64,000 bases of DNA, from positions 1 through 64,000 of the forward strand of contig JBCCHT010000042.1 in the NCBI GenBank assembly GCA_039028615.1, given 5' to 3'. The position numbers and the translations under genes are program-made. The stretch comes from Myxococcota bacterium. Lineage in GTDB: Bacteria > Myxococcota_A > Polyangia > Nannocystales > Nannocystaceae. Each line of letters begins with the position of its first letter. The first letter of the stretch is position 1. Shown one piece after another: positions 1 through 64,000 of this stretch. Under the pieces are notes generated by a model. The model searched no databases. It was given only the letters and a program-made list of their open reading frames with translations, and was not told the DNA's origin.

Positions 1-821
1 GAGGGCTGAAGCGAAGCCGCGTAGGATGGAGGGGGCCCGGTCGCGCGGAGGCGGCCGCCGACACCCCTCGCGAAACACTCCGCTGCAACGGCCGCCGAGC
101 ACGTCCGGGGAGGGTTCCAGCCGTCAACAGGCGAGCCGCCCGTTCGAAGATTCTCAGCCCACCGCGAAGCACTCCCCCCCTTCGAACAAGCACCCAGGCC
201 CACATCACCCATCGCCAAGTCTCCGACCCCGGCCAAAGCACCCAGCATCGAAGCAAGCCTCCAATTCACTGCTGAAGCAGAGCGCCACAGTCGTTCGCTC
301 GGGAGACAGCGCGCGGGGAGGGCTGAAGCGAAGCCGCGTAGGATGGAGGGGGCCCGGTCGCGCGGAGGCGGCCGCCGACACCCCTCGCGAAACACTCGGC
401 TGAAACTGCCGCTGAGCACGTCCGGGGAGGGTTCCAGCCGTCAACAGGCGAGCCGCCCATTCGAAGATTCACCACCGTTCTCCAAGCACTCCCCTCCTCG
501 AACAAGCACCCAGGCCCACATCACCCATCGCCAAGGCTTCGACCCCCGCCAAAGCACCCCGCATCGAAGCAAGCCTCCAACTCATTGCTGAAGCAGAGCC
601 CCACAGTCGTTCGAACGGGGGAAGCCGCGCGGGGAGGGCTGAAGCGAAGCCGCGTAGGATGGAGGGGGCCCGGTCGCGCGGAGGCGGCCCCCGACACCCC
701 TCGCAAAACACTCGGTTGCAACGGCCGCTGAGCACGTCCGGGGAGGGTTCCAGCCGTCAACAGGCGAGCCGCCCGTTCGAAGATTCTCAGCCCCCACGCG
801 AAGCACTCCCCTCTTCGAACA
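1..821. repeat. Tandem array of ~317-bp structured REP-like repeat units (about 2.6 copies visible, truncated by window start)
   Basis: GAGGGCTGAAGCGAAGCCGCGTAGGATGGAGGGGGCCCGG recurs at 1, 318 and 634 (periods 317 and 316). Units are near-identical along their full length, with a highly conserved ~130-nt core and a more variable C-rich tail. Confidence 0.95.
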
Positions 822-855
822 CCCCCCTCACCCGACCGACGTGAAGTTCACCCCC

Positions 856-1746
856 TCAGGGCAACAAGTTCCCCACCACCTCGAGCTCACTAAACCCACC
901 ACAAGAGTTGTCCTCATGCCCGGAAAACTCCAACTCGAGCCGAACCCCATCCACCCCCGGATTCACGATCACCGGAGGATCCGGCGTGTTCTCCAGCAAC
1001 TGCATGTGCTGAAACACCACCTGATCCTCCGAGTCATAGACCCGCACGACCACGTTGCCGAACCCAAACCCCGTCTGGAACCCCTGGTTCGCATGCAGCC
1101 CGTTGCCCGTGATCAAGATCTGCGAAAAGCAGATCGGATCCACGACCGACCAGGTGTAGTGCGTCGGCTGCCCCCCCGGCTCGGGCCCGGACGAGAACCA
1201 CGAGGTGGTCAGGTCGTCGTCCACGGACAGGAAGGCATGGAAGTCGTCGTTGAAGGTGGACTCGGCCACCGCGACGCCCATGGGGGTGAGGTCCACGGGA
1301 TCACCGAGACAACCCTTCGGCTCCCCGGTGGTGGTCCCGGGGTCGTCGTCACCCGTGGTGGTGCCCCCGTCGGTGGCGTCATCGACGGGCAGGGTATCCA
1401 CGCCCGTCTCGGTGCTGGAGGGGTCGACGCCGGAAGAGCTGCCTTCGCCTTCGCCCTCACCCGCTTCGCTGCTACCCGCGCTGGGGTCGACGCCGCCGGC
1501 TGGCGCGGGGACGCAGCTGCCGTCGGCGGTGCTCCACGCGGTGACGCAGCCGGGGTCGGCGTAGACGCAGGTCTGCTCCGCTTGCACGCAGATGCCGGGC
1601 GCTCCGTCGAAGACGCAGTCGGTGTCGTCGGCACAGGCAAAGGGGTCGATGGTGAGGCAGCCGGCGAGCACACCGAGGCCGAGGCCGGCCCACAGCTCCC
1701 GCGAGAGGAGGCGCGATCGAAGAGCATTTCGCCAAGCCGAGTGCAT
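856..1746 (-). CDS. Lipoprotein with Cys-rich N-terminal motif, Ser/Thr/Gly/Asp-rich linker and C-terminal discoidin/galactose-binding-like domain
   Basis: ATG at 1746 lies just after the upstream stop (1752). Lipobox GVLAGC, low-complexity linker, then a SVDDDLTTSWFS motif resembling F5/8-type C domains. Confidence 0.65.
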   Translation of the reverse strand: MHSAWRNALRSRLLSRELWAGLGLGVLAGCLTIDPFACADDTDCVFDGAPGICVQAEQTCVYADPGCVTAWSTADGSCVPAPAGGVDPSAGSSEAGEGEGEGSSSGVDPSSTETGVDTLPVDDATDGGTTTGDDDPGTTTGEPKGCLGDPVDLTPMGVAVAESTFNDDFHAFLSVDDDLTTSWFSSGPEPGGQPTHYTWSVVDPICFSQILITGNGLHANQGFQTGFGFGNVVVRVYDSEDQVVFQHMQLLENTPDPPVIVNPGVDGVRLELEFSGHEDNSCGGFSELEVVGNLLP

Positions 1747-1751
1747 CGTTC

Positions 1752-2534
1752 TCAGAACCTCAATCGTACGCCAATGCTGGTGCCGCCGATCAACGGAGTG
1801 ACTCGAGCGGACTTTGCGGCCTGGTCGCCCGAGGACGACTTGCGCGCGACGAGGGCGTAGCGCACAGCCCCGCCAACGGCCAGCACTGCGCCGATCCCCA
1901 GCACCACGACGCCCGCGGTGTTGAGCCGCTGCGCTTCGGCGCTCTGCGCGAGGTAGTCGTCCTCGACGGCGGCATTGGGGGCTTCGTTGGCGCGGTTGCG
2001 GGCGACGCCCATGAGCACACCGCCGCCGATGATCCCCGCGACGCCACTGCCGGCCAGGACCCCGCCGACGGTGTCGGTGTACCAGGGGCGCTGCGGCTCG
2101 TCGTCGATGGGCTCGACGGGCTCTTCGATGCCGGGCTCTTCGACGCCGGGCTCCTCGGTGGCGGGAGGCGGCTCGGGCAGCTCGGCCTCGCAGTCGAGGA
2201 GGTTGGCCTCGGTGAGCCGCCGCTGCTCGTCGGAGGGGTTGGTGTCGAGGAAGCGCCGATACAGGGCCACGGCCCGCTCGCAGCTGCCGGCCAGGCGCTC
2301 GGCCTGGGCCCACGCGTACAGGAGCATGGGGTTGGGCTCGAGGGCGTAGGCGGCCTTGAGCTCCGGGATGGCCGCGGGGAAGTTCTGCTCGTTGAAGTGC
2401 TCCTGCGCCCGCTGGAAGTGGGCGCGCGCTTCTTCGTTCTTCAGCACGCCCGGCGCGGCATGGGCCATGGAGCCGGTGGTCAGCAGTAGGGCCGCGACCA
2501 CGGCGGCGAGTCCTCGGCGATACGGAGCGCTCAT
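1752..2534 (-). CDS. Secreted/membrane TPR protein (myxobacterial kinase-associated type)
   Basis: Signal peptide ending AHA, TPR-like helices (ARAHFQRAQEHF...AYALEPNPMLLYAWAQAERLAG), Pro/Glu linker and two hydrophobic C-terminal segments. Overlaps the kinase stop codon. Confidence 0.75.
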   Translation of the reverse strand: MSAPYRRGLAAVVAALLLTTGSMAHAAPGVLKNEEARAHFQRAQEHFNEQNFPAAIPELKAAYALEPNPMLLYAWAQAERLAGSCERAVALYRRFLDTNPSDEQRRLTEANLLDCEAELPEPPPATEEPGVEEPGIEEPVEPIDDEPQRPWYTDTVGGVLAGSGVAGIIGGGVLMGVARNRANEAPNAAVEDDYLAQSAEAQRLNTAGVVVLGIGAVLAVGGAVRYALVARKSSSGDQAAKSARVTPLIGGTSIGVRLRF

Positions 2535-4249
2535 TCCAGGATGGGCAGCAGCGTATCGGTCGGGGAGGTCTTTTTGGAAGGAGGATCCGGCTGAGGCGCG
2601 GGCTTGGGCTCGGCCGGCGCCGGGGTGGAGGCGGGCCGTTTCTTCTTCTTGGCCTTGGTACGACGTCCGCTGGGGGCCGCAGGCGCGGGTTCGGCCGGCT
2701 GCGCGGGGGCAGCAGGGGTTCCGGCCGCGGGCGGTACGGCTGCGGGGTTCGCAACCGGGGGCGCCGGCTGAGCGGGGGCGGTCGCGGGGGGAGGCGCGGT
2801 CGCCGCGGGAGGCGGAGGCTGGGGGGTCGCCGCGGGTTCGGTGGCGGGCGCGGCCGGGGCCGCGGGGGCCGGGTTGGGGTTCTTGCTGGCGTTCCAGACC
2901 ATGGCCCCGACGCCGATGGCGACCAGCAACGCGATGATCGCGAGGCCGGCCGAGAACATCATGAGCCGCGAGGAGTTGGGCGAGGGCGGTGCGGTGGCGG
3001 GCCAGCCTCCACTCGGGTTGGTGGCGCCCACGGGGGGAGCGACGGTGGGCGGCAGGCCGGGCGTGGAGGCACCCGCCGCGGCCATGGTGCCCCCGGCGGG
3101 CGGGGCCTGGACGGCTCCGGGCACGACGGGCACGCGGGCGGCCGGGTTGCTGCCCGGGGAGCTGGCGGCGGTGCCGGGGGCCGACCAGGAGCCGGCCCCG
3201 GTGAACCCGGTGCCGTCGGCGAGGGTGATGTCGCGTTGGTGGGGTGGCCGCGGCTCGGTGGAGCTGGCCCAGAACTCGGCTTCGTCGCGCGGGTGGGTGG
3301 GGACGTCGACGGTATTCTGGACGAAGGCGGCGAGGGCCTCGGTGGACAGGGTGAGGTCGACGGAGGCGGCGAACTCTTCGAGGTCGTGCTGGAGCTGCAG
3401 CGCGGTGTCGTAGCGCTCGCTGGACTCTCGCGAGACGCCGCGCAGGACGATCTTCTCGAGCGCGGCGGGGTAGCCCGGGCTCGTCTCGCGGGGCTGGAGC
3501 CGCGGCCGATGCAGGATGTTGTACATGACGGCGAGGTCGTTATCGCCGCCGAACAACCGCTGCATGGTGGTCAGCTCGAACAGCACGGTGGCGATGGCGA
3601 ACACGTCGGCCCGGCGATCGACCGTCTCCCCCGTGGCCTGCTCGGGCGACATGTACGAGAGCTTGCCCTTGCGAGTGCCCTCTTCGGTGAGGCGGGTCAT
3701 CGCCATCGCCTTGGCCACACCGAAGTCGGTGATCTTCACCCCGCCGTCGAAGGACAGCAGCACGTTCGATGGCGAGACGTCGCGGTGCACGATGCCGAGC
3801 GGGTGACCCTTGGGGTCGCAGGCCTCGTGGGCGTAGTGCAGGCCCGCGCACAGGCCCACCGCGATGGTCAGCGCATGGGCCAGCGGCAAGGCGCCACCCC
3901 GGCCACGCAGCCGGTCGAGGAGCACGGCGAGATCGATTCCGTGCACGTACTCCATGGTGAAGAAGCAGTGCCCGGCCCCGAGGTCGCCCGCGTCGTAGAC
4001 CTCGACGATGTTCGGGTGGCGGAGCATGGAGGCCAAACGGGCCTCGCGGGCGAACATCCGCACGAAGTTGTCGCTGCTCGAAAACTGCGGCAGGACCCGC
4101 TTGAGCACGACGACGTCGTGCGAACGGGCCGGATCGGTATGCGTGGCCAGGTACAGCTCGGCCATACCTCCCTGTGCCAACCATCGCCGTAAGACGAATT
4201 CGCCCACCCGATGAGCGGTGGGTTCGGGGCTGGCACCGGCCGCAGGCAT
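2531..4249 (-). CDS. Membrane Ser/Thr protein kinase with Pro/Ala-rich extracytoplasmic tail
   Basis: Motifs LAQGGMAELY, VVLKR, HRDVSPSN, DFG and GKLSYMSPEQ. One TM segment (AGLAIIALLVAIGVGAMVW). Confidence 0.95.
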   Translation of the reverse strand: MPAAGASPEPTAHRVGEFVLRRWLAQGGMAELYLATHTDPARSHDVVVLKRVLPQFSSSDNFVRMFAREARLASMLRHPNIVEVYDAGDLGAGHCFFTMEYVHGIDLAVLLDRLRGRGGALPLAHALTIAVGLCAGLHYAHEACDPKGHPLGIVHRDVSPSNVLLSFDGGVKITDFGVAKAMAMTRLTEEGTRKGKLSYMSPEQATGETVDRRADVFAIATVLFELTTMQRLFGGDNDLAVMYNILHRPRLQPRETSPGYPAALEKIVLRGVSRESSERYDTALQLQHDLEEFAASVDLTLSTEALAAFVQNTVDVPTHPRDEAEFWASSTEPRPPHQRDITLADGTGFTGAGSWSAPGTAASSPGSNPAARVPVVPGAVQAPPAGGTMAAAGASTPGLPPTVAPPVGATNPSGGWPATAPPSPNSSRLMMFSAGLAIIALLVAIGVGAMVWNASKNPNPAPAAPAAPATEPAATPQPPPPAATAPPPATAPAQPAPPVANPAAVPPAAGTPAAPAQPAEPAPAAPSGRRTKAKKKKRPASTPAPAEPKPAPQPDPPSKKTSPTDTLLPILE

Positions 4250-4315
4250 CAGGAACGCTCCCGCGGGATCCTACCTGGCTAGGTAAGGCGGCGTCGACCT
4301 CGGCTACACTCGGGG

Positions 4316-5341
4316 ATGATGGCCGCCCCCGCCGCTGATGCAACTTCCCATCACCTGTATCCATTCGAGCAGGGTAGTGGCCGAAATGAGAACCACCGCG
4401 GATCGAATGCCGCGCGCGAGCAGACGTGGATCTTTTGGCGACGGATGGGGGGCGCCGACCAACAGCTCGCCTGGATCGAGGCCAACGACAGTAAGGGGAA
4501 TGCCCTGCTGCGGCGCTACATGACCGATGGACCGTTGTCGATCCAGTGGTACGAGGACAAGCGCCCGGAGCTGTTGCGCAAGCAGCGGCGCTACAACGCG
4601 CTGATCATCATCGTCGCCATCGTGGTGTTCGTACTGGCGCTGATGCTGCCCTTTGCTCCACTCGTGGTGGCGGCCATCGGTGACCTCGATGCGTCGGACG
4701 TCGCGGAGAGCACGGGGCTCATCGACATGGCGGCACTGGTCGGCGTGATCAGTACCGGGGCCATGGTCGCGTTGCGGATCTCGTCGCACGTCGTCCGCCA
4801 TCGACAGCAAGCGGCGGTCTTCCACGAGGCGAGCGCCAACCTCAAGGCACAGCTGTACGAGCTCGAAGACGAGTGGCGCGGCTGCCAGCTGGTCGACGTG
4901 CACAACGAAGACCCGGAAGGCACGCGCCTCGATCCCGAGTTCGAGTCCGCGCTGCGCCGAGCCATTCGCGACGCCCAGGCCGTGCTCTCCCGCGAGCGTC
5001 AGGCGTACTTCGAGACCTTCCGCATCGACGTCCAGACCCTCGCCGATCAGCACGAAGCCGCGGTCGATGCGGTGGCCAACCGGGCGGTGCTGCGCTCGGA
5101 CTCGCGTCACGAGCACGAGCAATCGCGCCAGGCCCTCGAGGGTCAGGTTTCCGCTGCCAAGCTCGACCACGAGACGGCGGCGGCCAAGCTGAAGATCCTC
5201 GAAGACGAGTTCAAGGAGGCCGACGAAGACTCGAAGTTCGAGCTGCGCGCGTTCCTACGGGATCAACGGATGGCGGCAGAAGAAGCACGTCGGCGATACG
5301 AACACCTCTCCGCGCTGCACAAAGAGCGCTTCGGAAGCTGA
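4316..5341 (+). CDS. SLATT/DUF4231-like two-TM protein with C-terminal coiled coil (start uncertain)
   Basis: WYEDK...RRYNAL precedes TM1; TM2 is followed by FHEASANLKAQLYEL, a SLATT-like pattern; the tail is long, charged and helical. Confidence 0.55.
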   Translation: MMAAPAADATSHHLYPFEQGSGRNENHRGSNAAREQTWIFWRRMGGADQQLAWIEANDSKGNALLRRYMTDGPLSIQWYEDKRPELLRKQRRYNALIIIVAIVVFVLALMLPFAPLVVAAIGDLDASDVAESTGLIDMAALVGVISTGAMVALRISSHVVRHRQQAAVFHEASANLKAQLYELEDEWRGCQLVDVHNEDPEGTRLDPEFESALRRAIRDAQAVLSRERQAYFETFRIDVQTLADQHEAAVDAVANRAVLRSDSRHEHEQSRQALEGQVSAAKLDHETAAAKLKILEDEFKEADEDSKFELRAFLRDQRMAAEEARRRYEHLSALHKERFGS

Positions 5342-5396
5342 GCGGCTCTCGTCGCGCTCACGGACTCGGCCCGCAGGTGCGTGGTATGAGCAGCGG

Positions 5397-6542
5397 ATGC
5401 TCTGCCTTGGACATTCGTCGCGCCTGTTGATGCTGGGTCTCTCCGCCTGCTTGGGGCTGGCCGCCTGCGGGGACGACGACGCCTCGGGCTCTGCCACTGC
5501 AGGGAACGACGCGGAGTCCTCGGGGACCGGCTCGACCCCCACCGGGATCGTCCCGGGGACCTCGTCGGACACCAGCGGCGGCGAAGTGATGACCTCCGCC
5601 GCCGACTCCACGGGCGAGGGCGGCAGCACGACCATGGCCGAGGGAGAGACCACCGAGGGCGGCGTGCCCACGGTGAGCAAGAGCCTGATGATCGCGGTCG
5701 ATGGCCTGCGGGGCGACGCGCTCGAGTCCGCCAACACCCCGGCCTTCGACTCGCTCATCGACGGGACCTGGCAGCCCAACTACAACGGGGCCTACACGGC
5801 CGAGGCCCAGTGCCTCACCGACGCCAACTCGGTCAGCGGCCCCAACCATTGGTCGATCATGACCGGGGCCACGGGGTCGCAGCACGGCGTGACCGGCAAC
5901 GGCGACGTCGGGGCGGGCGACGGCGAGAACTTCCCCCACTACCTGAGCCTGCTCGAGCGCGACAACGCGGAGCTCAACACCGCCTACCTGTTCACCTGGA
6001 CCCCGGACGTCTTCATCCCCTGCGAAGCCGACTACATCTTCGACGGGGGCGACGACGACAACGCCGGGCGTGCCGCGGGGATCTTGTCGGGCACCTACGA
6101 AGACCTCGAGGGCACGCTGGAGACCGCGTGGCCCATGGGCACCGACGTCGATGCGATGTTCCTGTTCCTCGACGACGTCGACGGAGCGGGTCACGGCAAC
6201 GGCTTCGCCCCCGACTCGCCGAACTATGTCTCGGCCATCGAAGAGGTCGACGGTCAGCTCGGGCAGATCCTCACCGCGATCCAGTCCCGGCCCAGCTTCT
6301 CCGCCGAGTCCTGGCAGATCGTCATCACCACCGACCACGGCGGCATCGGCTTCAACCACGGTGGCATGACACCCGAAGAGCTGACCATTCCCTTCATCGT
6401 GGCCGGGCTGGATGTGGAGCAAGGGGAGCTGCCCGCGGCCATCGAAGAGGGCGGGACGCGGAACTTCGACACCGTGCCCACCGCGCTGCAGCACATGGGC
6501 GTCGAGATCCCCGCGATGCTCACCGGGCTCCCGCGCGGCTGA
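5397..6542 (+). CDS. Alkaline phosphatase superfamily (nucleotide pyrophosphatase/phosphodiesterase) lipoprotein
   Basis: Lipobox GLAAC and motifs IAVDGLR, SVSGPNHWSIMTG, DDVDGAGH and TTDHGG. Confidence 0.85.
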   Translation: MLCLGHSSRLLMLGLSACLGLAACGDDDASGSATAGNDAESSGTGSTPTGIVPGTSSDTSGGEVMTSAADSTGEGGSTTMAEGETTEGGVPTVSKSLMIAVDGLRGDALESANTPAFDSLIDGTWQPNYNGAYTAEAQCLTDANSVSGPNHWSIMTGATGSQHGVTGNGDVGAGDGENFPHYLSLLERDNAELNTAYLFTWTPDVFIPCEADYIFDGGDDDNAGRAAGILSGTYEDLEGTLETAWPMGTDVDAMFLFLDDVDGAGHGNGFAPDSPNYVSAIEEVDGQLGQILTAIQSRPSFSAESWQIVITTDHGGIGFNHGGMTPEELTIPFIVAGLDVEQGELPAAIEEGGTRNFDTVPTALQHMGVEIPAMLTGLPRG

Positions 6543-6775
6543 CCGCGACGTAGGCCTCCCTACGAACCAACGGTCGACGAGGGCACCGAATCCTCGTCGG
6601 CGATTCTTGCCGATGATGGGTGAAGCGGCGGAAAAACCGCTCCCGTAGGCCGAGATGCGTCCGCTTTTTGGCCAATCCGAGGGCCTGCTCACAACTTACC
6701 GGCTCTGAAGCCCGGTTCGGCCTTGAGCCCGGGGCCGCCGGATCCGACACTCTCCCCGTGCTAGGCGCAGTTGTC

Positions 6776-7600
6776 ATGGACGGCACGATGTACGGACTCA
6801 GCGGGCTCCAGCTATGGGGCCTGATGGTGACCGTCGCCGGGCTGGGTGGCTTGGTGATCTACTTTGGCTTGGGAACCTGGCTTTATCGTCGCTACTACAT
6901 CAACCGGCGCGACGAAGCGACGGAGTGGAAGATCCAGCACAAGCGCTGGCAGCCGGACAACAAGCATCGCTGGGGCATCCGCGTGGCCGCGGGCAACATG
7001 CTCATCGGCGGGCTGATCTCGGGGAGCTTCGCGTTTTACGTCATCAACGGCGGCTACTCGGCGCTGTACTTCGACACGGAGACCTACGGGGTCGTCTGGA
7101 CGATCGTCAGCACGGTCCTGATGTTCCTGGCGATGGAGGCGATGGCCTACTACACGCATCGCATGCTGCACGGGAAGTGGATCTTCCGCTACGTGCACCG
7201 CTGGCATCACCGCTGCGTGGCCACCACGCCCTACAACACGGTCACGATGCACCCGGCCGAGTTCATCATCCTGCAGACGGTGACCTTCCTGCCGATCTTC
7301 GTCCTGCCCGTGCACTACGTGGTGTTCATGGCGCTGCTGGTCTACGTGCTGGTGTTCAACATCCTCGACCACTCGGGGATCAAGATGTCGCACTGGCTGC
7401 CCTGGCACTCGACCAGCCACTTCCACGACGACCACCACGTCTACTTCCACTGCAACTTCGGCCAGAACCTCGCGTTCTTCGACAAGTTCCACGGCACGCA
7501 CCGCCGCGAGAACCGGCGCTACGGCGAGAACGTGTACGGGGGCAAGGGCGCGCCCGTGGACGCGGCCGACCGCAAGCTGCCCGACTTCGTCGAGTACTGA
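6776..7600 (+). CDS. Sterol desaturase / fatty acid hydroxylase family membrane di-iron enzyme
   Basis: His boxes HRMLH, HRWHH, DHSG and HDDHH, a CNFG motif and multiple TM segments. Confidence 0.9.
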   Translation: MDGTMYGLSGLQLWGLMVTVAGLGGLVIYFGLGTWLYRRYYINRRDEATEWKIQHKRWQPDNKHRWGIRVAAGNMLIGGLISGSFAFYVINGGYSALYFDTETYGVVWTIVSTVLMFLAMEAMAYYTHRMLHGKWIFRYVHRWHHRCVATTPYNTVTMHPAEFIILQTVTFLPIFVLPVHYVVFMALLVYVLVFNILDHSGIKMSHWLPWHSTSHFHDDHHVYFHCNFGQNLAFFDKFHGTHRRENRRYGENVYGGKGAPVDAADRKLPDFVEY

Positions 7601-7651
7601 GCGCAAGACCCTGCCACCGCCCGAAACGAGCGGCGGCAGCGGGGATGCGGG

Positions 7652-8323
7652 CTACTCCACCTCGCACTCCAGGTACCACTTGTTGTCGCAGTGGGTGCCG
7701 TTGCACCACACGCCCTGGATCGCGGCGTTGAAGGGGGCGTAGTACGGGCTCTGCTCTTCGGAATACGGGCCCTGCCACGCGCATCGGTTGGTGTTCAGCC
7801 CCGGGGCGGGGGTGCACTCGATGGACAGGTCGTCGCAGAAATTCCCGAAGCAGTCGACGCCGGTCATCTTCTCGCCCGAGGGGCATACGTGGCCGCGCTT
7901 GACCGAGCCGGGGGCGCCGGGGCCCGGGCTGTGCTCGCGCTCGAACCGGAGCGACCAGGTGCCGTCGTCGTCGACCGTCGTGCCGAAGTCGTGGCACTCG
8001 ATCCTCACGTTGTCGCAGTACGAGCCGCTGCAATCGAAGCCGGTCACCACCTGGCCCTCGGGGCACTCGGAGCCTCCGCCGTTTTCTTCGGAGTGCCACG
8101 GCAGGAACGCCCACGCCGAAGGGTCGGGCCGAGCTGCGATCTCGTCCGGCCGATCGGCATCGTCGAACAGGCCCTCGCCCGTGCTGGCTTCGGGCTCGGG
8201 GTCGGTCTCGTCGGCGAGCCCATCCTCGGGCCCGGGTCCTTGGGCGGGGTCGCACGCGAGACCGACGGCCGCGAGCACGAGGGTGGAACACAACGGAATG
8301 ATGAGCTTGGGGGATGCAATCAT
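7652..8323 (-). CDS. Hypothetical lipoprotein with three Cys-rich internal repeats
   Basis: Lipobox VGLAC, then three G-x2-C-x-G-x2-CD-x(5-6)-C repeats. Confidence 0.75.
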   Translation of the reverse strand: MIASPKLIIPLCSTLVLAAVGLACDPAQGPGPEDGLADETDPEPEASTGEGLFDDADRPDEIAARPDPSAWAFLPWHSEENGGGSECPEGQVVTGFDCSGSYCDNVRIECHDFGTTVDDDGTWSLRFEREHSPGPGAPGSVKRGHVCPSGEKMTGVDCFGNFCDDLSIECTPAPGLNTNRCAWQGPYSEEQSPYYAPFNAAIQGVWCNGTHCDNKWYLECEVE

Positions 8324-8502
8324 GGAACGATTCCTCGTGCTCCTCCGAGCCGAGCACGCCATACGGGCGCGCCGCTCGGGGGAAGCGTTGGCGGTAGTAG
8401 CGGGACTCCACCCATCGTTCCCGACTTCGTGACGTTTTCTTCTCGACCGACGGCGAGCCCGCCATCCCCTCCCGGCTGCCCGGTCGCTACCATGCGGCAG
8501 CC

Positions 8503-9948
8503 ATGTTCCGTCGCTCCTCGCTCGCCCCGATCTTGTTGGCTTCGCTGGCCTGTCGACCGAGCGCGGGATCGAACTCCGAGGCGCCCGAGCAGCCCGTCGC
8601 CTCATCGTCCGTCAGCGCGTCGACCTACGCCCACAGCGAGCCGACGGCCGTGCCGACGACCCCGCCACCCCCTCGTGTCGCCGAGCTGCTGGCCAAGGTC
8701 GACCCTGCCCGAATCCGCGCCGACATCGATGCGCTCGCGGCCTTCGGCACTCGCCACACGCTGTCCACCGATGCGCCCGATCGGGGCATCAAGGCCGCCA
8801 GCCGCTACCTGCTGAAGCGCTTCGAAGAGGCGGTCGTGGGCGACCGCGCCGCGGGTCCGCTGGCGGTCTCGCTCGATACCCACCAGCTCGAGCCCGACGG
8901 CCGACGGGTCACCCATGCCGTCGAGCTGAGCAATGTCGTCGCCGTGCTGCCGGGATCGATGCCCGAGGCTGCGCATCGTCATGTGTACGTATTGGGTCAC
9001 TACGACTCTCGGGCCAGCGACGTGATGGAGCCCGACGCCGATGCGCCCGGGGCCAACGACGACGCCTCCGGGGTCGCGCTGACCCTCGAACTCGCGCGGG
9101 TGCTCGCGGGCGAGCCCCTCGATGCCACCGTGGTGTTCATGGCCACCGCGGGCGAGGAGCAAGGCCTGCTCGGGGCGCGGCGCCATGCTGCTTCCGTGCG
9201 CGACCAGGGCCGCTTCATCACGGGCGTGCTCAGCAACGACATCGTCGGCGATCCCACCGCTCCGAACGGCGCCCGCTACGACACCGAAGTCCGCGTGTTC
9301 TCGACCGGGGTCTCGCGGGTCTACGAGGGCGAAGGCCTCGCCGAGCAACGCAAGCTCGGCATGCTCTCCGATGGCGACTCCCGCCAGCTCGCCCGCTTCA
9401 TCGCCACCGTCGCGCAGTGGGAGGGCACCCGCGTGCAGCCGCGGCTGGTCTTCCGTCTCGACCGGTTCCTGCGGGGCGGCGATCACCTCGCCTTCGACGA
9501 GCTGGGCTACCCCGCAGTGCGCTTCACCGAGGTCGCCGAGAACTACGACCGCCAGCACCAAGACCCGCGCACGGTAGAGAAGCGAGAGTTCGGCGACTTC
9601 CCCGAGCACGTCGACGCCGACTACCTCGCCGACGTCACGCGGCTCGACGGTGCCGCGCTGATCCACCTCGCCAATGCCCCCGCCCGCCCCGCAGGCGCCG
9701 TGGTGGTGGCCAAGGCGCTGACCACCGACACCACCGTGAAGTGGCAGCCGGGGCACGAGCCCGACCTGGTCGGCTACGAAGTCGTCTGGCGCCGCACCAC
9801 CAGCCCGCGATGGCAGCAGGTCCGCGACGTCGGCCTCGACACCCAGGCCACCATCGACCTGCACAAAGACGACTGGATCTTCGGCGTGCGCGCCTATGAC
9901 CGCGACGGCTACCGCAGCCCGGTCAGCCCCTGCGGGGTCGCGCTCTGA
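8503..9948 (+). CDS. M28 family metallopeptidase lipoprotein with C-terminal FN3-like domain
   Basis: Motifs GHYDS, PGANDDASG, GEEQGLLG, SNDIVG, GGDH and HQ. Lipobox SLAC. Confidence 0.92.
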   Translation: MFRRSSLAPILLASLACRPSAGSNSEAPEQPVASSSVSASTYAHSEPTAVPTTPPPPRVAELLAKVDPARIRADIDALAAFGTRHTLSTDAPDRGIKAASRYLLKRFEEAVVGDRAAGPLAVSLDTHQLEPDGRRVTHAVELSNVVAVLPGSMPEAAHRHVYVLGHYDSRASDVMEPDADAPGANDDASGVALTLELARVLAGEPLDATVVFMATAGEEQGLLGARRHAASVRDQGRFITGVLSNDIVGDPTAPNGARYDTEVRVFSTGVSRVYEGEGLAEQRKLGMLSDGDSRQLARFIATVAQWEGTRVQPRLVFRLDRFLRGGDHLAFDELGYPAVRFTEVAENYDRQHQDPRTVEKREFGDFPEHVDADYLADVTRLDGAALIHLANAPARPAGAVVVAKALTTDTTVKWQPGHEPDLVGYEVVWRRTTSPRWQQVRDVGLDTQATIDLHKDDWIFGVRAYDRDGYRSPVSPCGVAL

Positions 9949-10011
9949 GCGATATCGAGCACCGATGCTCGCCATGCCTCTCGAAAACAGCTATGTTATG
10001 TTTGATTTGTT

Positions 10012-10974
10012 ATGAATCTTGAACTGCCGACCCGACTCGCTCTCCTCGTGGGCTCGTTGACCCTCGGCTGTGGTCCCGGGCTGCCAAGCGGCGGCAACAC
10101 GGCCGACGGCGACGGCGGGGGGGCGAGCGACGGCAGCACGTCCGCCAACTCGGGCACGGGTCCCGTCGGGACCTCGACCTCGGCCCAGACCAGCGGCGTC
10201 GACTCGACGTCCGAGGGCGGCGACGTCTCGACCAGCTCGAGCTTCATCGACGACCCCACCGACTGTGGCGATCCAGATTCACGCTGGCACTGCACCCCCG
10301 TCGAGTGCGAGATCGGCAGCCTCGATTGTCTCGACGGAGACAAGTGCGTGCCGTGGGCCAACGACGGCGGCTCGGCGTGGAATGCCTCTCGTTGCACGCC
10401 CGTCGTGGAACGCCCCGGCTCGGTCGGCGATCCGTGCACGATGGACGGTAGCCCCGTCTCCGGGGTCGACACCTGCGATCGAGCTTCGATGTGCTGGGGC
10501 GTCGATCCCGAGACCCTCGAGGGGACCTGCCGGATCTTCTTCGGCGCCCAGGCCATCGTCCCCGACTGCGACGCTGCGCATGAATGCGTCGTGCTCAACG
10601 AGGGCTACGTGCCGCTGTGCCTGCTGCCCTGCAACCCGCTGCAGCCCGACGCATGTGGCGAGGGTGAAGAGTGCCGCTTCGCGACGGACAGCGATGGCCT
10701 CTACTGCCTCCCCGAGGTCGGCGGGCAGATCCTCGGGAACAGCCGGGACTGCGTCGACCAGACCTGCTCCCCCGCCGAGCTGTGCGCCCCCGCGAAGCTC
10801 TTGCCGAGCTGCGAAGTCGAAGGCTGCTGCACACCCTGGTGCGACATCACCGATCCGGGCGCCGACGAGGCCTGTGCCGCCCTCGACCCCGAGCGCTCCT
10901 GCCTGCCGTTTTACGCGGACGGCAAAGCGCCCGAGGGCGCCGAGAACCTGGGCATGTGTGGCCGCCAGCCCTGA
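10012..10974 (+). CDS. Cys-rich myxobacterial lipoprotein
   Basis: Lipobox TLGC, Ser/Thr/Gly linker, KCVPWANDGGSAWNASRC motif and many paired cysteines (GCCTPWCD). Confidence 0.8.
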   Translation: MNLELPTRLALLVGSLTLGCGPGLPSGGNTADGDGGGASDGSTSANSGTGPVGTSTSAQTSGVDSTSEGGDVSTSSSFIDDPTDCGDPDSRWHCTPVECEIGSLDCLDGDKCVPWANDGGSAWNASRCTPVVERPGSVGDPCTMDGSPVSGVDTCDRASMCWGVDPETLEGTCRIFFGAQAIVPDCDAAHECVVLNEGYVPLCLLPCNPLQPDACGEGEECRFATDSDGLYCLPEVGGQILGNSRDCVDQTCSPAELCAPAKLLPSCEVEGCCTPWCDITDPGADEACAALDPERSCLPFYADGKAPEGAENLGMCGRQP

Positions 10975-11024
10975 GCACCGCCCCACCGTGGTAACGCGCC
11001 CGCGGGTGCTCTAGATTGCGGGCG

Positions 11025-11219
11025 ATGGAGGAGCGGATCGTCGAGCTCGAGGTGCGCGTCGCGTACCAGGACAAGGTCATCGCAGATCTGGACGAGGTCC
11101 TGCGGGAGTTCTCCGGGCAGGTGGTGGCGCTCAAGCGCGAGATCGAGGAGCTGAAGCGGACGCTCAAAGAGGGCACGCAGGCGATCGGCGGGGCGAACGA
11201 GAAGCCGCCGCATTATTGA
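11025..11219 (+). CDS. slyX: SlyX family protein
   Basis: MEERIVELEVRVAYQD...L N-terminus and the signature C-terminus EKPPHY. Confidence 0.93.
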   Translation: MEERIVELEVRVAYQDKVIADLDEVLREFSGQVVALKREIEELKRTLKEGTQAIGGANEKPPHY

Positions 11220-11302
11220 GCGCGAGCGTGCCATGGCGGATGCCGCAGAGGCCCCGGGGCGATCTGCCCGAAATCGGCCTGCGTTCGAGGGAGATCGCCA
11301 TC

Positions 11303-11962
11303 ATGCAACACCCACTCTCACGCGAAGAGATCCTCAGTCGCATCGATGTCGTGCTCGAGCAGGAAGGCGATGAACGCATCGCCGCCGGCTGCGACGAAGT
11401 CTTGCGAGTGCTCGGGGCAGAGGATGGGGTATTGGAGGCCGACGAGAGGGCTTTCCTGACCGGGTATGTCGGGTATTTGCACCCGCGCACGAAGTCATCC
11501 GAGCAGGCCCGGCAGGAGGCGAGCCAACACCTGCTGCAAGCCCATGCGAACGCGTCCAACTCGTCACTCCGTGGTCGTGCCGCGCTCTACCTCGGTCATC
11601 TCTCGTACGACGTCGGCGACTTCTCGCGGGCGCAGGCATGGTTTGTGCGAGCGCAGAACGAGGAACTCGGCGACTACCTCGGGCTGAAGGCAAGAGAGTT
11701 CGAAACCTGCTGCTTGATCATGAGCCAGGGCCTGGGGCCGAGCGTGGAGGCGTTTGCCGAGTTCGTGAAGCGGGCGCGGAACGCAGTCGTTCAGGATCTC
11801 TGGCCGCAGGAACTCGCACGGGTTCTCTCCGCCAAAATCGCCGAGCCACTGAGCGACGACGCGAGGAGCCAGATTCGTGAGGGCGCCACGGTGCTCGACG
11901 ACGTCGGCGACTTCGGCCGATGGTTCGGCGAAATCGTCGACAACGCGAGCGCGCTTCAGTGA
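11303..11962 (+). CDS. Hypothetical helical/TPR-like protein
   Basis: GAGGAG RBS before ATG 11303, open for 219 codons, TPR-like ALYLGHLSYDVGDFSRAQAWF segment. Confidence 0.6.
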   Translation: MQHPLSREEILSRIDVVLEQEGDERIAAGCDEVLRVLGAEDGVLEADERAFLTGYVGYLHPRTKSSEQARQEASQHLLQAHANASNSSLRGRAALYLGHLSYDVGDFSRAQAWFVRAQNEELGDYLGLKAREFETCCLIMSQGLGPSVEAFAEFVKRARNAVVQDLWPQELARVLSAKIAEPLSDDARSQIREGATVLDDVGDFGRWFGEIVDNASALQ

Positions 11963-12023
11963 CTCGCGTTTTGTCGAGCGAGCTCGGGGTCCTCGTGCTC
12001 CCGAATGATCCGAGCCGGTTCGG

Positions 12024-15000
12024 TCAGGTGCAGGTCTCGTTGTCGCAGCTTCGATCGCCCGTGCATTCCCGGCCACACATGCCGCAGTTGTCGTCGGTGG
12101 TGATCCCGGTGCAGGCGTAGTTGTCCACGGTTCCTCCCGCGAAACAACAGCGAGAGTCGTTGGCCGCATTGGCGCAGCTCCGACCGCACTCTCCACAGTT
12201 CAGGGGATCATCGAAGCGTACGCACGAGCCGGAGCAGCACCGTTCTTCGGGGCTGCACGCATGCCCGCATGCACCACAGTGGTCGGCGTCGGTATCGAGA
12301 TCGAAACAATTGTGTCCGTACTGGCCGTCGGGGCAGCAGGTCTCGCCCGCCCCGCAGGGTTGGTCTCGAGGCGCGCACGAGCCCGGATCGTCCAAAGGCA
12401 CGCACGCCCCGGCAATGCAGTGCTCGGTGGTCGCACAGGCGATGTTGCAGCCACCGCAATGGTCGTCGCGAGTCTGGTAGTCGGCGACCGGAATGCACGG
12501 GCCAAAGGGGCAGCAACCGCTCGCGCAGCCGGGGCAGGCCTGGGTGCGCGGTCGAGGATCGACGCAATGATAGAGCGCGGGCGTGCTGCGCTCGCAGCGT
12601 TGACGCGCGTTGCAGCCCGCCCCGCAGGTCCCGCACGCGCCGTGGATCGAGATACCGAAACACGGGTGCTGGTTTTCGGGATCGGTGAGCTCACAGCACA
12701 GGTTGCCGCCCCGGCACGTCGGAAAGTGCCGGACCATGGCCACAGGATGCAGCGGGTTGTTGCCTGCATCCCGCAGGTCTTCGACGGTGACCAGCACCGA
12801 GCCGCTGTAGGCGTTGCCCGAGGGCCCGAGGTTGTTGGAGGGCATCGCCAGGGTGAGGCTGGGCCAGGTGACGACGAGACGGTTGCCGTTGACGCCATCG
12901 AGGTTGCCGAGCGCGATGTCGCCGGCCGCTGCGGCGACCCGAGGTCCCGTGGGGCGCCCGTTGGCGCCGAGGGCTTGCACATAGACCCGCCGGGGTGCCG
13001 CCATGCTGATCGGGAAGTCGATGCGAGCCTCGAGCGCGGTGGCAGTGCTGGAGCCGTTGGCAGCACACTCGGCGTTGCCCAGGATGGTGAAGTCGGCCAC
13101 CGCCCACCACACCGGATTGCTGATGCCCATGGTGGTCTGGGTGGGATTGGCGGGCGCGGTATCGGTGCGACAAAAGTTGGTGCCGCGAGGCGTGCGGATG
13201 GTGATGCGAGAGGTGGCGGCGCGAGCATAGGAAAGGCCCGTGGAGCGCCCCGAGGGGATGCCGTTGGGGAATAGCGGCAGGTAGTACCACTGGTCGTCGA
13301 CATAGGTGCGGCCCTGCTCGAGCTGGCACTCGCCCTGGCGGCCATAGTCGAGACCCCCCGCGGTCATGCTCCAGATGGCGAGGTCCTCGACGTTGCCGCC
13401 GCTGTTGGCCAGGCCGCTGGGGTTGACGACGCGGAAGCGAAGCTGAGGGGAGAACGCGTCGAGTATCGGGCGGCCGGCACCGCCTTCGTCGCGATCGGGC
13501 ACCAAGATCAAGGCCGTCCGTGTGCCCCCCATGGGCCCGCGTCCGCCCATCTCGCCGTCGCGGTTGAAGGGCGGCGAGGTCGAGGGCGAGCGGTCGAAGC
13601 GTCGCCGGTTGTAGTCGAAGTCCATCGAGGGCCCGTCGAGTCGCGGGTCGGCGTCGAGCTCCACCTGCACCAGCGGGCCGTCGGTGACGATGCTCTGCCC
13701 GTTGAACATGGCCTCGAGGGCGTGGTGCGCCCGCGGGCTGTCGGATATGGCGTAGGTCCGCACGCGACCCCAGGCGTTGCTGGTGAACGCGAGGCTCGTG
13801 TCGCTCCCCGCGAAGGTATGGGCGATGGGATTGGTGAGGATCGTCGCCGCGACGTCGCGGGTGTAGTTGAAGTCGCCGTGCGCATCGGTCCCGCCGACGC
13901 CGTAGACCTTGCGAATGGCCCGGGTCCCGGGCGCGTTGCGGCGGTCGTGGGTCAGCCCCCGCTGCATCAGGTAGCTCCAGTGGAATTGATCGAACCACGC
14001 CTGCGACAGCCAGCTACGCGTGTGGAAGCCGCTGTTCTCGAAGTACCTCCATGGGTCGGATTGGCGATAGTCGTCGGCGCTCAAGCCGTTGAGGCGCGCG
14101 TCGATCTTCATGTTCCAGATCTGGTAGCCGCGTGCGATGGGATGGCCGTCGCGGGTGAACGCATTGTTGCCGTTGTAGGGCCACAGACCGAGGAGTTCCT
14201 CGACGTCGCGCATGCGCCAGGTCGGTGACTTGACGTCTCCGCTCGCCAAGAAGGGGTGAGCGGGATAGGCCGCGGGGATGTGGTCTCCGCTCGCGTCGAG
14301 GATCGCCTGCTGGAGCATGCGATCGACGGTCCAGGGGTTTTCCGGGGCGTCGCCGTGCCAGGGGCCGTCGACGTGGTTGCCGTCGTAGTAGAGCATGTGA
14401 CGGCCGGTCTTGGGCACCCCGGGAAGAGCGCTCGGCGACACGCCGCCCGCGATCGCGACTTCTTCTCCCACCCCGCGATCGAGCAGCTGCCGCATCGCGT
14501 CGAACTCCGCGGGGCCGTCGAGCCCGGCGGTGGGCCCCGCCCCCGGCGACCAGTCACGGGGGATCTCGTCGCGGCTCGAGTCGCTATAGAACTGGTTGTG
14601 ATCGGTCGTGACGATCTTGTTGGCCAGCGAGCTTCGGGTCAGCGCACGACGCTCGATGAATCCCATCGCGTAGGCCGACTCGGCCATCATCACCAGCGGG
14701 GCCCCCCACGACTGCGCGGGGTTGGTGACGCCCAAGATCTCGTCGGCCGAGCCCTCGGCGATGGTGTGGAAGTGGGCATCGTAGTAGCGATCGCCGGACC
14801 GGCCCGCAAAGCGGGGCAGCGTGTCGCGGTGCACTCGTAGCGTGCTCCAGTACTGGATGTTGCTGCCTCCGAACAGGAAGCCGGGCTCGTAGATCACCAC
14901 CTGCGCGAGGAAGTACCGGGTCGCCGGGTCCGTGCCGGTCGTCGGATGATCGAAGGTCGCTTTGTCCCACGGCACCCGCAGCACCCGATGCCACGCCCCG

Positions 15001-17318
15001 AACTCGTCCTCGATGGCCCGGCTGCCGGCGAAGAACTGCCCCCGTATCACGCCGTCGTCGTCCACGACATCCAGGCTCCACGGGCTCCGCGAGGTGCAGT
15101 CGTCTTTCGACCGCGGCAACATGCAGTTGATCTCGTTCGTGCGGTCGGGCTCACGAATCGAGTTGAACACCAGGGACGCCGCGCTGCTCTGCTCGTTCCA
15201 CAACGACGGTATGCTGTCGGGCCCGGTCGCCCGGATCCCCGGGCGGTAGGTCTGCCGCTCGTACAACGCGAAGGCCACGACCTCGGCGTCGGTGTCGTCG
15301 TACTCCGCCACGTAGACCAGGAAGGGGATGTCGCTGCGGGTGGTGTCGATCCGATAGGGCGCATCGACCATCACATCGTCGTGGGCGACGTCGCCGTAGG
15401 CCAGCGCGAAGGTCGGCTCTTCCCCGGATGCGACCCGCAGGTTGGCTCGATCGTTGGTCGGATCGTCGTCGTCTCGAGTCGGCCGAAGCCGCACCCGCTT
15501 GCGCCATCCCGTGCCCCCCGCCCGTCGATCGACCACGATGTTGATCGTCCGCGACTGCCCCGGCCCCCAGCTGTGCTCGGGTAGCTCGGCGATCGTCTGC
15601 CCGCCGTGGATCGCCTCGATTCCGGTCGTGACCGCGGTGTTGCCCGCGTTGACGAAGTGGGCCGCCAGCGAGACGTGATCGGGATCGAGGCGATCGGGAT
15701 CGAGATCGTCGACCCGCAGCAGCACCACGTCACGCGTGGTCGCGGCCGAGACCTCGACTTCGTGCACCTGCTCGGACATGCCCACCACCGGGGTGATGCG
15801 TAGCAGCTGGTCCGGGGGGGGCTGCTCGATGGTGAACGAGAGCACCGCGTGCGCGTCGTTGCCATTGCGACTACCGACCCCGGGCGGCCCCATACGCTGC
15901 CCGGGCCGCTCGGCGATCTCCACCAGCAGGGGATCGGCGCCGGGCGTGCTCGGGGCGGTGTACGGAAGCTCGACCCAGCGATGACGACCCGGCTCGAGCA
16001 CGCCCGCCCCGGGGTCGAACCAGGTCGCGGTGGAACCTCGCCATAGTCGCAGCACCGTGTTCGCCAGCTCGATGGGCTCCGTCCCCGTGTTCGCCACGCG
16101 AACCCGGACCCGTCCTGCTTGTCCTGGCTTTGGCGCTCGCGGAACCAGATCGGCATAGGGAATGCTGAGGTCCGCCACCCGGGGCGTGGGAGCAAACGAA
16201 GTCAGGATCGAGCGCAGCGCCTGGTGAGCATCGACGCGCCCCGTCGCCACACCACGGCTCGACTCGCCCGGAAGCAGCGGCACTGCGCTCTGGCTCAGGA
16301 CCCCGCGAAGCGCCGCCGGAGGCAACGAGGGCTGAAGCGTGGTCAGCAGCCCCGCGACCCCGGCTACGTACGCGGCCGACAACGATGACCCCGACATGCG
16401 CCGCGCTCCGCCCCCCGTCGACGGCAAGTCCACCACCGACCCGGGCGCCCATACGTCGACGGCCTGCGGCCCATTGCCGTGGCCCATCGGTACGTCCGTT
16501 TGCGAGTCGCTGGCCGCGACCGCGATGACCGACTCGAGACGAGCCGGCCACGACGGACGCGTCAGTCTTCCATTGCCCGCCGGAGCGATCACCAGCACAC
16601 CGTCCGCGACCACCTCGTCGACGGCACTCGCCGTGAGCGGCGTCGGGGCATTGGCGGCCAAGCCGATCAACGCCACCTTCGCTCCCCGATCGCGAGCGAG
16701 CCGCAGACCGGCCGCGATGCGCTCGTCCGTCTTCGAGAACGCCGCGGCGCTGGGACTGCGATCGATCACGCGGATCGGCAAGATCGAGCAGCGCTCACAG
16801 ACACTCGCGATCTGCCCCGCGCGACTGGGCTGCATCGCGATCGCGGCCGCGAGCATCGTGCCGTGACCGTCGACGTCCACCATCGTGTCGGTCTCCGTCA
16901 GCGTGTCCCAGCCGGTCACGAATCTCGACGAGAGCCGCGGATGCGTGGTGTCGGCCCCCGTGTCCAGGATCGCGATGATCGTGCTCGACGCACCCCGCGT
17001 GATGCCAGCGGCACCCGGAATCTGCAGGCGAGTCAGGTTCGAAGTGCCCGAGCGATCCCACGTCGGCGTCGGCACCACGGGCCGAGTGACGGCGGGGGTC
17101 GACCCCGTGTACGTCGCCGCCAGCCCGGGTGCCGTGTTCTCGGTCGGGTTGGGATTCGGGTTCGGCCGCGGGCTCGGCCCGGAGCCTCCGCCCACATCGG
17201 GGGTCGTTGGGGGCGGTGGTGGAGGCGGCGGGTCCTTGCTCGGGCAGCCCAGCGCTACCACCACGAAGATCAGCCATGTGATGCGTATCGCCTGCGCGCC
17301 AATGCCCATGCGTCCCAC
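12024..17318 (-). CDS. Giant multidomain lipoprotein: S8 subtilase + CARDB/Ig-like + PHP-like metallohydrolase + Cys-rich repeats
   Basis: Lipobox VALGC. S8 motifs ILDTG, GHGT, PAGN and SGSSLS. PHP motifs DAHFHT, TTDHN, AHPF and GGTDAHG. C-terminal D-x(1-2)-[NH]CG-x-C-x3-C repeats. Confidence 0.85.
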   Translation of the reverse strand: MGRMGIGAQAIRITWLIFVVVALGCPSKDPPPPPPPPTTPDVGGGSGPSPRPNPNPNPTENTAPGLAATYTGSTPAVTRPVVPTPTWDRSGTSNLTRLQIPGAAGITRGASSTIIAILDTGADTTHPRLSSRFVTGWDTLTETDTMVDVDGHGTMLAAAIAMQPSRAGQIASVCERCSILPIRVIDRSPSAAAFSKTDERIAAGLRLARDRGAKVALIGLAANAPTPLTASAVDEVVADGVLVIAPAGNGRLTRPSWPARLESVIAVAASDSQTDVPMGHGNGPQAVDVWAPGSVVDLPSTGGGARRMSGSSLSAAYVAGVAGLLTTLQPSLPPAALRGVLSQSAVPLLPGESSRGVATGRVDAHQALRSILTSFAPTPRVADLSIPYADLVPRAPKPGQAGRVRVRVANTGTEPIELANTVLRLWRGSTATWFDPGAGVLEPGRHRWVELPYTAPSTPGADPLLVEIAERPGQRMGPPGVGSRNGNDAHAVLSFTIEQPPPDQLLRITPVVGMSEQVHEVEVSAATTRDVVLLRVDDLDPDRLDPDHVSLAAHFVNAGNTAVTTGIEAIHGGQTIAELPEHSWGPGQSRTINIVVDRRAGGTGWRKRVRLRPTRDDDDPTNDRANLRVASGEEPTFALAYGDVAHDDVMVDAPYRIDTTRSDIPFLVYVAEYDDTDAEVVAFALYERQTYRPGIRATGPDSIPSLWNEQSSAASLVFNSIREPDRTNEINCMLPRSKDDCTSRSPWSLDVVDDDGVIRGQFFAGSRAIEDEFGAWHRVLRVPWDKATFDHPTTGTDPATRYFLAQVVIYEPGFLFGGSNIQYWSTLRVHRDTLPRFAGRSGDRYYDAHFHTIAEGSADEILGVTNPAQSWGAPLVMMAESAYAMGFIERRALTRSSLANKIVTTDHNQFYSDSSRDEIPRDWSPGAGPTAGLDGPAEFDAMRQLLDRGVGEEVAIAGGVSPSALPGVPKTGRHMLYYDGNHVDGPWHGDAPENPWTVDRMLQQAILDASGDHIPAAYPAHPFLASGDVKSPTWRMRDVEELLGLWPYNGNNAFTRDGHPIARGYQIWNMKIDARLNGLSADDYRQSDPWRYFENSGFHTRSWLSQAWFDQFHWSYLMQRGLTHDRRNAPGTRAIRKVYGVGGTDAHGDFNYTRDVAATILTNPIAHTFAGSDTSLAFTSNAWGRVRTYAISDSPRAHHALEAMFNGQSIVTDGPLVQVELDADPRLDGPSMDFDYNRRRFDRSPSTSPPFNRDGEMGGRGPMGGTRTALILVPDRDEGGAGRPILDAFSPQLRFRVVNPSGLANSGGNVEDLAIWSMTAGGLDYGRQGECQLEQGRTYVDDQWYYLPLFPNGIPSGRSTGLSYARAATSRITIRTPRGTNFCRTDTAPANPTQTTMGISNPVWWAVADFTILGNAECAANGSSTATALEARIDFPISMAAPRRVYVQALGANGRPTGPRVAAAAGDIALGNLDGVNGNRLVVTWPSLTLAMPSNNLGPSGNAYSGSVLVTVEDLRDAGNNPLHPVAMVRHFPTCRGGNLCCELTDPENQHPCFGISIHGACGTCGAGCNARQRCERSTPALYHCVDPRPRTQACPGCASGCCPFGPCIPVADYQTRDDHCGGCNIACATTEHCIAGACVPLDDPGSCAPRDQPCGAGETCCPDGQYGHNCFDLDTDADHCGACGHACSPEERCCSGSCVRFDDPLNCGECGRSCANAANDSRCCFAGGTVDNYACTGITTDDNCGMCGRECTGDRSCDNETCT

Positions 17319-17482
17319 CTCCGGCCGTATCCGGCCCGAGGCGAGTCTACCAGGGCAATCTGGAGTTCATTGCGCGATGCATCGGCCCCATTCGGGCGAC
17401 AATGCATCGATCCGATGCGCGTGTGCACGAGGTGACCGCGAGCCTCCGCTCGGTCGACTGCGCCGCTGCGCCCGCCCGCGGA

Positions 17483-18823
17483 TCAACCCGCGCACGACAG
17501 CGCGGTGCTCTCGATCGTCCGCCCCGGCCCTCGCGGCTCCACCATGCGAGACACCCGAGGCTCGTCGACCTCCACCACGCCGTGGATCGCCCGCAGCTCG
17601 GGATCCTTGTGCTCCCGAATGATCCGAAACAGCCCATTGTCGAAGGGCCGCGCCTCTTCCGACTGCGACACTTGCTCGATCCGCTCGCGCAGCCCCTGCC
17701 GATCCATCTCCATCGCTCGATGGTGGCAAAACGGGTTGTTCCCCGGCCGCCCCAGCAGCGGCTCGGCCGCAGCGGTGCAGCCCGCCATGCAGGTCTCCGC
17801 GTAGTAGCAGCCGCGACAGAACCCCCACAGGTCGTCCACCGTTCGGCTGCGTATGTAGCCCAGCTGATAGCTCTGATCCCAGATCTTCTTCACCCCGTGC
17901 TCACGCCACGAGCCGCCGACATTGTTGGGGCCACCGAGGCTGGGACAGCTCTTGATCATCCCGTTGCTCTCGATGCCCATCGTCGTTACACCCGCCGAGC
18001 ACCCGCGGAAGTGCTTGTTCTGAGACGCCCGCAGCTTCTGCTCCAGCGGACCGAAGTACCCGAGGTTGTTGCCCGGCCAGATCCTCACCCCGAGCTCGCG
18101 CGCCCGGTCGAGCACCCGGTCGAGCACCTCGAACAGCTCGAGGAACATGTAGGGCTGCAAGATCAGCTCGGGATGATCGGCCGCGTTCCCGTGCGGCACC
18201 GTGATCTGCAGCTGCCACGAGTGGATCCCCTCGGCGGCCAACAGCTCCAGCAACGGCAGCAGGTCCGGCATGGTCAGCGCGTTGAGCTGCGTGTTGCAGG
18301 CGATCTTCCCGCCCGCCGCCTTCACGTTGCGCAGAGCCTGGAACGCCGACTGCCAGCTCCCTTCGACTCCGCGCACATGATCATGGTGCTCCTCGAGCCC
18401 GTCGATCGAGACCGTCACGCTCCCGATCCCCGCCTCGACCATCGCCTCCGCGCGCTCCTTGGTCAGCCCGCGTCCACCCGTGGTCATCGTGCAGGCCATC
18501 CCTTTTTCCCGGATCCGCCGCGCCACCAAGATGAAGTCGTTGCGCAGGTACGCCTCGCCACCGATGAGCACCACCTCGCCCAGTCCGAGCTCCGCCAGCT
18601 CGTCCACCAACGCGAACGCCTCCTCGGTCGTCAGCTCGTCCTTCCGCCGCTTTCCCGCGCGCGGCCCGCAATGCGCACACCGCTGATCGCACGCCAAGGT
18701 CAGCTCCCAGATCGCCCACCGCGGCCGCGGCGACTCCCCCCGTTGCTGCGAATTCCAGCGCGTACCGGGGCTGGGCAGGTGGTCGACGATAGGGAGACGG
18801 CGGCGAGCAGATTCCAAGCGCAT
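17483..18823 (-). CDS. Radical SAM/SPASM peptide or protein maturase, PlpX (splicease)/TIGR03913-like
   Basis: WELTLACDQRCAHC (CxxxCxxC), IGGE, MTTGG, WQLQITVPHGNAAD and PGNNLGYFGP. SPASM cysteines CSAG..SCP..FCRGC...CMAGC...GNNPFCHHR. Confidence 0.9.
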   Translation of the reverse strand: MRLESARRRLPIVDHLPSPGTRWNSQQRGESPRPRWAIWELTLACDQRCAHCGPRAGKRRKDELTTEEAFALVDELAELGLGEVVLIGGEAYLRNDFILVARRIREKGMACTMTTGGRGLTKERAEAMVEAGIGSVTVSIDGLEEHHDHVRGVEGSWQSAFQALRNVKAAGGKIACNTQLNALTMPDLLPLLELLAAEGIHSWQLQITVPHGNAADHPELILQPYMFLELFEVLDRVLDRARELGVRIWPGNNLGYFGPLEQKLRASQNKHFRGCSAGVTTMGIESNGMIKSCPSLGGPNNVGGSWREHGVKKIWDQSYQLGYIRSRTVDDLWGFCRGCYYAETCMAGCTAAAEPLLGRPGNNPFCHHRAMEMDRQGLRERIEQVSQSEEARPFDNGLFRIIREHKDPELRAIHGVVEVDEPRVSRMVEPRGPGRTIESTALSCAG

Positions 18824-18986
18824 GACTACGCCCCCACGAGTGTCGACCTCCCCTGAACCGATCGGCCGGGCGCCGAAAAAAATCCAACGCGGCTCGTCTC
18901 ATGCGAGTGCACACCCCGACGACGCTTCGTCCCCGCCCGGCCCGCCGAGAGCATCGTGCTCCCACGCTCATGGGCGACCAGCTGGC

Positions 18987-19026
18987 AGCGAAGCCGCGAA
19001 GGATGGAGGGGGAGGGTTCCAGCCGT
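18987..19026. repeat. Internally deleted mini-copy of the REP-like repeat core
   Basis: AGCGAAGCCGCGAAGGATGGAGGGGGAGGGTTCCAGCCGT equals unit-1 positions 10-35 (one substitution) joined to positions 111-124. Confidence 0.8.
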
Positions 19027-19049
19027 TGCCTGGAGCGGAACTCAGGTTC

Positions 19050-20204
19050 TCAACCCTCGCCCGCAAGCACCCCCAGCAACCGAGGCCAAACGCCCATTTG
19101 CTCGCACCGCCGCTTCACCCCGTCCAAGGTCCACTCTCCCTGCTCCCCCTTCCGATGCGCCCGCAACATCAAGTTCTTCGGCGTGTGCTCACTCCCCACG
19201 AACTCGATCACATCCACCTGATACCCACACCCCTCGAGTACCTCCACCCGCAACCCGTCCGTCAACAACGCCCCATACTCCCGTCGCATCATTCCCCCCC
19301 GGACGAGCGCCGAGACGGGAGCCACCGCGTCGGAGGCTCGCTGGAGCTGCTCCGCCAGCTCCCGCTGACAGCACGGCGCGGCCAAGATCGAGCGAGCGCC
19401 CGTGCGAACGGCCAGGGCCAGTGCATCGTCGGTCGCGGTGTCACAGGCATGCAGCGCCACGACCAAGTCCGGCGCCCCCCCGAGCGGCGTCTGGTCCAGC
19501 GTCACTTCCTCGATCGCCCCCGCGGAGAAGCTCAACCCGTCGAACCCGAGGGTCTTCGCTCGCTCCGTACACTGGTCGACCAGCTCCGCCCGCCGGTCGA
19601 CCCCATGCAGTCGTACGGGGACCTCGGCCAGCCGCAGCGCCTCGGCGAGCACGAAGTCGAGGTAGCCGTTGCCACATCCGAGGTCGAGCACGCGCAGCGG
19701 CTCTTCGGTGGTCGCGGGCCGCTGCGCGATGAGCTTTGACCACACCGGTCGGCACAGCTCGACGAAGTGATTGACCTGCTTGTACTTCTTGGCGCTACGG
19801 GCCGAGATGCTGCCGTCGGCGTTCATGATGCCGATGACTTGCAGCAGCTTCGCGCTCTCGTCGGGTCGCAGGGCGCGGTCCTTGCCCCCCATGACCTTGC
19901 GAGCGCGCGAGTCGTCGAGCTCGATGACTTTGGCTTTGCCGTAGCGGGCGTCGATGCGAACGCGGCGTCGGGCGTCGATGACTAGGGTCTGTTTGATCCG
20001 GCCCTCGCGGGCGGCCGCCTCGGCGGCGTCGAGCAGTGCGTCGATCACGGGTGTGGCGGGTGCGCCAGGTCCCGGCCCCTCCAAGACTCGGGATGAAGCG
20101 TCGTCTTCGCCCGCGCGCGCAAAGACGGCACGGGTCCAACCCGCACGGGCGTGACGGGCAAGGGACTTGCGCAAACGAGCGATTGCGGCGCTGCGAAGCT
20201 TCAT
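19050..20204 (-). CDS. Class I SAM-dependent methyltransferase (Methyltransf_32-like)
   Basis: Motifs KKYKQVNHF, VLDLGCGNGYL, VALHACDTATD, APCC and EHTPKN. Confidence 0.9.
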   Translation of the reverse strand: MKLRSAAIARLRKSLARHARAGWTRAVFARAGEDDASSRVLEGPGPGAPATPVIDALLDAAEAAAREGRIKQTLVIDARRRVRIDARYGKAKVIELDDSRARKVMGGKDRALRPDESAKLLQVIGIMNADGSISARSAKKYKQVNHFVELCRPVWSKLIAQRPATTEEPLRVLDLGCGNGYLDFVLAEALRLAEVPVRLHGVDRRAELVDQCTERAKTLGFDGLSFSAGAIEEVTLDQTPLGGAPDLVVALHACDTATDDALALAVRTGARSILAAPCCQRELAEQLQRASDAVAPVSALVRGGMMRREYGALLTDGLRVEVLEGCGYQVDVIEFVGSEHTPKNLMLRAHRKGEQGEWTLDGVKRRCEQMGVWPRLLGVLAGEG

Positions 20205-20288
20205 GTTTTTCCGGCCTGGAGCTGGGGTTTTCAGGTTGACGAGGTCGACAGCTAGCAGATCGGGACGCCTCGGGCCATAGTCCGCGTT

Positions 20289-21539
20289 GTGTCACGCGCT
20301 CACGCCCTGTTGCTCGAGAACGTTCACGCTTCGGCCTCCAAGACCCTGCAGGCGCACGGAGTCGAGGTTCGTCGCCAGTCCAAGGGCCTGGCGGAAGACG
20401 AGCTGATCGGAGCCCTCCACGATCTACCCGGTGATGGACCGGTGATGGTGGGGATTCGCAGCAAGACCCACATCACGCCGCGGGTGTTCGAGGAGGTCCC
20501 GCGCCTGACGGCGGTGGGAGCGTTCTGCATCGGCACGGACCAGATCGCGCTCGACGTGGCCCGCCGCCGCGGGGTGGCGGTGTTCAACGCCCCCTTCAGC
20601 AGCACACGCTCGGTGGCGGAGCTGGTGGTGGCCGAGGTGGTCATGCTGTCGCGCCAGATCTTCAGCCGCAGCACGGCCGCGCACGCGGGTCGCTGGGACA
20701 AGAGCGCGGTGGGAGCCCACGAGGTCCGCGCCAAGACGCTCGGGATCGTCGGCTACGGACACATCGGCAGCCAGGTCAGCATCCTGGCCGAGGCGTTCGG
20801 CATGCAGGTGATCTTCTACGACATCGACAAGCGCCTGCCGCTGGGCAACGCGAACGTCGTGGACAGCCTGAACGAGCTGCTGGAGCGCAGCGACTTCGTC
20901 AGCCTGCACGTGCCCGACACCGAGCTCACCCGCGGGATGATCGGTAAGGCGGAGCTCGACTCGATGCGCGACGGGGCCTGCCTGCTCAACCTGAGCCGGG
21001 GCAAGGTGGTGGACATCCCGGCCCTGCACGCGGCGCTGTCGAGCGGCAAGCTTTCGGGGGCGTCGATCGACGTGTATCCGAGCGAGCCCGCGAGCACCAA
21101 GGAGACCCTCGACACGGAGCTGCGCGGGCTCGACAACGTCATCCTCACCCCGCACATCGGCGGCAGCACCCAAGAGGCGCAGGCGAACATCGGCAACGAG
21201 GTCGCGACCGCGCTGGGCCGCTATCTCGACCTGGGCTCGACGCTCGGCGGGGTGACGCTGCCGCAGCTCGACCTGCCCTCGCCCGCCGCGAAGCGCCCGG
21301 GCCCGGTCAGCCGCATCGTCAACGTGCACGACAACGTGCCGGGCGTGCTGTCGGCGATCAACCAGGTCATCGCGCAGTCGGGGGTCAACATCATCGGCCA
21401 GGCGCTGGGCACCACCGACGAGGTCGGCCTGCTGTTCATCGACCTGCCGCTGGCGAGCGACGACGACCAGGCGGCGACGCTGCGCAAGGCGATCGCCGAC
21501 ATGGACACCAGCGTCCGCACTCGGCTGCTTCGTCTCTGA
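20289..21539 (+). CDS. serA: D-3-phosphoglycerate dehydrogenase with C-terminal ACT domain
   Basis: Motifs GIRSKT, FCIGTDQ, NAPFSSTRSVAE, GYGHIG, TPHIGGSTQEAQ and ACT-domain HDNVPGVL. Confidence 0.95.
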   Translation: MSRAHALLLENVHASASKTLQAHGVEVRRQSKGLAEDELIGALHDLPGDGPVMVGIRSKTHITPRVFEEVPRLTAVGAFCIGTDQIALDVARRRGVAVFNAPFSSTRSVAELVVAEVVMLSRQIFSRSTAAHAGRWDKSAVGAHEVRAKTLGIVGYGHIGSQVSILAEAFGMQVIFYDIDKRLPLGNANVVDSLNELLERSDFVSLHVPDTELTRGMIGKAELDSMRDGACLLNLSRGKVVDIPALHAALSSGKLSGASIDVYPSEPASTKETLDTELRGLDNVILTPHIGGSTQEAQANIGNEVATALGRYLDLGSTLGGVTLPQLDLPSPAAKRPGPVSRIVNVHDNVPGVLSAINQVIAQSGVNIIGQALGTTDEVGLLFIDLPLASDDDQAATLRKAIADMDTSVRTRLLRL

Positions 21540-21560
21540 CGTCGACGTAGACTCGGCGCT

Positions 21561-21603
21561 CGTGGCGTGCTCACCGAAGGGGGGTCACGCCACGGCTCGT
21601 TTG
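21561..21603 (+). terminator. Possible intrinsic terminator hairpin after serA
   Basis: CGTGGCGTG (21561-21569) pairs with CACGCCACG (21586-21594), followed by only a short T run. Confidence 0.35.
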
Positions 21604-21878
21604 TGCGATCGAGCCGTTTCGTCGACGGTGTTGCTCAGCCTACGCGACTGTCACGAGTGAGCGGCTCGGTGTCGCTTGGCGCCGAATCGAAGTGTGCATC
21701 GTGTAGCCCGGCTCGCTCGTCGATCTACGCCATCGTTGCGGCTCAATGTAGGGTTACGTCGTACGGGCATACGAACGTCGCCAACGCTAACGCTATAGCG
21801 TATGCTGACCACTCTTCACCCGGTGCATCCGTTGATTGGCCAACGCGATGCATCGGCGGGGACTTCACGGGTGGGCTC

Positions 21879-23588
21879 ATGACGACGACGAAGTTTGGGG
21901 CGTGGCTGACGTGCGGCTTGATGCTGTTTGCGTGCGGAGATGATGGCGGCGAGGCGACCACGGATCCGTGGCAGCCGACCGAAGGGGCCCTGCCGAGCGG
22001 CTCGCCCACCGACGGCAACGAGGGAGACACCGACAATCCGCCCGGGGGCGGGACGGGCAATGACGACGATGACGGTGCGACCGATGACGGCCTCGACAGC
22101 TCCGACGATGGCTCCGAGCCCCCGCCCGCGGGCGTGCTCGCCGGGGACATCGCGGTGGACACCATCGAGGTCAACCAGGGCGTCGGCATCGAGATCGCCC
22201 GCACGGGCGAGGTCTTGCCCACCAACAGCCGCGTCGCGCCCGTCATCGGCGGACGCCCGGCCCTGGTGCGAGCGTCGTATCAGCTGGCCCCCAGCTTCAC
22301 GTCGCGGCCGATCGTCGGCCGCCTGTGGCTGGTCAACGGCCCCGACGATCACGATGTCTATACCGAGCAGCGCATGGTCTCGGGTGGACCCGACTGGGGC
22401 GACATCGACGGCACCTTCCACTGGATCGTGGCCCCCGAAGATCTGACCGCGGACACCGAGTTCCGGGTGCAGTTCCTCGAAGTCGACGAGTCGGGCGAGC
22501 CCAGCGGCGACACCAGCGGCTCGGAGCTCCCGGCCGGGGACTTCGCTCCGCTCGACGCCTGGGGTGACCGCATGGTGCTCGAGGTCATGCTCGTGCCCTT
22601 CGATTGCAGCGGCTGGCCGCAGCTCGATCTCAGCCCCGACAACATCGCGGACTTCGAGGCGTTCCTCTTCAACACCTACCCGGTGCAAGAACTCGAGCTG
22701 ACCGTGCACGAGCCGGTCTTCTCCAACAGTTGCGACGCCTTCTATGCGGCCGAGGACGAGCTGCCCGCGCTGCGCCAGTCCGAAGGCGCCGACCCCTGGG
22801 TCTACTACGGCGGCCTGCTGCCGGGGAACGGCGGCGGCTACTCCATCTCCATCCAGGGCAGCGACCAGATGGACTACCGCCGGACCTTCGCCAACCACAC
22901 CTGGCGGGACTACGGGCTGACCTTCGACCTGTTCGCCCACGAGCTCGGCCACAACCACGGGCGCGATCACACCTTCGAAGACGGCTCGTATCCCGGCGAC
23001 AACGGGGGCAGCTGCGGGTCGATCTCCACCTACGGCTGGGGCCCACGCTCGGGGTCCATGCCCAGCTCCGCGTTCAGCAACGACAAGGATATCGGCATCT
23101 CGTGGTTCGACCCCCACGACACCCTGCTGTGGCCCACCGACGCGTCGTGCGGGGGCCTGCCCGAGGGCAATCGTTGGAACTTCAACGACATGATGAGCTA
23201 CGAGTATCCGTACTGGGTCAGCGCGTACACGTACGCGGCAGCGGCGGAGCGGGTGCGACTCATCTCGAGTTGGTCGAACGGCAACGCGCCCGAGGGCGAA
23301 GGCGGACAGACCCTGCGCCTGGTGCTCGGACCCGAGGGCGACGTGCATCGCTTCGAGCACCCGGGAGTGATCACCGTCGACGATCCCGAGGCGTGGGCGA
23401 TCTGCTCGGGGCCCGACGGCGAGCAGCGGGTGCCCGTGCGCCGTGGATCGTCGCAGCGGGAGTTCCGAGGGGAGCGGGGGCAGCTACGATCGTTCCGCTA
23501 CGACACCTACGAGCTGCCCGTGCCCGACGGCTTCGATGCGAGCGGCTGCCGACTCGAGGGTTCGAGCACGTCGTTCATGGCCGAATGA
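21879..23588 (+). CDS. Zincin metalloprotease lipoprotein (M66-like)
   Basis: Lipobox LFAC, acidic linker, IEVNQGV Ig-like start, HELGHNHGRDH zinc motif and NDMMSY Met-turn. Confidence 0.85.
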   Translation: MTTTKFGAWLTCGLMLFACGDDGGEATTDPWQPTEGALPSGSPTDGNEGDTDNPPGGGTGNDDDDGATDDGLDSSDDGSEPPPAGVLAGDIAVDTIEVNQGVGIEIARTGEVLPTNSRVAPVIGGRPALVRASYQLAPSFTSRPIVGRLWLVNGPDDHDVYTEQRMVSGGPDWGDIDGTFHWIVAPEDLTADTEFRVQFLEVDESGEPSGDTSGSELPAGDFAPLDAWGDRMVLEVMLVPFDCSGWPQLDLSPDNIADFEAFLFNTYPVQELELTVHEPVFSNSCDAFYAAEDELPALRQSEGADPWVYYGGLLPGNGGGYSISIQGSDQMDYRRTFANHTWRDYGLTFDLFAHELGHNHGRDHTFEDGSYPGDNGGSCGSISTYGWGPRSGSMPSSAFSNDKDIGISWFDPHDTLLWPTDASCGGLPEGNRWNFNDMMSYEYPYWVSAYTYAAAAERVRLISSWSNGNAPEGEGGQTLRLVLGPEGDVHRFEHPGVITVDDPEAWAICSGPDGEQRVPVRRGSSQREFRGERGQLRSFRYDTYELPVPDGFDASGCRLEGSSTSFMAE

Positions 23589-23609
23589 TCGGCGCCCGAC
23601 GGCGCGGCC

Positions 23610-24461
23610 TCACTGGAAGCGCAGCCGCAGGTAGCCGCCGACGGACAGATCCCAGGGCACGACGCCCGCGGGCGGTCGGTGGTCGTAGTTGGCCTGCAGC
23701 TCGCTCCCCAGCGCGAAGATCGGGGTCACGGCGGACTCGAGCTGCAGGTGCTGGAGCACGCGGACGTCGGCGAAGTCGTCGAAGCGAGGTTGGACATAGA
23801 CCGTGTCTCGGATCGCGAGGCGGCCGTCTTCGACGGGAGACAGGTGGATGACGCCGTAGCTCGTCCAGCGATGGTTGACGACCCGAGCGGGGTGCGGGTC
23901 GCCCTCGAGGGTGTCGTTGACCTCGTACTCGGGCATGTAGCCGCTGCCGAACCAAACGCGGATCGGGGCCCGATGCACGGCGTCGACCCGGACTCCGAGC
24001 CCGGTGACCACCCGCAGGCGCAGCCGCATGCGCGCGTCGTACTGACCCTGGAGGAACACGTCGGTGCCCACCCGGGGGATCCACATGCGGGTGTATCGCG
24101 TGTGCCCGAAGGCGCGGGACACGAAGGTATTGGCCTGCATACGGACGAAGCCCCCCGCGACGGTGGTCAGCCAGCGATCGCGGAAGAAGGGCGGGGCCCC
24201 AGGCGGGGGCACGCGGCGGCCGAACCCGACCCCTTCGGGGTGGTGACTCATCAGCTTCACCGCGCCGCCGTATCCGATGTCGAGGCGGCGGACGTTGCCC
24301 ACGGATCCGTTGGCCCGGGCATCGACGCTCCCGCTCCAGCCCTCTGTGTCCGAGTCGGTCCGTAGGTTCTCGGCGTTCACGGGGCTCGCCGCGGTGTCCT
24401 GCGCCCAGAGGCTCCACGCCATGACCACTCCCAGCAGCACCCCCCATTTCGGACGAGCCAT
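23610..24461 (-). CDS. DUF481-like outer-membrane beta-barrel protein
   Basis: Signal peptide, VNAENLR..GWSG start, NGSVGN, alternating beta strands, YVQPRFDDF and C-terminal LRLRFQ. Confidence 0.75.
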   Translation of the reverse strand: MARPKWGVLLGVVMAWSLWAQDTAASPVNAENLRTDSDTEGWSGSVDARANGSVGNVRRLDIGYGGAVKLMSHHPEGVGFGRRVPPPGAPPFFRDRWLTTVAGGFVRMQANTFVSRAFGHTRYTRMWIPRVGTDVFLQGQYDARMRLRLRVVTGLGVRVDAVHRAPIRVWFGSGYMPEYEVNDTLEGDPHPARVVNHRWTSYGVIHLSPVEDGRLAIRDTVYVQPRFDDFADVRVLQHLQLESAVTPIFALGSELQANYDHRPPAGVVPWDLSVGGYLRLRFQ

Positions 24462-24480
24462 GGGGTCACGTTGCTCGTCG

Positions 24481-24497
24481 ATTGATGATGCAGCAAT
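24481..24497. promoter_or_regulatory. Candidate LysR-type binding site (T-N11-A within an ATTG-N9-CAAT dyad)
   Basis: ATTGATGATGCAGCAAT lies in the AT-rich divergent gap between the DUF481 gene and the LysR gene. Confidence 0.45.
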
Positions 24498-24515
24498 ATT
24501 AACTCCCGAAATCCA

Positions 24516-25487
24516 ATGTTGCGCTCGATTGAATCTTCGGATCTCGCCTCGCTGTTGGCCTTGGATGCGCTCCTCCAGGAGCAGAGCGTCACGGGGGCGG
24601 CACGCCAGCTCGGCATCTCCACTCCCGCGGCCAGCCATGCACTCGCTCGCCTGCGGGCTCGGTTCAACGACGAACTGCTCGTGCGGGCGGGGCGAACGAT
24701 GGTGCTGACCCCTCGCGCCCACGAGCTGCGCGACCGCGTGCGCGATGCGATCGCCACCGCCGATCGGGTGTTCGAGGACCCGGAGGCCTTCGACCCGGCG
24801 ACCATGGAGCAGGCGCTCACGCTGAGCGCCACCGACTACGTGCTGCTGGTGCTCGGCCAGCACCTCGAGGCGGCCGTGGGCAACGCGGCACCGGGCCTGG
24901 AGCTGCGGGTGGTGCCCAACGCCACCAACGACGGCGAGCTGCTGCGAACCGGCGAGACCGACCTGGCCATCGGGATCTACGGAGACCTGCCTCCCGAGCT
25001 CAAGACCCGCCCCATCATCACCGATCGGCTCGTGTGCGTCGTACGGCAGGACCACCCCACCGTGCGCCAGCGCCTCACGCTCAAGCAGTTCGCTCGGCTC
25101 GAGCACATCCAGATCGCGCCGCGCGGGCGCCCGGGCGGCTATGTCGACGAGCTGCTGGCGGAGCGCGGGCTCCAGCGCCGGGTGACGCGTGCGGTGCCCT
25201 ACTTCCACGTGGCGCTCGAGATGGTGGCCAGCTCCGATCGCGTGCTGACGGTGTCCGAGCGCATCGCTCGACGGTCGGCCGACACGCTGCGCTTGCGGCT
25301 GCTCGAGCCGCCCCTGCCCCTGCAGCCCTTTGCGCTGAGCCTGGTCTGGCACCCGCGCCGCGATGGCGATCGCGGCCACGCCTGGCTGCGGGAGCGCTTG
25401 GTCCAGGCCTCGACCGCCCTCGACGCCACGCGTCACCCCCGGGCCCGACGACGGCTGAGCAAGACCGACGCGACGGGCAAGCCCTGA
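24516..25487 (+). CDS. LysR family transcriptional regulator (NodD/MexT-like)
   Basis: HTH LDALLQEQSVTGAARQLGISTPAASHALARLRARFNDELLVR and C-terminal LVWHPRRDGD..HAWLR. Confidence 0.95.
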   Translation: MLRSIESSDLASLLALDALLQEQSVTGAARQLGISTPAASHALARLRARFNDELLVRAGRTMVLTPRAHELRDRVRDAIATADRVFEDPEAFDPATMEQALTLSATDYVLLVLGQHLEAAVGNAAPGLELRVVPNATNDGELLRTGETDLAIGIYGDLPPELKTRPIITDRLVCVVRQDHPTVRQRLTLKQFARLEHIQIAPRGRPGGYVDELLAERGLQRRVTRAVPYFHVALEMVASSDRVLTVSERIARRSADTLRLRLLEPPLPLQPFALSLVWHPRRDGDRGHAWLRERLVQASTALDATRHPRARRRLSKTDATGKP

Positions 25488-25581
25488 ACCCAATAGTTAA
25501 CTTTCGTGCAAGTATAAGTGTATCCGTGTTCGATTGTCGCAATGTTCAGCCGTGGACATAGTGACCGTCGAGGCGCGAACC

Positions 25582-26328
25582 ATGAGCGGAAACATCAACG
25601 TCACCAATCCCGACAAGAAGAAGCGAATCCTGATCGTTGCGGCGAATCCGTCGACGTCGACGGTCACGAAGTGGCCCATCGGTTTTTGGTGGGCCGAGCT
25701 GACGCACCCGTTTTGGGTCTTTACCGAGGCGGGCTACGACGTGGAGATCCGCAGCCCACAGGGCGGCGCCTTGGCGGGCGACAGCTTCAGCGACCCCGAG
25801 GACGACAGCGGCTACTCCGCCCACGACATCGTTAGCCTGGGCTTCAAGAAGTCCGACCGGCATCGCGGGCTCGTCGAAGACACCAAGAGCATCGCCGACG
25901 TGAACGTCGACGCCTACGACGCGGTCTTCCTGGTCGGCGGGCAGTCGCCGATGTTCACCTTCAAGGGCAACACCGAGCTCCAGAGCCTGGTGGCTCGCTT
26001 CTACGAGGCGGGCAAGATCACCGCGGTGGTCTGCCACGCGACCTGCGTGCTGCTGGAGACCAAGCTGTCCTCGGGCGAGCTGCTGGTCAACGGCAAGACC
26101 TGGACCGGCTTCGCGAACGCGGAAGAGAAGTTCGCGGACGACTTCGTAGGCACCCGCATCCAGCCGTTTTGGATCGAGGACGAGGCCCGGAAGATCGAAG
26201 GCACCAACTTCGTGGTCGACCAGATGTTCCGCGAGTTCGCGGTCCGCGACGGTCACCTCGTCACCGGTCAGCAGCAATACTCGGGCGCGGCCGCGGCCCG
26301 CCTCGTCGTCGAGGCCCTCGGGCGCTAG
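25582..26328 (+). CDS. DJ-1/PfpI (Hsp31-like, class I glutamine amidotransferase-like) protein
   Basis: Motifs GFWWAELTHP, YDAVFLVGGQSPM, AVVCHA and VRDGHLVTGQ. Confidence 0.92.
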   Translation: MSGNINVTNPDKKKRILIVAANPSTSTVTKWPIGFWWAELTHPFWVFTEAGYDVEIRSPQGGALAGDSFSDPEDDSGYSAHDIVSLGFKKSDRHRGLVEDTKSIADVNVDAYDAVFLVGGQSPMFTFKGNTELQSLVARFYEAGKITAVVCHATCVLLETKLSSGELLVNGKTWTGFANAEEKFADDFVGTRIQPFWIEDEARKIEGTNFVVDQMFREFAVRDGHLVTGQQQYSGAAAARLVVEALGR

Positions 26329-26342
26329 GAAGGACCACGGCG

Positions 26343-26846
26343 ATGACTCCGGACGACTTCGTCGCGCTCGCGCTCGCCAACCCGATGCACAGCGGCAAGG
26401 CCCAGTACGGCTACTCGATGCGGGTAGCGTCGGACAACCGCAACCCGCCCGGTGTCATCGCCCTGACCTGGATCACGGGCAAGGACGACTCGGAGCGCGA
26501 TCGCATCCGAGCGCACTCCAAGCAGAACGTGCAGAACTTCCTCGAGGAGCCCGGCTTCATCTCCATCGTCACGGGCTTCATCGGCCTGCGGGGCTTCACC
26601 GTCACCGCGTGGGAAGACGAAGACGCGATGAAGCGCGCGCTGGGGCGACACCACGCGCAGGCGATGCGAGAGTTGTTCGGCGAGGACTTCGTGGCGAGCG
26701 TGTGGACCAGCGTGTGGACCCCGACCCGGATGAACCGCATGTGGGTGCGCTGCACCGCGTGCTCGTCGCTGCAAGACGTCGACGATGATCATCGCGAGTG
26801 CACGGAGTGCAGCGCGGCTCTGCCCGAGCGGCCCTCCTTTTGGTAG
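26343..26846 (+). CDS. Hypothetical protein: dimeric alpha/beta-barrel-like domain plus C-terminal Zn ribbon
   Basis: PGFIS..TVTAWEDEDAM..HAQAM resembles ABM/DUF3291 folds. C-terminal CTAC...CTEC. RBS GGAAGGA upstream. Confidence 0.65.
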   Translation: MTPDDFVALALANPMHSGKAQYGYSMRVASDNRNPPGVIALTWITGKDDSERDRIRAHSKQNVQNFLEEPGFISIVTGFIGLRGFTVTAWEDEDAMKRALGRHHAQAMRELFGEDFVASVWTSVWTPTRMNRMWVRCTACSSLQDVDDDHRECTECSAALPERPSFW

Positions 26847-26861
26847 CCAGAGGTGAAAACG

Positions 26862-27491
26862 ATGAAGATAGCCATCCTGGGCGCAGGAAATGTGGGCACG
26901 ACCCTCGGTCGTCGCTTCGTGGATGCGGGGCACGAGGTCGTCTACGCGGTCCGTAATCCGCTGGCGCCGAAGTCCGCGAGCTTGGCCGGGGAACGCACGG
27001 AGGTGCTGGCCGTGCCCGAGGCGGTGGCGGCGGCCGAAGTCGTGCTGTTGTCGACGCCCTGGCCCGCCACCGAGGCCGCACTCGCGGCGGCCGGAGACTT
27101 CGGCGGCAAGCCGCTGCTCGACGCCACCAACCCCATCGGTCCCGGCCTCACGCTGACCCACGGACACGACGACTCGGGCGCAGAGCAGGTGCAGCGCTGG
27201 GCTCGGGGCGCGCGCGTGGTCAAGGTGTTCAACAGCACCGGTCGCGAGAACATGGCCGACCCGGCCTACCCGGAGGGGCCCGCGGCGATGTTCCTGTGCG
27301 GCGACGACGACGACGCCTGCGAGACCGCGCGTACGCTGTGCGAGGCCCTGGGCTTCGAGCCCGTGCGGGTGGGGGGCCTGGCGCGAGCGCGGGTGCTCGA
27401 GCCGGCCGCGATGCTGTGGATTCAGCTGGCCGCCGTACTCGGGCACGGCCGCGACATCGCATTCGGATTGCTGAGGAGGGAAGATCGATGA
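26862..27491 (+). CDS. F420-dependent NADP oxidoreductase family protein (copy 1)
   Basis: Motifs GAGNVG, LLDATNP, SGAE, VVKVFN, CGDD and LEP. Confidence 0.9.
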   Translation: MKIAILGAGNVGTTLGRRFVDAGHEVVYAVRNPLAPKSASLAGERTEVLAVPEAVAAAEVVLLSTPWPATEAALAAAGDFGGKPLLDATNPIGPGLTLTHGHDDSGAEQVQRWARGARVVKVFNSTGRENMADPAYPEGPAAMFLCGDDDDACETARTLCEALGFEPVRVGGLARARVLEPAAMLWIQLAAVLGHGRDIAFGLLRREDR

Positions 27492-28108
27492 AGATCGCGA
27501 TCATCGGAACGGGGAGGATCGGAGCCGGGCTCGGGCGGGCGTGGTCTCGCGCGGGTCACCAGGTGGTCTTCGGGGCCAGGGATCCGGCCAAGCCCGAGGT
27601 GGTGGACCTGGCGGCGTCGTTGTCGGCCACGGTGCGGCCGCTCGACTCGGCGACGGAGGGGGCCACGGTGGTCGTGCTCGCCGTGCCTCATCCCGCGCTC
27701 GAGGACGTGCTGTCGGCCATCGGCCCCGACGCGGGTGCCATCGTCATCGACTGCACCAACGCCGTGCAGCGCGGCATGACCCTGCGCCACGGTCATACGA
27801 CCTCGGCCGCCGAGCTGCTCCAGACCCGGCTCCCCCAGACGCGGGTTTTCAAGTCGTTCAACGCCCAGGGAGCCGAGAACCTCGCCGATCCCGTCTACCA
27901 GGGCGTGCGAGCCTCGAACTTCTTCTGTGGTGACGATGCCGAGGCCGCGTCGGTGGTCGAGTCGTTGATCGAAGACGTCGGGTTCGAGGCCGTGAACGCG
28001 GGCCCGCTGAAGAACGCCCGCTTGCTGGAGCCCATGATGATCCTGTGGGTCACCGCCGCGCAGGCGCTCGGCACCCGCGACCTGGCCTTCAAGCTGATGA
28101 GGCGATGA
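27488..28108 (+). CDS. F420-dependent NADP oxidoreductase family protein (copy 2)
   Basis: Motifs GTGRIG, VIDCTN, SAAE, VFKSFN, CGDD and LLEP. ATGA overlap with copy 1. Confidence 0.9.
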   Translation: MKIAIIGTGRIGAGLGRAWSRAGHQVVFGARDPAKPEVVDLAASLSATVRPLDSATEGATVVVLAVPHPALEDVLSAIGPDAGAIVIDCTNAVQRGMTLRHGHTTSAAELLQTRLPQTRVFKSFNAQGAENLADPVYQGVRASNFFCGDDAEAASVVESLIEDVGFEAVNAGPLKNARLLEPMMILWVTAAQALGTRDLAFKLMRR

Positions 28109-29190
28109 CCCTCGGCCTTCGCGTGGGTGTGGTCGGAGCGTCCATCGGAGGCTTGTCGGCTGCGTGCGCGCTCGGGCGCTCGGGCGCTCGCGTCCATGTG
28201 CTCGAGCGGGCGCGCCCGTGCTTTGCCGAGCGTGGCGGGGGCCTGGGCGTGAATCCCGAGCTGGTCACGCGGGTGAGCGGGCGACCGGGGCTGCCGTGCC
28301 TGGTGCTCCGCAAGCGTCGACTGTGGAGCGCCCGCGAGCAGAGCGTACGAGACTGTCGGCTGCCCGTGGCCTCGTACGGCGCGCTGTGGCGCTGGCTGTG
28401 GCAGGCCGCCGATCGGGCGGCGGTGGAGTTCCAGCGGGATGTCGCGCTCGCCGAGCATCGCGACTGCGTGCGGGTGACCACCTCCGACGGGCGCGTGTCG
28501 AGCTTCGAGCTGTTGGTCGCCGCCGATGGGGGCGGCTCGGCGATCCGGTCCACGCACTTCGGTGCTCGCCGAGCCTACGCCGGCTACACGTTGTGGCGCG
28601 GCCTCGTACCGCTTCGAGCTCTGCCTGCTCTCGTCGACCGCGAGCCCACGCTGCACGTAGCGACACGACCCTCGCAGCACTTCGTCGCCTACCCGATCCC
28701 CGGTCCGAACGGCAGCCTCGAACCCGAAGATCGACGGCTCAACTGGGGCTGGTATCGCGGCATGCCCGAGGCCGAGCTGTCCTCCGTGCTCGCGACGCTC
28801 TCCGGTTCTCCCCACGTCCTCACCCGCCACGAGCCCTCGGTGCGCGCGCTGTCGAAGCGGTGGACCCCCGAGGGGTGGCCAGGCTGGGTCGACGCCATCG
28901 TGCGCGCCACGGTGGAGCACGGGCAGATCCGGCCGCATCCCGTGTACCAGTACGTCCCCGCGTCGCTCGGACGGCGGCGGATCGCACTGCTGGGTGATGC
29001 GGGCCACCTCGCCAGCCCGATCACGGGTGCCGGGGCGGGCCTGGCCATGGAGGACGCGCTCGAGCTCGCCGCCGCGCTCGGGCGAGGGACGACCGTGGAA
29101 GCGGCCGTGGCCGACTACTCGAGTGCTCGGCTGGAGCGGACGCAGCAGATGGTCCGCCGTGGCGTCGAGCGGGGTAGCGCCTTTCGCTAA
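28105..29190 (+). CDS. FAD-dependent monooxygenase (aromatic hydroxylase class)
   Basis: Motifs GASIGG, VAADGGGS, YAGYTLWRG, LNWGWY and LLGDAGH..SPITGAG. Confidence 0.88.
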   Translation: MTLGLRVGVVGASIGGLSAACALGRSGARVHVLERARPCFAERGGGLGVNPELVTRVSGRPGLPCLVLRKRRLWSAREQSVRDCRLPVASYGALWRWLWQAADRAAVEFQRDVALAEHRDCVRVTTSDGRVSSFELLVAADGGGSAIRSTHFGARRAYAGYTLWRGLVPLRALPALVDREPTLHVATRPSQHFVAYPIPGPNGSLEPEDRRLNWGWYRGMPEAELSSVLATLSGSPHVLTRHEPSVRALSKRWTPEGWPGWVDAIVRATVEHGQIRPHPVYQYVPASLGRRRIALLGDAGHLASPITGAGAGLAMEDALELAAALGRGTTVEAAVADYSSARLERTQQMVRRGVERGSAFR

Positions 29191-29199
29191 CGTCCCGAA

Positions 29200-30990
29200 T
29201 CACTCGCGCTCGGCGAGCAGCACCCCGGGGTTGAGCACCCACTGTGGATCGAGGCTCGACTTGGCCCCCTGCAGCGCGCGGGTGAACAGCTCGCCGCGCT
29301 CCTGCTCGTGCCAGGGCCGATGGTCCCGCCCCACGGCATGGTGATGGGTAATCGTCCCCCCGTGGGCGATCAACGCATCGGACACCGCAGCCTTGATCGC
29401 ATCCCAGGTCTCGACCTGCCGCCCGCGCTCGCTCCACGCCACCACCGAGTAATAGGGCGCCGGCCCATCGGGATAGACATGCGTAAAGCGGCAGGTGATC
29501 ACCCCGCGCCCGCGGCAGTGCTCGTCGAAAGCCCCCTGCGCCGCGGCCAAGATCGCGGCATGAAACGCCTCGAACTGATCCCAGGTCACCGCCGTCTCGA
29601 AGGTCTCGGTGACCATGCCCTTGCGCGCCATGATGTCCCGTAGGTAGGGCGCCTTGAGGAAGTTCTTCCGCCAGCTCCCCGCGGCCCCCGAGCGCGCGCC
29701 CTGGGTGGACTCGCTGTGGCGGACCTTGCCGCGACGCACCCGACCGCCGTGCCGCCGACAGATCTCGAGCGCCTTGTTCATGACGTCTTGCTGCGGATAC
29801 AGCTCGGACTCGAAGCCGAGCAGCAGCATGGCGTGGCGGGCGTTGCCCAAGCCCATGGCCACGGCCTCGAGCGCGCTCACCAGGCGGCAGTTGACGGGGT
29901 AGAGCTTGGATTGCGACAGCGCGTGCACGGCCTTGGCCCCGCCGAGGAAGCTGTCGAACTTGAGCGTGGCGGAGGAGCGGTAGCGCGGGCGAGCATGCAG
30001 GCGGATCCACGCCTCGGTGATGATGCCCAGGCTGCCCTCCGAGCCGAGCCACAGGCGCTCGGGGCTGGGTCCGGCCCCCGATGCAGGAAGCCGTCGCGTC
30101 TCGTGAACGCCCGAGGGCGTCACCACCCGCACCGATTCCACGATGTCGTCGATGTGGGTGTACAGGGTGCAGTAGTGGCCCCCGGCTCGGGTGGCGATCC
30201 AGCCGCCGAGCGTGGAGAACTCGAAGCTCTGCGGATAAAAGCGCGGGCTGAGCCCGTAGGGCTTGAGGGCGGCTTCGAGGGCGGGGCCGTAGATGCCCGC
30301 CTGCACCCGAGCGGCCCGCGAGTGCTCGTCGACTTCGAGCACCGCATCGAAGTGCCGCATGTCCACGGTGATCGTGCCCGCATAGGCGGCGCTGCGCGTG
30401 GGCTCGACGCCTCCGACGACGCTGCTGCCCCCACCGTAGGGCACGAGGCTCACTCCCTCGGCCGCACAAAACTCCATGAGCGCGAGCAGCTGGTCCTCGG
30501 TCTTCGGGTAGGCGACATAGTCGGGCGGGTTTTTGTACTGCCCGTGGAGGCCCCGCACGAGGTCGCGGAAGGCCTTGCCGTAGCTGTGCGAGAGGCGATC
30601 GGTGCGAGCGTCGGTGCACCACTTCGCGAGGGCGTCGGGCAGGGCGAAGCGAGGCTCGCGGAGCTCGATGTCCTCGACGCGCGGAGGGGTGATGTCGTCG
30701 AAGTCCTCGAGCCCGAAGCGCGAGCGCAAGACCTCGATGAACAGCTCCACCATGATCGGATCGGGGGTCTCGCCTTCGTAGCCCCAGCCCCACAGGCTGC
30801 GTTGGCGAGGGCGGTCGTCTCGCTCGCGGCCGCGACCGAGCAGGGACTCGATGGCCGATCGAGCCGAGCGGAGGTCGGTGAGCAAGTCGCCCGATCGCTG
30901 GGCTTGCCATTCACTGGCGTGGCGACCGAGCACCGTCTTTGCCGCCGCCAGGAGTCGCTGTTGTTCTTCGTTGAGAAGCAAGCCGGTCAT
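29200..30990 (-). CDS. agpS: Alkyl-dihydroxyacetonephosphate synthase-like FAD-linked oxidase
   Basis: Motifs WGWG, PYGGGSSVVGG, PQSFEFSTLGGWIATRAGG, TLYTHIDD, GSEGSLG and ITHHHAVG. Confidence 0.8.
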   Translation of the reverse strand: MTGLLLNEEQQRLLAAAKTVLGRHASEWQAQRSGDLLTDLRSARSAIESLLGRGRERDDRPRQRSLWGWGYEGETPDPIMVELFIEVLRSRFGLEDFDDITPPRVEDIELREPRFALPDALAKWCTDARTDRLSHSYGKAFRDLVRGLHGQYKNPPDYVAYPKTEDQLLALMEFCAAEGVSLVPYGGGSSVVGGVEPTRSAAYAGTITVDMRHFDAVLEVDEHSRAARVQAGIYGPALEAALKPYGLSPRFYPQSFEFSTLGGWIATRAGGHYCTLYTHIDDIVESVRVVTPSGVHETRRLPASGAGPSPERLWLGSEGSLGIITEAWIRLHARPRYRSSATLKFDSFLGGAKAVHALSQSKLYPVNCRLVSALEAVAMGLGNARHAMLLLGFESELYPQQDVMNKALEICRRHGGRVRRGKVRHSESTQGARSGAAGSWRKNFLKAPYLRDIMARKGMVTETFETAVTWDQFEAFHAAILAAAQGAFDEHCRGRGVITCRFTHVYPDGPAPYYSVVAWSERGRQVETWDAIKAAVSDALIAHGGTITHHHAVGRDHRPWHEQERGELFTRALQGAKSSLDPQWVLNPGVLLAERE

Positions 30991-31232
30991 GAGTGCCTTC
31001 GCGAGTGGAACGCACCTCATCCTACCCGAGCCGTGATTGTGCGAGCGTAGGCATCGGCCTCGTGGCCGTTGGTGCCACGCGAGCGCATGCGAGAAAACGC
31101 CGAGCACGGCGCGAGTTTTTTTCACCCCGACTGAAGAGATTCCGGGGTCGAGGGGTACTCCCCGTTTGCGGGCGGGTCGCTCCGCCAGGGCGAGACGACC
31201 GCGGGAGATTCCATGAACGGCGCACCCCAGTT

Positions 31233-32009
31233 TTAGGGGGCTTTAGCTGGGGTGCGCCGGGCGGAACTCACACTTTTCCCTCCACCGCCGATGGGCTGGC
31301 CTTCCCAGTCCCACACCTCGAGACCATCACGGTGTTCGACGTACCAGTCGAGCTCGGCGCGCTGCCCCTCGAGCAAGGCGTTCATCACCGAGGTTCGTTC
31401 CTCCACCGCGCCGTTGCGGATCATGGCGGGCGTGGGCCGCGTCTCGAACTGGCGCAGGTGCCCTTCGACTTGAAAACCGCACTTTTCCGCCACGCGACGG
31501 CTGCCGTGGTTGGCCACGTTGTGCAGCAGCTGGAGGCGCTCGAGGCCGAGGAACTCGAAGCACAGGACGACCAGGGAGCGCACGGCGAAGGTGCCGATGC
31601 CCTGTCCCGCGACGTCGGTGCGGATCCAGTAGCCCAGCTCGCGCCCGCGGGCGTTGAGCGTGCGCTGGTGTAGGCCCAGGCAGCCCACCATGCGCTGCTC
31701 GTGCCACAGGTGGAACACCTCGTCGCCGCTGCCCCAGTAGTCGCTCTGCACCCGAACGAGCCGCTCGTACTGCTGGTCCACCGTGTTGTCGAGGTGGGCA
31801 AAGGGCATGAACGGTCGCAGCTGCGGCAGGCTGTCGTGGATCGCCTCGATCAGCGCGGGGGCGTCGGCGGGGCTCGGGGGCCGGAGCTCCAGCACTCGAT
31901 TCCCGTGACGGCCACGCATCAACGAGGGAGGGCGAGTCAGCATTGGCGGCAGCGTAGCCTCACCCGATGTGGCGCCACCAGGCGGGTCGAAAGTACCTCG
32001 GGTCGTCAT
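31233..32009 (-). CDS. GNAT N-acetyltransferase, RimJ/RimL family (alternative start 31943)
   Basis: Motifs ELGYWIR, GQGIG and NHGSRRVAEKCGF..EG. Confidence 0.88.
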   Translation of the reverse strand: MTTRGTFDPPGGATSGEATLPPMLTRPPSLMRGRHGNRVLELRPPSPADAPALIEAIHDSLPQLRPFMPFAHLDNTVDQQYERLVRVQSDYWGSGDEVFHLWHEQRMVGCLGLHQRTLNARGRELGYWIRTDVAGQGIGTFAVRSLVVLCFEFLGLERLQLLHNVANHGSRRVAEKCGFQVEGHLRQFETRPTPAMIRNGAVEERTSVMNALLEGQRAELDWYVEHRDGLEVWDWEGQPIGGGGKSVSSARRTPAKAP

Positions 32010-32039
32010 AGTTCGAACCTCACCTCCGTAGGTCCCCAC

Positions 32040-32351
32040 ATGCCTGTGACACGCATCGAACGTTACGTGGTTCAGTACGCCTCCCGAAACACCGCGCCTC
32101 GCATCTGGTTTTACGACGAGGACGGCCAGAGCATCGGGCAGGCGGTCTTCGTGCGACACGACTCGCCGCTACAGCCCGACCACCCGAGATCGCTCAACTA
32201 CCGTCACGAGGACTTTGCCAACGTACTCGACGTGCTGCGCAACGAGAGCCCGGTCTACTACGCGTTTTCGGGGACCAACAGCGAGAACGCCATCCGCTCC
32301 GCCAAGGAAATGGTCGGCGAAGGCGAGCTCGTCGGCGAACGCGACGGCTGA
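32040..32351 (+). CDS. Small hypothetical protein
   Basis: Codon usage is typical of real genes here. Compact globular sequence with VLDVLRNESPVY and EMVGEGE motifs. Confidence 0.65.
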   Translation: MPVTRIERYVVQYASRNTAPRIWFYDEDGQSIGQAVFVRHDSPLQPDHPRSLNYRHEDFANVLDVLRNESPVYYAFSGTNSENAIRSAKEMVGEGELVGERDG

Positions 32352-32369
32352 GCTCGAGCCGCGGCGCGC

Positions 32370-32864
32370 TCACTCGAGCGTGGCCTCGAACTCCAGCTTG
32401 CCGTTGAACTCGGCCTGCAGCAGCACCGCGTCGCTCTGTCCGTTCTTGGGATAGTAGAAGAACAGCTCGACCCGACGGTTGAGCGCGCGCCCGTCCTCGG
32501 TGTCGTTGCTCGCAATCGGGCTCGACTCGCCGTGGTACGCGGTGCGAATGCGGCTGGTGAGGCCGGAGTCGCTGTCGGTGATGAGCTGCGAGACCTGCTC
32601 CGCCCGCCGAAACGCCAGATCGCGGTTGTCGTCTTCGTCACCCACGGAGTCGGTGTGGCCGACGAGCAGCAGGCGAATCTTGTCGTCGCTGCGCATGATC
32701 TCCACCGTGCGCCCGATCGTCACGTATTCGTGCGCATCGTGGGGCTCGTGCTTGCCCGTGTCGAAGTGCACGTTTTGCGACGGCGGCGGGGTGTGACTGC
32801 ACGCGCCCGCGACCAGCAGCACCCCCCACACGCAACGCGGGAGCCATCCCTTCCAACGAGCCAT
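32370..32864 (-). CDS. OmpA-like peptidoglycan-binding lipoprotein
   Basis: Lipobox AGAC and motifs VHFDTGK, VGHTDSVG, NRDLAFRRA and GRALNRRVE. Confidence 0.92.
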   Translation of the reverse strand: MARWKGWLPRCVWGVLLVAGACSHTPPPSQNVHFDTGKHEPHDAHEYVTIGRTVEIMRSDDKIRLLLVGHTDSVGDEDDNRDLAFRRAEQVSQLITDSDSGLTSRIRTAYHGESSPIASNDTEDGRALNRRVELFFYYPKNGQSDAVLLQAEFNGKLEFEATLE

Positions 32865-32913
32865 TGGCGAATCGTGCAACTCGGCGGCGGGCCGAATCAA
32901 CGGTTCGAATGGG

Positions 32914-35900
32914 TCAGGGAGTGGGCGTCGACGGGGCGAGGTTGGCGAGCCAGTGCTCGATCGCGCGGATTCGCGAGGGTTGGTCGTCGAGCCCGATGTA
33001 GGCCTGGCGAGCGCGTTCCGCTTCGGTCCGCGCGGCGGTGGTGTCGCTGGCGGCCGCCATGATCCGCGCCCGTCGGAACCAGGCCTCGGCGTGCTGGTGC
33101 GGGTCGTGATCCTCCGACTCGTACTGCGTCACCGAGGTGTCGATCAGCTTGCGTGCCTCTTCGAGTTGGCCCTTCGCGAGCATGACCATGGCGAGGCGAC
33201 CGGAGGTCTCGGCCACCTCGATGCTGGGCTCGCCCGAGGTCTGTCGCTGCACGGCGAGCGCGGCCTGCAGCACGTCGTGGGCCTCTTGCACGCGACCCGC
33301 TCGCAGCAGGGTCAGGCCGAGCTGGCTGTTGTAGTTGGCCTGGCGCCCGCGATCGGAGGGATCATTGGCCTTGGCCCGCGCCAGCGCCTTGCGCAGCGCA
33401 TCCTCGGCCTGCTCGTAACGTCCCGCGCGGAGGTGAATCTCGCCCACGAGGGCCCAGCTCATGGCGGTGACGAGGCTGTCGGGGCCGTGCACCTCGTTCT
33501 CCAGCGACTGGGCGAGCTGAGCCTGGGCTAGCGCCTCGTCGTAGCGCTCGAGGAAGATGAACGTGGTGGCGATGTTGTACGAGAGGATGCCGACCGAGGG
33601 GTGGCGCTCGCCGAGCACCGTGCGGAGCAGGTCCTGCGACTCCTGGTAGATCGTCAGCGCGTCGCGGTACTGCCCGTGCACGAAGTGGGTGGTGGCCAGG
33701 TTCTGCAGCAGCGCGGCGTAGTGCGGGTGCTTCTCGCCGTAGGTGTCGAGCAAGATCTCGCGGGCGCGGTCGAGCATGCGGACCGACTGCGCGTGGTCAC
33801 CCATGCGGGCGTAGGTCTTGCCCAGCTCGCTCAGCGGCTCGGCCATGCTGTAGTGGTCCTTGCCCGACAGCTCCTCGCGCAAGGTCAGCAGCTCGTGACC
33901 GATGGCCGCCGCTTCGTCGAGCTTGCCCGCCCGACGCTTGGCGTTGCTCAGCGAGGACATCAGCTCGGCGCGCAGGACCGGCCGTCGCCCCTCCAACGCT
34001 TCGAGGGCGGCCATGCCGAGCCCCGTCCAGCGCTCGATGATGGCAGGCGGCCCTCCTCGCGTCGCTTCCAGGTCCGACAGGCTGGCGGACGCCTCGGCCA
34101 CGATCTCTCGATGGTGATGCGCCACGCCCTGCTGCAGCGCGAGGTGGGCCATCTCCTCGGCGCGCTCGGGTTGCCCCGCCAGCACCAAGGCCTCGGCCAG
34201 GCCCGCCGCCGCTTCGGCTTTGACGGGCCCGTAGCTCACGCCCTCGGCGAGGCGGAAGGCCGTCTCTGCGCTCGCCACCGCGTCTTGGAGGTGACCGACG
34301 ATCTGCTTGGCGATGGCCTCGTCGAGGGCGGTTCGAATGTCCTCGACCGCCTCCGCCTCGTCTTCGGGGATCGGCGGCAGCTCGTCCCCGAGGGAGGACG
34401 CATCGAGGCACGGCACCAAGCTCGGCAGCTGCTGCACCGCCTCGAGCGAGGCCATGACCGTGGTGGTGTCGGCCTCCCGGAGCACGCCGACCATCGTGCC
34501 CAGCGTGCGACGGCGCCGGGTCAGGCAGCTCATGCGCCGGGCCACCACCGCCTCGGGCTCGGTGCCCTCGACCCCGCTACGACAGGCCTCGGTCTGCACG
34601 TCGACCCACTGCTCGGCGTAGGCATCGAAGACCCCGCTCACCCGCGTGGCCGTGTCGGCGGCAAAGGGCAGCTTGGTCGCCTCGAACGACGCCCGCAGCT
34701 CGTCGCGCGCCGTCTCGTCCCACACCCCCTCGAGCTTGGAGCGCACGTCGTCGCAGTAGGCGACCGCGTCCGTGGAGGTGGTGGTGGACATCGCCACCGT
34801 CGACGCTCCGGCCGCTGCCCCCAGCACGGCGATCGCCGCCACGCCCCGCCACGAGCCCAGCCCGGAGGGGCGCAGGTCGGCCAGCAGGGCCCGCATGGAC
34901 GAGTGGCGCTGATCCGGCTCGACCTTCAGGCCGCGGAGCACCGCCTTGCGGAGCCAGCGGGGCACGTTTCGATCGCGGGGCGGCGGCTCGACCTGGCCCT
35001 GGAACACCGCGGCCACCAGCGTGGGCAGGTCCCGGGCCTTGAACGGCCGCGAGCCGTACAGCCCCTCGTATAGCGCGACACAAAAGCCGAACTGATCCGC
35101 CTTGGCGTCGCTGCGGCGCCCGTCGAGCTGCTCGGGGGCCATATACGCCGGGGTGCCCACCAGCGCGCCCGTCTGCGTCAGCGTCTCCGACAGGGCCGAG
35201 CCCGAGCCGCTCGCACGGATCGACGCGCTCACGGCCGAGATCTCCAGCGTGCGGTCCGTCTCCGCCTCGCGGGACACGGGGCGAGCCAGGCCGAAGTCGG
35301 TCACCACCGCCCGGCCATCGGAGTGCAGCAGCACGTTGTCCGGCTTGAAGTCGCGATGCACCAGCCCCGCGTCGTGGGCCGCCGCCAGGCCTTCGCCCGC
35401 CTGCCGAAACACCTCCAGCACCTCGCGATGGCTGCGGCGTCTCGCTCGGAGCCAGTCGGTGAGCGTCCCGCCCTCCACGAACTCCATCGCGATGAACACC
35501 TGGTCTTCGAAGGTGCCCACGTCGTGCACCGTGATGACCCCCGGGTGGCTCAGCCGCGCCAGCGCCTGGGCCTCGCGGAGCATTCGCTTGTTGCGATCCG
35601 AGTGCGTGTCGCGGCTCGCCTCGGCCGGGTCGGCCCGCAGGAGCTTCAGCGCGATCTTGCGGTCCAGCTCCGGGTCGTAGGCCGCGTACACGATGCCCAT
35701 CGCCCCCGCCCCGATCGCCCGCAGCACCACGTAGCGTCCCAGCCGTGCGCCCTCGGGCAGCCGCAGCGCGGGGCCCCACGTCTGCCCTCCGCCCGTCGCT
35801 GCGCCTTCTTGGAGCGTCGCTTCCATGCTCGCGTGCGACGGCGTCGAGCCGCTCTCCGAAGCATGCTCCGGCTCGGGCGGCAGCTCACCGCCCTCGAACG

Positions 35901-36045
35901 CCGACGCGAACACCCGGGTCAGCTCCGACACCAGCTCCAGGCACACGTCGCACTCGTCGATGTGGGCCTCGAGCGATGCTCGTTGGTCCGGGTCCAGGTC
36001 GCCGCGAGCAAATGCGCTCAGCACGTTCTCGTCGGGGCAGGACAT
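32914..36045 (-). CDS. Ser/Thr protein kinase with N-terminal zinc-finger (ZAS-like) motif and C-terminal TPR array
   Basis: N-terminal HIDECDVC. Kinase motifs GAGAMG, ALKLL, HRDFKPDN, DFG and GTPAYMAPE. One TM segment, then TPR repeats (GEKHP, GERHP). Confidence 0.95.
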   Translation of the reverse strand: MSCPDENVLSAFARGDLDPDQRASLEAHIDECDVCLELVSELTRVFASAFEGGELPPEPEHASESGSTPSHASMEATLQEGAATGGGQTWGPALRLPEGARLGRYVVLRAIGAGAMGIVYAAYDPELDRKIALKLLRADPAEASRDTHSDRNKRMLREAQALARLSHPGVITVHDVGTFEDQVFIAMEFVEGGTLTDWLRARRRSHREVLEVFRQAGEGLAAAHDAGLVHRDFKPDNVLLHSDGRAVVTDFGLARPVSREAETDRTLEISAVSASIRASGSGSALSETLTQTGALVGTPAYMAPEQLDGRRSDAKADQFGFCVALYEGLYGSRPFKARDLPTLVAAVFQGQVEPPPRDRNVPRWLRKAVLRGLKVEPDQRHSSMRALLADLRPSGLGSWRGVAAIAVLGAAAGASTVAMSTTTSTDAVAYCDDVRSKLEGVWDETARDELRASFEATKLPFAADTATRVSGVFDAYAEQWVDVQTEACRSGVEGTEPEAVVARRMSCLTRRRRTLGTMVGVLREADTTTVMASLEAVQQLPSLVPCLDASSLGDELPPIPEDEAEAVEDIRTALDEAIAKQIVGHLQDAVASAETAFRLAEGVSYGPVKAEAAAGLAEALVLAGQPERAEEMAHLALQQGVAHHHREIVAEASASLSDLEATRGGPPAIIERWTGLGMAALEALEGRRPVLRAELMSSLSNAKRRAGKLDEAAAIGHELLTLREELSGKDHYSMAEPLSELGKTYARMGDHAQSVRMLDRAREILLDTYGEKHPHYAALLQNLATTHFVHGQYRDALTIYQESQDLLRTVLGERHPSVGILSYNIATTFIFLERYDEALAQAQLAQSLENEVHGPDSLVTAMSWALVGEIHLRAGRYEQAEDALRKALARAKANDPSDRGRQANYNSQLGLTLLRAGRVQEAHDVLQAALAVQRQTSGEPSIEVAETSGRLAMVMLAKGQLEEARKLIDTSVTQYESEDHDPHQHAEAWFRRARIMAAASDTTAARTEAERARQAYIGLDDQPSRIRAIEHWLANLAPSTPTP

Positions 36046-36324
36046 GGTTTAGGGGGGCCGCACATCGTCGCACGACCCCCTGCGTGGCGGTAGCGGGGGG
36101 TTGCTGTCTCCAGGGGCGGGTTGGACGCCTCACGCCCCCGACCGCCGATTGCCTACCTCCGCGTACCCCCACCACGCCGGCCCCAGCCGTTCCGGCCCTC
36201 CGACCGCGTGCTAGCGTCGATGGCCGCTCATGAGCACGCATGTCGCCCTGTACGTCGAGCGACGGACCCCCGAGGGCATGGGTATGGGGTCGCTGTCGAT
36301 CTTCGGCGTGGGGCGGGCACGTCG

Positions 36325-36771
36325 ATGAGCACGGAGATGGGGCTGCAGGTCGAGCGGCGTACGGCCGAGGGCTGGCGGCCCGCGAATCTCGACCAAATCC
36401 ATCGCGACCCGTGGGGCAAGGTGCTCAGCGTTCCGTGCTTTTACGACTTCAACGACTTTTGGCTGCTGTACGTGCTCAGCGGGGATGCGTTGCGGGGTGA
36501 TCCCGACGACATGCCGCCGCCCATCGTGCCGAAGCGGCGGGGCGAGCCTCCCGATTTGTCCCGCGAGCTGCGACGGGTCGCCGAGGACGACTCCGCGTAC
36601 TACATCAGCTGGCTCACCGCGCGGGAGCTGCTGGAGTACGACTGGGATGCCTACGCGAAGCACCTGTGCGGGATCACGGGCTACTCCGCGCCCAAGCCCA
36701 CCGCGCTGCTCGACGCGATCGCGAAGCTTCAGCCCCTCGACGATCATCGCGTGATCATCGAACTTTGGTGA
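36325..36771 (+). CDS. Hypothetical protein resembling a phage-associated family
   Basis: Motifs RGEPPDLS and SWLTARELLEYDW, recalled from uncharacterised phage proteins and not verified by search. Confidence 0.55.
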   Translation: MSTEMGLQVERRTAEGWRPANLDQIHRDPWGKVLSVPCFYDFNDFWLLYVLSGDALRGDPDDMPPPIVPKRRGEPPDLSRELRRVAEDDSAYYISWLTARELLEYDWDAYAKHLCGITGYSAPKPTALLDAIAKLQPLDDHRVIIELW

Positions 36772-36775
36772 ACGC

Positions 36776-37171
36776 ATGCTCTGGCACGAAGGCGGCTGTC
36801 ACTGCACCCAGGTGCGCTTCATGGTCCTCGCACCCGCGCGGCTGGAGGTCGACGAGTGCAACTGCTCGATGTGTCGGCGGATGGGGTTCTTACACTTGAT
36901 CGTGCCGCGCTCGCGCTTTCGGCTGCTGTGCGGGGCGGATGCGTTGGTGACGTATTCGTTCAACACGAAGGTGGCGAAGCACTTGTTTTGCGGGACGTGC
37001 GGGATTCAGTCGTACTACGTGCCCCGCTCGCATCCCGACGGGTACAGCGTGAACGCGCGGTGTCTGGAGCCGGGGACGGTGCAGGAGATGATCGTGCGGC
37101 CGTTCGATGGGCAGCACTGGGAAGCGCATGTGCACGAGCTGGCTCCGCTGTCCGGCGGGGCGCCCGAGTGA
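36776..37171 (+). CDS. GFA / CENP-V family zinc protein
   Basis: Motifs GGCHC, CNCSMC, FCGTCGI, PRSHP and SVNARCL. Confidence 0.93.
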   Translation: MLWHEGGCHCTQVRFMVLAPARLEVDECNCSMCRRMGFLHLIVPRSRFRLLCGADALVTYSFNTKVAKHLFCGTCGIQSYYVPRSHPDGYSVNARCLEPGTVQEMIVRPFDGQHWEAHVHELAPLSGGAPE

Positions 37172-37385
37172 ACGAGGCCGAGTCGAACGGTCCCTCGCCC
37201 ATGCTCTTTCCTTGCTTCGTTCGGGCCAGCGAAACGCATTGATCGTCGACGTGGCCTGGGCGCAACGTCCCTTTACGCCCGCGGAGGGCCAAAAAGAACC
37301 GGATCGCCCGGCGCTTTCGTGTCCAATTTCCGCTCGGCGTTGCCTATAGACCGGAAGTCCCTCTTCGCACCCCTCGGTACTCCCC

Positions 37386-40300
37386 ATGGCGACTCCTTAC
37401 CCCCCCGGGCCCGCCCACGTACCGGCCGGGCTCGCCGATGCCCCGCCCCAATACCGCAATCGGGCCTACCTGGCCGTCGCTGCGCTCGCGCTGTTCGTGG
37501 CGCTGTACGTCGCGCTGACGGCGTGGTTTGCCTACAAGGGCTTCAGCCTGCTGAGCGACTCGTGGAGCGCCAGCGGCAGCAATCACGCGTTCTTGGGCAC
37601 CATCGTCGGGCTTCTGTGCGCGTTTTTGGCCGTGTTCCTGGGCAAGGCGCTGATCTTCATCCGTCGCGATCGGCCTGGAGGCCTCATCGAGCTGGGGGCC
37701 AACGAGACGGAGCTCCGCGAGTTCATCCGCCACGTCGCCGACGAAGCGGGGGCGCCCCGGCCTCATCGCATCTACCTTTCGGCCGAGGTCAACGCGGCGG
37801 TGTTCTACGACCTGTCGCTGCTGAATCTGCTGTGGCCGTCGCGCAAGAACCTGGTGATCGGGCTCGGCCTGGTCAACGTGCTCACGCGCAGCGAGTTCAA
37901 GGCGGTGCTGGGCCACGAGTTCGGCCACTTCGCCCAGCGCTCGATGGCGGTGGGTCGATGGATCTACACGGGCCAGAAAATCGCGGCGCACATCGTCAGC
38001 AAGCGCGACGTCCTCGACCGCATGCTCATCGGGCTGTCGCAGTTCGACATTCGGATCGCGTGGATCGGCTGGATCATGCGGATCATCGTGTGGTCGGTCC
38101 GCTCCACCATGGATCAGGTGTTCCGCGGGGTGGCCCTGGCCGAGCGCGCGCTGTCGCGGCAGATGGAGCTGCAGGCCGACCTGGTCGCGGTGACCATCAG
38201 CGGCAGTGATGCGCTGGTCCACGCGCTGCACAAGCTGCGCACGGCCGACGACGCGTGGGACCAGGCGCTGAGCATCTCGGCGCGGGAGCGCGCCAACGAG
38301 CGCATCGTGGCCGATCTGTTCGCGATGCAGGATCGGGTCCTGCACCACTATCGCGAGACGCTGGGCGACGTGGGGCAGGCCGAGCTTCCCCCGCTGCCCG
38401 CCGAGGGGCGGGAGCAGCATCGGGTGTTCCAGGCGAGCTTGGGCCAGCCGCCGCAGATGTGGTCGACGCACCCGCCCAGCCACATTCGCGAGCAGAACGT
38501 CAAGAAGGTCTATGTGCCGTGCGAGTTCGACGAGCGGCCGGCGTGGGGTCTGTTCGCCGATCCCGAGGCGCTGCGGGCTCAGCTCACCGAGCACGTGCTC
38601 GAGCCGGGGCCGCAGATGCTGCGGATGGACCTCGAGATGTCGGTCAGCAAGATCGACGACCACTACGATCATCGGTTCTTCGATCGCCGTTATCGCGGCC
38701 TGTACCTGGGTCGTCGAGTGACGCGGAGTCAGGCGCGCCCGCTCGATCTCGTCGGCGAGACGCCCACCGATCCGGCGGGAGCGATCGCAGCGCTCTACCC
38801 GGCGGAGTGGACGGCCGCGGTCACTCGCTGGCGCGATCTCGTGCGCGAGCACGCCCAGCTCGATGCGCTCGAGCGCGGGCTCCTCGAGGCCCCGGGCGGC
38901 ATCATTCAGTTTCGCGGTCAGGGGCTGCGACGCCGGGAGCTCCGACAGACGGTGGCCCAGGTCGCGAGCGAGCTCGAGACGGCGCGCACGCAGCTGGACG
39001 AGCACGATCGCAGCGTTCGCACGGCCCACCTGGCCGCGGCGCACGTGCTGGGCGAGGGCTGGCCCGAGTACCTGTGGAGCCTCATCCAGCTGCTGCACTA
39101 CGCCGAGCACGTCGAGGCCAACGTCGACGATGCCCACGCCACCCTGATGAACGTGGTCGAGGTGGTGCTGGCCGACGGGCGGGTCTCGTCGCGCGAGCGC
39201 ACGCGGGTCTTGGCCGCCTGCAACGACCTGCAATTCAGCCTCGAGCGTGTGTACGGGGCCCGCACCCAGGTCGAGGTGCCGCCGCGGGTGCTCCAGCGTC
39301 TGGGCGTGGGCAGCTGGTCCCAGGCTCTGCCCGACGAGTTCCATCTGGGTGCCCCCCACGACGAGAACCTCGGCGATTGGCTGGAGATCGAAGGCGGCTG
39401 GTTCTCCGTGATCAGCAACCCGCTGGGAGAGCTACGCCACGACACCCTCGAGACCCTGCTCGAGGCCGAGGCGCATATCGCCGACTGCTTCGCGAAGGGG
39501 CAGCATCCTGGGTCCGCGCCCGCGCCGGCCACGGTACCGCTGAACTACACCACGATGTGCCACGGGGGTGAGCGCGACAAGCAGCTGCGGCTCGACCTGT
39601 GGGACCGCTTCGTGCTCGCCGAGGGTTGGGGTCCGGGCCTCGCTCGCATGGCAGTGGCGGGATCCATCGTGGCCGCGGTGCTCTCGGTCAGCAGCGTCAC
39701 CGCGACGCCCACGGTGGTGGTCTACAATGGTCTCAGCCGGGCCATCGAGGTGAAGATCGGCGGCTCCGAGGAGACGATCGGCTCCAACCGCTCGGGCAAG
39801 ATGGAGTTCGAGCTCACCGAAGGTCTGGTGGTCGAGGCGTGGACCCAGCAGGGCGAGCTCATCGAGCGGTTCTCGCCCACGATCGAAAACGCGATGATCG
39901 ATCAGATCTACAACGTCGGCGGAGCGACACCGCTCATTGAGTGGATTGCGCTGTACGGGGCGGGGAACGAGCGCCCGCCGCAGCGGCTCGGGGCGCCCCG
40001 CTGGACCCGCAGCACGGCCGACGACCTGTTTCGCGATCCCCCGGAGGAGGTCAAGACCCGCGAAGGCATGACCGCGACCCGAAGGGTGCTGACTGCGCTG
40101 GACCTCGACGGGGAGAGCGGCCAACGAGAGTATGTCTCCGACGAAGAGTGGGCGGCGATGGTCGCGTTCCACGTGCGGTGGGAGCCGGGCGAAGTGCTCG
40201 TGCAGTGGGTCGACGCCGCGGACGATCCCTCCGCGCTGAGCGACGCGCTCACGACCCGCCTCGAGGGCGAAACCTTCGACGTCGAACTCGGTCGCCTGAT

Positions 40301-41204
40301 CCAGGACTACGGCGATCGCGAGCACGCCTGTGCGGTGCATACCGAGCGAGCCGCCGAGCGGCCCGACGACCCCGATACGGAGTATCTCGCGGTGCGATGC
40401 ATCGACGACGAGACGGCCCGGGATGTGGCGATGATGGTGGGGCACGAGCAGCACCCTCGCCATCCCTACTTCGCCAACGCTGCCGGGTCCGTGTTTGCGG
40501 GGCGTGGCGAGACTCAGTCCGCGCTGCAGGCCTACGAGGTGGCGATGCGAGGCCTTCGGGACACGCCGATGGCGTTCGGGATTGCGCTCGAGTCGGCCCG
40601 CCTGCGTCGCTGGGCCAGCGGCGTCGATGCCGACGTCACCGATCTCGGGGCGTACTCCGAGCGGTTCGGGTCGCTCATGGCCGCGCAAAACACCGACGAA
40701 GGCCAGGCCTACGTCAACCTGACGCAAGGGGACCTCACGGTCGCCGAGGCCCCGCACCGCCCCGATGTCGAGCGGCTCATTCGTCTCGTGGGTGCATCCG
40801 ATGGCGCCAGCGCGGAGCAAGTCCAGCGGGCCCTCGAGCTGCCCTTCAACGACGATCTCGATGTGGCCGTCGTGCTCCTTTCGATCGCGCTGGCGAATCG
40901 CGAAGGCACGGACGCCTCGGCCTTCGAGGAGCTGGCGTACACCAGACTCGAAGAGCAGGCCGAGGACTTGCTCGCGTTCACCCGTCGCGAGGCCATCGCC
41001 GGTCCCGAGCACGGAGCCGGGTACCTGGAGGGAATGTCGGCCATCAGCCGCGGCTATGCCCTCGCGGCCGGGCTGGTGACGCTGGGCGACGAGGCTCCTC
41101 CGCACTGGCGCACCGACGTCGAACGCCTGTTGCTGTCGTTCGAGCGACCGTACTTCGCCACGGCGGCGGCCAAGAGCCTGGCCGAGGTGGTCGAGGCCGG
41201 CTGA
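37386..41204 (+). CDS. Large membrane M48 family metalloprotease with extended C-terminal (TPR-like) region
   Basis: TM helices, VNAAV, GLGL, HEFGH, MELQAD and STHPP, followed by ~900 extra residues. Confidence 0.88.
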   Translation: MATPYPPGPAHVPAGLADAPPQYRNRAYLAVAALALFVALYVALTAWFAYKGFSLLSDSWSASGSNHAFLGTIVGLLCAFLAVFLGKALIFIRRDRPGGLIELGANETELREFIRHVADEAGAPRPHRIYLSAEVNAAVFYDLSLLNLLWPSRKNLVIGLGLVNVLTRSEFKAVLGHEFGHFAQRSMAVGRWIYTGQKIAAHIVSKRDVLDRMLIGLSQFDIRIAWIGWIMRIIVWSVRSTMDQVFRGVALAERALSRQMELQADLVAVTISGSDALVHALHKLRTADDAWDQALSISARERANERIVADLFAMQDRVLHHYRETLGDVGQAELPPLPAEGREQHRVFQASLGQPPQMWSTHPPSHIREQNVKKVYVPCEFDERPAWGLFADPEALRAQLTEHVLEPGPQMLRMDLEMSVSKIDDHYDHRFFDRRYRGLYLGRRVTRSQARPLDLVGETPTDPAGAIAALYPAEWTAAVTRWRDLVREHAQLDALERGLLEAPGGIIQFRGQGLRRRELRQTVAQVASELETARTQLDEHDRSVRTAHLAAAHVLGEGWPEYLWSLIQLLHYAEHVEANVDDAHATLMNVVEVVLADGRVSSRERTRVLAACNDLQFSLERVYGARTQVEVPPRVLQRLGVGSWSQALPDEFHLGAPHDENLGDWLEIEGGWFSVISNPLGELRHDTLETLLEAEAHIADCFAKGQHPGSAPAPATVPLNYTTMCHGGERDKQLRLDLWDRFVLAEGWGPGLARMAVAGSIVAAVLSVSSVTATPTVVVYNGLSRAIEVKIGGSEETIGSNRSGKMEFELTEGLVVEAWTQQGELIERFSPTIENAMIDQIYNVGGATPLIEWIALYGAGNERPPQRLGAPRWTRSTADDLFRDPPEEVKTREGMTATRRVLTALDLDGESGQREYVSDEEWAAMVAFHVRWEPGEVLVQWVDAADDPSALSDALTTRLEGETFDVELGRLIQDYGDREHACAVHTERAAERPDDPDTEYLAVRCIDDETARDVAMMVGHEQHPRHPYFANAAGSVFAGRGETQSALQAYEVAMRGLRDTPMAFGIALESARLRRWASGVDADVTDLGAYSERFGSLMAAQNTDEGQAYVNLTQGDLTVAEAPHRPDVERLIRLVGASDGASAEQVQRALELPFNDDLDVAVVLLSIALANREGTDASAFEELAYTRLEEQAEDLLAFTRREAIAGPEHGAGYLEGMSAISRGYALAAGLVTLGDEAPPHWRTDVERLLLSFERPYFATAAAKSLAEVVEAG

Positions 41205-41377
41205 AGTCGAGGCGATGAGCGGACGGCCGAGGCGGTGAGCTGAAGTTCGAGGCACGGCGCCCGGCGGCGTCCGGCCAGTGGGGCGCCGCCACCGGCTGAA
41301 TCTCGGGCCCCAATTGCGACGACCCGGGCGGCATAGGCCGGCCCGGGTCGACTCGTGTTCGCGGTCTGATCGGCCGC

Positions 41378-44300
41378 TTACTCAGCCTTCGCGACGGTCA
41401 CCGCCAGGGTCTCGCCGTCGATCTCGAAGCTCTGCTCGCTGCTGCCCTGGTCGGTCACGTCCATCGCAGTGGCGAGCGTCTCTCCCTGGATCATCGCGGC
41501 GAGGCCCTCTTGGCCCGCGGCGGCGGCCAGCTCGCCCGAACAGTGCAGGGTCAGCGAGATGCGGTCGCTGACCTCGAGCCCGGAGGCCTTCCGTACGTTC
41601 TGCACGCGGTTGATGATCTCCCGCGCCAGGCCTTCGTGACGCAGGGCGTCGCTGACGGTGGTGTCGAGCACGACGGTGATGCCCTCGGCCGCCTCGGCGG
41701 CTTGCTCCCCGGTGGCCTCGCGCACGATGAGGATGTCGCCCTCGCCGAGGGTCTCGCCCTCGAGCTCGATGGACCCGGTGCTGACGTACTGGCCGATGGC
41801 GGCGGCGTCGAGCTTGGCGACGGCCCCGGCGACGACCTTCATCCTCTTGCCCAGGCGCCTGCCCAGGGCCTTGAAGTTGGCCTTGGCGGAGAGGCTGACG
41901 AGGCCGCCGTCGTCTTCCTGGACGCGCAGCTCCTTGACGTTGAGCTCGGCGAGCAGGTCGTCGCGCCCGGCCTCGACGGCGGCTCGTACGGCGGCGTCGG
42001 GGCTGGCGACGGTCATGACGGCCAGGGGTCGGCGCACGGCGAGGCGCTCGCGCTCGCGGATGGCCATGCCGAGGTTGGCGACCTGGCGAACGGCGGCGAC
42101 GTCGGCCTCGAGCGTCTCGTCGCGCCGCGAGGCCTCGACCTCGGGGTAAGGCCGCAGGTGCACGCTGTCCTCGCCCTCACCGGCCAGGCCGGTGTCGACC
42201 CACAGGCGCTGGTACATCCACTCGGAGAAGAAGGGGATGACGGGCGCGATGGCGTGGGTGACGGTGGACAGGACCTGGAAGAGGGTGGCGTAGGCGTCGG
42301 TCTTGTCGCGATCGTCCTCGCCCTGGCCTCGCCAGTATCGCCGACGGCCGCGGCGGATGTACCAGTTGTTGAGGTCGTCGCAGATGCGATGGAAGGCGGG
42401 CACGAGGTTCGACAGCGCGTAGGCGTCGAGCTCGGCTCGCATCTGGCCCACGAAATCCTGTACGCGGCTGAGGATCCAGCGGTCGAGGCTGGCCTGCGGC
42501 GCATGGGTGAGGGTCTCGCGGGTGGGGGTCCAGCCGTCGGCCTGGGCGTAGGTGGCCAGGAAGTTGTAGGCGTTCCACAGCGGCAAGACGATCTTGCGCA
42601 CGGTGTCGCGAACGCCCCGCTCGGCGAAGCGCATGGGCTCGGCCCGCACGGCGGCGCTGTTGATGAGGTAGGCCCGCAGGGCGTCGGCCCCGTGCTGGCT
42701 GATGATCTCCGTGGGATCGGGGTAGTTCTTCAGCCGCTTGGACATCTTCTTGCCGTCTTCGGCGAGCACCAAGCCGTTGACGATGACGTGCTTGAACGCG
42801 GGCCGATCGAACAGCGCGGTGGCGAGCACGTGCAGCGTGTAGAACCAGCCGCGGGTCTGATCGAGACCCTCGGCGATGAAGTCGGCGGGGAGGTTGTCCT
42901 CGACGTACTGCTTGCGCCCCTCGTCGAAGGGATAGTGGTTTTGCGAGTAGGGCATGCTGCCCGACTCGAACCAGCAGTCGAAGACCTCGTTGACCCGACG
43001 CATGGTGCCGCCGGGGGTCTTTTTCGAGGGGAAGGTGATGGGGTCGATGTTCTCGCGGTGCAGGTCGGTGATGGACCCCGCGTCGAGACCGGCGAGCTGC
43101 TCGAGCTCGGCGATGGAGCCTACGCAGACGGTGTCGGAGGGGTCCTCGTCGCAGCGCCAGATGGGCAGCGGCGTGCCCCAGAAGCGGTTGCGGGCGAGGT
43201 TCCAGTCGCGAGCCGAGGCCAGCCAGTTGCCGAAGCGCCCCGAGCCGACGTGGTCGGGCACCCAGTGGATCTTCTCGTTGTGGGCGACGAGCTTGTCGCG
43301 GATGCGCTCGACCTTCATGAACCAGGTCGACAGCGCCATGTACAAGAGCGGCTTGTCGGTGCGGTAGCAGTGCGGATAGGGGTGGACGATCTGGTCGTGG
43401 TCGACGACCTTCCCCTCCTTCTTGAGCCGCGCGACGATGGGCTTGTCGGCATCCTTGGCGAAGAGGCCCGCGAACTCGCCCACGCTGTCGTCGAAGACGC
43501 CGGACAGGCCCATGGGGCGCGCCATGGGCAGGCCCTCGCGCTTGCCGACCTCATAGTCGTCTTCACCGAAGGCGGGGGCCTGGTGGACGATGCCCGTCCC
43601 GCTGTCGACGGTGACGTAGTCGGCTTGCACCACCCGAAAGGCGGCACGGCGGCCGTCGATCGGCTCGGCGTGCTGCGCAAAGAAGGGCAGCAGCGGGGTG
43701 TAGGGACGGCCGACGAGATCGCGGCCGGGCATGCGGGCGAGCTCTTCGGTCTCGCCGATGCGACCGCGGCCCTGGTAGTCGGCGAGGCGGCCCGGCTCCA
43801 GGTAGGCGATCTCTCCGGTCTCGACGACCTTGACCTTGACGTAGGTGACGTCGGGGTGGACGGCCAGCGCGAGGTTGCTGGGCAGGGTCCAGGGGGTGGT
43901 GGTCCAGGCCCAGAGGTAGGCGCCCTCTTCGTCCTCGAGGGCGAAGCGGATGGTGAGGCTCGGGTCGGAGACCCGCTTGTGGCCTTCCTTGCGGGTGACG
44001 GGATCCTTCTCTTGAGGGCCCTGTGCGACCTCGAAATTGGACAGAGGCGTGCCTAGCGCGGGCGAGACGGGCTGAACCCGGAAACCCTCGTAGATCGAAT
44101 CATCATCCCAAAGCCGCCGAAACACCCACCAGACCGTCTCCATGAAGGAGGCGTCCATGGTCTTGTAGTCGTTGTCGAAGTCCACCCACCGACCGGTGCG
44201 GCGGACCATGGTCTCCCACTCCTTTGTGAAGCGGAGCACACCGGCTCGGCACGCGGCGTTGAAGCGGTCGATCCCGTACTCCTCGATCTCCGCCTGGCCG

Positions 44301-44635
44301 TGCACGCCGAGGTCGTTTTCCACCAGGCTCTCGATGGGCAGGCCATGGCAATCCCAGCCAAAGCGACGTTCGACTGCGAAACCGCACATCGACTGGTAGC
44401 GGGGGACGATGTCCTTGATCGTGCCGGGCAGCAGGTGGCCGTAGTGGGGCAAGCCAGTGGCGAATGGCGGCCCATCATTGAACGCAAACGCGGGTTCTTT
44501 GCTCTGCCCTAGCGCCGCCGCGGCGCCCCGCCGTAAGGAGCGGCCTTCGACATCGTTGTCTGCCCAGAGCCGCAAAATGCCCTCTTCGAGGCGGGGGAGG
44601 TCGAATTGTGCGGGTGGCGCATTGAGAGTGGCCAT
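41378..44635 (-). CDS. ileS: Isoleucine--tRNA ligase, type 2 (eukaryote/archaea-like)
   Basis: Motifs DGPPFATGLPHYGH, GWDCHGLP, WTTTPWTLPSN, GTGIVH, AEGLDQTRGWFY and KMSKRLKNYPDP. C-terminal EGLAREIINRVQ domain with no zinc finger. Confidence 0.97.
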   Translation of the reverse strand: MATLNAPPAQFDLPRLEEGILRLWADNDVEGRSLRRGAAAALGQSKEPAFAFNDGPPFATGLPHYGHLLPGTIKDIVPRYQSMCGFAVERRFGWDCHGLPIESLVENDLGVHGQAEIEEYGIDRFNAACRAGVLRFTKEWETMVRRTGRWVDFDNDYKTMDASFMETVWWVFRRLWDDDSIYEGFRVQPVSPALGTPLSNFEVAQGPQEKDPVTRKEGHKRVSDPSLTIRFALEDEEGAYLWAWTTTPWTLPSNLALAVHPDVTYVKVKVVETGEIAYLEPGRLADYQGRGRIGETEELARMPGRDLVGRPYTPLLPFFAQHAEPIDGRRAAFRVVQADYVTVDSGTGIVHQAPAFGEDDYEVGKREGLPMARPMGLSGVFDDSVGEFAGLFAKDADKPIVARLKKEGKVVDHDQIVHPYPHCYRTDKPLLYMALSTWFMKVERIRDKLVAHNEKIHWVPDHVGSGRFGNWLASARDWNLARNRFWGTPLPIWRCDEDPSDTVCVGSIAELEQLAGLDAGSITDLHRENIDPITFPSKKTPGGTMRRVNEVFDCWFESGSMPYSQNHYPFDEGRKQYVEDNLPADFIAEGLDQTRGWFYTLHVLATALFDRPAFKHVIVNGLVLAEDGKKMSKRLKNYPDPTEIISQHGADALRAYLINSAAVRAEPMRFAERGVRDTVRKIVLPLWNAYNFLATYAQADGWTPTRETLTHAPQASLDRWILSRVQDFVGQMRAELDAYALSNLVPAFHRICDDLNNWYIRRGRRRYWRGQGEDDRDKTDAYATLFQVLSTVTHAIAPVIPFFSEWMYQRLWVDTGLAGEGEDSVHLRPYPEVEASRRDETLEADVAAVRQVANLGMAIRERERLAVRRPLAVMTVASPDAAVRAAVEAGRDDLLAELNVKELRVQEDDGGLVSLSAKANFKALGRRLGKRMKVVAGAVAKLDAAAIGQYVSTGSIELEGETLGEGDILIVREATGEQAAEAAEGITVVLDTTVSDALRHEGLAREIINRVQNVRKASGLEVSDRISLTLHCSGELAAAAGQEGLAAMIQGETLATAMDVTDQGSSEQSFEIDGETLAVTVAKAE

Positions 44636-44773
44636 GGCGTCTGTTTCCAGGTGCTTGCATGTCGCGCCTAGAGCCCGGGGTCAACCCCCTCGCACGATGC
44701 CGGTCCATCCCCCGAGGTTTGCCCGAGACGGGCGCCCAGGGGTATGCTGCCGCCGCTTGGACCCGGAGTACCG

Positions 44774-45964
44774 ATGAAGCGCGCCTACCGAAATCTCACC
44801 TCTGCCGCATTCGTCCTGGCGATGACGACCATCGCGACCGGCTGCCCCGGTGGAACCGACAACGGTTTGAACGATCGCGCGCCCTTCCGCGACTCATGGG
44901 CCGTGGTGGCCGATCTCGCGTTCGTGCACACCGGCCCCGAGGGCGTGGAAATCGGCAGCGTCAACGTCGGTGGCCGCCTGACCAACGACAACTTCGCCAA
45001 CCGCGGCGACGTCATCGTCAACTTCGACGGGCCTGCCGACCGCATCCTCGTCGAGATGCGTCGCTTCACGCAGACCACCGACTCGTCCGCCGCTCAGGTC
45101 GACTTCGACAACCTGTCGCTGTGGGCGTTCAACTCCTCGCTGGGTCGCCCGCAGGACCAAGCGGTCGAGGACGACTGCGTGGCCAGCGGCTGGCAAGGCG
45201 GCTGCGAAATCCGCGTGTACTACGACGGGCAGAGCCAGCTGCAGCGCGCGGGCGCCGACATTCGCGTCACCCTGCCGCCCGACTACCGCTACGAGCTCAA
45301 CGTCGAGACCGAGGACAACGTCGCGGACGACGACTACTTCAACCGCGGTGACATCTGCGTCAGCAACCTGAACGGTACGGCCAACATCACCGCACAGAGC
45401 GGCAACGTCTGGGTCAACCTCGCCGCCGAGACCACCCCGACGCCGACCTGCACGGCCGACGACATCGCGCGATGCGAGGGCTGGACCAACGACGACGGCA
45501 CGGGCACCGAGGTCCCCGCCCCGTGGGATCCGCAGTGCGGCTGCATCAACCACGGCGCCCTGGACATCAACAACCGCGACGCCGCGGCCTCGAACATCAC
45601 CGTCGACCTGCCCTCGAGTCTGTGGACCTCGATTCGCGCCGAGAACACCGGCGAGGGCCAGATGTCCGCGGGTGAGCACTGCGAGGCCAACGTCGACGTC
45701 TCCAACAGCGAAGAGGACCCCACGGGCAACGACTTCCCGTGGCAGGCCTCCTACGCGGCCAACTACCCGGGCATGCCCGCGGTGGCTGGTGCCGGCTACT
45801 TCGTGAAGCTCGAGTCCAGCGAGTGCTCGCCGGTCGCGTTCACCCAGGGCCCCGACGACTTCGTGGGCGTGGGCAACGGCGACGACCAAGAGTCCTCCGA
45901 GCGCGGCAACATCACCGTCTGCAACGGCTGCATCACCCAGACCTGCGCGGACCTGGTCCCGTAA
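44774..45964 (+). CDS. Hypothetical Cys-containing, beta-rich lipoprotein
   Basis: Lipobox ATGC, strongly C-ending codon usage, followed by a strong terminator. Confidence 0.75.
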   Translation: MKRAYRNLTSAAFVLAMTTIATGCPGGTDNGLNDRAPFRDSWAVVADLAFVHTGPEGVEIGSVNVGGRLTNDNFANRGDVIVNFDGPADRILVEMRRFTQTTDSSAAQVDFDNLSLWAFNSSLGRPQDQAVEDDCVASGWQGGCEIRVYYDGQSQLQRAGADIRVTLPPDYRYELNVETEDNVADDDYFNRGDICVSNLNGTANITAQSGNVWVNLAAETTPTPTCTADDIARCEGWTNDDGTGTEVPAPWDPQCGCINHGALDINNRDAAASNITVDLPSSLWTSIRAENTGEGQMSAGEHCEANVDVSNSEEDPTGNDFPWQASYAANYPGMPAVAGAGYFVKLESSECSPVAFTQGPDDFVGVGNGDDQESSERGNITVCNGCITQTCADLVP

Positions 45965-45983
45965 CCTGCGGGCAGCGTTCGAC

Positions 45984-46019
45984 GAAAAAGGGAGGCTCAG
46001 TGAGCCTCCCTTTTTCTTT
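45984..46019. terminator. Bidirectional intrinsic terminator
   Basis: GAAAAAGGGAGGCTCA-G-TGAGCCTCCCTTTTTC is a perfect inverted repeat with A and T tracts, between convergent genes. Confidence 0.92.
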
Positions 46020-46042
46020 GGTTGTGCGCCTTCGTGTGCGCG

Positions 46043-48997
46043 TCAGGTGGGGTTGCCGTCGCTGCTGGGCGGCTCGTAGTGGCTGCGATAGCGCCCCCAA
46101 AGGTCGGGCCAGTCGTCGATGCGAGCGGGGCCGCTCTCGGCCCACGACGACAGCGATAGCTGCAGCGCGCTTTCGAATTGGAACCACAGCGAGGTTTCGG
46201 AGGGCCGCGACGGGGTATCGGCGCTCTCGTCCGACTGGGCCAGGGCTTGCTCGACCGCCCGATCGACCACGCCGTGGGCGGTCATGGTCGGCGTCAGGAA
46301 GCACGCTCCCGGCTGGAACATGGAGTCCGGCCGGGCCGGGGTCCGCAGGATGCCGTTCACCTCGGTGGCCGCGTTGCGATGGAAGAAGGGCGGTCGGAAG
46401 GTGTGGGCGGTGGTGTCCCAGCGCGGCGGAAAGACGACCAGGTCGAGCCCGTTGGCCCCGCGCTCGTCGAGCGGAGCGGTGAGCACGGTATAGGCCGAGG
46501 GGTCGATGTGGTCGTAGGCCACATTGGACACGGGGGAGAACAACGCGAGGTCGTAGGCGTAGGGCGTGTAGTTGCCGTGCCACGCGACGACGTCGAAGGG
46601 GCTGCGATCGAGGGTCGTCTGATAAAGCTGCCCGCCCATCTTGGTGGTGAAGCGAAAGCCGGGATCGGGTCGGTTCTCGAACCAGGGGGTGGGCGTGCGG
46701 AAGTGCCGGGGATCGGCGAGCCCGTTGGCCCCCACCACGCCGCGATCGGGCAGCTCGAAGTGGCGGCCGTAGATCTCGCCCACGTAGCCGCGGGCGCAGT
46801 CGCCCTGGAGCAGCACGGAGAACGCGATGCCGCGGGGGATGATCGCCAGCTCGCCCGGGGCCACGTCGAGCACGCCCAGCTCGGTGCGCAGGGTCAGCGC
46901 GCCCTCTTGCGGCAGCAGCAGCAGATCGCCATCGGAGTTCTGGTAGGCGCGATGCTCCATGCTGCGGTTGGCCGCATACAGGTGGATGGCAAAGCCGCGT
47001 CGCTCGGCCGCGCGCCCCTGGCCCCCGTAGGTGTGCATGCCGTCCACGAAATCGGTGGGCGCCTCGGGGATGGCCAGCGGTCGGTGCCCCACCAGGTTGA
47101 TGGCGGGAGGTCGCAGCGCATAGTCCTCGCACAAGGTGGGGTGCAGCAGGGGGACGAAGGGGCGATGCCCCGCGGAGGGCCGGATCCGGTAGACCCAGGT
47201 CCGCAGGTTGTGCGAGCGCGCGGCGACGAAGCCAGTGCCGTTCCACTGCTCGGCATACAGCCCCATCGGCCCGCGGCGGGGGCTGTTTTGCGTGCGGGGC
47301 AGGGCTCCGGGCAAGGCCTCCACCGCGTGGGTGTTGCCGAAGCCGCTGACGCCTTCGTTGGTGGTGCCGAGCAGGAGCTCGCGGGCGCGGATCCGCTGGC
47401 GTCCGCCGATCTCGTGGATGTCGCCCGGCTCGATCATCGTCTCCACGGTCGCGCCCGCGTCGACCAGCTCGGCCACCGTCTCTTCGAAATCGGTGGCGTC
47501 GATCCACGGGTCGGCCTGCGCCACGCCGACCAAGACCGGCACCTCGTCCAGCGCGCCACCGAAGGCCGGTCGCGCGTCGGAGGGACCCACGCGAGCGCCC
47601 GCCAGCGCGATCACGGTGGCGAAGGACCCACATTCGCGGGTGAGCAGCTCGAAGGCCAAGCAGGCCCCCTGCGAAAAGCCCAGCAGGTGCACGCGGGCAT
47701 GCGGAGCCCTCTGCTCGATCCAGGCCCGCGTGGCCTCCAGGGTCCCGAGGGCGGCGTTCATGCCTTCGGCGTCGTCGGCCCACGCGGTGCGGTAGGTCGC
47801 CTCCGACCACGAGCCGCCGGGGGCCTGGGGCGCCACGATGGCCACCCCGGGCGCGTCCCCGACGATCTCCCGGGAGCGCTGCACGATGGCATCGGCCGTG
47901 GAGGCGCGACCGTGCACCGCGAGCACGACATCGTCCGCGCTCTCGAGGTCCCCGTGCACCGAAAGCGGCGGGCCGTGATCCCAGGGGCACCAGCGAACGT
48001 GTCGCGACGGTCGGCGGCCCAGCAACGCGGGCTGCACCCACGACTGCGGACCCAGCGTGTCTTCGATGGCCTCGTGCACGTCGGCCGGCGCCACGCCCAG
48101 GGCGGACAGCGACGAAGCCCCGCCCACCGCGACCAGCGTATCGAACAGGGTGGCGAGGGGGTCGGCCTCGGGCAGCGCGTCGAGAATGGCGCGGTACAGC
48201 TCGGGGGAGTGGCGGCGCATGGCCGCGATGGAGGCGGGCAGCAACGCCGCGTGCACGGCCGCGTGGGGCAGGCCGAAGCGAGCGCCCAGCACATGCACCA
48301 CGCGGTGGTGTCGGCCCATGCGGTGCGCGTCGAGGATCTGGGCGGCGGCCGAAGCCCCGCGCGCGGCCTCGACCCGCGCCTGCCGATGCCGCGGGCGATC
48401 GGCGAGCATCAGCACCGCGCGATACAGCTGAGCCATCACCGCCAGCGCCCGCTCGCGCAGCGTCTCGTCGAGCGGATCGCTCGACAGCGCGCTCATGGGG
48501 TGGGCCATGGCGTTGACGAGGCTCTGGACGGTGAGCCGCCGCGACAGCGTGTCGAGGAACTCGGGCACATAGGCCACCACGTCGGCGCGCACTCGATCGT
48601 CGCGCCCCGTCTGCTTGTTGCCCTCGTCGGTGATGCCGTAGATCCGGGTCATCTCCGAGCCGGCGTAGGTGGTGGGAATGGCCACGAAGGGCAGCGTGGT
48701 CTCCAGCCGCAGCGCCTTGGCCAGGCCGGTCGCCGACCCTCCGCCCACCGTCACGATCGCGTCCGCGTCGTGCTCACCCAGCGCCTTGCGGACCGCCTCG
48801 ACCTTGGCTCGGGGCACATGCACCTCGGCCTGCGAGAAGCGGCGGACGGTCATGCCCTCGAGGCCCGCTTCGACCTCGTCGACGAAGCGCTGCGCGGGGC
48901 CGCTGATGAGCAGCGGGCGGGCCACACCTTTGTCGCGCAGCCAGTCGAGCGCCTGGGTCAGCGCGTCGAAACCGAAATAGGTGATCGGGTCGGGCAT
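46043..48997 (-). CDS. hmgA: Trifunctional fusion: maleylacetate reductase-like + carboxylesterase + homogentisate 1,2-dioxygenase
   Basis: One open frame. N-terminal GGGSATG, IPTTYAGSEMT, HHRVVHVLG and LPHAAVH. Central HGR, GFSQG, DPW and HEI. C-terminal GFGN..EALPGALP..QNSP, DVVAWHGNY, HIDPS, RPPFFHRNAATE and TAHG. Confidence 0.9.
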   Translation of the reverse strand: MPDPITYFGFDALTQALDWLRDKGVARPLLISGPAQRFVDEVEAGLEGMTVRRFSQAEVHVPRAKVEAVRKALGEHDADAIVTVGGGSATGLAKALRLETTLPFVAIPTTYAGSEMTRIYGITDEGNKQTGRDDRVRADVVAYVPEFLDTLSRRLTVQSLVNAMAHPMSALSSDPLDETLRERALAVMAQLYRAVLMLADRPRHRQARVEAARGASAAAQILDAHRMGRHHRVVHVLGARFGLPHAAVHAALLPASIAAMRRHSPELYRAILDALPEADPLATLFDTLVAVGGASSLSALGVAPADVHEAIEDTLGPQSWVQPALLGRRPSRHVRWCPWDHGPPLSVHGDLESADDVVLAVHGRASTADAIVQRSREIVGDAPGVAIVAPQAPGGSWSEATYRTAWADDAEGMNAALGTLEATRAWIEQRAPHARVHLLGFSQGACLAFELLTRECGSFATVIALAGARVGPSDARPAFGGALDEVPVLVGVAQADPWIDATDFEETVAELVDAGATVETMIEPGDIHEIGGRQRIRARELLLGTTNEGVSGFGNTHAVEALPGALPRTQNSPRRGPMGLYAEQWNGTGFVAARSHNLRTWVYRIRPSAGHRPFVPLLHPTLCEDYALRPPAINLVGHRPLAIPEAPTDFVDGMHTYGGQGRAAERRGFAIHLYAANRSMEHRAYQNSDGDLLLLPQEGALTLRTELGVLDVAPGELAIIPRGIAFSVLLQGDCARGYVGEIYGRHFELPDRGVVGANGLADPRHFRTPTPWFENRPDPGFRFTTKMGGQLYQTTLDRSPFDVVAWHGNYTPYAYDLALFSPVSNVAYDHIDPSAYTVLTAPLDERGANGLDLVVFPPRWDTTAHTFRPPFFHRNAATEVNGILRTPARPDSMFQPGACFLTPTMTAHGVVDRAVEQALAQSDESADTPSRPSETSLWFQFESALQLSLSSWAESGPARIDDWPDLWGRYRSHYEPPSSDGNPT

Positions 48998-49005
48998 GGC
49001 AGTGC

Positions 49006-49863
49006 ATGAAGCATGTCTCCCGCCCTTGGACCTACGCAAGCGTCTGTGCCAGGCTCGAACCCGTGGTGGCCGGCCTCTCGCTTCATCGTCGTTGCGCATC
49101 GACGCTGTGCAAGCTCTTGTGCATGGCCGCGATCGTGACTGCCTGCCGCGCTTCGGGGCCGACCGAAACGCCCACCGCGACCGCTGCACCGAGTTCTGCG
49201 GCCACCGACCGCCCCGCCTCCACGCCCGCCACTGGCCCGGCCCCGAGCGACGACGAGGGCTGGGAGTCGGTCACGAACGAGGACGGCATCATCGTGACCG
49301 CACGCGCCAGTGCGCGCAGCGAGCTGAAGGTGTTTCGCGGGGTCGGCGTGGTCGAGGCGCCTCTCATCGAGGTGCTCGCGGTGATCACCGACGCCGATCG
49401 CCACGACGAGTGGGTGCACTCGTGCTCCGAGTCGGGTCTCATCGAGCAGAGCACCGAGCTGACCGGGTTCGTCTACAACCGCACCGCGACGCCCTGGCCC
49501 GTGGCCGATCGGGACGTGGTGCTGCGCAGCCGCATCCAGCTCATCGACGGGGAGCGCGAGGTCCTGGTGACCTTCACCGCCACCGAGCACCCCGCCAAGG
49601 CGCCCGAAGACGGGGTCATTCGCATGCCCTATCTCGAAGGCCACTATCACCTGTGGGCGCAAGGGCCTTCGAGCACGCGGGTCGAGTACCAGGTCGACAG
49701 CGATCCCGGCGGGCGGCTGCCCACGGGGCTCGTGTCGCGGGGCACGCGGGACATGCCGGTCGAGACGCTGCAGGGGCTGCGGGCGCAGGTCGTACGCACC
49801 CGCGGCAGCTACGCGGAGAAGATCGAAGACTTCCGCCGCACCATCACGAACGCGGGCTCCTAG
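49006..49863 (+). CDS. START domain (lipid-binding) protein, probably a lipoprotein; true start likely downstream
   Basis: Motifs WESVTNEDGI, EWVHSC, PWPVADRDVV and DPGGRLP. Possible lipobox VTAC. Confidence 0.85.
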   Translation: MKHVSRPWTYASVCARLEPVVAGLSLHRRCASTLCKLLCMAAIVTACRASGPTETPTATAAPSSAATDRPASTPATGPAPSDDEGWESVTNEDGIIVTARASARSELKVFRGVGVVEAPLIEVLAVITDADRHDEWVHSCSESGLIEQSTELTGFVYNRTATPWPVADRDVVLRSRIQLIDGEREVLVTFTATEHPAKAPEDGVIRMPYLEGHYHLWAQGPSSTRVEYQVDSDPGGRLPTGLVSRGTRDMPVETLQGLRAQVVRTRGSYAEKIEDFRRTITNAGS

Positions 49864-49872
49864 CGAGTCGCG

Positions 49873-50904
49873 CTACACGGGGCGCGGATCGGGCAACCCG
49901 GGCGGGAGCCGCTCCACGAGCAGGGCCCCTCGCACGTGCCGAACCGGTCGGTTCACCGCGCCCGGGCGACCGCCGATCTGCACCACTTGGCCCCCATCGC
50001 TCTGCGTGTTGCGAACCCCTTCCCGCAGGCTCTGCTCGTCACAGCCCACCACCACGATCATCGGGCCCACCAAGGGCAGGTCGGGCAGGGGCCAGGACGT
50101 GTGGAACAGCGCGGGGGCGAGATAGCCGCGAGGGTCACCCATGCGCTCGAGCAGCCCGCCCGGACACCAGGCTTCGACGTCGGCGTGCGCCTTCCACTGC
50201 GCGTAGGCGTCGAGGAATCGATCGCGAACGACGGGGGTGACCGGCCCGGCGAAGGACTCGGGGTCGTTGGCGGGCCCCACCGTCACGCCGACCCAGAGCC
50301 GACGGAGGTGTCGCTGTAGAAGCTCGAGGTCACCCGCCACGTAGGCGACCTTCACCCCGCGCGGGTCGACACCGCTGCGTCGCAGGCCGGTCCGCGCGAG
50401 CACGTAGGCGGCCAGCTCTCGATCGGCGTCCGAGTCGATCACCGCCACGCGTCGCTGCGGCTTGGGCACGCCGCCTTCGGTATGGCCCTCGGGCAACGAC
50501 GCGGACAGCTCGTCTTCGATCGTCAGCACGCCGGGCGCAAAGGCGGTTTCGAGGTTGCGCAGCAGATCGAGCGCCCCGGTGCAGGCATCGGGCTCACGCT
50601 GCAGCAGCACCGTCCGACCGCGACGAAGCCAGCTCCACACCGACTCGATCGACTCGAGCGGCTGACCGCGGCGCTCGATGACCCGAACGGCGGGCCCGGG
50701 GCGCGGCGCGGGCCGAGACCGGTTGAGGTCGACCACCCGGCTTTGGATCTGCCCCACCAGCTGCTCGCGATCCCACGCCACCAGCTCGAGCTGCTTGGCC
50801 AACGAGTCGGCCAGCGCATCGGCGTACAGGGTGATCAGCTCGGACAGCTCGGGGCCACGGGCACGCGCGATCGCGGCGATCTGCTTGGCGGAGGCGTCCA
50901 CCAC
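49873..50904 (-). CDS. Degenerate aldehyde dehydrogenase-fold protein
   Basis: ALDH-like C-terminal segments (VIDSDADRELAA, VGPANDPESFAGPV, GYLAPALF, GPMIVV), but lacks the ELGG and GQxC motifs. Confidence 0.6.
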   Translation of the reverse strand: MVDASAKQIAAIARARGPELSELITLYADALADSLAKQLELVAWDREQLVGQIQSRVVDLNRSRPAPRPGPAVRVIERRGQPLESIESVWSWLRRGRTVLLQREPDACTGALDLLRNLETAFAPGVLTIEDELSASLPEGHTEGGVPKPQRRVAVIDSDADRELAAYVLARTGLRRSGVDPRGVKVAYVAGDLELLQRHLRRLWVGVTVGPANDPESFAGPVTPVVRDRFLDAYAQWKAHADVEAWCPGGLLERMGDPRGYLAPALFHTSWPLPDLPLVGPMIVVVGCDEQSLREGVRNTQSDGGQVVQIGGRPGAVNRPVRHVRGALLVERLPPGLPDPRPV

Positions 50905-50913
50905 CGCAACATT

Positions 50914-51939
50914 CTAGCTCGCGAGCAGGATGACGGTGACGGTGACGCCCACGCCGATCGCCACGCCCGCTCCCACCGCGACCATGATGGCGGTGCTGTT
51001 GCGGCCAGCGGACGGGGTATCGTCCTCGAGCGCGGGGCTGTCCAGGTTGTCGGGCTTGGACTCGATGAGCTCGACGTCCTGGTGGCGCGGCGGGATGCGG
51101 CCGTCCATGCGCCGAGAGATATGACCCAGGCCCTCGACCAGCTCGTCGAAGGTGGGGCGGATATCCGGGCGCCGGCTCATCATGCGGCGGCATAGATCGC
51201 TGAGTTCCTCGTCGAACCCTTGGATCTCCAGCTTGAGCTGGGGCCGCTCGGCCTTGAGGTGGCGTCGCACCACCGCGGTGTAGTGATCGTCTTGGCCGCC
51301 CTTGCGGAAGGGCGGGTGCCCGCTGCACATGTGGAACAGCGAGCAGCCCAGGGCGTAGACGTCGGCCCGGGCGTCGACCTCCTCGCCCATCGCCTGCTCG
51401 GGCGCCAGGTAGTCCGGCGTGCCCACGAACACGCCGGTCGCGGTGATCGAGAGGTCTTCTTGCAGCGCCTTGGCGAGCCCGAAGTCGGTGACCTTCACGA
51501 CGCCTTGGCTGGTGATGACCAAGTTCGAGGGCTTGACGTCGCGGTGGACCACGCCGGCCTCTTGCGCCTGCGCCAAGCCGATGGCCGACTGGCGGATCGC
51601 CTCGGCCGCGTCGCCGGGGAACAGGGGCCCGCGCTTTTTGATCGCGGCACCGAGGTCCTCGCCGTCGAGGAACTCCATCGCCAAGAAGGGGCGACGCTCG
51701 TGCTCGCCGATCGCGTAGATCTGGACGATGTTCGGGTGGTTCATCGCGGCCAGGGCTCGGCCCTCGCGGAGGAACCGCTCCTTGAATTCGCGCGACTCCC
51801 GATGGCGTGCACCTAGGATCTTGAGCGCCACGCGACGGCCCAAGCCCTTGTCGCGGCCCTCGTAGACCTCGCCCATCGCACCCTTGCCGAGGAGACCTAC
51901 GACATCGAAGTGCGCGATGGCTAACGGCGCGTCCGCCAT
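50914..51939 (-). CDS. Ser/Thr protein kinase with C-terminal membrane anchor
   Basis: Motifs GKGAMG, VALK, HRDVKPSN, DFG and GTPDYLAPE, ending in a terminal TM segment. Confidence 0.95.
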   Translation of the reverse strand: MADAPLAIAHFDVVGLLGKGAMGEVYEGRDKGLGRRVALKILGARHRESREFKERFLREGRALAAMNHPNIVQIYAIGEHERRPFLAMEFLDGEDLGAAIKKRGPLFPGDAAEAIRQSAIGLAQAQEAGVVHRDVKPSNLVITSQGVVKVTDFGLAKALQEDLSITATGVFVGTPDYLAPEQAMGEEVDARADVYALGCSLFHMCSGHPPFRKGGQDDHYTAVVRRHLKAERPQLKLEIQGFDEELSDLCRRMMSRRPDIRPTFDELVEGLGHISRRMDGRIPPRHQDVELIESKPDNLDSPALEDDTPSAGRNSTAIMVAVGAGVAIGVGVTVTVILLAS

Positions 51940-52050
51940 GGGGCCGGACGTTAACATGGACGCCGGCGCGCCCGCTACGGACCCTACGGGTGAAATTTGC
52001 GTGTTTTGCGCGGCTGTGGGCGGAAACCGCAGCGCTTGCCGGGGTCGAGG

Positions 52051-53481
52051 TCAGCCCGGTGGGCCGCCGCCGCCTTCGATGGCCGGGTTTTCGAAGCGCG
52101 TATGCTCACCCCGGAAGATCAAATGCACTGTCCCGGTGGGGCCATTACGTTGCTTGCCGATGATCACCTCGGCATCCCGCTCGACCTTGGCCCGCTCCTG
52201 CTCGTCGGTGATGTACCGGGCCTCTCGGTAGATGAACATGATGACGTCCGCGTCCTGCTCGATGGCTCCGGACTCACGAAGGTCGGACAGCTGAGGGCGA
52301 TGGTCGGACCGACTGTCGACGCCACGGTTGAGCTGTGAAAGGGCCAGCACGGGCACTTCCAGCTCCTTGGCGATGGCCTTGAGGCCACGCGAGATCTCGC
52401 TGATCTCCTGCTCGCGCGAGTCGTAGCGGCCCTTGCCTCCGCGGCACAGCTGGAGATAGTCGACCACGATGAGGCCCAGAGGTGGGCGGGTGTCCTCCTC
52501 TTTCTTGGCCGGGAACAGGCTCTTGTCCTGCCGGAAGCGACGGGCGCGCGCCCGGATCTCGAGGATCGTGGGGGAACCGCTGTCGTCGATGAACAGCGGG
52601 GCCTTGTGCAGCCGGTCGGCGGCCTGGACCAGCTCGCGGAACTCCTGGTCGATCATGCGGCCCGATCGCAGGCGGCTGGCGTCGACCCGGGCCTCGCTGC
52701 ACAGGATACGTTCGATGAGCTGAGCCGCGCTCATCTCGATGCTGAACACCAAGGTCGGCGCGTGCTTGGGCCGCTCCTCCTCGGGCAGGTGCATGTGCTT
52801 GGCCTGGGTGATGCACGCGTTCTGGGCCAAGTTCAGGGCCAGCGCGGTTTTGCCCATCGAGGGGCGGGCGGCCAGGATGATGAGGTCGCCCGGCTGCATC
52901 CCGCCGGTCATCGTGTCGAGCTTGGTGAAGCCCGTCGGCACCCCGGTGATGGGGTTTTTGAGCTTGGCCCGCTCGGTGATGTTCTCGAAGACGCCATGGA
53001 TGAGGTCCTTGGCGGAGCGGTAGCCACCGACGCGGCCGGCCTGGTTGACCTCGAGCAGGCGTCGCTCGGCGCCGTCGATGAACTCGTTGACGTCCTCGAC
53101 CCCCTCGCGGCCCTCTTCGGCGATGTCCTGGGAGACCTGCACGAGGCGGCGGATCGACGCCGTCTGTCGCACGAGCTCGGCGTGGTGCGCCACGTGGTGG
53201 CTGCTCGCGTAGCGATCGGCCAGCTTGCCGAGCCCCTCGAGGCCGCCGACCAGGCCGAGCTCGTCGGTGGCGCGGAGCTGGTGCTCGAGCGTGATGGGGT
53301 CGATGGGCTGTCCGCGGTCGGACAGCTTGCTCATCGCCTTGAACACCGCCTGATGACTGGGGACGTAGAACGACTCCGAGTCGATCAGGGCGATGACGTC
53401 GTTGAGGGCCTCGTTGCGTAGCAGGATGCCCGCCAGGACGGCAGCTTCTGCTTCTTTGTTGTGCGGCAGCGGGGTGGCCAT
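52051..53481 (-). CDS. dnaB: Replicative DNA helicase
   Basis: Motifs PHNKEAEAAVL, AARPSMGKT, FSIEM, VDYLQL, LSQLNR, DLRESGAIEQDAD and KQRNGPTG. Confidence 0.98.
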   Translation of the reverse strand: MATPLPHNKEAEAAVLAGILLRNEALNDVIALIDSESFYVPSHQAVFKAMSKLSDRGQPIDPITLEHQLRATDELGLVGGLEGLGKLADRYASSHHVAHHAELVRQTASIRRLVQVSQDIAEEGREGVEDVNEFIDGAERRLLEVNQAGRVGGYRSAKDLIHGVFENITERAKLKNPITGVPTGFTKLDTMTGGMQPGDLIILAARPSMGKTALALNLAQNACITQAKHMHLPEEERPKHAPTLVFSIEMSAAQLIERILCSEARVDASRLRSGRMIDQEFRELVQAADRLHKAPLFIDDSGSPTILEIRARARRFRQDKSLFPAKKEEDTRPPLGLIVVDYLQLCRGGKGRYDSREQEISEISRGLKAIAKELEVPVLALSQLNRGVDSRSDHRPQLSDLRESGAIEQDADVIMFIYREARYITDEQERAKVERDAEVIIGKQRNGPTGTVHLIFRGEHTRFENPAIEGGGGPPG

Positions 53482-53568
53482 GAAACCGAGCTGGCGATGA
53501 TAGATCGCTCGGCCTCGTGCGCGGAGCGCAAACCGTATACGGGAAGCCCCGGCCCGTGGAGCTGTCTT

Positions 53569-54684
53569 CTACGCGGCGTTGTCCAGCATGAAGCCGGCGA
53601 TCGCCGACCAGGTCGCCTCGAAGTCTCGGGAGTCGAAGGGCGCTCCGCTGGCGAGCATGTCGAGGCGGGGGCGCCCCGGAGCTCCGCCGTAGTACCCCAT
53701 GAGATCGAGGTGGTCGCCGTGCACCGCGGTGATCAGCGAGCCCCACACCTGCGAGCGGGTGGGCACGAAGCCGTCGTTGTCGCGGCGGCTGGGCACCGCC
53801 CCGAGCTCTCGCTCCAGGGTGCGGAGCTCATCGCCGCTGGGCATGGGCGAGCTGCGGCGAGAGGCCGCGCCCGCCAGGCGGTGGAGCAGCGCGTACAGGC
53901 CCGCGCTGGCCCGGGCGTAGCGGCTCGAACGAAACGAGACGAGCGAGCGCAGGCGAGGCGGCGGAGCCATGGTGGCGACCGAGCCGTAGCGCACGGTCGG
54001 ACGAGTCTGCAGCGTGGCGGTGAGGCGCGCCACGGCCCCGGGGGTGAGCTGCTCGAGCAACGAGCCGTCTTGGCCGATCTCCGACAACCACTCGACGATC
54101 GCCGGATCGAGCGCGGCCCCCTCGAGTGCATCGCAGAGCGGATCGCAGACGCTGGGATCGACGCCCGCGATCCGATCGAGGTGCAGCACCACCATGCCCG
54201 TCTCGATCAGCGTGCGGCGGGGCCCGCTGCCCGAGCGCAGCAGGCGGGTGAGCAAGCGAGAGATCAGGGTCATCCAGCGATGGCCCTGGACCCCGGTGAA
54301 CGCCACCGCCAGCGGGGCTCCGTGGTGCGGCGTGGACAGGCTCACCGCCGAGCGGACGCGGCGAGCCGCCGCCTCGACGTCGACCTCGGTGGGCAGCGAG
54401 ATGCCCGGGCTCAGCAGCAAGCGCGTATCCAGCCCGCCCGTGGAGTGACCCACGATGTGGATCGGCTCGTCGCCGGGCTGCTCGGCGATCGCCTCGGCCA
54501 GACGCGCGGCCCGGGTCTCCACCGCAGACGACGGCGGCGGGCTGACCACGTGCACCCGGAGCTGGATACCCGCGGCGGCAAAGGGCCCCCGCAGCACGGG
54601 CTCGACATCGGTGAAGTACGACAGGCGACCCAGTCGCTCGAAGCCGAGCAAGCCAGGGACGAGGATCACGAGAGCAGCGGGCAT
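53569..54684 (-). CDS. Lipase/esterase (alpha/beta hydrolase, triacylglycerol lipase-like)
   Basis: Motifs LVPGLLGF, GHSTGG, TPHHG, NDGFVP and DHLD. Confidence 0.9.
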   Translation of the reverse strand: MPAALVILVPGLLGFERLGRLSYFTDVEPVLRGPFAAAGIQLRVHVVSPPPSSAVETRAARLAEAIAEQPGDEPIHIVGHSTGGLDTRLLLSPGISLPTEVDVEAAARRVRSAVSLSTPHHGAPLAVAFTGVQGHRWMTLISRLLTRLLRSGSGPRRTLIETGMVVLHLDRIAGVDPSVCDPLCDALEGAALDPAIVEWLSEIGQDGSLLEQLTPGAVARLTATLQTRPTVRYGSVATMAPPPRLRSLVSFRSSRYARASAGLYALLHRLAGAASRRSSPMPSGDELRTLERELGAVPSRRDNDGFVPTRSQVWGSLITAVHGDHLDLMGYYGGAPGRPRLDMLASGAPFDSRDFEATWSAIAGFMLDNAA

Positions 54685-54800
54685 TCGGTGCAGCCCTAGA
54701 GTCTAGCAGGCGGTCGAAGGGCACTCGCGAGCCGAGAGCACTGCTCTCGTCTCGAGATGCTTGAAGGCTTCCGACGACCGCTCGCCGCCTCGGCCGACGT

Positions 54801-55178
54801 CTAGTCGCCGTCGGTGGGTTTGGGCGAGCAGTCGCAGACCAGGACGCCGTTGACCATCACGCAGATGGGATCCTGGAAGCGGGGGCACTTGACCAGCAGA
54901 TCGGTGGGCCCGGCCGCCGGGTTCGCTCCCGCCGCTTCCGGCTCGTCGCAGTGGCACTCGACCGTCTCGCGCGTGTCGTCGACGTACTCACACACGAAGT
55001 CCTCGGCGCTGCACGAGGGAGGGATGGCGTAGCCCTCGATCAGGTCGACCTGATGGGACTCGCGGGCTTCGACACGAAACGACCCGTAGTCTTCGTCGGG
55101 CATTTCATCACAGGCGCCCCCCATCCCCAGCGACGCGACGACCGAAGCTACAGAAATTAATCTAGCACGCAGTCTCAT
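54801..55178 (-). CDS. Small Cys-containing hypothetical lipoprotein
   Basis: Signal peptide with GGAC and two short Cys modules (C..C..ECHC; C..C..VCDC). Confidence 0.6.
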   Translation of the reverse strand: MRLRARLISVASVVASLGMGGACDEMPDEDYGSFRVEARESHQVDLIEGYAIPPSCSAEDFVCEYVDDTRETVECHCDEPEAAGANPAAGPTDLLVKCPRFQDPICVMVNGVLVCDCSPKPTDGD

Positions 55179-55256
55179 GGTCTGGAGTAGCCGTTCCCGA
55201 GGCGATCCTTGGACGACGAAATGTAACGAACGCTCGGATGCGGGAAACGGGGGGCC

Positions 55257-56147
55257 ATGCATGCTCGTCCTACCCTTGGCCTGCTCGCTCCCGCCGCGCT
55301 GGCGTTCGGTGCCGCCCTGTGTCTCGCGTGCGGTTCCGACGACATCGCCGGCTCCGGTCCGGGTGATGTCTCGAGCTCGGGCGCCGACTCGGACGACAGC
55401 GCGACCTCGGGAGGCCCGAGCGGCGGCATGACCTCGGGCGAAGACACCCCGGGCTCGGCCGGGAGCGGTTCGATGACCAGTGGAGCCGACGACGAGACGG
55501 GGACTCTGCCCACCGACACCGGGGCCGAGCGGGGCTGCGAGGTCATCGAGGCCTTGCCCGAGCCCGAGCGCTTCCACCTCATCGGCGACTCCGTGTTCGT
55601 ATCCAACGTGGACGAGTGCGCCGACGTCGGAGACTTCGTGGGCCGAACCTTCGGCGAGCGGGTCGAGGTGCAGGCCGTCGGTGGCACCGAGCTCGGCGGC
55701 GGCAAGGACGGGATCCCCGGCCAGTACATCCCCGGGGGCTGGGAGTGGGTCATCGTCGACGGAGGCGCCAACGACCTCGGCAATATCTGCGACTGCGATT
55801 GCTCCGCCGAGCAGCTCGACGCGCTCGCCTCGGCCGACGCCAGCGAGGGCCTGATGGTCGAGCTCGTCGACCAGATCGTCGGCGACGGTTCCCAGGTCGT
55901 GTTGCTCGGCTACTATGAAGCCATGCCGGACAGCGAGTTCGGTCCGTGCATCGACGAGCAGACCATCCTCAGCGATCGCTACGCGGCCATCGCCGACGCT
56001 CGCCCCGAAGTCGTCTTCGTCGACGGTCGCGAGCTCATGGATCCCGAGAGCACGCCCGTCGCGTACCAAGAAGACGGCGTGCACCCCTCGCCCACCGGCT
56101 CCGCGTTGCTCGCCGACGGTATCTCGCTCGCGATCCTGGGGCGGTAG
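55257..56147 (+). CDS. SGNH/GDSL hydrolase lipoprotein
   Basis: Lipobox CLAC, then IGDS, GGAND and DGVHPS blocks. Confidence 0.9.
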   Translation: MHARPTLGLLAPAALAFGAALCLACGSDDIAGSGPGDVSSSGADSDDSATSGGPSGGMTSGEDTPGSAGSGSMTSGADDETGTLPTDTGAERGCEVIEALPEPERFHLIGDSVFVSNVDECADVGDFVGRTFGERVEVQAVGGTELGGGKDGIPGQYIPGGWEWVIVDGGANDLGNICDCDCSAEQLDALASADASEGLMVELVDQIVGDGSQVVLLGYYEAMPDSEFGPCIDEQTILSDRYAAIADARPEVVFVDGRELMDPESTPVAYQEDGVHPSPTGSALLADGISLAILGR

Positions 56148-56210
56148 TCCGCGCTCGGTCCGGTCGCACTCGCGCCGGGCACATGTCGTATCCTGGGGGC
56201 GGAAAGCGGC

Positions 56211-57620
56211 ATGCGTGGCTTCGTTCTCGTCTTCGTGCTCACCCCGATGGTCCCCGCGTGCAGCGGCAACCGGGTGGTCCCGACCGCGGCCGAAGACACC
56301 GATGCGACCGGCACCACGGCGGCCGACACCCCCCTCGCCGAGTCGAGCACCAGCGCAGCCGTCGACGAGACCGGGGCGTCCACGGGCGAGCCGGCCGAAG
56401 ACCCCCAGTCGCTGTTCTACCTGACCGAGTTCCCCCACGAGCTGCGAACGATCGCGATCGACGGGACCGACGATCGCCTCCTCGTCGCGCACGCCGACTA
56501 CATCACAGAGTCGCGCTTCATCGCCGCGGGCAACGGAGTCGTCTTGGCCCACGGTGAGCTGCCGGGCAGCTCCATCGACGAGACGCTCTACGCCAACGTC
56601 GACGGCTCCGTCACCGGCCTGTACCAGGGCTTCGTCCCCGAGCGAGTCTGGTTCGGTCCCGAGCCCGAGCGGATCTGGTACCCGGAGGGGTGGTACGTCA
56701 CCAGCCGGCTGCTGGGTGAATCGGGCGAGACCTTCCCGACCGGCGGCGGGACCCTGTGGATGATGTCTCGAACCCGGCGCTTCGTGGCCTCGACCCACTT
56801 CGACGGCGGCACCTGGATCGGCGACCTGACCGGAGAGATCGCCGCCATGCACCTGCCCCCCGCGTGGCTCCCCGGGTGCGGCGGCGAGACTCGCCCCACC
56901 CTGTGGTTCAACCGAGATCAGACCCGGGTGCTGCTGTTCCCCACGCCGAGCCACAACCTCGCCCGCTTGCCCCTCGACGACCCGGAGGCGGGGGTCTGGC
57001 TCCCCCTCGGCCCCGAGTTTCGCCCCCTCGGCTACGACGTGTGCGCCGATGGCCTGCTGGGTCGCACCGAGGACGGCGCGATCATTCGCATCGGAGACGA
57101 CGCCAGCGTGGCCGAGCTCGCCCCGCCCGGCCCCTCCTTCCCCGCCGAGTTTCCGTTCGAGTACGGCGTCACGCCCAGTGCACGTCGCGTCGTCGCTCTC
57201 ACCACCGACGGCTCGCGACAGCTCCACCTCGCCAACCTCTCCGCGCAGACCTGGACCACCGTCGAGCTCCCGCGCGGCTCCGGGACCCTCACCATCGTCA
57301 CCGTCGACGACGACTACGTGCTGCTCTCCGAGCACACCCGCGACGGCCAAGTCCTCGCCCATCGCCTGGATATCGACACGGGGGCGGTGGACTCGGCGGC
57401 GACCTGCGACGTGCTCGTCCCCGCCATGACCGAAGACGGCGCCCTGCTGCTGTGTGAAGAGGCCACCGAGGGGCTCACCCTCCTCGTCGAAAAGCCGGGT
57501 GAAGCCGCCTCCGTCCTCCTGGACGAGGTCGCCGATGCCAGGCTCATGCCCGCGCCCGCCCAGGTAGACGCGCGTTGCGTCGACACCGAGCCCGTCGACA
57601 CCCTGGTGGGCTGCTGGTAG
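56211..57620 (+). CDS. Hypothetical lipoprotein, possibly beta-propeller
   Basis: Lipobox VPAC, Thr/Ala/Glu linker and a beta-rich body. Confidence 0.65.
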   Translation: MRGFVLVFVLTPMVPACSGNRVVPTAAEDTDATGTTAADTPLAESSTSAAVDETGASTGEPAEDPQSLFYLTEFPHELRTIAIDGTDDRLLVAHADYITESRFIAAGNGVVLAHGELPGSSIDETLYANVDGSVTGLYQGFVPERVWFGPEPERIWYPEGWYVTSRLLGESGETFPTGGGTLWMMSRTRRFVASTHFDGGTWIGDLTGEIAAMHLPPAWLPGCGGETRPTLWFNRDQTRVLLFPTPSHNLARLPLDDPEAGVWLPLGPEFRPLGYDVCADGLLGRTEDGAIIRIGDDASVAELAPPGPSFPAEFPFEYGVTPSARRVVALTTDGSRQLHLANLSAQTWTTVELPRGSGTLTIVTVDDDYVLLSEHTRDGQVLAHRLDIDTGAVDSAATCDVLVPAMTEDGALLLCEEATEGLTLLVEKPGEAASVLLDEVADARLMPAPAQVDARCVDTEPVDTLVGCW

Positions 57621-59174
57621 TCAGCGTGCGATCGCGTCCGCGATGCGAATGCCGTCGAGCGCCGCGCTCATGATCCCGCCCGCGTAGCCCGCTCCTTCAC
57701 CGCACGGGTAGAGCCCCGCCACCGACGGCGATTGCAGGCTCTCGCGATCTCGATCGGTGCGCACGGGCGCGCTGGTCCGGGACTCCACCCCCACCGCGAT
57801 CCCTTCCGCCGACACGAAGCCCGGCATGCGCTCCCCGATGCGTCGCAGCGCCTCGCGCAGCGGCAGCGCCAGCCCGCCCAGCAGCTCGTCGAGCCGAGCC
57901 GAGGCCAGCCCTCGCGGGTAGCTGCAGACCGGCAACGCCGACGAGCTCCGTCCCGCCACGAAGTCGTCGATCCGCTGCGCGGGCGCGACATAGTCCCCGC
58001 CCCCCGCCTCGTACGCCGCCGCCTCGATCCGTCGCTGCAGCTTCAACCCCGCGAACACGTCGCTCGGATCGAGGCCCGCCGCCTCGAGCTGCGTCGGTCC
58101 GACCTCCGTCACGAACCCCGAGTTCGCGTACTTGCCTCGCCGTGACGAAGGGCTCCAGCCGTTGACCACCTGTCCCCCGTGCTCCGTCGCGGCCGGCACG
58201 ATGAACCCTCCCGGGCACATGCAGAACGAAAACGCTCCCGCGCCTTCCGCCTGCTCCACCAGACGATAGGCCGCGGCTCCCAGCGCCGGGTGCCCCGCCA
58301 GCCCTCCGAACTGCAGCCCATCGATCAACGGCTGCGGATGCTCCACCCGGAACCCCACCGCAAACGGCTTCGCCGACAACGCCACCCCGGCCTCGTGCAG
58401 CCACTGCGTCACATCCCGGGCCGAGTGTCCCACCGCCAGCACCACCGCCCGCGCATCGATCGTCTCCTGCTCCAGCCGCACCCCGCACACGCGCCCGTCC
58501 TTCACCACCAGCCCATCGACGCGCCGCCCGAACGCAAACTCCACCCCCGCGCTTTCGAGATGCTCCCGCATCGCCCCCACCACGCCGGGCAGGCGATTGG
58601 TCCCGATATGCGGCCGCGCATCCACCAAGATCTGCGACGGCGCCCCGTACCCCACGAACGCATCCAGCACCCGCTGCATGTCCCCCCGCTTGTGCGATCG
58701 CGTGTACAGCTTCCCATCGCTGAACGTCCCCGCCCCTCCCTCACCAAAACAGTAGTTGCTCTCCGGATCGAGCTGCCCCTGCTTGCTCAGCGCCGCCAGA
58801 TCCCGCCGTCGTGGCCGAACCGGCTTCCCCCGCTCCAGCACCACCGACCGAATCCCATGCTGCGCCAACGCCCACGCACAAAACGTCCCCGCCGGCCCCG
58901 CCCCCACGATCACCACCCCGGGTTCCCCACTCAACGTCGGAAGATCCACCGGCCCCCGCTCACTCGAGCTCGGCTTCTCTTCCCCCCGCATCACCAACTC
59001 CACCTCCAGCTGCAGCTGCACCCGCCCCCGCCGAGCATCGATCGACTTCCGCCGAACAACCGCCGCCACAACCTCCTTCACCCCCACCTTCCCCCGCTTC
59101 GCCGCCGCCCGACGCAGCCCCTCCTCATCAAAAAGAAGATCTGGATGAACCCGCAACTGAACCCGACGTCCCAC
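57621..59174 (-). CDS. FAD-dependent dehydrogenase (COG2509-like)
   Basis: Motifs GAGPAG, FGEGGAGTFSDGKL, PHIGT, FCMCPGG and GEGAGYAGGIMSAALDG. Confidence 0.92.
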   Translation of the reverse strand: MGRRVQLRVHPDLLFDEEGLRRAAAKRGKVGVKEVVAAVVRRKSIDARRGRVQLQLEVELVMRGEEKPSSSERGPVDLPTLSGEPGVVIVGAGPAGTFCAWALAQHGIRSVVLERGKPVRPRRRDLAALSKQGQLDPESNYCFGEGGAGTFSDGKLYTRSHKRGDMQRVLDAFVGYGAPSQILVDARPHIGTNRLPGVVGAMREHLESAGVEFAFGRRVDGLVVKDGRVCGVRLEQETIDARAVVLAVGHSARDVTQWLHEAGVALSAKPFAVGFRVEHPQPLIDGLQFGGLAGHPALGAAAYRLVEQAEGAGAFSFCMCPGGFIVPAATEHGGQVVNGWSPSSRRGKYANSGFVTEVGPTQLEAAGLDPSDVFAGLKLQRRIEAAAYEAGGGDYVAPAQRIDDFVAGRSSSALPVCSYPRGLASARLDELLGGLALPLREALRRIGERMPGFVSAEGIAVGVESRTSAPVRTDRDRESLQSPSVAGLYPCGEGAGYAGGIMSAALDGIRIADAIAR

Positions 59175-59314
59175 GACTTCCCCCCGTCATCTCATGAACC
59201 CGCCCCCCGGTCCATCCACCCACCACCCCCGAAGGGAACAACACCCACCCTGCTCCAAACAAGTACCCCACGGCAAAACCCACCCCATCCCCGAGCAGCA
59301 ACCAACCGACCCCT

Positions 59315-59660
59315 TCGTTCGAACATTTCCACCCACTCCAAGCACTCCCGCCCCTCACCCAAGCACCCCACCGAACCTCCAAGCAAGCCACCCCCCACCC
59401 AAGCAGAACCCACCCCACCGCCCGAACGGAAGCCGCCGTACGGGGAGGGCCAAAGCGAAGCCGCGTAGGATGGAGGGGGCCCGGTCGCGCGGAGGCGGCC
59501 GCCGACGACCGTCGAGAAACACCCGGGTATCATGGCCGCCGAGCACGTCCGGGAAGGGTTCCAGCCGTCAACAGGCGAGCCCCTGGTTCGAACACATCAC
59601 TCCCACTCCAAGCACTCCCGCCCCTCACCCAAGCACCCCACCGAGCTCTCCGTTCGAACA
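59315..59660. repeat. Dispersed copy of the REP-like repeat with duplicated C-rich flanks
   Basis: Core GGGGAGGGC..AAGCGAAGCCGCGTAGGATGGAGGGGGCCCGG...GGGTTCCAGCCGTCAACAGGCGAGC at ~59442-59580. A 43-nt direct repeat occurs at 59332 and 59602. Confidence 0.92.
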
Positions 59661-59711
59661 CTCCCCAACCCCCCTTCGCGCAACCAGAAATCCCCCCACC
59701 GCGAGCAAACT

Positions 59712-60839
59712 TCAAGACCCCGAAGAAGGCCCAGACGCCACCAACAACCCCGCCGCCACCGCCTTGCTCCGCATCGCATGCAACATCCGTCCCCGGTCCG
59801 CCGTATCCCGCCTCCACTTCCTCCCAAGCTTCGCCCGCACATCCGGGTTCAACCCCAACCTCCGAGCCCGCTTCCGAAAGTTCGCATTCGGCCCCACCGT
59901 CGCACAGTGCCCCCGCGAGAACCGACGATTCACCGTCGCATACGAATCCCCAAACCCTTGCGCCTCACACTCCCGCTGCGCCGTCCGAGCGGCCCAAACC
60001 GCGGTGATGATCGCCACCAACCCGTTGTCATCACAAAACACCCAAGGCGGCGCACTCGAATCCCAAACCGGCACAAAGTACGCCGGATTAAACCCAAAGG
60101 GCCCGTATCCAAATGCCCACGCCGGCTCCGACCCCGGCGAGACCGAGCCGTCCGTCGCCGTCACCTCGAACTCGATGATGTCGTCGAGATACGGGTTGTC
60201 GCGAAAGGTCTGCACCTGATGCAGCCGCGCCTTCGCCTTCCAGTACTCGCTGTCCTGCTTGCTCAACTTGGCCATGTGGGCCTGCAGCTCCGCCTCTTCG
60301 GTCGGCGAGTAGTGCAGGCGTCTCCATGCCGCGGTCGCGGCCTCGATGTCGGGATTGAGCACGTGCATGGCGTGCGGCCGATAGGTCGACTCCCGCATCG
60401 CCCACGCTCGAATCAGCCGCGGCTCGGCCCCCATCTCCTTGGCGACCAAGGTCACCAATTGAGAGAAGCGCTTCTCGTCGGCCTTGGTCCACGGACGACG
60501 GACTCGCTTGTAGCGACGACGACCCTCGTCATCGATCTTCACCCGCACGCGCTCGCACTGGTTGGGCGCACGACCCTTCAGGGTGGCTCCCTTGGCGGAG
60601 GCCAGCACGGGGGTGGGAGCCTCGGCGGCAGACGGAGCGCCCGCCTCGGTACCTTCGTCGGCATCGGCGGCCGCAACCACGGGCTGCGTTCGGGTCTCGG
60701 TGGCCGGATCTCCGGGGCTCGACGGAGCATCGACGTGCTCGACCTCGGCCTCCACGTGAACGACCTCGTACTCGGGCTCGCCCCCGGGGCCACACGATAC
60801 GACAGCGAAGATGCAGCCAAGCACGATAGCTCTGCCCAT
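59712..60839 (-). CDS. Hypothetical lipoprotein with a possible lytic-transglycosylase-like motif
   Basis: Lipobox VVSC. LIRAWAMRESTYRPHA resembles SLT motif I. Confidence 0.6.
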   Translation of the reverse strand: MGRAIVLGCIFAVVSCGPGGEPEYEVVHVEAEVEHVDAPSSPGDPATETRTQPVVAAADADEGTEAGAPSAAEAPTPVLASAKGATLKGRAPNQCERVRVKIDDEGRRRYKRVRRPWTKADEKRFSQLVTLVAKEMGAEPRLIRAWAMRESTYRPHAMHVLNPDIEAATAAWRRLHYSPTEEAELQAHMAKLSKQDSEYWKAKARLHQVQTFRDNPYLDDIIEFEVTATDGSVSPGSEPAWAFGYGPFGFNPAYFVPVWDSSAPPWVFCDDNGLVAIITAVWAARTAQRECEAQGFGDSYATVNRRFSRGHCATVGPNANFRKRARRLGLNPDVRAKLGRKWRRDTADRGRMLHAMRSKAVAAGLLVASGPSSGS

Positions 60840-61058
60840 GGCGCGGGAGCCTAACCAATGAAGCAAGCGAGTTGCTGTCCGACGAACACCCACCCGCGCG
60901 GCGGCTAACTACACGAAAACACGAGTCGCCGAGGTCACGGTGAGAGTCGTCGCACGACGATCGACTTCGGCGTGATCACCCGAATTCCACGGCAGCGGCA
61001 ACGTTGATTCACGCGCGAAGATCGGCGGTCGGTGTTCGCGCTCGTGAGACTCGAACGA

Positions 61059-62186
61059 CTACTTCGGCCACACCGGCTGGGTCCACGCTCGATGCCCACG
61101 ACGATCGTCGACCTGCACGCGGACATAACCGGTGAAGCCATCGGGCATGGTGAAGTTCGCTTCGCGACCCCGCTGTCGCTGCAGCACCGAGCCCCCTTGG
61201 CCGATGAACGTGAAGCGATGGGAGCCCTTGGCCGAGTCGGCGACGGACACGTGCACGGTGGATCCATCGACGATCACATCGCGTAGGTCGACGCCGTTGC
61301 TCGAGTAGAAATCACCGCGCTCGATCGCCGCGCGGATCGAGTCTCCCCGAGGCTCCGCTCGCACCATCACCCAGCCTCGGTTGCCGACGTGGGCGAGATG
61401 TCCTTGCTGCCGAACCTCGGCCGCGTCGTAGTAGTGATGCGCATCGTCGGTCGCCACGCCCCACACCCGCGCGCCGGTCGAGAGCACGGCATCCCACAGC
61501 GCCTCGGTGGAGGGGTGGGTGTCGTCGCCTTCGTTGTTCGAGTCGACCGCTTCGTTGGCGACCTCGAGCAAGGTCAGGCCGCGACCGGCGAGGGCGCTGA
61601 GCAGATCGGCATCGGCCGCGTAGTGAAAGTTGGGATGGTCGAGCATCGCCACTCCGCCGAGCGCCTCGGTGGCTCGCAGCGCGTGGCTGTACAGCTCGAG
61701 CCGATCGGGACTGGTGGGCCCGGGCAGCTGGCTCAGCGCCGTGGTGTCGCTGCCGACGAACAGGCCGTTGACGTGCAGCAAGCAGCTCATGCCGGGCAAG
61801 GGCGGCGGCTCGCAGTAGTCGAGGTTCTGGGTCAGCTCGATCCCCGCGAAGACCAGCAGCCCCGGCGGCCCGGGCAGCTCGGTGATGCGGTTGTGATCGG
61901 TGAAGACGATGAAGTCGAAGCCCTGCTCCGCGTACCACTGGGCGACGTCGGCGGGCGGGGTCTGGCTATCGCCCGACGCGTTGCTATGCAGGTGTAGCTG
62001 CCCTTTGAGCCACGTTGGGGCGGGGGTGGCGGGCGCCGCGCCAGCCCCGGCGGAGCTCGGTTCGGCGTTTGCCTGCGGCGGATTTCCGGCGGGTGGAGGA
62101 GAGCAGGCGAGCGCAGACGCGAGCATCCCGATCGCCGCGCCGCGTCGAGCAACGGTGCGAAGCGATCGGGAGGCGGAGGCGACCAT
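61059..62186 (-). CDS. PHP-domain (CehA/McbA-like) metallohydrolase lipoprotein
   Basis: Motifs WLKGQLHLHS, FTDHN, GIE, DHP, ATDDAH and GDFYSSNG. Lipobox ALAC. Confidence 0.9.
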   Translation of the reverse strand: MVASASRSLRTVARRGAAIGMLASALACSPPPAGNPPQANAEPSSAGAGAAPATPAPTWLKGQLHLHSNASGDSQTPPADVAQWYAEQGFDFIVFTDHNRITELPGPPGLLVFAGIELTQNLDYCEPPPLPGMSCLLHVNGLFVGSDTTALSQLPGPTSPDRLELYSHALRATEALGGVAMLDHPNFHYAADADLLSALAGRGLTLLEVANEAVDSNNEGDDTHPSTEALWDAVLSTGARVWGVATDDAHHYYDAAEVRQQGHLAHVGNRGWVMVRAEPRGDSIRAAIERGDFYSSNGVDLRDVIVDGSTVHVSVADSAKGSHRFTFIGQGGSVLQRQRGREANFTMPDGFTGYVRVQVDDRRGHRAWTQPVWPK

Positions 62187-63997
62187 CAGCGCTGCCGCAA
62201 GATCCTCAGCGCGATGAAGCTGAACACCGACGAGAACCCGGGCACGTGCCGCAGCCCTCGCATCCACCACAGCCCGGGGATGACCCGAATCAGCGACCAG
62301 CCGGCGTCCTTGCCCGCGCGGGTCCACTTTTCTCCGGGCACGCGCAGCAGCAGGTGCTCGGCCGTGGCGTCGCTGTCGGCCTCGAACTCGAGGCGGTTGC
62401 CCAGGTCCCAGACCCGCAGCAGCGCGGCTCGGCGCACGCTGGCCTCGCTCGGGTTGTGCACGACCACGATGGGCTCGCGAGCGCTGCGGTAGCGCAGGCG
62501 ATCGGGCAGCGCCAGCAGCAGCCGCTTCCACGCCTTGGTTCGCACGGGGCGGCCGTCTTCGCCCGGAGCCGAGGGGCGCGAGACGATGTAGAGCCAGAAC
62601 GCGTCGAGCTCCTCGCCCGACAGCCACGACGGGTAGATGACGATCATGACGTTGGCGAAGGTGCCCACGTTCATGCCGGCATCGATGCCCAGGTGCATGG
62701 CGGTGCCGAAGATCAGCCAGAAGCGCTTGCCGAGCAGGTAGTGCCGCAGCACCAGGTTGACCCGCGGCAAGAAGCGCCGCGTGACCAGGTAGATCCCGAT
62801 CAGCACGAAGGGCAGCAGGCCCCCGACCACGCGCGCCAGCATCACCGCGTTGCCGCGGCTCATCTTGAGCGTCTCGAGGGCGGTGTCGGGCATGAAGTAG
62901 TGCACCGACAGCCCGCCGATGAACACGCAGATGCCCCACGCCCCGATGAGGAACGCGTAGCTGGTGAAGCGACGCCAGGCCCGAGCCTTGGGCCAGGTGC
63001 CGGCCGCCTTTTCACGCTCGAAGGCGTTGAGCCCCGCGCCCACGATCGCCAGCGGGAAGAAGACCTCCCACCAGTGCACGACGATGGCCGACAGCGGCAG
63101 GATGCCGATGTAGTGCAGGGCGCCGATCAGCCCCATCTGCGGCCAGCGATAGAAGTGGTCGAGGTTGAGCGCGTAGTAGAGCGCCGAGCCGTTGGCCCAG
63201 GTCGCGCCCGACTTCAGCAGGCCGGTGGCGCAGTAGATGATGGCCAGCTGGACCATCATGATGCGGAACGGCCAGGCGGCGATGCGGGGCAGCGGCGGAA
63301 TGGACTTCGCGCCGCGCAGGATGGCCTTCCGACGCCGTCGCCAGCTGTCGAAGGAGTAGGCCTTGCCCCAGCCCGTGAACATGCCCATGAACAAGAACAC
63401 GCGCACGACGGTGTCGCCGCCCGTGTAGAACACCGGGCTGTAGCGATAGATGGTCTCGACCAGGATCCACGAGATGATGGTGGTCCAGCGGGTCCACACA
63501 CCCATGATCATCAAGGTCAGGCTGACCATCATGGCGCCGTAGAGGCTGAACACGAAGGTCGGATCGCTGCGGTAGTGGAGGAGCGAGAACTTCCCCCACA
63601 TTGCCTTGAAGATGTCGTACCAGTTCTCGAACCCGTGCTCCGGGTCCCAGAGCGTCTTGGACTGGCCGCCGTAGTTCTTGCGCGCCATGTCCGTGAGCCA
63701 CAGGCCCTCGTCGGTGAACAAGAAGCGGGCGACCGAGTCGTCGAGCGGCCCGTGGGGCAGCAGCAGGTCGAGGAAGGTCCAAAAGACGACGAAGCCGAAG
63801 CCGATGCGCATCAGCGCCGCGGGGCGAGGATCGATGCGCTGGAAGAAGAGCCGTCGCCACAGCTCGGGCCGGATCACGAAGAAGGCGCAGAGCAGGCCGA
63901 TGGTGCCGAGGATCAGCGACGTCGACAGCTCGAGGTGCGCGGAGACGTCGACCTCGGGGCCTTTGGCGGCCAGCAGCGCGAAGGTGGAGCCGATCAT
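62186..63997 (-). CDS. HTTM-domain membrane protein (vitamin K-dependent gamma-carboxylase-like) with C-terminal soluble domain
   Basis: Motifs IDPRPAALMRI, YTGGD, YSFD, QLAIIYCATGLLK..WANGSA, WE and HLGI. The start may extend beyond the window. Confidence 0.85.
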   Translation of the reverse strand: MIGSTFALLAAKGPEVDVSAHLELSTSLILGTIGLLCAFFVIRPELWRRLFFQRIDPRPAALMRIGFGFVVFWTFLDLLLPHGPLDDSVARFLFTDEGLWLTDMARKNYGGQSKTLWDPEHGFENWYDIFKAMWGKFSLLHYRSDPTFVFSLYGAMMVSLTLMIMGVWTRWTTIISWILVETIYRYSPVFYTGGDTVVRVFLFMGMFTGWGKAYSFDSWRRRRKAILRGAKSIPPLPRIAAWPFRIMMVQLAIIYCATGLLKSGATWANGSALYYALNLDHFYRWPQMGLIGALHYIGILPLSAIVVHWWEVFFPLAIVGAGLNAFEREKAAGTWPKARAWRRFTSYAFLIGAWGICVFIGGLSVHYFMPDTALETLKMSRGNAVMLARVVGGLLPFVLIGIYLVTRRFLPRVNLVLRHYLLGKRFWLIFGTAMHLGIDAGMNVGTFANVMIVIYPSWLSGEELDAFWLYIVSRPSAPGEDGRPVRTKAWKRLLLALPDRLRYRSAREPIVVVHNPSEASVRRAALLRVWDLGNRLEFEADSDATAEHLLLRVPGEKWTRAGKDAGWSLIRVIPGLWWMRGLRHVPGFSSVFSFIALRILRQR

Positions 63998-64000
63998 GGC

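Follow-up and report, generated by a model that had tools for sequence, protein, structure and literature searches.

A 984-residue protein encoded in the genome of a Myxococcota bacterium (Nannocystaceae; GCA_039028615.1, contig JBCCHT010000042.1) joins three enzymes in one chain and would probably convert a 2-alkoxy-hydroquinone, most likely methoxyhydroquinone as its putative substrate, into 3-oxoadipate, 2,6-dimethoxyhydroquinone being possibly an additional substrate. The window, i.e. the whole stretch of DNA that was analysed, comprises 64,000 nucleotides, and the features of interest are collected in Table 1. In the proposed route, the C-terminal Fe(II) HmgA-fold domain would cleave the ring with O2, at the bond linking the carbons that bear the hydroxyl and methoxyl groups, thereby producing maleylacetate monomethyl ester, the N-terminal reductase would reduce the maleyl double bond with NADH to 4-oxo-monomethyl adipate, and the Ser-Asp-His hydrolase would release methanol to give 3-oxoadipate, the order of the last two steps within the fusion being putative. 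From there, succinyl-CoA could be reached via BKACE, or via a CoA transferase and a thiolase. Such an enzyme would likely serve both to destroy and to assimilate redox-active methoxy(hydro)quinones from the environment or from prey.

Table 1. Features of the fusion gene and its surroundings (positions in the window)
Feature	Positions	Strand	Remarks
P0001 fusion gene	46043..48997	-	single 984-aa ORF: reductase - hydrolase - HmgA-fold dioxygenase
Maleylacetate-reductase-like domain	48008..48997	-	residues 1-330
Alpha/beta hydrolase (Abhydrolase_2), proposed methyl esterase	47363..47977	-	residues ~341-545
HmgA-fold ring-cleavage dioxygenase	46046..47353	-	residues 549-984
Active-site lid loop	46319..46345	-	residues 885-893; lacks the Tyr-Asp-Ala-Lys motif seen in homogentisate dioxygenases
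Hairpin, likely two-way terminator	45984..46016	.	15 pairs, A/T runs on both sides

The fusion gene and its reading frame

The fusion is a real gene with an intact single frame. Its translation gives 984 amino acids with zero internal stops, as announced in a preliminary description of the sequence, and the three domains recognised there agree with five Pfam matches, all above their cut-offs (Fe-ADH, residues 6-141; ADH_Fe_C, 156-311; Abhydrolase_2, 399-532, 31.6 bits for a cut-off of 23; HgmA_N, 550-817; HgmA_C, 820-973). GC3 stays at 0.87-0.93 per 100-codon bin throughout, and the junctions show no drop. An assembly artefact was considered and is ruled out because all 120 homologues among the matches listed are full-length fusions spanning 95-100% of P0001 with 47-93% identity, in addition to the conserved residues described below and to a contig of sequencing run X1 that covers positions 45700-48677, including both junctions, with 0 differences, although X1 may itself be the source of this DNA. 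Both the conservation in relatives and the support at the junctions had been suggested as checks. Those homologues among the matches listed that bear a name belong to records of Myxococcota or Deltaproteobacteria. When compared with the fusion gene, runs X2 and X3 yielded nothing beyond short chance pieces, and no RNA runs were found among the listed sequencing runs containing this DNA. The AlphaFold2 model of P0001 has a mean pLDDT of 91.5; the packing of its domains is unsettled, since it differs between this model (pTM 0.90) and the Atlas model (0.50).

Concerning transcription, the hairpin listed in Table 1 folds with -34.2 kcal/mol (z -4.9), none of 200 shuffles being equally stable, and this terminator-like element, together with a divergent upstream gene, suggests that the fusion forms a one-gene transcription unit. 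A search for a sigma-70-like promoter of the fusion gene found none. A neighbouring START-domain gene recurs in two close relatives only.

The dioxygenase domain and the homogentisate pathway

The catalytic sets pointed out in the preliminary description are indeed intact: the iron ligands His873, Glu879, and His908 of the dioxygenase, and the triad Ser442 (GFSQG)-Asp496-His528 of the hydrolase, are invariant in 121/121 aligned fusions (locus L106, with a frameshift, and four duplicate loci were left out of residue counts and tree). The fused dioxygenase shares with HmgA/HGD (TIGR01015; 1ey2, 3zds, 4aq6) its fold (VIA Z 49-51 and rmsd 1.7-2.0 against the human and P. putida enzymes), the iron ligands, His292 (human numbering; His830 here), and Pro295, with 43-44% identity. 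However, it scores 447.4 bits against TIGR01015, under the equivalog cut-off of 510.75, and alignment reveals a modified pocket, with Asn881 in place of Met343, Thr902 in place of His365, and no counterpart of the lid Tyr (P. putida Tyr346, human Tyr350). The His365 position is occupied by Thr or Ser in all 121 fusions, and the lid Tyr is missing from 76/76 dioxygenase domains linked to a reductase or a hydrolase, in which the lid is lost and variable, while being present in 24/24 canonical ones; in this count, the pattern hits of loci L016 and L088 fall, on visual alignment, at the Phe357 position rather than at the lid Tyr. In a quick tree comprising no fungal sequence, the lid-less domains form one clade (85 rows, SH-aLRT 100). 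PDB entry 9pz4 likewise has no lid Tyr, and a plasmid search returned, for the best 25 of 325 matches, 45-46% identity throughout, the level of ordinary HmgA. The lid Tyr binds the carboxylate of homogentisate (review PMC11634970), and a role in proton transfer is ascribed to His365 (bioRxiv 10.64898/2026.06.02.729205). These pocket changes would exclude homogentisate better than they indicate a methoxy substrate, and the three positions (lid Tyr, Met343, His365) provide a rule separating the fusion clade from true HmgA.

In this context, the route first proposed for the fusion, from homogentisate through maleylacetoacetate and succinylacetoacetate to succinate and acetoacetate with neither isomerase nor glutathione, appears very improbable. 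It is in line with an HGD-like fold and iron site, with adjoining CoA transferases that could serve acetoacetate, with a gene directly upstream of the fusion at one locus (L178) that is phenylalanine-hydroxylase-like by its motif, and with the finding of no second HmgA in 16/50 fusion-clade genomes by two queries, these genomes being incomplete. Nevertheless, the bypass was rejected in view of a separate canonical operon, the MaiA of most clade genomes, the replaced pocket residues, and the neighbours of the clade, including the 3-oxoadipate-type BKACE presented below. While maiA and fahA are missing from the window, as had been stated, contig C1 of the same genome carries, separate from the fusion, an operon with maiA (235 bits, cut-off 171), hppD (277.6 bits, cut-off 277), a second, short-type hmgA, and an FAA-hydrolase-like gene; the last is a weak match (E 1.7e-4, below cut-off). 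Over the 50 genomes carrying the fusion clade, a set from which ten loci were left out, MaiA exceeds its cut-off in 40 and short-type HmgA was found in 33, using a protein query because PF04209 is insensitive to this type. Finally, hppD, fah, or maiA lies beside 0/71 clade loci against 5/8 canonical loci (flanks of 2.7-19 kb). By contrast, the fallback offered in the preliminary description, another hydroquinone-type substrate, holds.

The reductase, the hydrolase, and the gene neighbours

The Fe-ADH fold of the reductase domain is closest to solved maleylacetate reductases (best PDB matches 3jzd, 3hl0, and 3w5s, E 1e-39 to 1e-42; VIA Z 40.7-43.0, rmsd 2.0-2.4, ~330 aligned residues). In common with these and PcpE, it has the Asn-x-x-x-His motif, the His cluster, and the Lys140 equivalent, the corresponding residues of P0001 being Lys128, Asn162, His166, His230, His231, His235, and His245. 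None of the 121 fusions has a shortened reductase domain, and the nucleotide-binding glycines, Lys128, Asn162, His166, His231, His235, His245, and His249 are conserved in 120-121 of them (120 for His166, the equivalent of the catalytic His172). The domain differs from PcpE in sharing its chain with a hydrolase and an HmgA-fold domain, and in a drifted signature: P0001 does not match LHHKLCHTLGG, Arg232 standing at the position of its Lys238, a residue essential in PcpE (PMC5741723). Over the 121 fusions, this position is Arg in 55, Ala in 24, Lys in 16, Gln in 8, and Thr in 6. The Lys is kept in 12/17 double fusions, i.e. reductase-dioxygenase proteins without hydrolase, and, within the deeper triple clade, in 8/8 loci. 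In the main subclade, by comparison, it is kept in 5/40 loci and replaced in 35/40, and so is the Glu found right after the catalytic His in solved reductases. Such a replacement fits an esterified substrate and also a weakened reductase.

The middle hydrolase (best PDB match 4h0c, E 4.8e-22) is proposed to be a methyl esterase. The same family recurs fused to a reductase in reverse order (P0280), in a reductase-hydrolase paralogue of same-genus genomes whose catalytic residues are lost, and in the L142 operon, after a VOC-family gene that we take to be MhqO/LinE-like and with a reductase, a CoA transferase, and a thiolase. As a point against the esterase role, hydrolases adjoining mhqO are interpreted in a review as putative C-C hydrolases (PMC12673573).

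The assignment of 3-oxoadipate as end product is supported by the gene neighbours. A BKACE gene lies directly upstream of the fusion in 7/44 intact triple-fusion loci, and all seven proteins score above the NF053568 threshold (3-oxoadipate:acetyl-CoA acetyltransferase; 438-472 bits for 350). Such a 3-oxoadipate-type BKACE occurs in only 11/50 genomes, in 6 of which the single copy abuts the fusion; the seven loci are all Polyangiaceae records of one subclade, and their adjacency may therefore reflect a single event. A 3-oxoacid CoA-transferase pair abuts the fusion gene (3/71 loci and 5/17 further loci), bearing in mind that CoA-transferase models cannot separate 3-oxoadipate from acetoacetate enzymes. 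Acyl-CoA ligases also recur near clade loci. The double fusions make up 15/79 loci, with Theta-like GSTs flanking 9 of these 15, and represent a second subtype: among 23 genomes with double, split, or stand-alone forms, no match to the hydrolase improves on E 3.7e-8, compared with E 1e-37 to 1e-73 in two triple-fusion control genomes. In the tree, almost all members of the clade come from Myxococcota records, and the gene occurs patchily, with a match to the reductase in 17/73 genomes of the order. Fusions of reductases with intradiol dioxygenases exist as well (P0321, P0336, P0394), indicating that the joining of a reductase to a maleylacetate-making enzyme recurs. Among the 33 of 150 representatives scanned, in a set reaching up to 1722 aa, there was neither a larger fusion including a feeder enzyme nor a three-domain protein without the HmgA fold.

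Known routes and competing explanations

The closest described match to the proposed route is a set of separate fungal enzymes. In A. niger, as reported in PMC8336404, MhdA of the HmgA family was assayed to convert methoxyhydroquinone into 4-hydroxy-6-methoxy-6-oxohexa-2,4-dienoate, deletion of the omeA esterase gene causes 4-oxo-monomethyl adipate to accumulate, the candidate reductase NRRL3_4956 is a maleylacetate-reductase homologue, and the separate genes are fed by the vanillate hydroxylase VhyA. The reading of the fusion as a methoxyhydroquinone enzyme relies on the match between its three activities and these, the families being matched by annotation only and both routes ending in 3-oxoadipate. 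MhdA and the fused dioxygenase are alike in being HmgA-fold paralogues kept beside a normal HmgA, that of the fusion having an altered lid and its esterase and reductase partners in the same chain; here, however, a single bacterial polypeptide is involved and no feeder gene lies nearby. This reading also draws on the general absence of the lid Tyr, since PcMHQD2 of P. chrysosporium, with Phe at that site, cleaves methoxyhydroquinone and not homogentisate; yet PcMHQD1 keeps the lid Tyr and still prefers methoxyhydroquinone, so that the lid does not discriminate cleanly (both PMC11634970). These fungal enzymes, which act on methoxy- and dimethoxyhydroquinone, share the HmgA fold and the His-Glu-His iron site with the fusion, but they stand alone, and PcMHQD2 has a Phe substitution where the fusion has its whole lid motif replaced. 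Pairs of the mhqO/mhqD type also associate a hydroquinone-type dioxygenase with an adjoining GxSxG hydrolase and sometimes a maleylacetate reductase (PMC12673573; L142). These pairs, like the reductase-intradiol fusions, use VOC or intradiol dioxygenases and not the HmgA fold. A bacterial methoxyhydroquinone route was reportedly described in Sphingobium SYK-6 by Bleem in 2023 in Cell Rep. For this cleavage, bacteria are said to use an unrelated dioxygenase (PMC11634970). A full-text search, with most subscription papers outside its coverage, found no literature on the present architecture.

The host genome offers points against the methoxyhydroquinone reading, as it seems to hold no clear substrate source (VanA_C at only 24.8 bits; four of nine FAD_binding_3 hits compared, none over an NCBIfam cut-off) and no clear 3-oxoadipate sink (own BKACE at 178.7 bits, below the NF053568 cut-off; best thiolase at 535 for a cut-off of 597). 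Besides, the DNA was found in a marine metagenome, where lignin monomers are less expected. With the same design and end product, another 2-substituent is possible, if rather unlikely: an amino- or acylamino-hydroquinone, whose ring-opened amide the middle domain would hydrolyse, a halo-hydroquinone, or an acyl ester of hydroquinone, unmasked by the hydrolase before ring opening. The limited indication of methoxy given by the pocket leaves room for it, and so do the double fusions with their GSTs and retained PcpE lysine. Acyl halides hydrolyse by themselves, and the hydrolase-less subtype would fit a product of this kind. Conversely, the hydrolase, whose triad is intact in every triple fusion, would be superfluous with a halo substrate, and the only assayed HmgA-fold enzymes with other substrates that were found act on methoxy- and dimethoxyhydroquinone, not on hydroxyquinol (PMC11634970).

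Two further explanations are both regarded as highly doubtful. In the main subclade, the reductase domain could have lost or changed its activity, leaving a dioxygenase and esterase only; the replaced lysine and glutamate speak for it, as does the inactivated reductase-hydrolase paralogue, which shows that decay happens in this family, whereas the preserved glycines, catalytic residues, and full length of the domain speak against it. The fusion could also be a predator's enzyme opening the methoxylated ring of prey ubiquinol, of methoxy-prenyl-quinol precursors, or of chain-shortened forms. Myxococcota are a largely predatory group of menaquinone users, and the near confinement of the clade to them, the lost lid and drifted reductase pocket, the recurrent acyl-CoA ligases, and a marine genome having a geranyl-CoA-carboxylase-like cluster (read from its sequence) in place of a clear lignin funnel would all suit such a role. 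However, the 3-oxoadipate-type neighbours imply an unsubstituted product, a tetrasubstituted prenylated alkene would presumably be a poor substrate for the maleylacetate-reductase family, no ligase cassette turned up in the present genome, and the distribution of the gene is patchy. A broader version seems improbable too, in which the lid-less clade serves predator quinone disposal (acting on ubiquinol from prey, on precursors or trimmed forms of it, or on methoxyquinone toxins of prey and plants) and the doubles are a sister subtype for halogenated hydroquinones; were it true, one trifunctional enzyme would provide a bacterial route breaking the ubiquinone head group.

If the methoxyhydroquinone reading is right, the fusion would count as a methoxyhydroquinone dioxygenase of bacterial origin with the HmgA fold, and one gene would encode the whole route leading from a lignin-type hydroquinone to 3-oxoadipate, which is known as a platform chemical. 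Myxobacterial aromatic catabolism hidden under wrong names would also come to light, the fusion proteins being annotated in their sources either as iron-containing alcohol dehydrogenase or as homogentisate 1,2-dioxygenase. The natural triple, double, and split forms constitute material for testing the role of the esterase, and a cultured carrier is known, Paraliomyxa miuraensis, with a 66% identical copy of the fusion (WP_266214735.1).

The three-domain fusion and its distribution

Within the fusion protein, Pfam domains are found, each above cut-off, for a maleylacetate-reductase-like part (Fe-ADH and ADH_Fe_C, residues 6-311), a hydrolase (Abhydrolase_2, 399-532) and an HmgA-fold dioxygenase (HgmA_N/C, 550-973). 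The closest solved structures by sequence search are homogentisate dioxygenases (HGD), four maleylacetate-reductase-type proteins and the carboxylesterase 4h0c, and the predicted AlphaFold2 model (mean pLDDT 91.5) gives Z 49-51 against HGD and Z 40-43 against the reductases. Since a strong hairpin lies 3' of the stop codon and the upstream gene has the opposite orientation, the fusion gene probably stands alone.

The uninterrupted three-domain chain of the preliminary description proves genuine rather than an artefact, as full-length homologues, short linkers of constant length and one contig across both junctions attest. This contig, which may itself be the source of the window's DNA, shows no differences. 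Relatives keep the fusion, all 120 listed of 555 matches aligning over 95-100% of the query with 47-93% identity; those of the listed homologues that carry names are Myxococcota or Deltaproteobacteria records, including Paraliomyxa miuraensis. The first linker has 20 residues over positions 326-345 in 99 of 121 fusions, and the second 12-14 residues over positions 540-552 in 115 of 121. The distribution is patchy (reductase match in 17/73 genomes of the order), and the 79 classified loci comprise 44 intact triples, 15 reductase-dioxygenase doubles, 12 stand-alone dioxygenases, 4 loci truncated by contig ends and 4 split or frameshifted. Besides, a reductase-hydrolase fusion forms an operon with a separate dioxygenase at three loci (L144, L145, L174), and the protein P0280 joins the hydrolase family to the reductase in reversed domain order. 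At L142, a member of this hydrolase family stands behind a VOC-family gene in an operon that also encodes a reductase, a CoA transferase and a thiolase. In the Atlas, the architecture is an automatically named cluster of 116.

The domain families and the pathway logic are already known. No description of the three-domain architecture was found in the full-text literature searched, and within it neither the bacterial lid-less clade nor the three-in-one chain is described.

Dioxygenase active site and the homogentisate route

Counted along alignments to solved homogentisate dioxygenases, the fused dioxygenase retains human His292, Pro295, His335, Glu341 and His371, while Met343 is replaced by Asn881, His365 by Thr902, and the lid bearing Tyr350 by other sequence. 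Asn881 occurs in 121/121 fusions, as does Thr or Ser at 902. The lid Tyr is absent from all 76 linked domains, whereas Tyr, Met and His are kept in all 24 canonical ones. A quick tree places the lid-less domains in a single clade of 85 rows with SH-aLRT 100, drawn almost entirely from Myxococcota. In PDB 9pz4, a 496-residue chain named homogentisate 1,2-dioxygenase, the lid Tyr and His365 are likewise missing, and this clade's Arg-Trp-Asp motif is present.

The homogentisate bypass via succinylacetoacetate, proposed earlier as needing neither isomerase nor glutathione, is now very improbable, given separate homogentisate genes in the same genome, the altered lid and the absence of linkage to homogentisate genes. 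Indeed, maiA and hppD lie consecutively on contig C1 with an FAA-hydrolase-like gene and a short-type hmgA. Among 50 genomes having the clade, 40 contain MaiA above cut-off and 33 a short-type HmgA, with one more carrying a long canonical HmgA. Neighbouring hppD, fah or maiA were seen at 0/71 clade loci versus 5/8 canonical loci, within flanks of 2.7 to 19 kb and with related loci not being independent. According to PMC11634970, the lid Tyr binds homogentisate's carboxylate, and PcMHQD2, devoid of it, fails to convert homogentisate.

A putative route from methoxyhydroquinone to 3-oxoadipate

According to PMC8336404, the A. niger HmgA-family enzyme MhdA converts methoxyhydroquinone to 4-hydroxy-6-methoxy-6-oxohexa-2,4-dienoate, the intermediate step is tentatively assigned to a maleylacetate-reductase homologue, and deletion of the adjacent esterase gene omeA leads to build-up of 4-oxo-monomethyl adipate. 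Per PMC12420386, the characterised examples are these fungal enzymes. As the fusion holds exactly the functions there divided among MhdA, the candidate reductase and OmeA, it is read as a methoxyhydroquinone-to-3-oxoadipate enzyme, which by analogy would probably catalyse methoxyhydroquinone + O2 + NADH + water -> 3-oxoadipate + methanol. In PcpE, Lys238 is required for free maleylacetate (PMC5741723). Its equivalent is retained in 8/8 deep triples and 12/17 doubles, but in only 5/40 loci of the query's subclade, a loss that would fit an A. niger-like order in which the ester is reduced first and hydrolysed second. The Lys238 and His365 replacements could also reduce activity. A degenerate reductase domain is highly unlikely.

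Several points count against this reading: the sample is of marine origin, PcMHQD1 prefers methoxyhydroquinone despite retaining the Tyr (PMC11634970), and in the window's genome no clear feeder for the substrate was found and the 3-oxoadipate sinks are uncertain candidates only. Double-fusion genomes lack the hydrolase: none of 23 genomes with double, split or stand-alone forms has a match to it better than E 3.7e-8, and the clade would therefore have at least two substrate types. Another 2-substituted hydroquinone is a possible, if rather unlikely, substrate of the fusion; prey ubiquinone would be a most surprising one.

At 7 of the 44 triples, a same-strand BKACE gene lies immediately upstream, and all seven score above the cut-off of NF053568, the equivalog model of the 3-oxoadipate-cleaving enzyme. 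Such an enzyme occurs in only 11/50 genomes, in 6 of which the single copy adjoins the fusion. A different subclade has a pair of 3-oxoacid CoA-transferase genes downstream of the fusion (3/71 + 5/17 loci), by models that span 3-oxoadipate and acetoacetate enzymes alike. The two are unrelated systems, and each association may reflect one ancestral event.

Other features of the loci and the window

A cassette is repeatedly found next to the fusion, variously arranged, and was not found in the window's genome; its VOC protein is near 10/44 triples, and most double fusions have a second ligase (11/15) or a GST (9/15) alongside. Lid-less dioxygenases without an in-frame reductase are seen at L079, L085 (truncated by a contig end), L092, L094 and L019 and in P0157 and P0168; one such record is named for Pseudenhygromyxa sp. 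WMMC2535, and pirin genes adjoin several. A ~590-aa reductase-hydrolase paralogue, not found in the window's genome, has GELQG or GEQQG as hydrolase Ser motif, Phe at the reductase Lys128 equivalent and a charged C-terminal tail; having lost catalytic residues, it is likely a pseudoenzyme.

Coordinates of the fusion gene and of further features in the window and at compared loci
Feature	Location	Strand	Remark
Fusion gene	window 48997-46043	-	984 residues, stop-free frame
START-domain protein	window 49006-49863	+	divergent from fusion, adjacency kept in close relatives only; probable lipoprotein whose real start would lie further on
LysR regulator, DJ-1/PfpI protein, F420-type NADP oxidoreductase, FAD-dependent monooxygenase-like gene	window 24516-29190		~17 kb from fusion; monooxygenase-like gene PRK07236-like, under cut-off
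Radical SAM gene	window 17486-18823	-	adjoins subtilase-family gene
Subtilase-family protein	window 12027-17318	-	1764 aa
Intergenic composition shift	window 58001-60000		strong; GC skew -0.37, AT skew 0.21
Gene cluster ending in the sole BKACE of the window's genome	G000:C2:353761-360982		putative acyclic-terpene (geranyl-CoA carboxylase)-like cluster, going by its sequences
Gene immediately upstream of one triple	L178:9639-10466		1/88 loci; phenylalanine-hydroxylase-like, judged by motif
Operon of CoA transferase, maleylacetate reductase, thiolase, intradiol dioxygenase, FAD monooxygenase, VOC, same-family hydrolase	L142:5104-13266		genome G200
~590-aa paralogue	L169:7167-8945, L170:7233-9032, L172:7045-8829, L173:6732-8495		conserved in four same-genus genomes
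Cassette of acyl-CoA ligase, citryl-CoA-lyase-like protein, theta-like GST, VOC protein	L047:12752-16604, L054, L056, L060, L066, L067, L071, L078, L080, L086, L140, L151

Follow-up and report, generated by a model that had tools for sequence, protein, structure and literature searches.

The window analysed here is a 64,000-nt stretch of contig JBCCHT010000042.1 from a bacterium of the Nannocystaceae (Myxococcota), and at 59436..59598 on its plus strand it carries a full copy of a hairpin repeat (family A), matched by a covariance model at 134 bits and recognised by structure and covariation. Two plus-strand direct repeats of 69 nt, 90% alike (59307-59374 and 59576-59644), bracket this copy as a 269-nt unit (59307..59644) and share an exact match of 43 nt at 59332/59602. 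One contig in X1 skips 59332-59601; as that stretch is bracketed by the 43-nt exact repeat, the skip may be either an assembly shortcut or a real empty allele. The contigs compared yielded no usable strain variants. On the 5′ side of the repeat lies a minus-strand gene for an FAD-dependent oxidoreductase (57621..59174; assigned by Pfam, 19 orthologues compared) and on the 3′ side a conserved minus-strand gene without a Pfam family (59712..60839). Both reach into a halo, extending approximately over 57000..60350, in which the minus strand is depleted of C and A and enriched in G and T. In the oxidoreductase gene, which occupies the long 5′ side, the fraction of C at fourfold degenerate sites (fourfold C) runs 0.02, 0.02, 0.16, 0.13, 0.19 and 0.30 away from the repeat, the first 150 codons standing at 0.00-0.04 against 0.51 genome-wide. 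The short 3′ side takes in the last ~120-150 codons of the other gene, where fourfold C is 0.03 compared with 0.28-0.44 in six orthologues; across the last 150 codons it is 0.11 and then 0.00, against the same genome-wide value. Plus-strand GC skew at 58001-60000 (-0.29 to -0.43) is the lowest among the window's 128 sub-windows, and at 59001-60000 GC skews of -0.43 and -0.40 accompany AT skews of +0.41 and +0.24.

Smaller dips in GC skew, at 501-1000 and 17501-19500, coincide with two further repeat loci. At the contig end, three plus-strand copies (1-154, 309-471 and 625-787, together 1..787) are arrayed with a period of about 316 nt, and fourfold C in the minus-strand gene ending beside them (856..1746) goes through 0.63, 0.64, 0.41 and 0.20 towards the repeat. 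At 18969..19056 (plus strand) lies an internally deleted relic, a weak model match (E 2e-4) identified by sequence, whose inner stem has been lost between two G-rich direct repeats. The adjoining methyltransferase gene (19050..20048, minus strand) shows a weaker halo at its 3′ end, where fourfold C drops from 0.64 to 0.17 and stands at 0.23 over the last 120 codons, compared with 0.23-0.62 in nine orthologues, while a radical SAM/SPASM gene on the relic's 5′ side (17483..18823, minus strand) has a fourfold C of 0.17-0.33 throughout, which is compatible with a long halo. The seven codon strings from which an earlier note on this DNA had argued for altered codon use beside the repeat all lie on the minus strand where it had placed them (60084-60098, 60030-60041, 59127-59150, 889-906, 1609-1629, 19263-19277 and 19221-19232), and its claim of a shared polarity holds, all repeat copies in the window being on the plus strand. 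Each of its three loci has a halo, that of the deleted relic at 19 kb being weaker.

The repeat is an interrupted hairpin of about 160 nt with 94 covariance-model matches in the 12.3-Mb genome (G000), where two further families are related to it. Its stem-loop of about 110-125 nt is heavily interrupted, the model comprising 23 consensus pairs across about 120 columns with large internal loops, and combines a GTAG-type motif at the stem foot (among 24 aligned copies from families A/B, 18 have GTAG and 6 have GCAG; no GTAG in families C and D) with an apical loop that varies and a conserved 3′ tail. One copy, folded singly, did no better than shuffled sequence on either strand. Compensatory changes maintain the stem, a signal that DNA and RNA hairpins have in common and that does not fix the folding strand. 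Copies are intergenic, mainly at the 3′ ends of genes, and are often clustered, with 38 tandem neighbours and 33 inverted pairs; opposite-orientation neighbours have their 5′ sides inward in 33 of 34 cases, with spacers of 124-6521 nt that mostly fall within the range of the long halo. Contig ends break at many of the copies. A pattern scan of metagenomes returned two loci, one of them (L042) a chance match in coding DNA.

The strand-specific loss of C described in the earlier note is real and genome-wide. It has taken most of the silent-position C from ordinary genes beside the repeat; A is lost too, and at fourfold sites the overall result is chiefly a change from C to G. All four grounds on which the note would have abandoned its claim were examined (decay with distance, inversion with element orientation, repeat-free gaps and orthologues without the element), and none tells against it. 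Near copies it is the strand opposite the repeat (the 'bottom' strand) that is depleted of C and A and enriched in G and T: bottom-strand genes beside a copy have a fourfold C of 0.27 (n=50), against 0.50 at repeat-free convergent gene ends (n=682). The sign of the halo tracks the orientation of the repeat for 85 of 92 outermost copies across three families, a few copies being of opposite sign (C16:197481, C53:37511, C31:113654), and is independent of gene direction and replichore; the strand sense of the shift is common to all four combinations of gene and element direction, though weak in one. The skew decays with distance on both sides, as had been proposed, but asymmetrically, the 3′ side being over within ~750 nt and the 5′ side fading across ~2.3 kb. 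At twofold sites in halos T rises to 0.55 from 0.17, lowering GC, and amino acids shift too (Lys 0.034 vs 0.022, Thr 0.045 vs 0.055); the weak loss at Leu CTN codons is probably due to CTG>TTG shifts. Loss of C is coupled with loss of A, and C>T lacks a strong dinucleotide context. A TC-preferring deaminase was rejected, as C>T at twofold sites has similar odds whatever the context. In duplicated flanks the polarised singletons, which are few and not independent, lean in the expected direction (top-strand T>C 12/190 vs A>G 8/706; G>A 13/1075 vs C>T 8/1108), and rare alleles within the hairpin core lean the opposite way, with 15 top-strand C>T in 49 columns and 10 G>A in 60. Halos touch about 137 of the 8504 called genes, and of 125 skew hot spots 58 lie more than 1.5 kb from any known element.

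Comparison with relatives connects the halo to the presence of the repeat. Orthologues without the repeat have normal codons, as do both genes at an empty site in genome G004, and in the reciprocal test seven of nine G004 halo genes hold, their G000 orthologues being normal; together these results indicate that the halo follows insertion. A young hairpin family of about 30 units in G023 has no halo (flank skew +0.014, 25/48 negative). The halo is tied to the hairpin repeat in this bacterium and one close relative, and its dependence on the presence, orientation and distance of the repeat supports the cis-acting, orientation-dependent footprint that the earlier note had envisaged, with the repeat acting locally to bring about mutation on one strand.

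The closest published likeness is GRINS (PMC8256042, 2021), local, intense and coupled GC and TA skews in bacterial coding DNA that are strongest at third codon positions, bring small amino-acid shifts and were left unexplained in origin, with deamination or wobble-type polymerase error proposed; the available text of that paper names no cis-acting trigger. The halo shares the intense coupled skews, the concentration at silent sites and the small amino-acid shifts, and the stretch 59001-60000 has a mean absolute skew above 0.15 with correlated GC and TA components, as GRINS do. By that paper's definition, however, GRINS are coding duplications longer than 500 bp and more than 80% identical that gene conversion has spread, whereas here single-copy genes are skewed according to their distance from, and orientation to, an intergenic hairpin: the two halo genes have one G000 match each, and the multicopy part of the 59-kb locus is only the ~200-270-nt repeat.

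We favour, as an even call, a mechanism in which nicking or unwinding is set off locally at the hairpin time after time, and the bottom strand ends up single-stranded or is synthesised anew. The repeat would be a mobile element of small size whose hairpin forms on its own ('top') strand and recruits a trans-acting DNA-processing activity, probably an HUH-type nicking enzyme, or one like it, that works with a helicase or exonuclease. A single cycle may open the DNA from about 0.7 kb 3′ of the hairpin to 1-2.3 kb 5′ of it. Within this tract the bottom strand would either stay single-stranded, with deamination of C and A, or be copied afresh with wobble errors that go uncorrected; bottom-strand C>T and A>G would result in either case. 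The GC pressure of the genome could then convert much of the fourfold C loss into G, and over a long residence of the hairpin the silent sites of host genes would be rewritten. The same open tract would account for new copies arising inverted and on the 5′ side.

The comparison behind an HUH enzyme is with the GTAG-type REP, BIME and REPIN sequences and their RAYT (TnpA-REP) proteins (PMC3333891, PMC8266576, PMC3733652, PMC6006769, PMC5581495), with which, as far as the available text of these papers goes, the repeat shares its intergenic position mostly between convergent genes, its high copy number, tandem arrays and inverted doublets, and, in the 18 copies noted above, a GTAG at the 5′ stem foot. 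In vitro, the E. coli TnpA-REP cleaves single-stranded DNA that carries a REP at many positions on both sides of the GTAG hairpin, spread across more than 400 nt (PMC3333891). REP palindromes are 20-40 bp, in contrast to the long interrupted stem seen here, and a term search of three REP/RAYT papers found no mention of 'skew'. A RAYT/Y1 gene flanked by the repeat, which the earlier note had suggested looking for and which characterises REPtrons, was not found, so HUH nicking at the hairpin is proposed by analogy; with contig ends breaking at many copies, such a gene may have escaped assembly. Genome G000 has two Y1/HUH genes (scoring 34 bits where NF047646 requires 80), both inside halos with the same outward polarity; they were rejected as the cognate enzyme, as they carry other, short end repeats unrelated to the hairpin. 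With an NHYH motif and 310 aa, their products resemble subclass 2.3 or 2.1, for which the available text of PMC6006769 describes no REP. Homologues are present in G003 and G005, which have no hairpin match, and were not found in the hairpin-bearing G001, G002 and G004; searches gave no Y1 match in the hairpin carriers G001, G004 and G023, family searches being prone to miss divergent Y1 proteins (G003 was matched by protein query and not by PF01797). Among 30 Y1 loci none had a credible hairpin match, and most of 28 from other genomes had no halo. No HUH family occurs among 14 cargo genes scanned, and 109 neighbouring proteins include no recurrent family except two paralogue pairs and repeat proteins. 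Candidate partners of the IS1380 and Y2/IS91 types (the latter sought as PF04986) have no match in G000, and an ORF beside the hairpin (L020, L043) has neither a G000 match nor a Pfam family.

Rolling-circle elements such as IS91/ISCR and Helitrons have one fixed end and a variable run-on into flanking DNA. An arm of the G023 repeat is similar in that it stops at CTAG on the downstream side of the hairpin and abuts various cargo fragments, but G000 has no such fixed end at the halo edge and no detected Y2 transposase. Among the Y2 loci searched the hairpin adjoins Y2 sequence only once, fused to a truncated gene, and the intact Y2 loci examined do not carry it, unlike the ori/ter ends of IS91/ISCR. 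In favour of nicking we count the polarity of the halo, its consistency across four geometries and its equality between replichores and gene directions, the orthologue tests, the coupled loss of C and A, the 5′-inward pairs, the compensated stem, the cutting range of TnpA-REP and the position of both G000 Y1/HUH genes within halos; against it stand the failure to find a cognate gene beside the copies, the Y1, Y2 and IS1380 searches, the Y1 loci without halos, the halo-less units of G023, the allele lean in the hairpin core, the orphan hot spots and the copies of opposite sign.

Priming signals such as ssi, primosome-assembly sites and single-strand origins are well known, and the hairpin could be a priming or helicase-loading signal for host proteins, with short 5′-ward strand-displacement synthesis leaving the displaced bottom strand to deaminate and no element-specific nuclease involved. 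A sharp 3′ edge with a long fading 5′ tail is what a fixed start zone with variable run length would give, the 5′-side inverted copies fit template switching onto the displaced strand, and the searches found no partner gene. We nevertheless think this unlikely, given that priming alone does not explain the spread of the repeat and that the 3′ halo begins within unrelated host genes, as far as 700 nt into them, and not at any fixed sequence. More doubtful still is a persistent top-strand R-loop, formed by RNA from or targeted to the repeat, that displaces the bottom strand and may prime further synthesis. The covariation suits an RNA as well as a DNA hairpin, and 72 of 85 downstream genes point towards the repeat, giving transcripts of bottom-strand sense; yet the downstream halo is equally strong where the gene points away (-0.23, n=15) as where it points towards the repeat (-0.20, n=77), C on the bottom strand is depleted in upstream top-strand genes too, and Rfam models gave no match to 59000-60000 at E up to 1. 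R-loops from host transcripts, one of the causes first suggested, are disfavoured by this independence of neighbouring gene direction.

Selection rather than mutation, favouring a C-rich, G-poor top strand (for example for Rho loading) or a G-rich bottom strand, would suit the position of the repeat at gene 3′ ends and a mostly C-to-G net fourfold change that preserves GC content, but we judge it very improbable, as the shift lowers GC at twofold sites, alters amino acids and affects hundreds of silent sites over 2-3 kb regardless of gene direction. Fork stalling at the hairpin, with restart or gap filling exposing one strand, is if anything a shade less probable. Leading strands, like the mitochondrial heavy strand, carry a G+T excess, and the halo has the same keto signature of C>T and A>G on one strand; a long stem could also impede a polymerase. 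Replication asymmetry, however, is chromosome-wide and weak here (fourfold C 0.47 vs 0.54), whereas the halo spans kilobases, is severalfold stronger and has the same depth on both replichores, as assigned from contig skew (-0.289, n=25; -0.264, n=23), a result that disfavours the stalling once proposed for this element, and the one copy folded singly did no better than shuffles. That the repeat prefers to insert into already skewed DNA, as the orphan hot spots might suggest, is scarcely credible, being contradicted by the normal genes at the G004 empty site, the normal G000 orthologues of G004 halo genes and the unskewed flanks of young G023 insertions.

Returning to local nicking or unwinding, we raise tentatively, as something possible though hardly probable, that these hairpins represent an undescribed class of cis-acting local mutator, at which strand displacement or gap repair, running one way over kilobases and separate from normal replication, would recode neighbouring genes, seed cargo-capturing inverted duplications and supply the missing trigger of GRINS-like skews; the orphan hot spots would then mark places where copies have been lost. 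In bacteria, the composition of silent sites is usually ascribed to replichore, expression and selection, all of which a short intergenic repeat outweighs here over about 3 kb. The halo is a fossil record of the place and strand of a non-canonical DNA transaction, and the hairpin offers a testable cis trigger for unexplained GRINS-type skews; near such repeats, measures of codon bias, dS and calls of horizontal transfer can mislead.

The earlier note had described gene segments that turn to T- and G-ending codons beside a repeat, here recognised as an interrupted hairpin of about 160 nt, and all seven codon strings it quoted were found on the minus strand at their positions. Across 58001-60000, the GC skew of the plus strand runs from -0.29 to -0.43, the lowest within the window, and its windowed AT skew is as high as +0.41. 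Model matches place one repeat copy at 59436-59598; a tandem array of three spans 1-787, and a relic with an internal deletion occupies 18969-19056. Every one of them reads on the plus strand, in line with the shared orientation given in the earlier note. At 59332-59601, a stretch bracketed by a 43-nt exact repeat, one contig from sequencing run X1 bridges the element, a junction explicable as a shortcut of the assembler or as a genuine empty allele.

The case for the repeat as cause comes from orthologues. In the gene at 57621-59174, fourfold C measured from the repeat outward is 0.02, 0.02, 0.16, 0.13, 0.19 and 0.30; in its 19 orthologues, none with the repeat at its locus, it is 0.21 to 0.82 in any bin. 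Within codons 1-170, the 12 fourfold sites where relatives agree on C carry G (10), A (1) or T (1) here, and T stands at 5 of the 10 such twofold sites, a level of divergence at which direct C>G change and a route via T look alike. The last 120 codons of the gene at 59712-60839 have a C frequency of 0.03 versus 0.28-0.44 in six orthologues, and the gene at 19 kb shows a weaker shift (0.23 versus 0.23-0.62 in nine). In the relative G004, the two genes flanking the 59-kb copy stand about 50 nt apart rather than 537 nt, with normal codons. Reciprocally, 7 of 9 genes adjoining G004's own copies are shifted relative to their orthologues in the genome under study (for example, 0.12 versus 0.59 and 0.16 versus 0.51), in a test that drew on nine loci, three from other genomes having given no usable orthologue. 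The halo, that is, the flanking host DNA depleted of C and A on the bottom strand (the complement of the strand on which the repeat reads), is real, strong and causally tied to the repeat; its mechanism is what we infer.

The effect extends across the 12.27-Mb genome (94 contigs, the window opening contig C42), in which a purpose-built amino-acid-pair model gave 9577 gene calls, 8504 of them used. Downstream of a copy, genes on the bottom strand have fourfold C of 0.18, 0.23, 0.37 and 0.49 in successive 200-nt bins (background 0.51), with twofold T at 0.55, 0.49, 0.29 and 0.20 (0.17) and twofold A beginning at 0.05 and 0.08 (0.16). Upstream, top-strand genes have fourfold G of 0.09-0.19 as far as 1.5 kb (0.39) and twofold A reaching 0.65. 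Leading and lagging strands differ in fourfold C by no more than 0.47 versus 0.54. Per gene end adjoining a copy, fourfold C is 0.27 at bottom-strand 3' ends (n=50), 0.29 at bottom-strand 5' ends (n=6), 0.68 at top-strand 3' ends (n=16) and, a weak shift, 0.56 at top-strand 5' ends (n=9); convergent ends without the repeat give 0.50 (n=682). The two-sided, fading profile described in the earlier note is evident at 19 lone clusters, where, on the 3' side, bottom-strand C drops to 0.26-0.33 of background over the initial 500 nt and recovers to 1.0 by 750 nt, and on the 5' side it stays at 0.3-0.7 to 1250 nt, reaching about 1 by 2-2.5 kb. Past the 3' edge these clusters overshoot slightly, to at most about 1.2 of background, and a slight opposite overshoot is seen genome-wide 0.8-2.5 kb 3' of copies (fourfold C 0.58-0.60 versus 0.51).

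The skew inverts with the element, being negative downstream of 57/61, 9/11 and 19/20 outermost copies in three families, and it is rare elsewhere: 0.6% of 7619 repeat-free gene ends fall below -0.2, versus 60% of 92 outermost copies. A position-blind codon scan scored with halo frequencies found 125 hot spots, 62 of them no more than 1.5 kb from a copy (expectation 2.2%) and 61 of these with the predicted sign. Copies of opposite sign also occur, usually as one partner in a close pair. Five further hot spots lie at two Y1 genes, six at contig ends and 52 at no known element; the last, which include strong tracts inside genes (L221:1200-1900 in C31, L222:1200-2200 in C1 and L223:1400-2200 in C14), may be GRINS-like or scars of lost copies. 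At L014:1820-2800 (C11), a single-copy structured intergenic stretch with a short terminal hairpin precedes a steep one-sided halo (skew -0.68).

A profile search returned 108 hits in 69 clusters and a covariance model 94 matches, copy numbers that are lower bounds since many contigs break inside the repeat (C42, C43, C50, C55, C58, C18, C21, C40 and others). Families C (17 hits) and D (20), which align loosely with the first, turned up at skew hot spots. The core is a long interrupted stem-loop of 23 pairs (96.9% of cells paired), with GTAG (18/24) or GCAG (6/24) at the stem foot in the aligned copies. Ten pairs changed on both sides, and none of the 500 shuffles or of the slid controls reached these figures, which are overstated insofar as the 24 related sequences tested had also served to predict the structure. 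Folding of one copy was no better than shuffles, comparison of strands did not settle which one folds, and Rfam held no match. Downstream neighbour genes converge on the repeat in 72/85 cases, and opposite-orientation neighbours within 7 kb face each other with their 5' sides in 33/34, across spacers of 124-6521 nt. The 14 cargo genes scanned were mutually unrelated, with no HUH family among them. At L020:1600-4710, an ORF of about 200 aa without known family lies in an inverted duplication around one hairpin copy, its arms 86% alike with mirror-image skews, and a distant homologue follows the hairpin at L043. An inverted pair of hairpin arrays at L219 (C50:91184-93182) encloses an N-terminal Mutator/IS256 transposase fragment.

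The motif is shared with records titled as Myxococcales or Myxococcota genomes, among titled records. Matches are strong in the relatives G001 (4), G002 (38) and G004 (10), weak in G023 (14) and single and weak in three more; the remaining 53 of the 60 relatives gave none among the 47 candidates scored in each genome. The halo is directly visible at 5/6 G004 loci and weaker or mixed in G001 and G002. In G023, a diverged hairpin lies in each arm of a young 1.2-1.6-kb palindromic unit whose copies are 92-97% identical, end at CTAG and often surround an IS1380-like transposase fragment; about 30 copies (L127-L156; for example, L130:520-1910) have inverted arms of about 500 nt around it, and at L186 one arm is instead joined to a truncated IS91-type gene. 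The flanks of these units are unskewed (mean +0.014, negative in 25/48), so either the halo is slow to build or this hairpin variant makes none.

The signature is C>T plus A>G on one strand, with little context dependence. Such changes arise on a strand exposed single-stranded, or re-synthesised with uncorrected G-T wobble errors. As the hairpin sets the polarity, some agent must recognise its orientation. A HUH-type or similar nicking activity, supplied in trans and acting at the hairpin, would do so, and we hold this about as probable as all else combined. It is favoured by the reach of E. coli TnpA-REP, reported to cut REP-bearing single strands across more than 400 nt on either side of a hairpin of GTAG type (PMC3333891), by the REP-like distribution of the repeat and by halos at both HUH genes of the genome. 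These two Y1/HUH genes, weakly RAYT-like, lie inside halos whose polarity points outward, as at the inverted pairs (L001:250-3207 in C13 and L012:900-3300 in C8, where the halos are mirror images), and beside one of them the 3' third of trpS is rewritten to G/T-ending codons. A RAYT/Y1 gene flanked by the repeat, for which the earlier note proposed to search, was not found, both genes having other, short inverted repeats of their own. Given these foreign ends, 28 Y1 loci in other genomes that are mostly without halo, Y1 presence across the genus that does not track the hairpin, and neither Y2 nor IS1380 transposase in this genome, RAYT is not demonstrated as the cause; a partner gene is possible in unassembled sequence at the contig breaks. 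Rare alleles inside the hairpin core lean to top-strand C>T, which counts against the simple picture.

Among the alternatives, a host priming or helicase-loading signal, which would likewise be read from the hairpin, is unlikely. An R-loop, another source of single-stranded DNA, is less likely again, halo depth being equal whether the downstream gene points towards or away from the repeat. Selection in place of mutation is improbable. Fork stalling is marginally more so, halo depth being equal on both replichores. An insertion preference of the repeat for skewed DNA is barely credible beside the normal codons of orthologues lacking the element.

The literature searched, mostly open-access main texts, held no description of a mutational halo that follows the orientation of a bacterial repeat. 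REP elements are distributed similarly, but its size and the failure to find a cognate gene keep the repeat out of the REP/REPtron class. The nearest known system is GRINS (PMC8256042), which has the same kind of skew and for which single-strand exposure and wobble errors are also raised; it is defined by duplication, a criterion that halo genes fail, and the text consulted names no cis trigger, whereas the halo here is tied to a hairpin. Local strand-asymmetric mutation is a known phenomenon, and the hairpin-linked halo is a variant of it.
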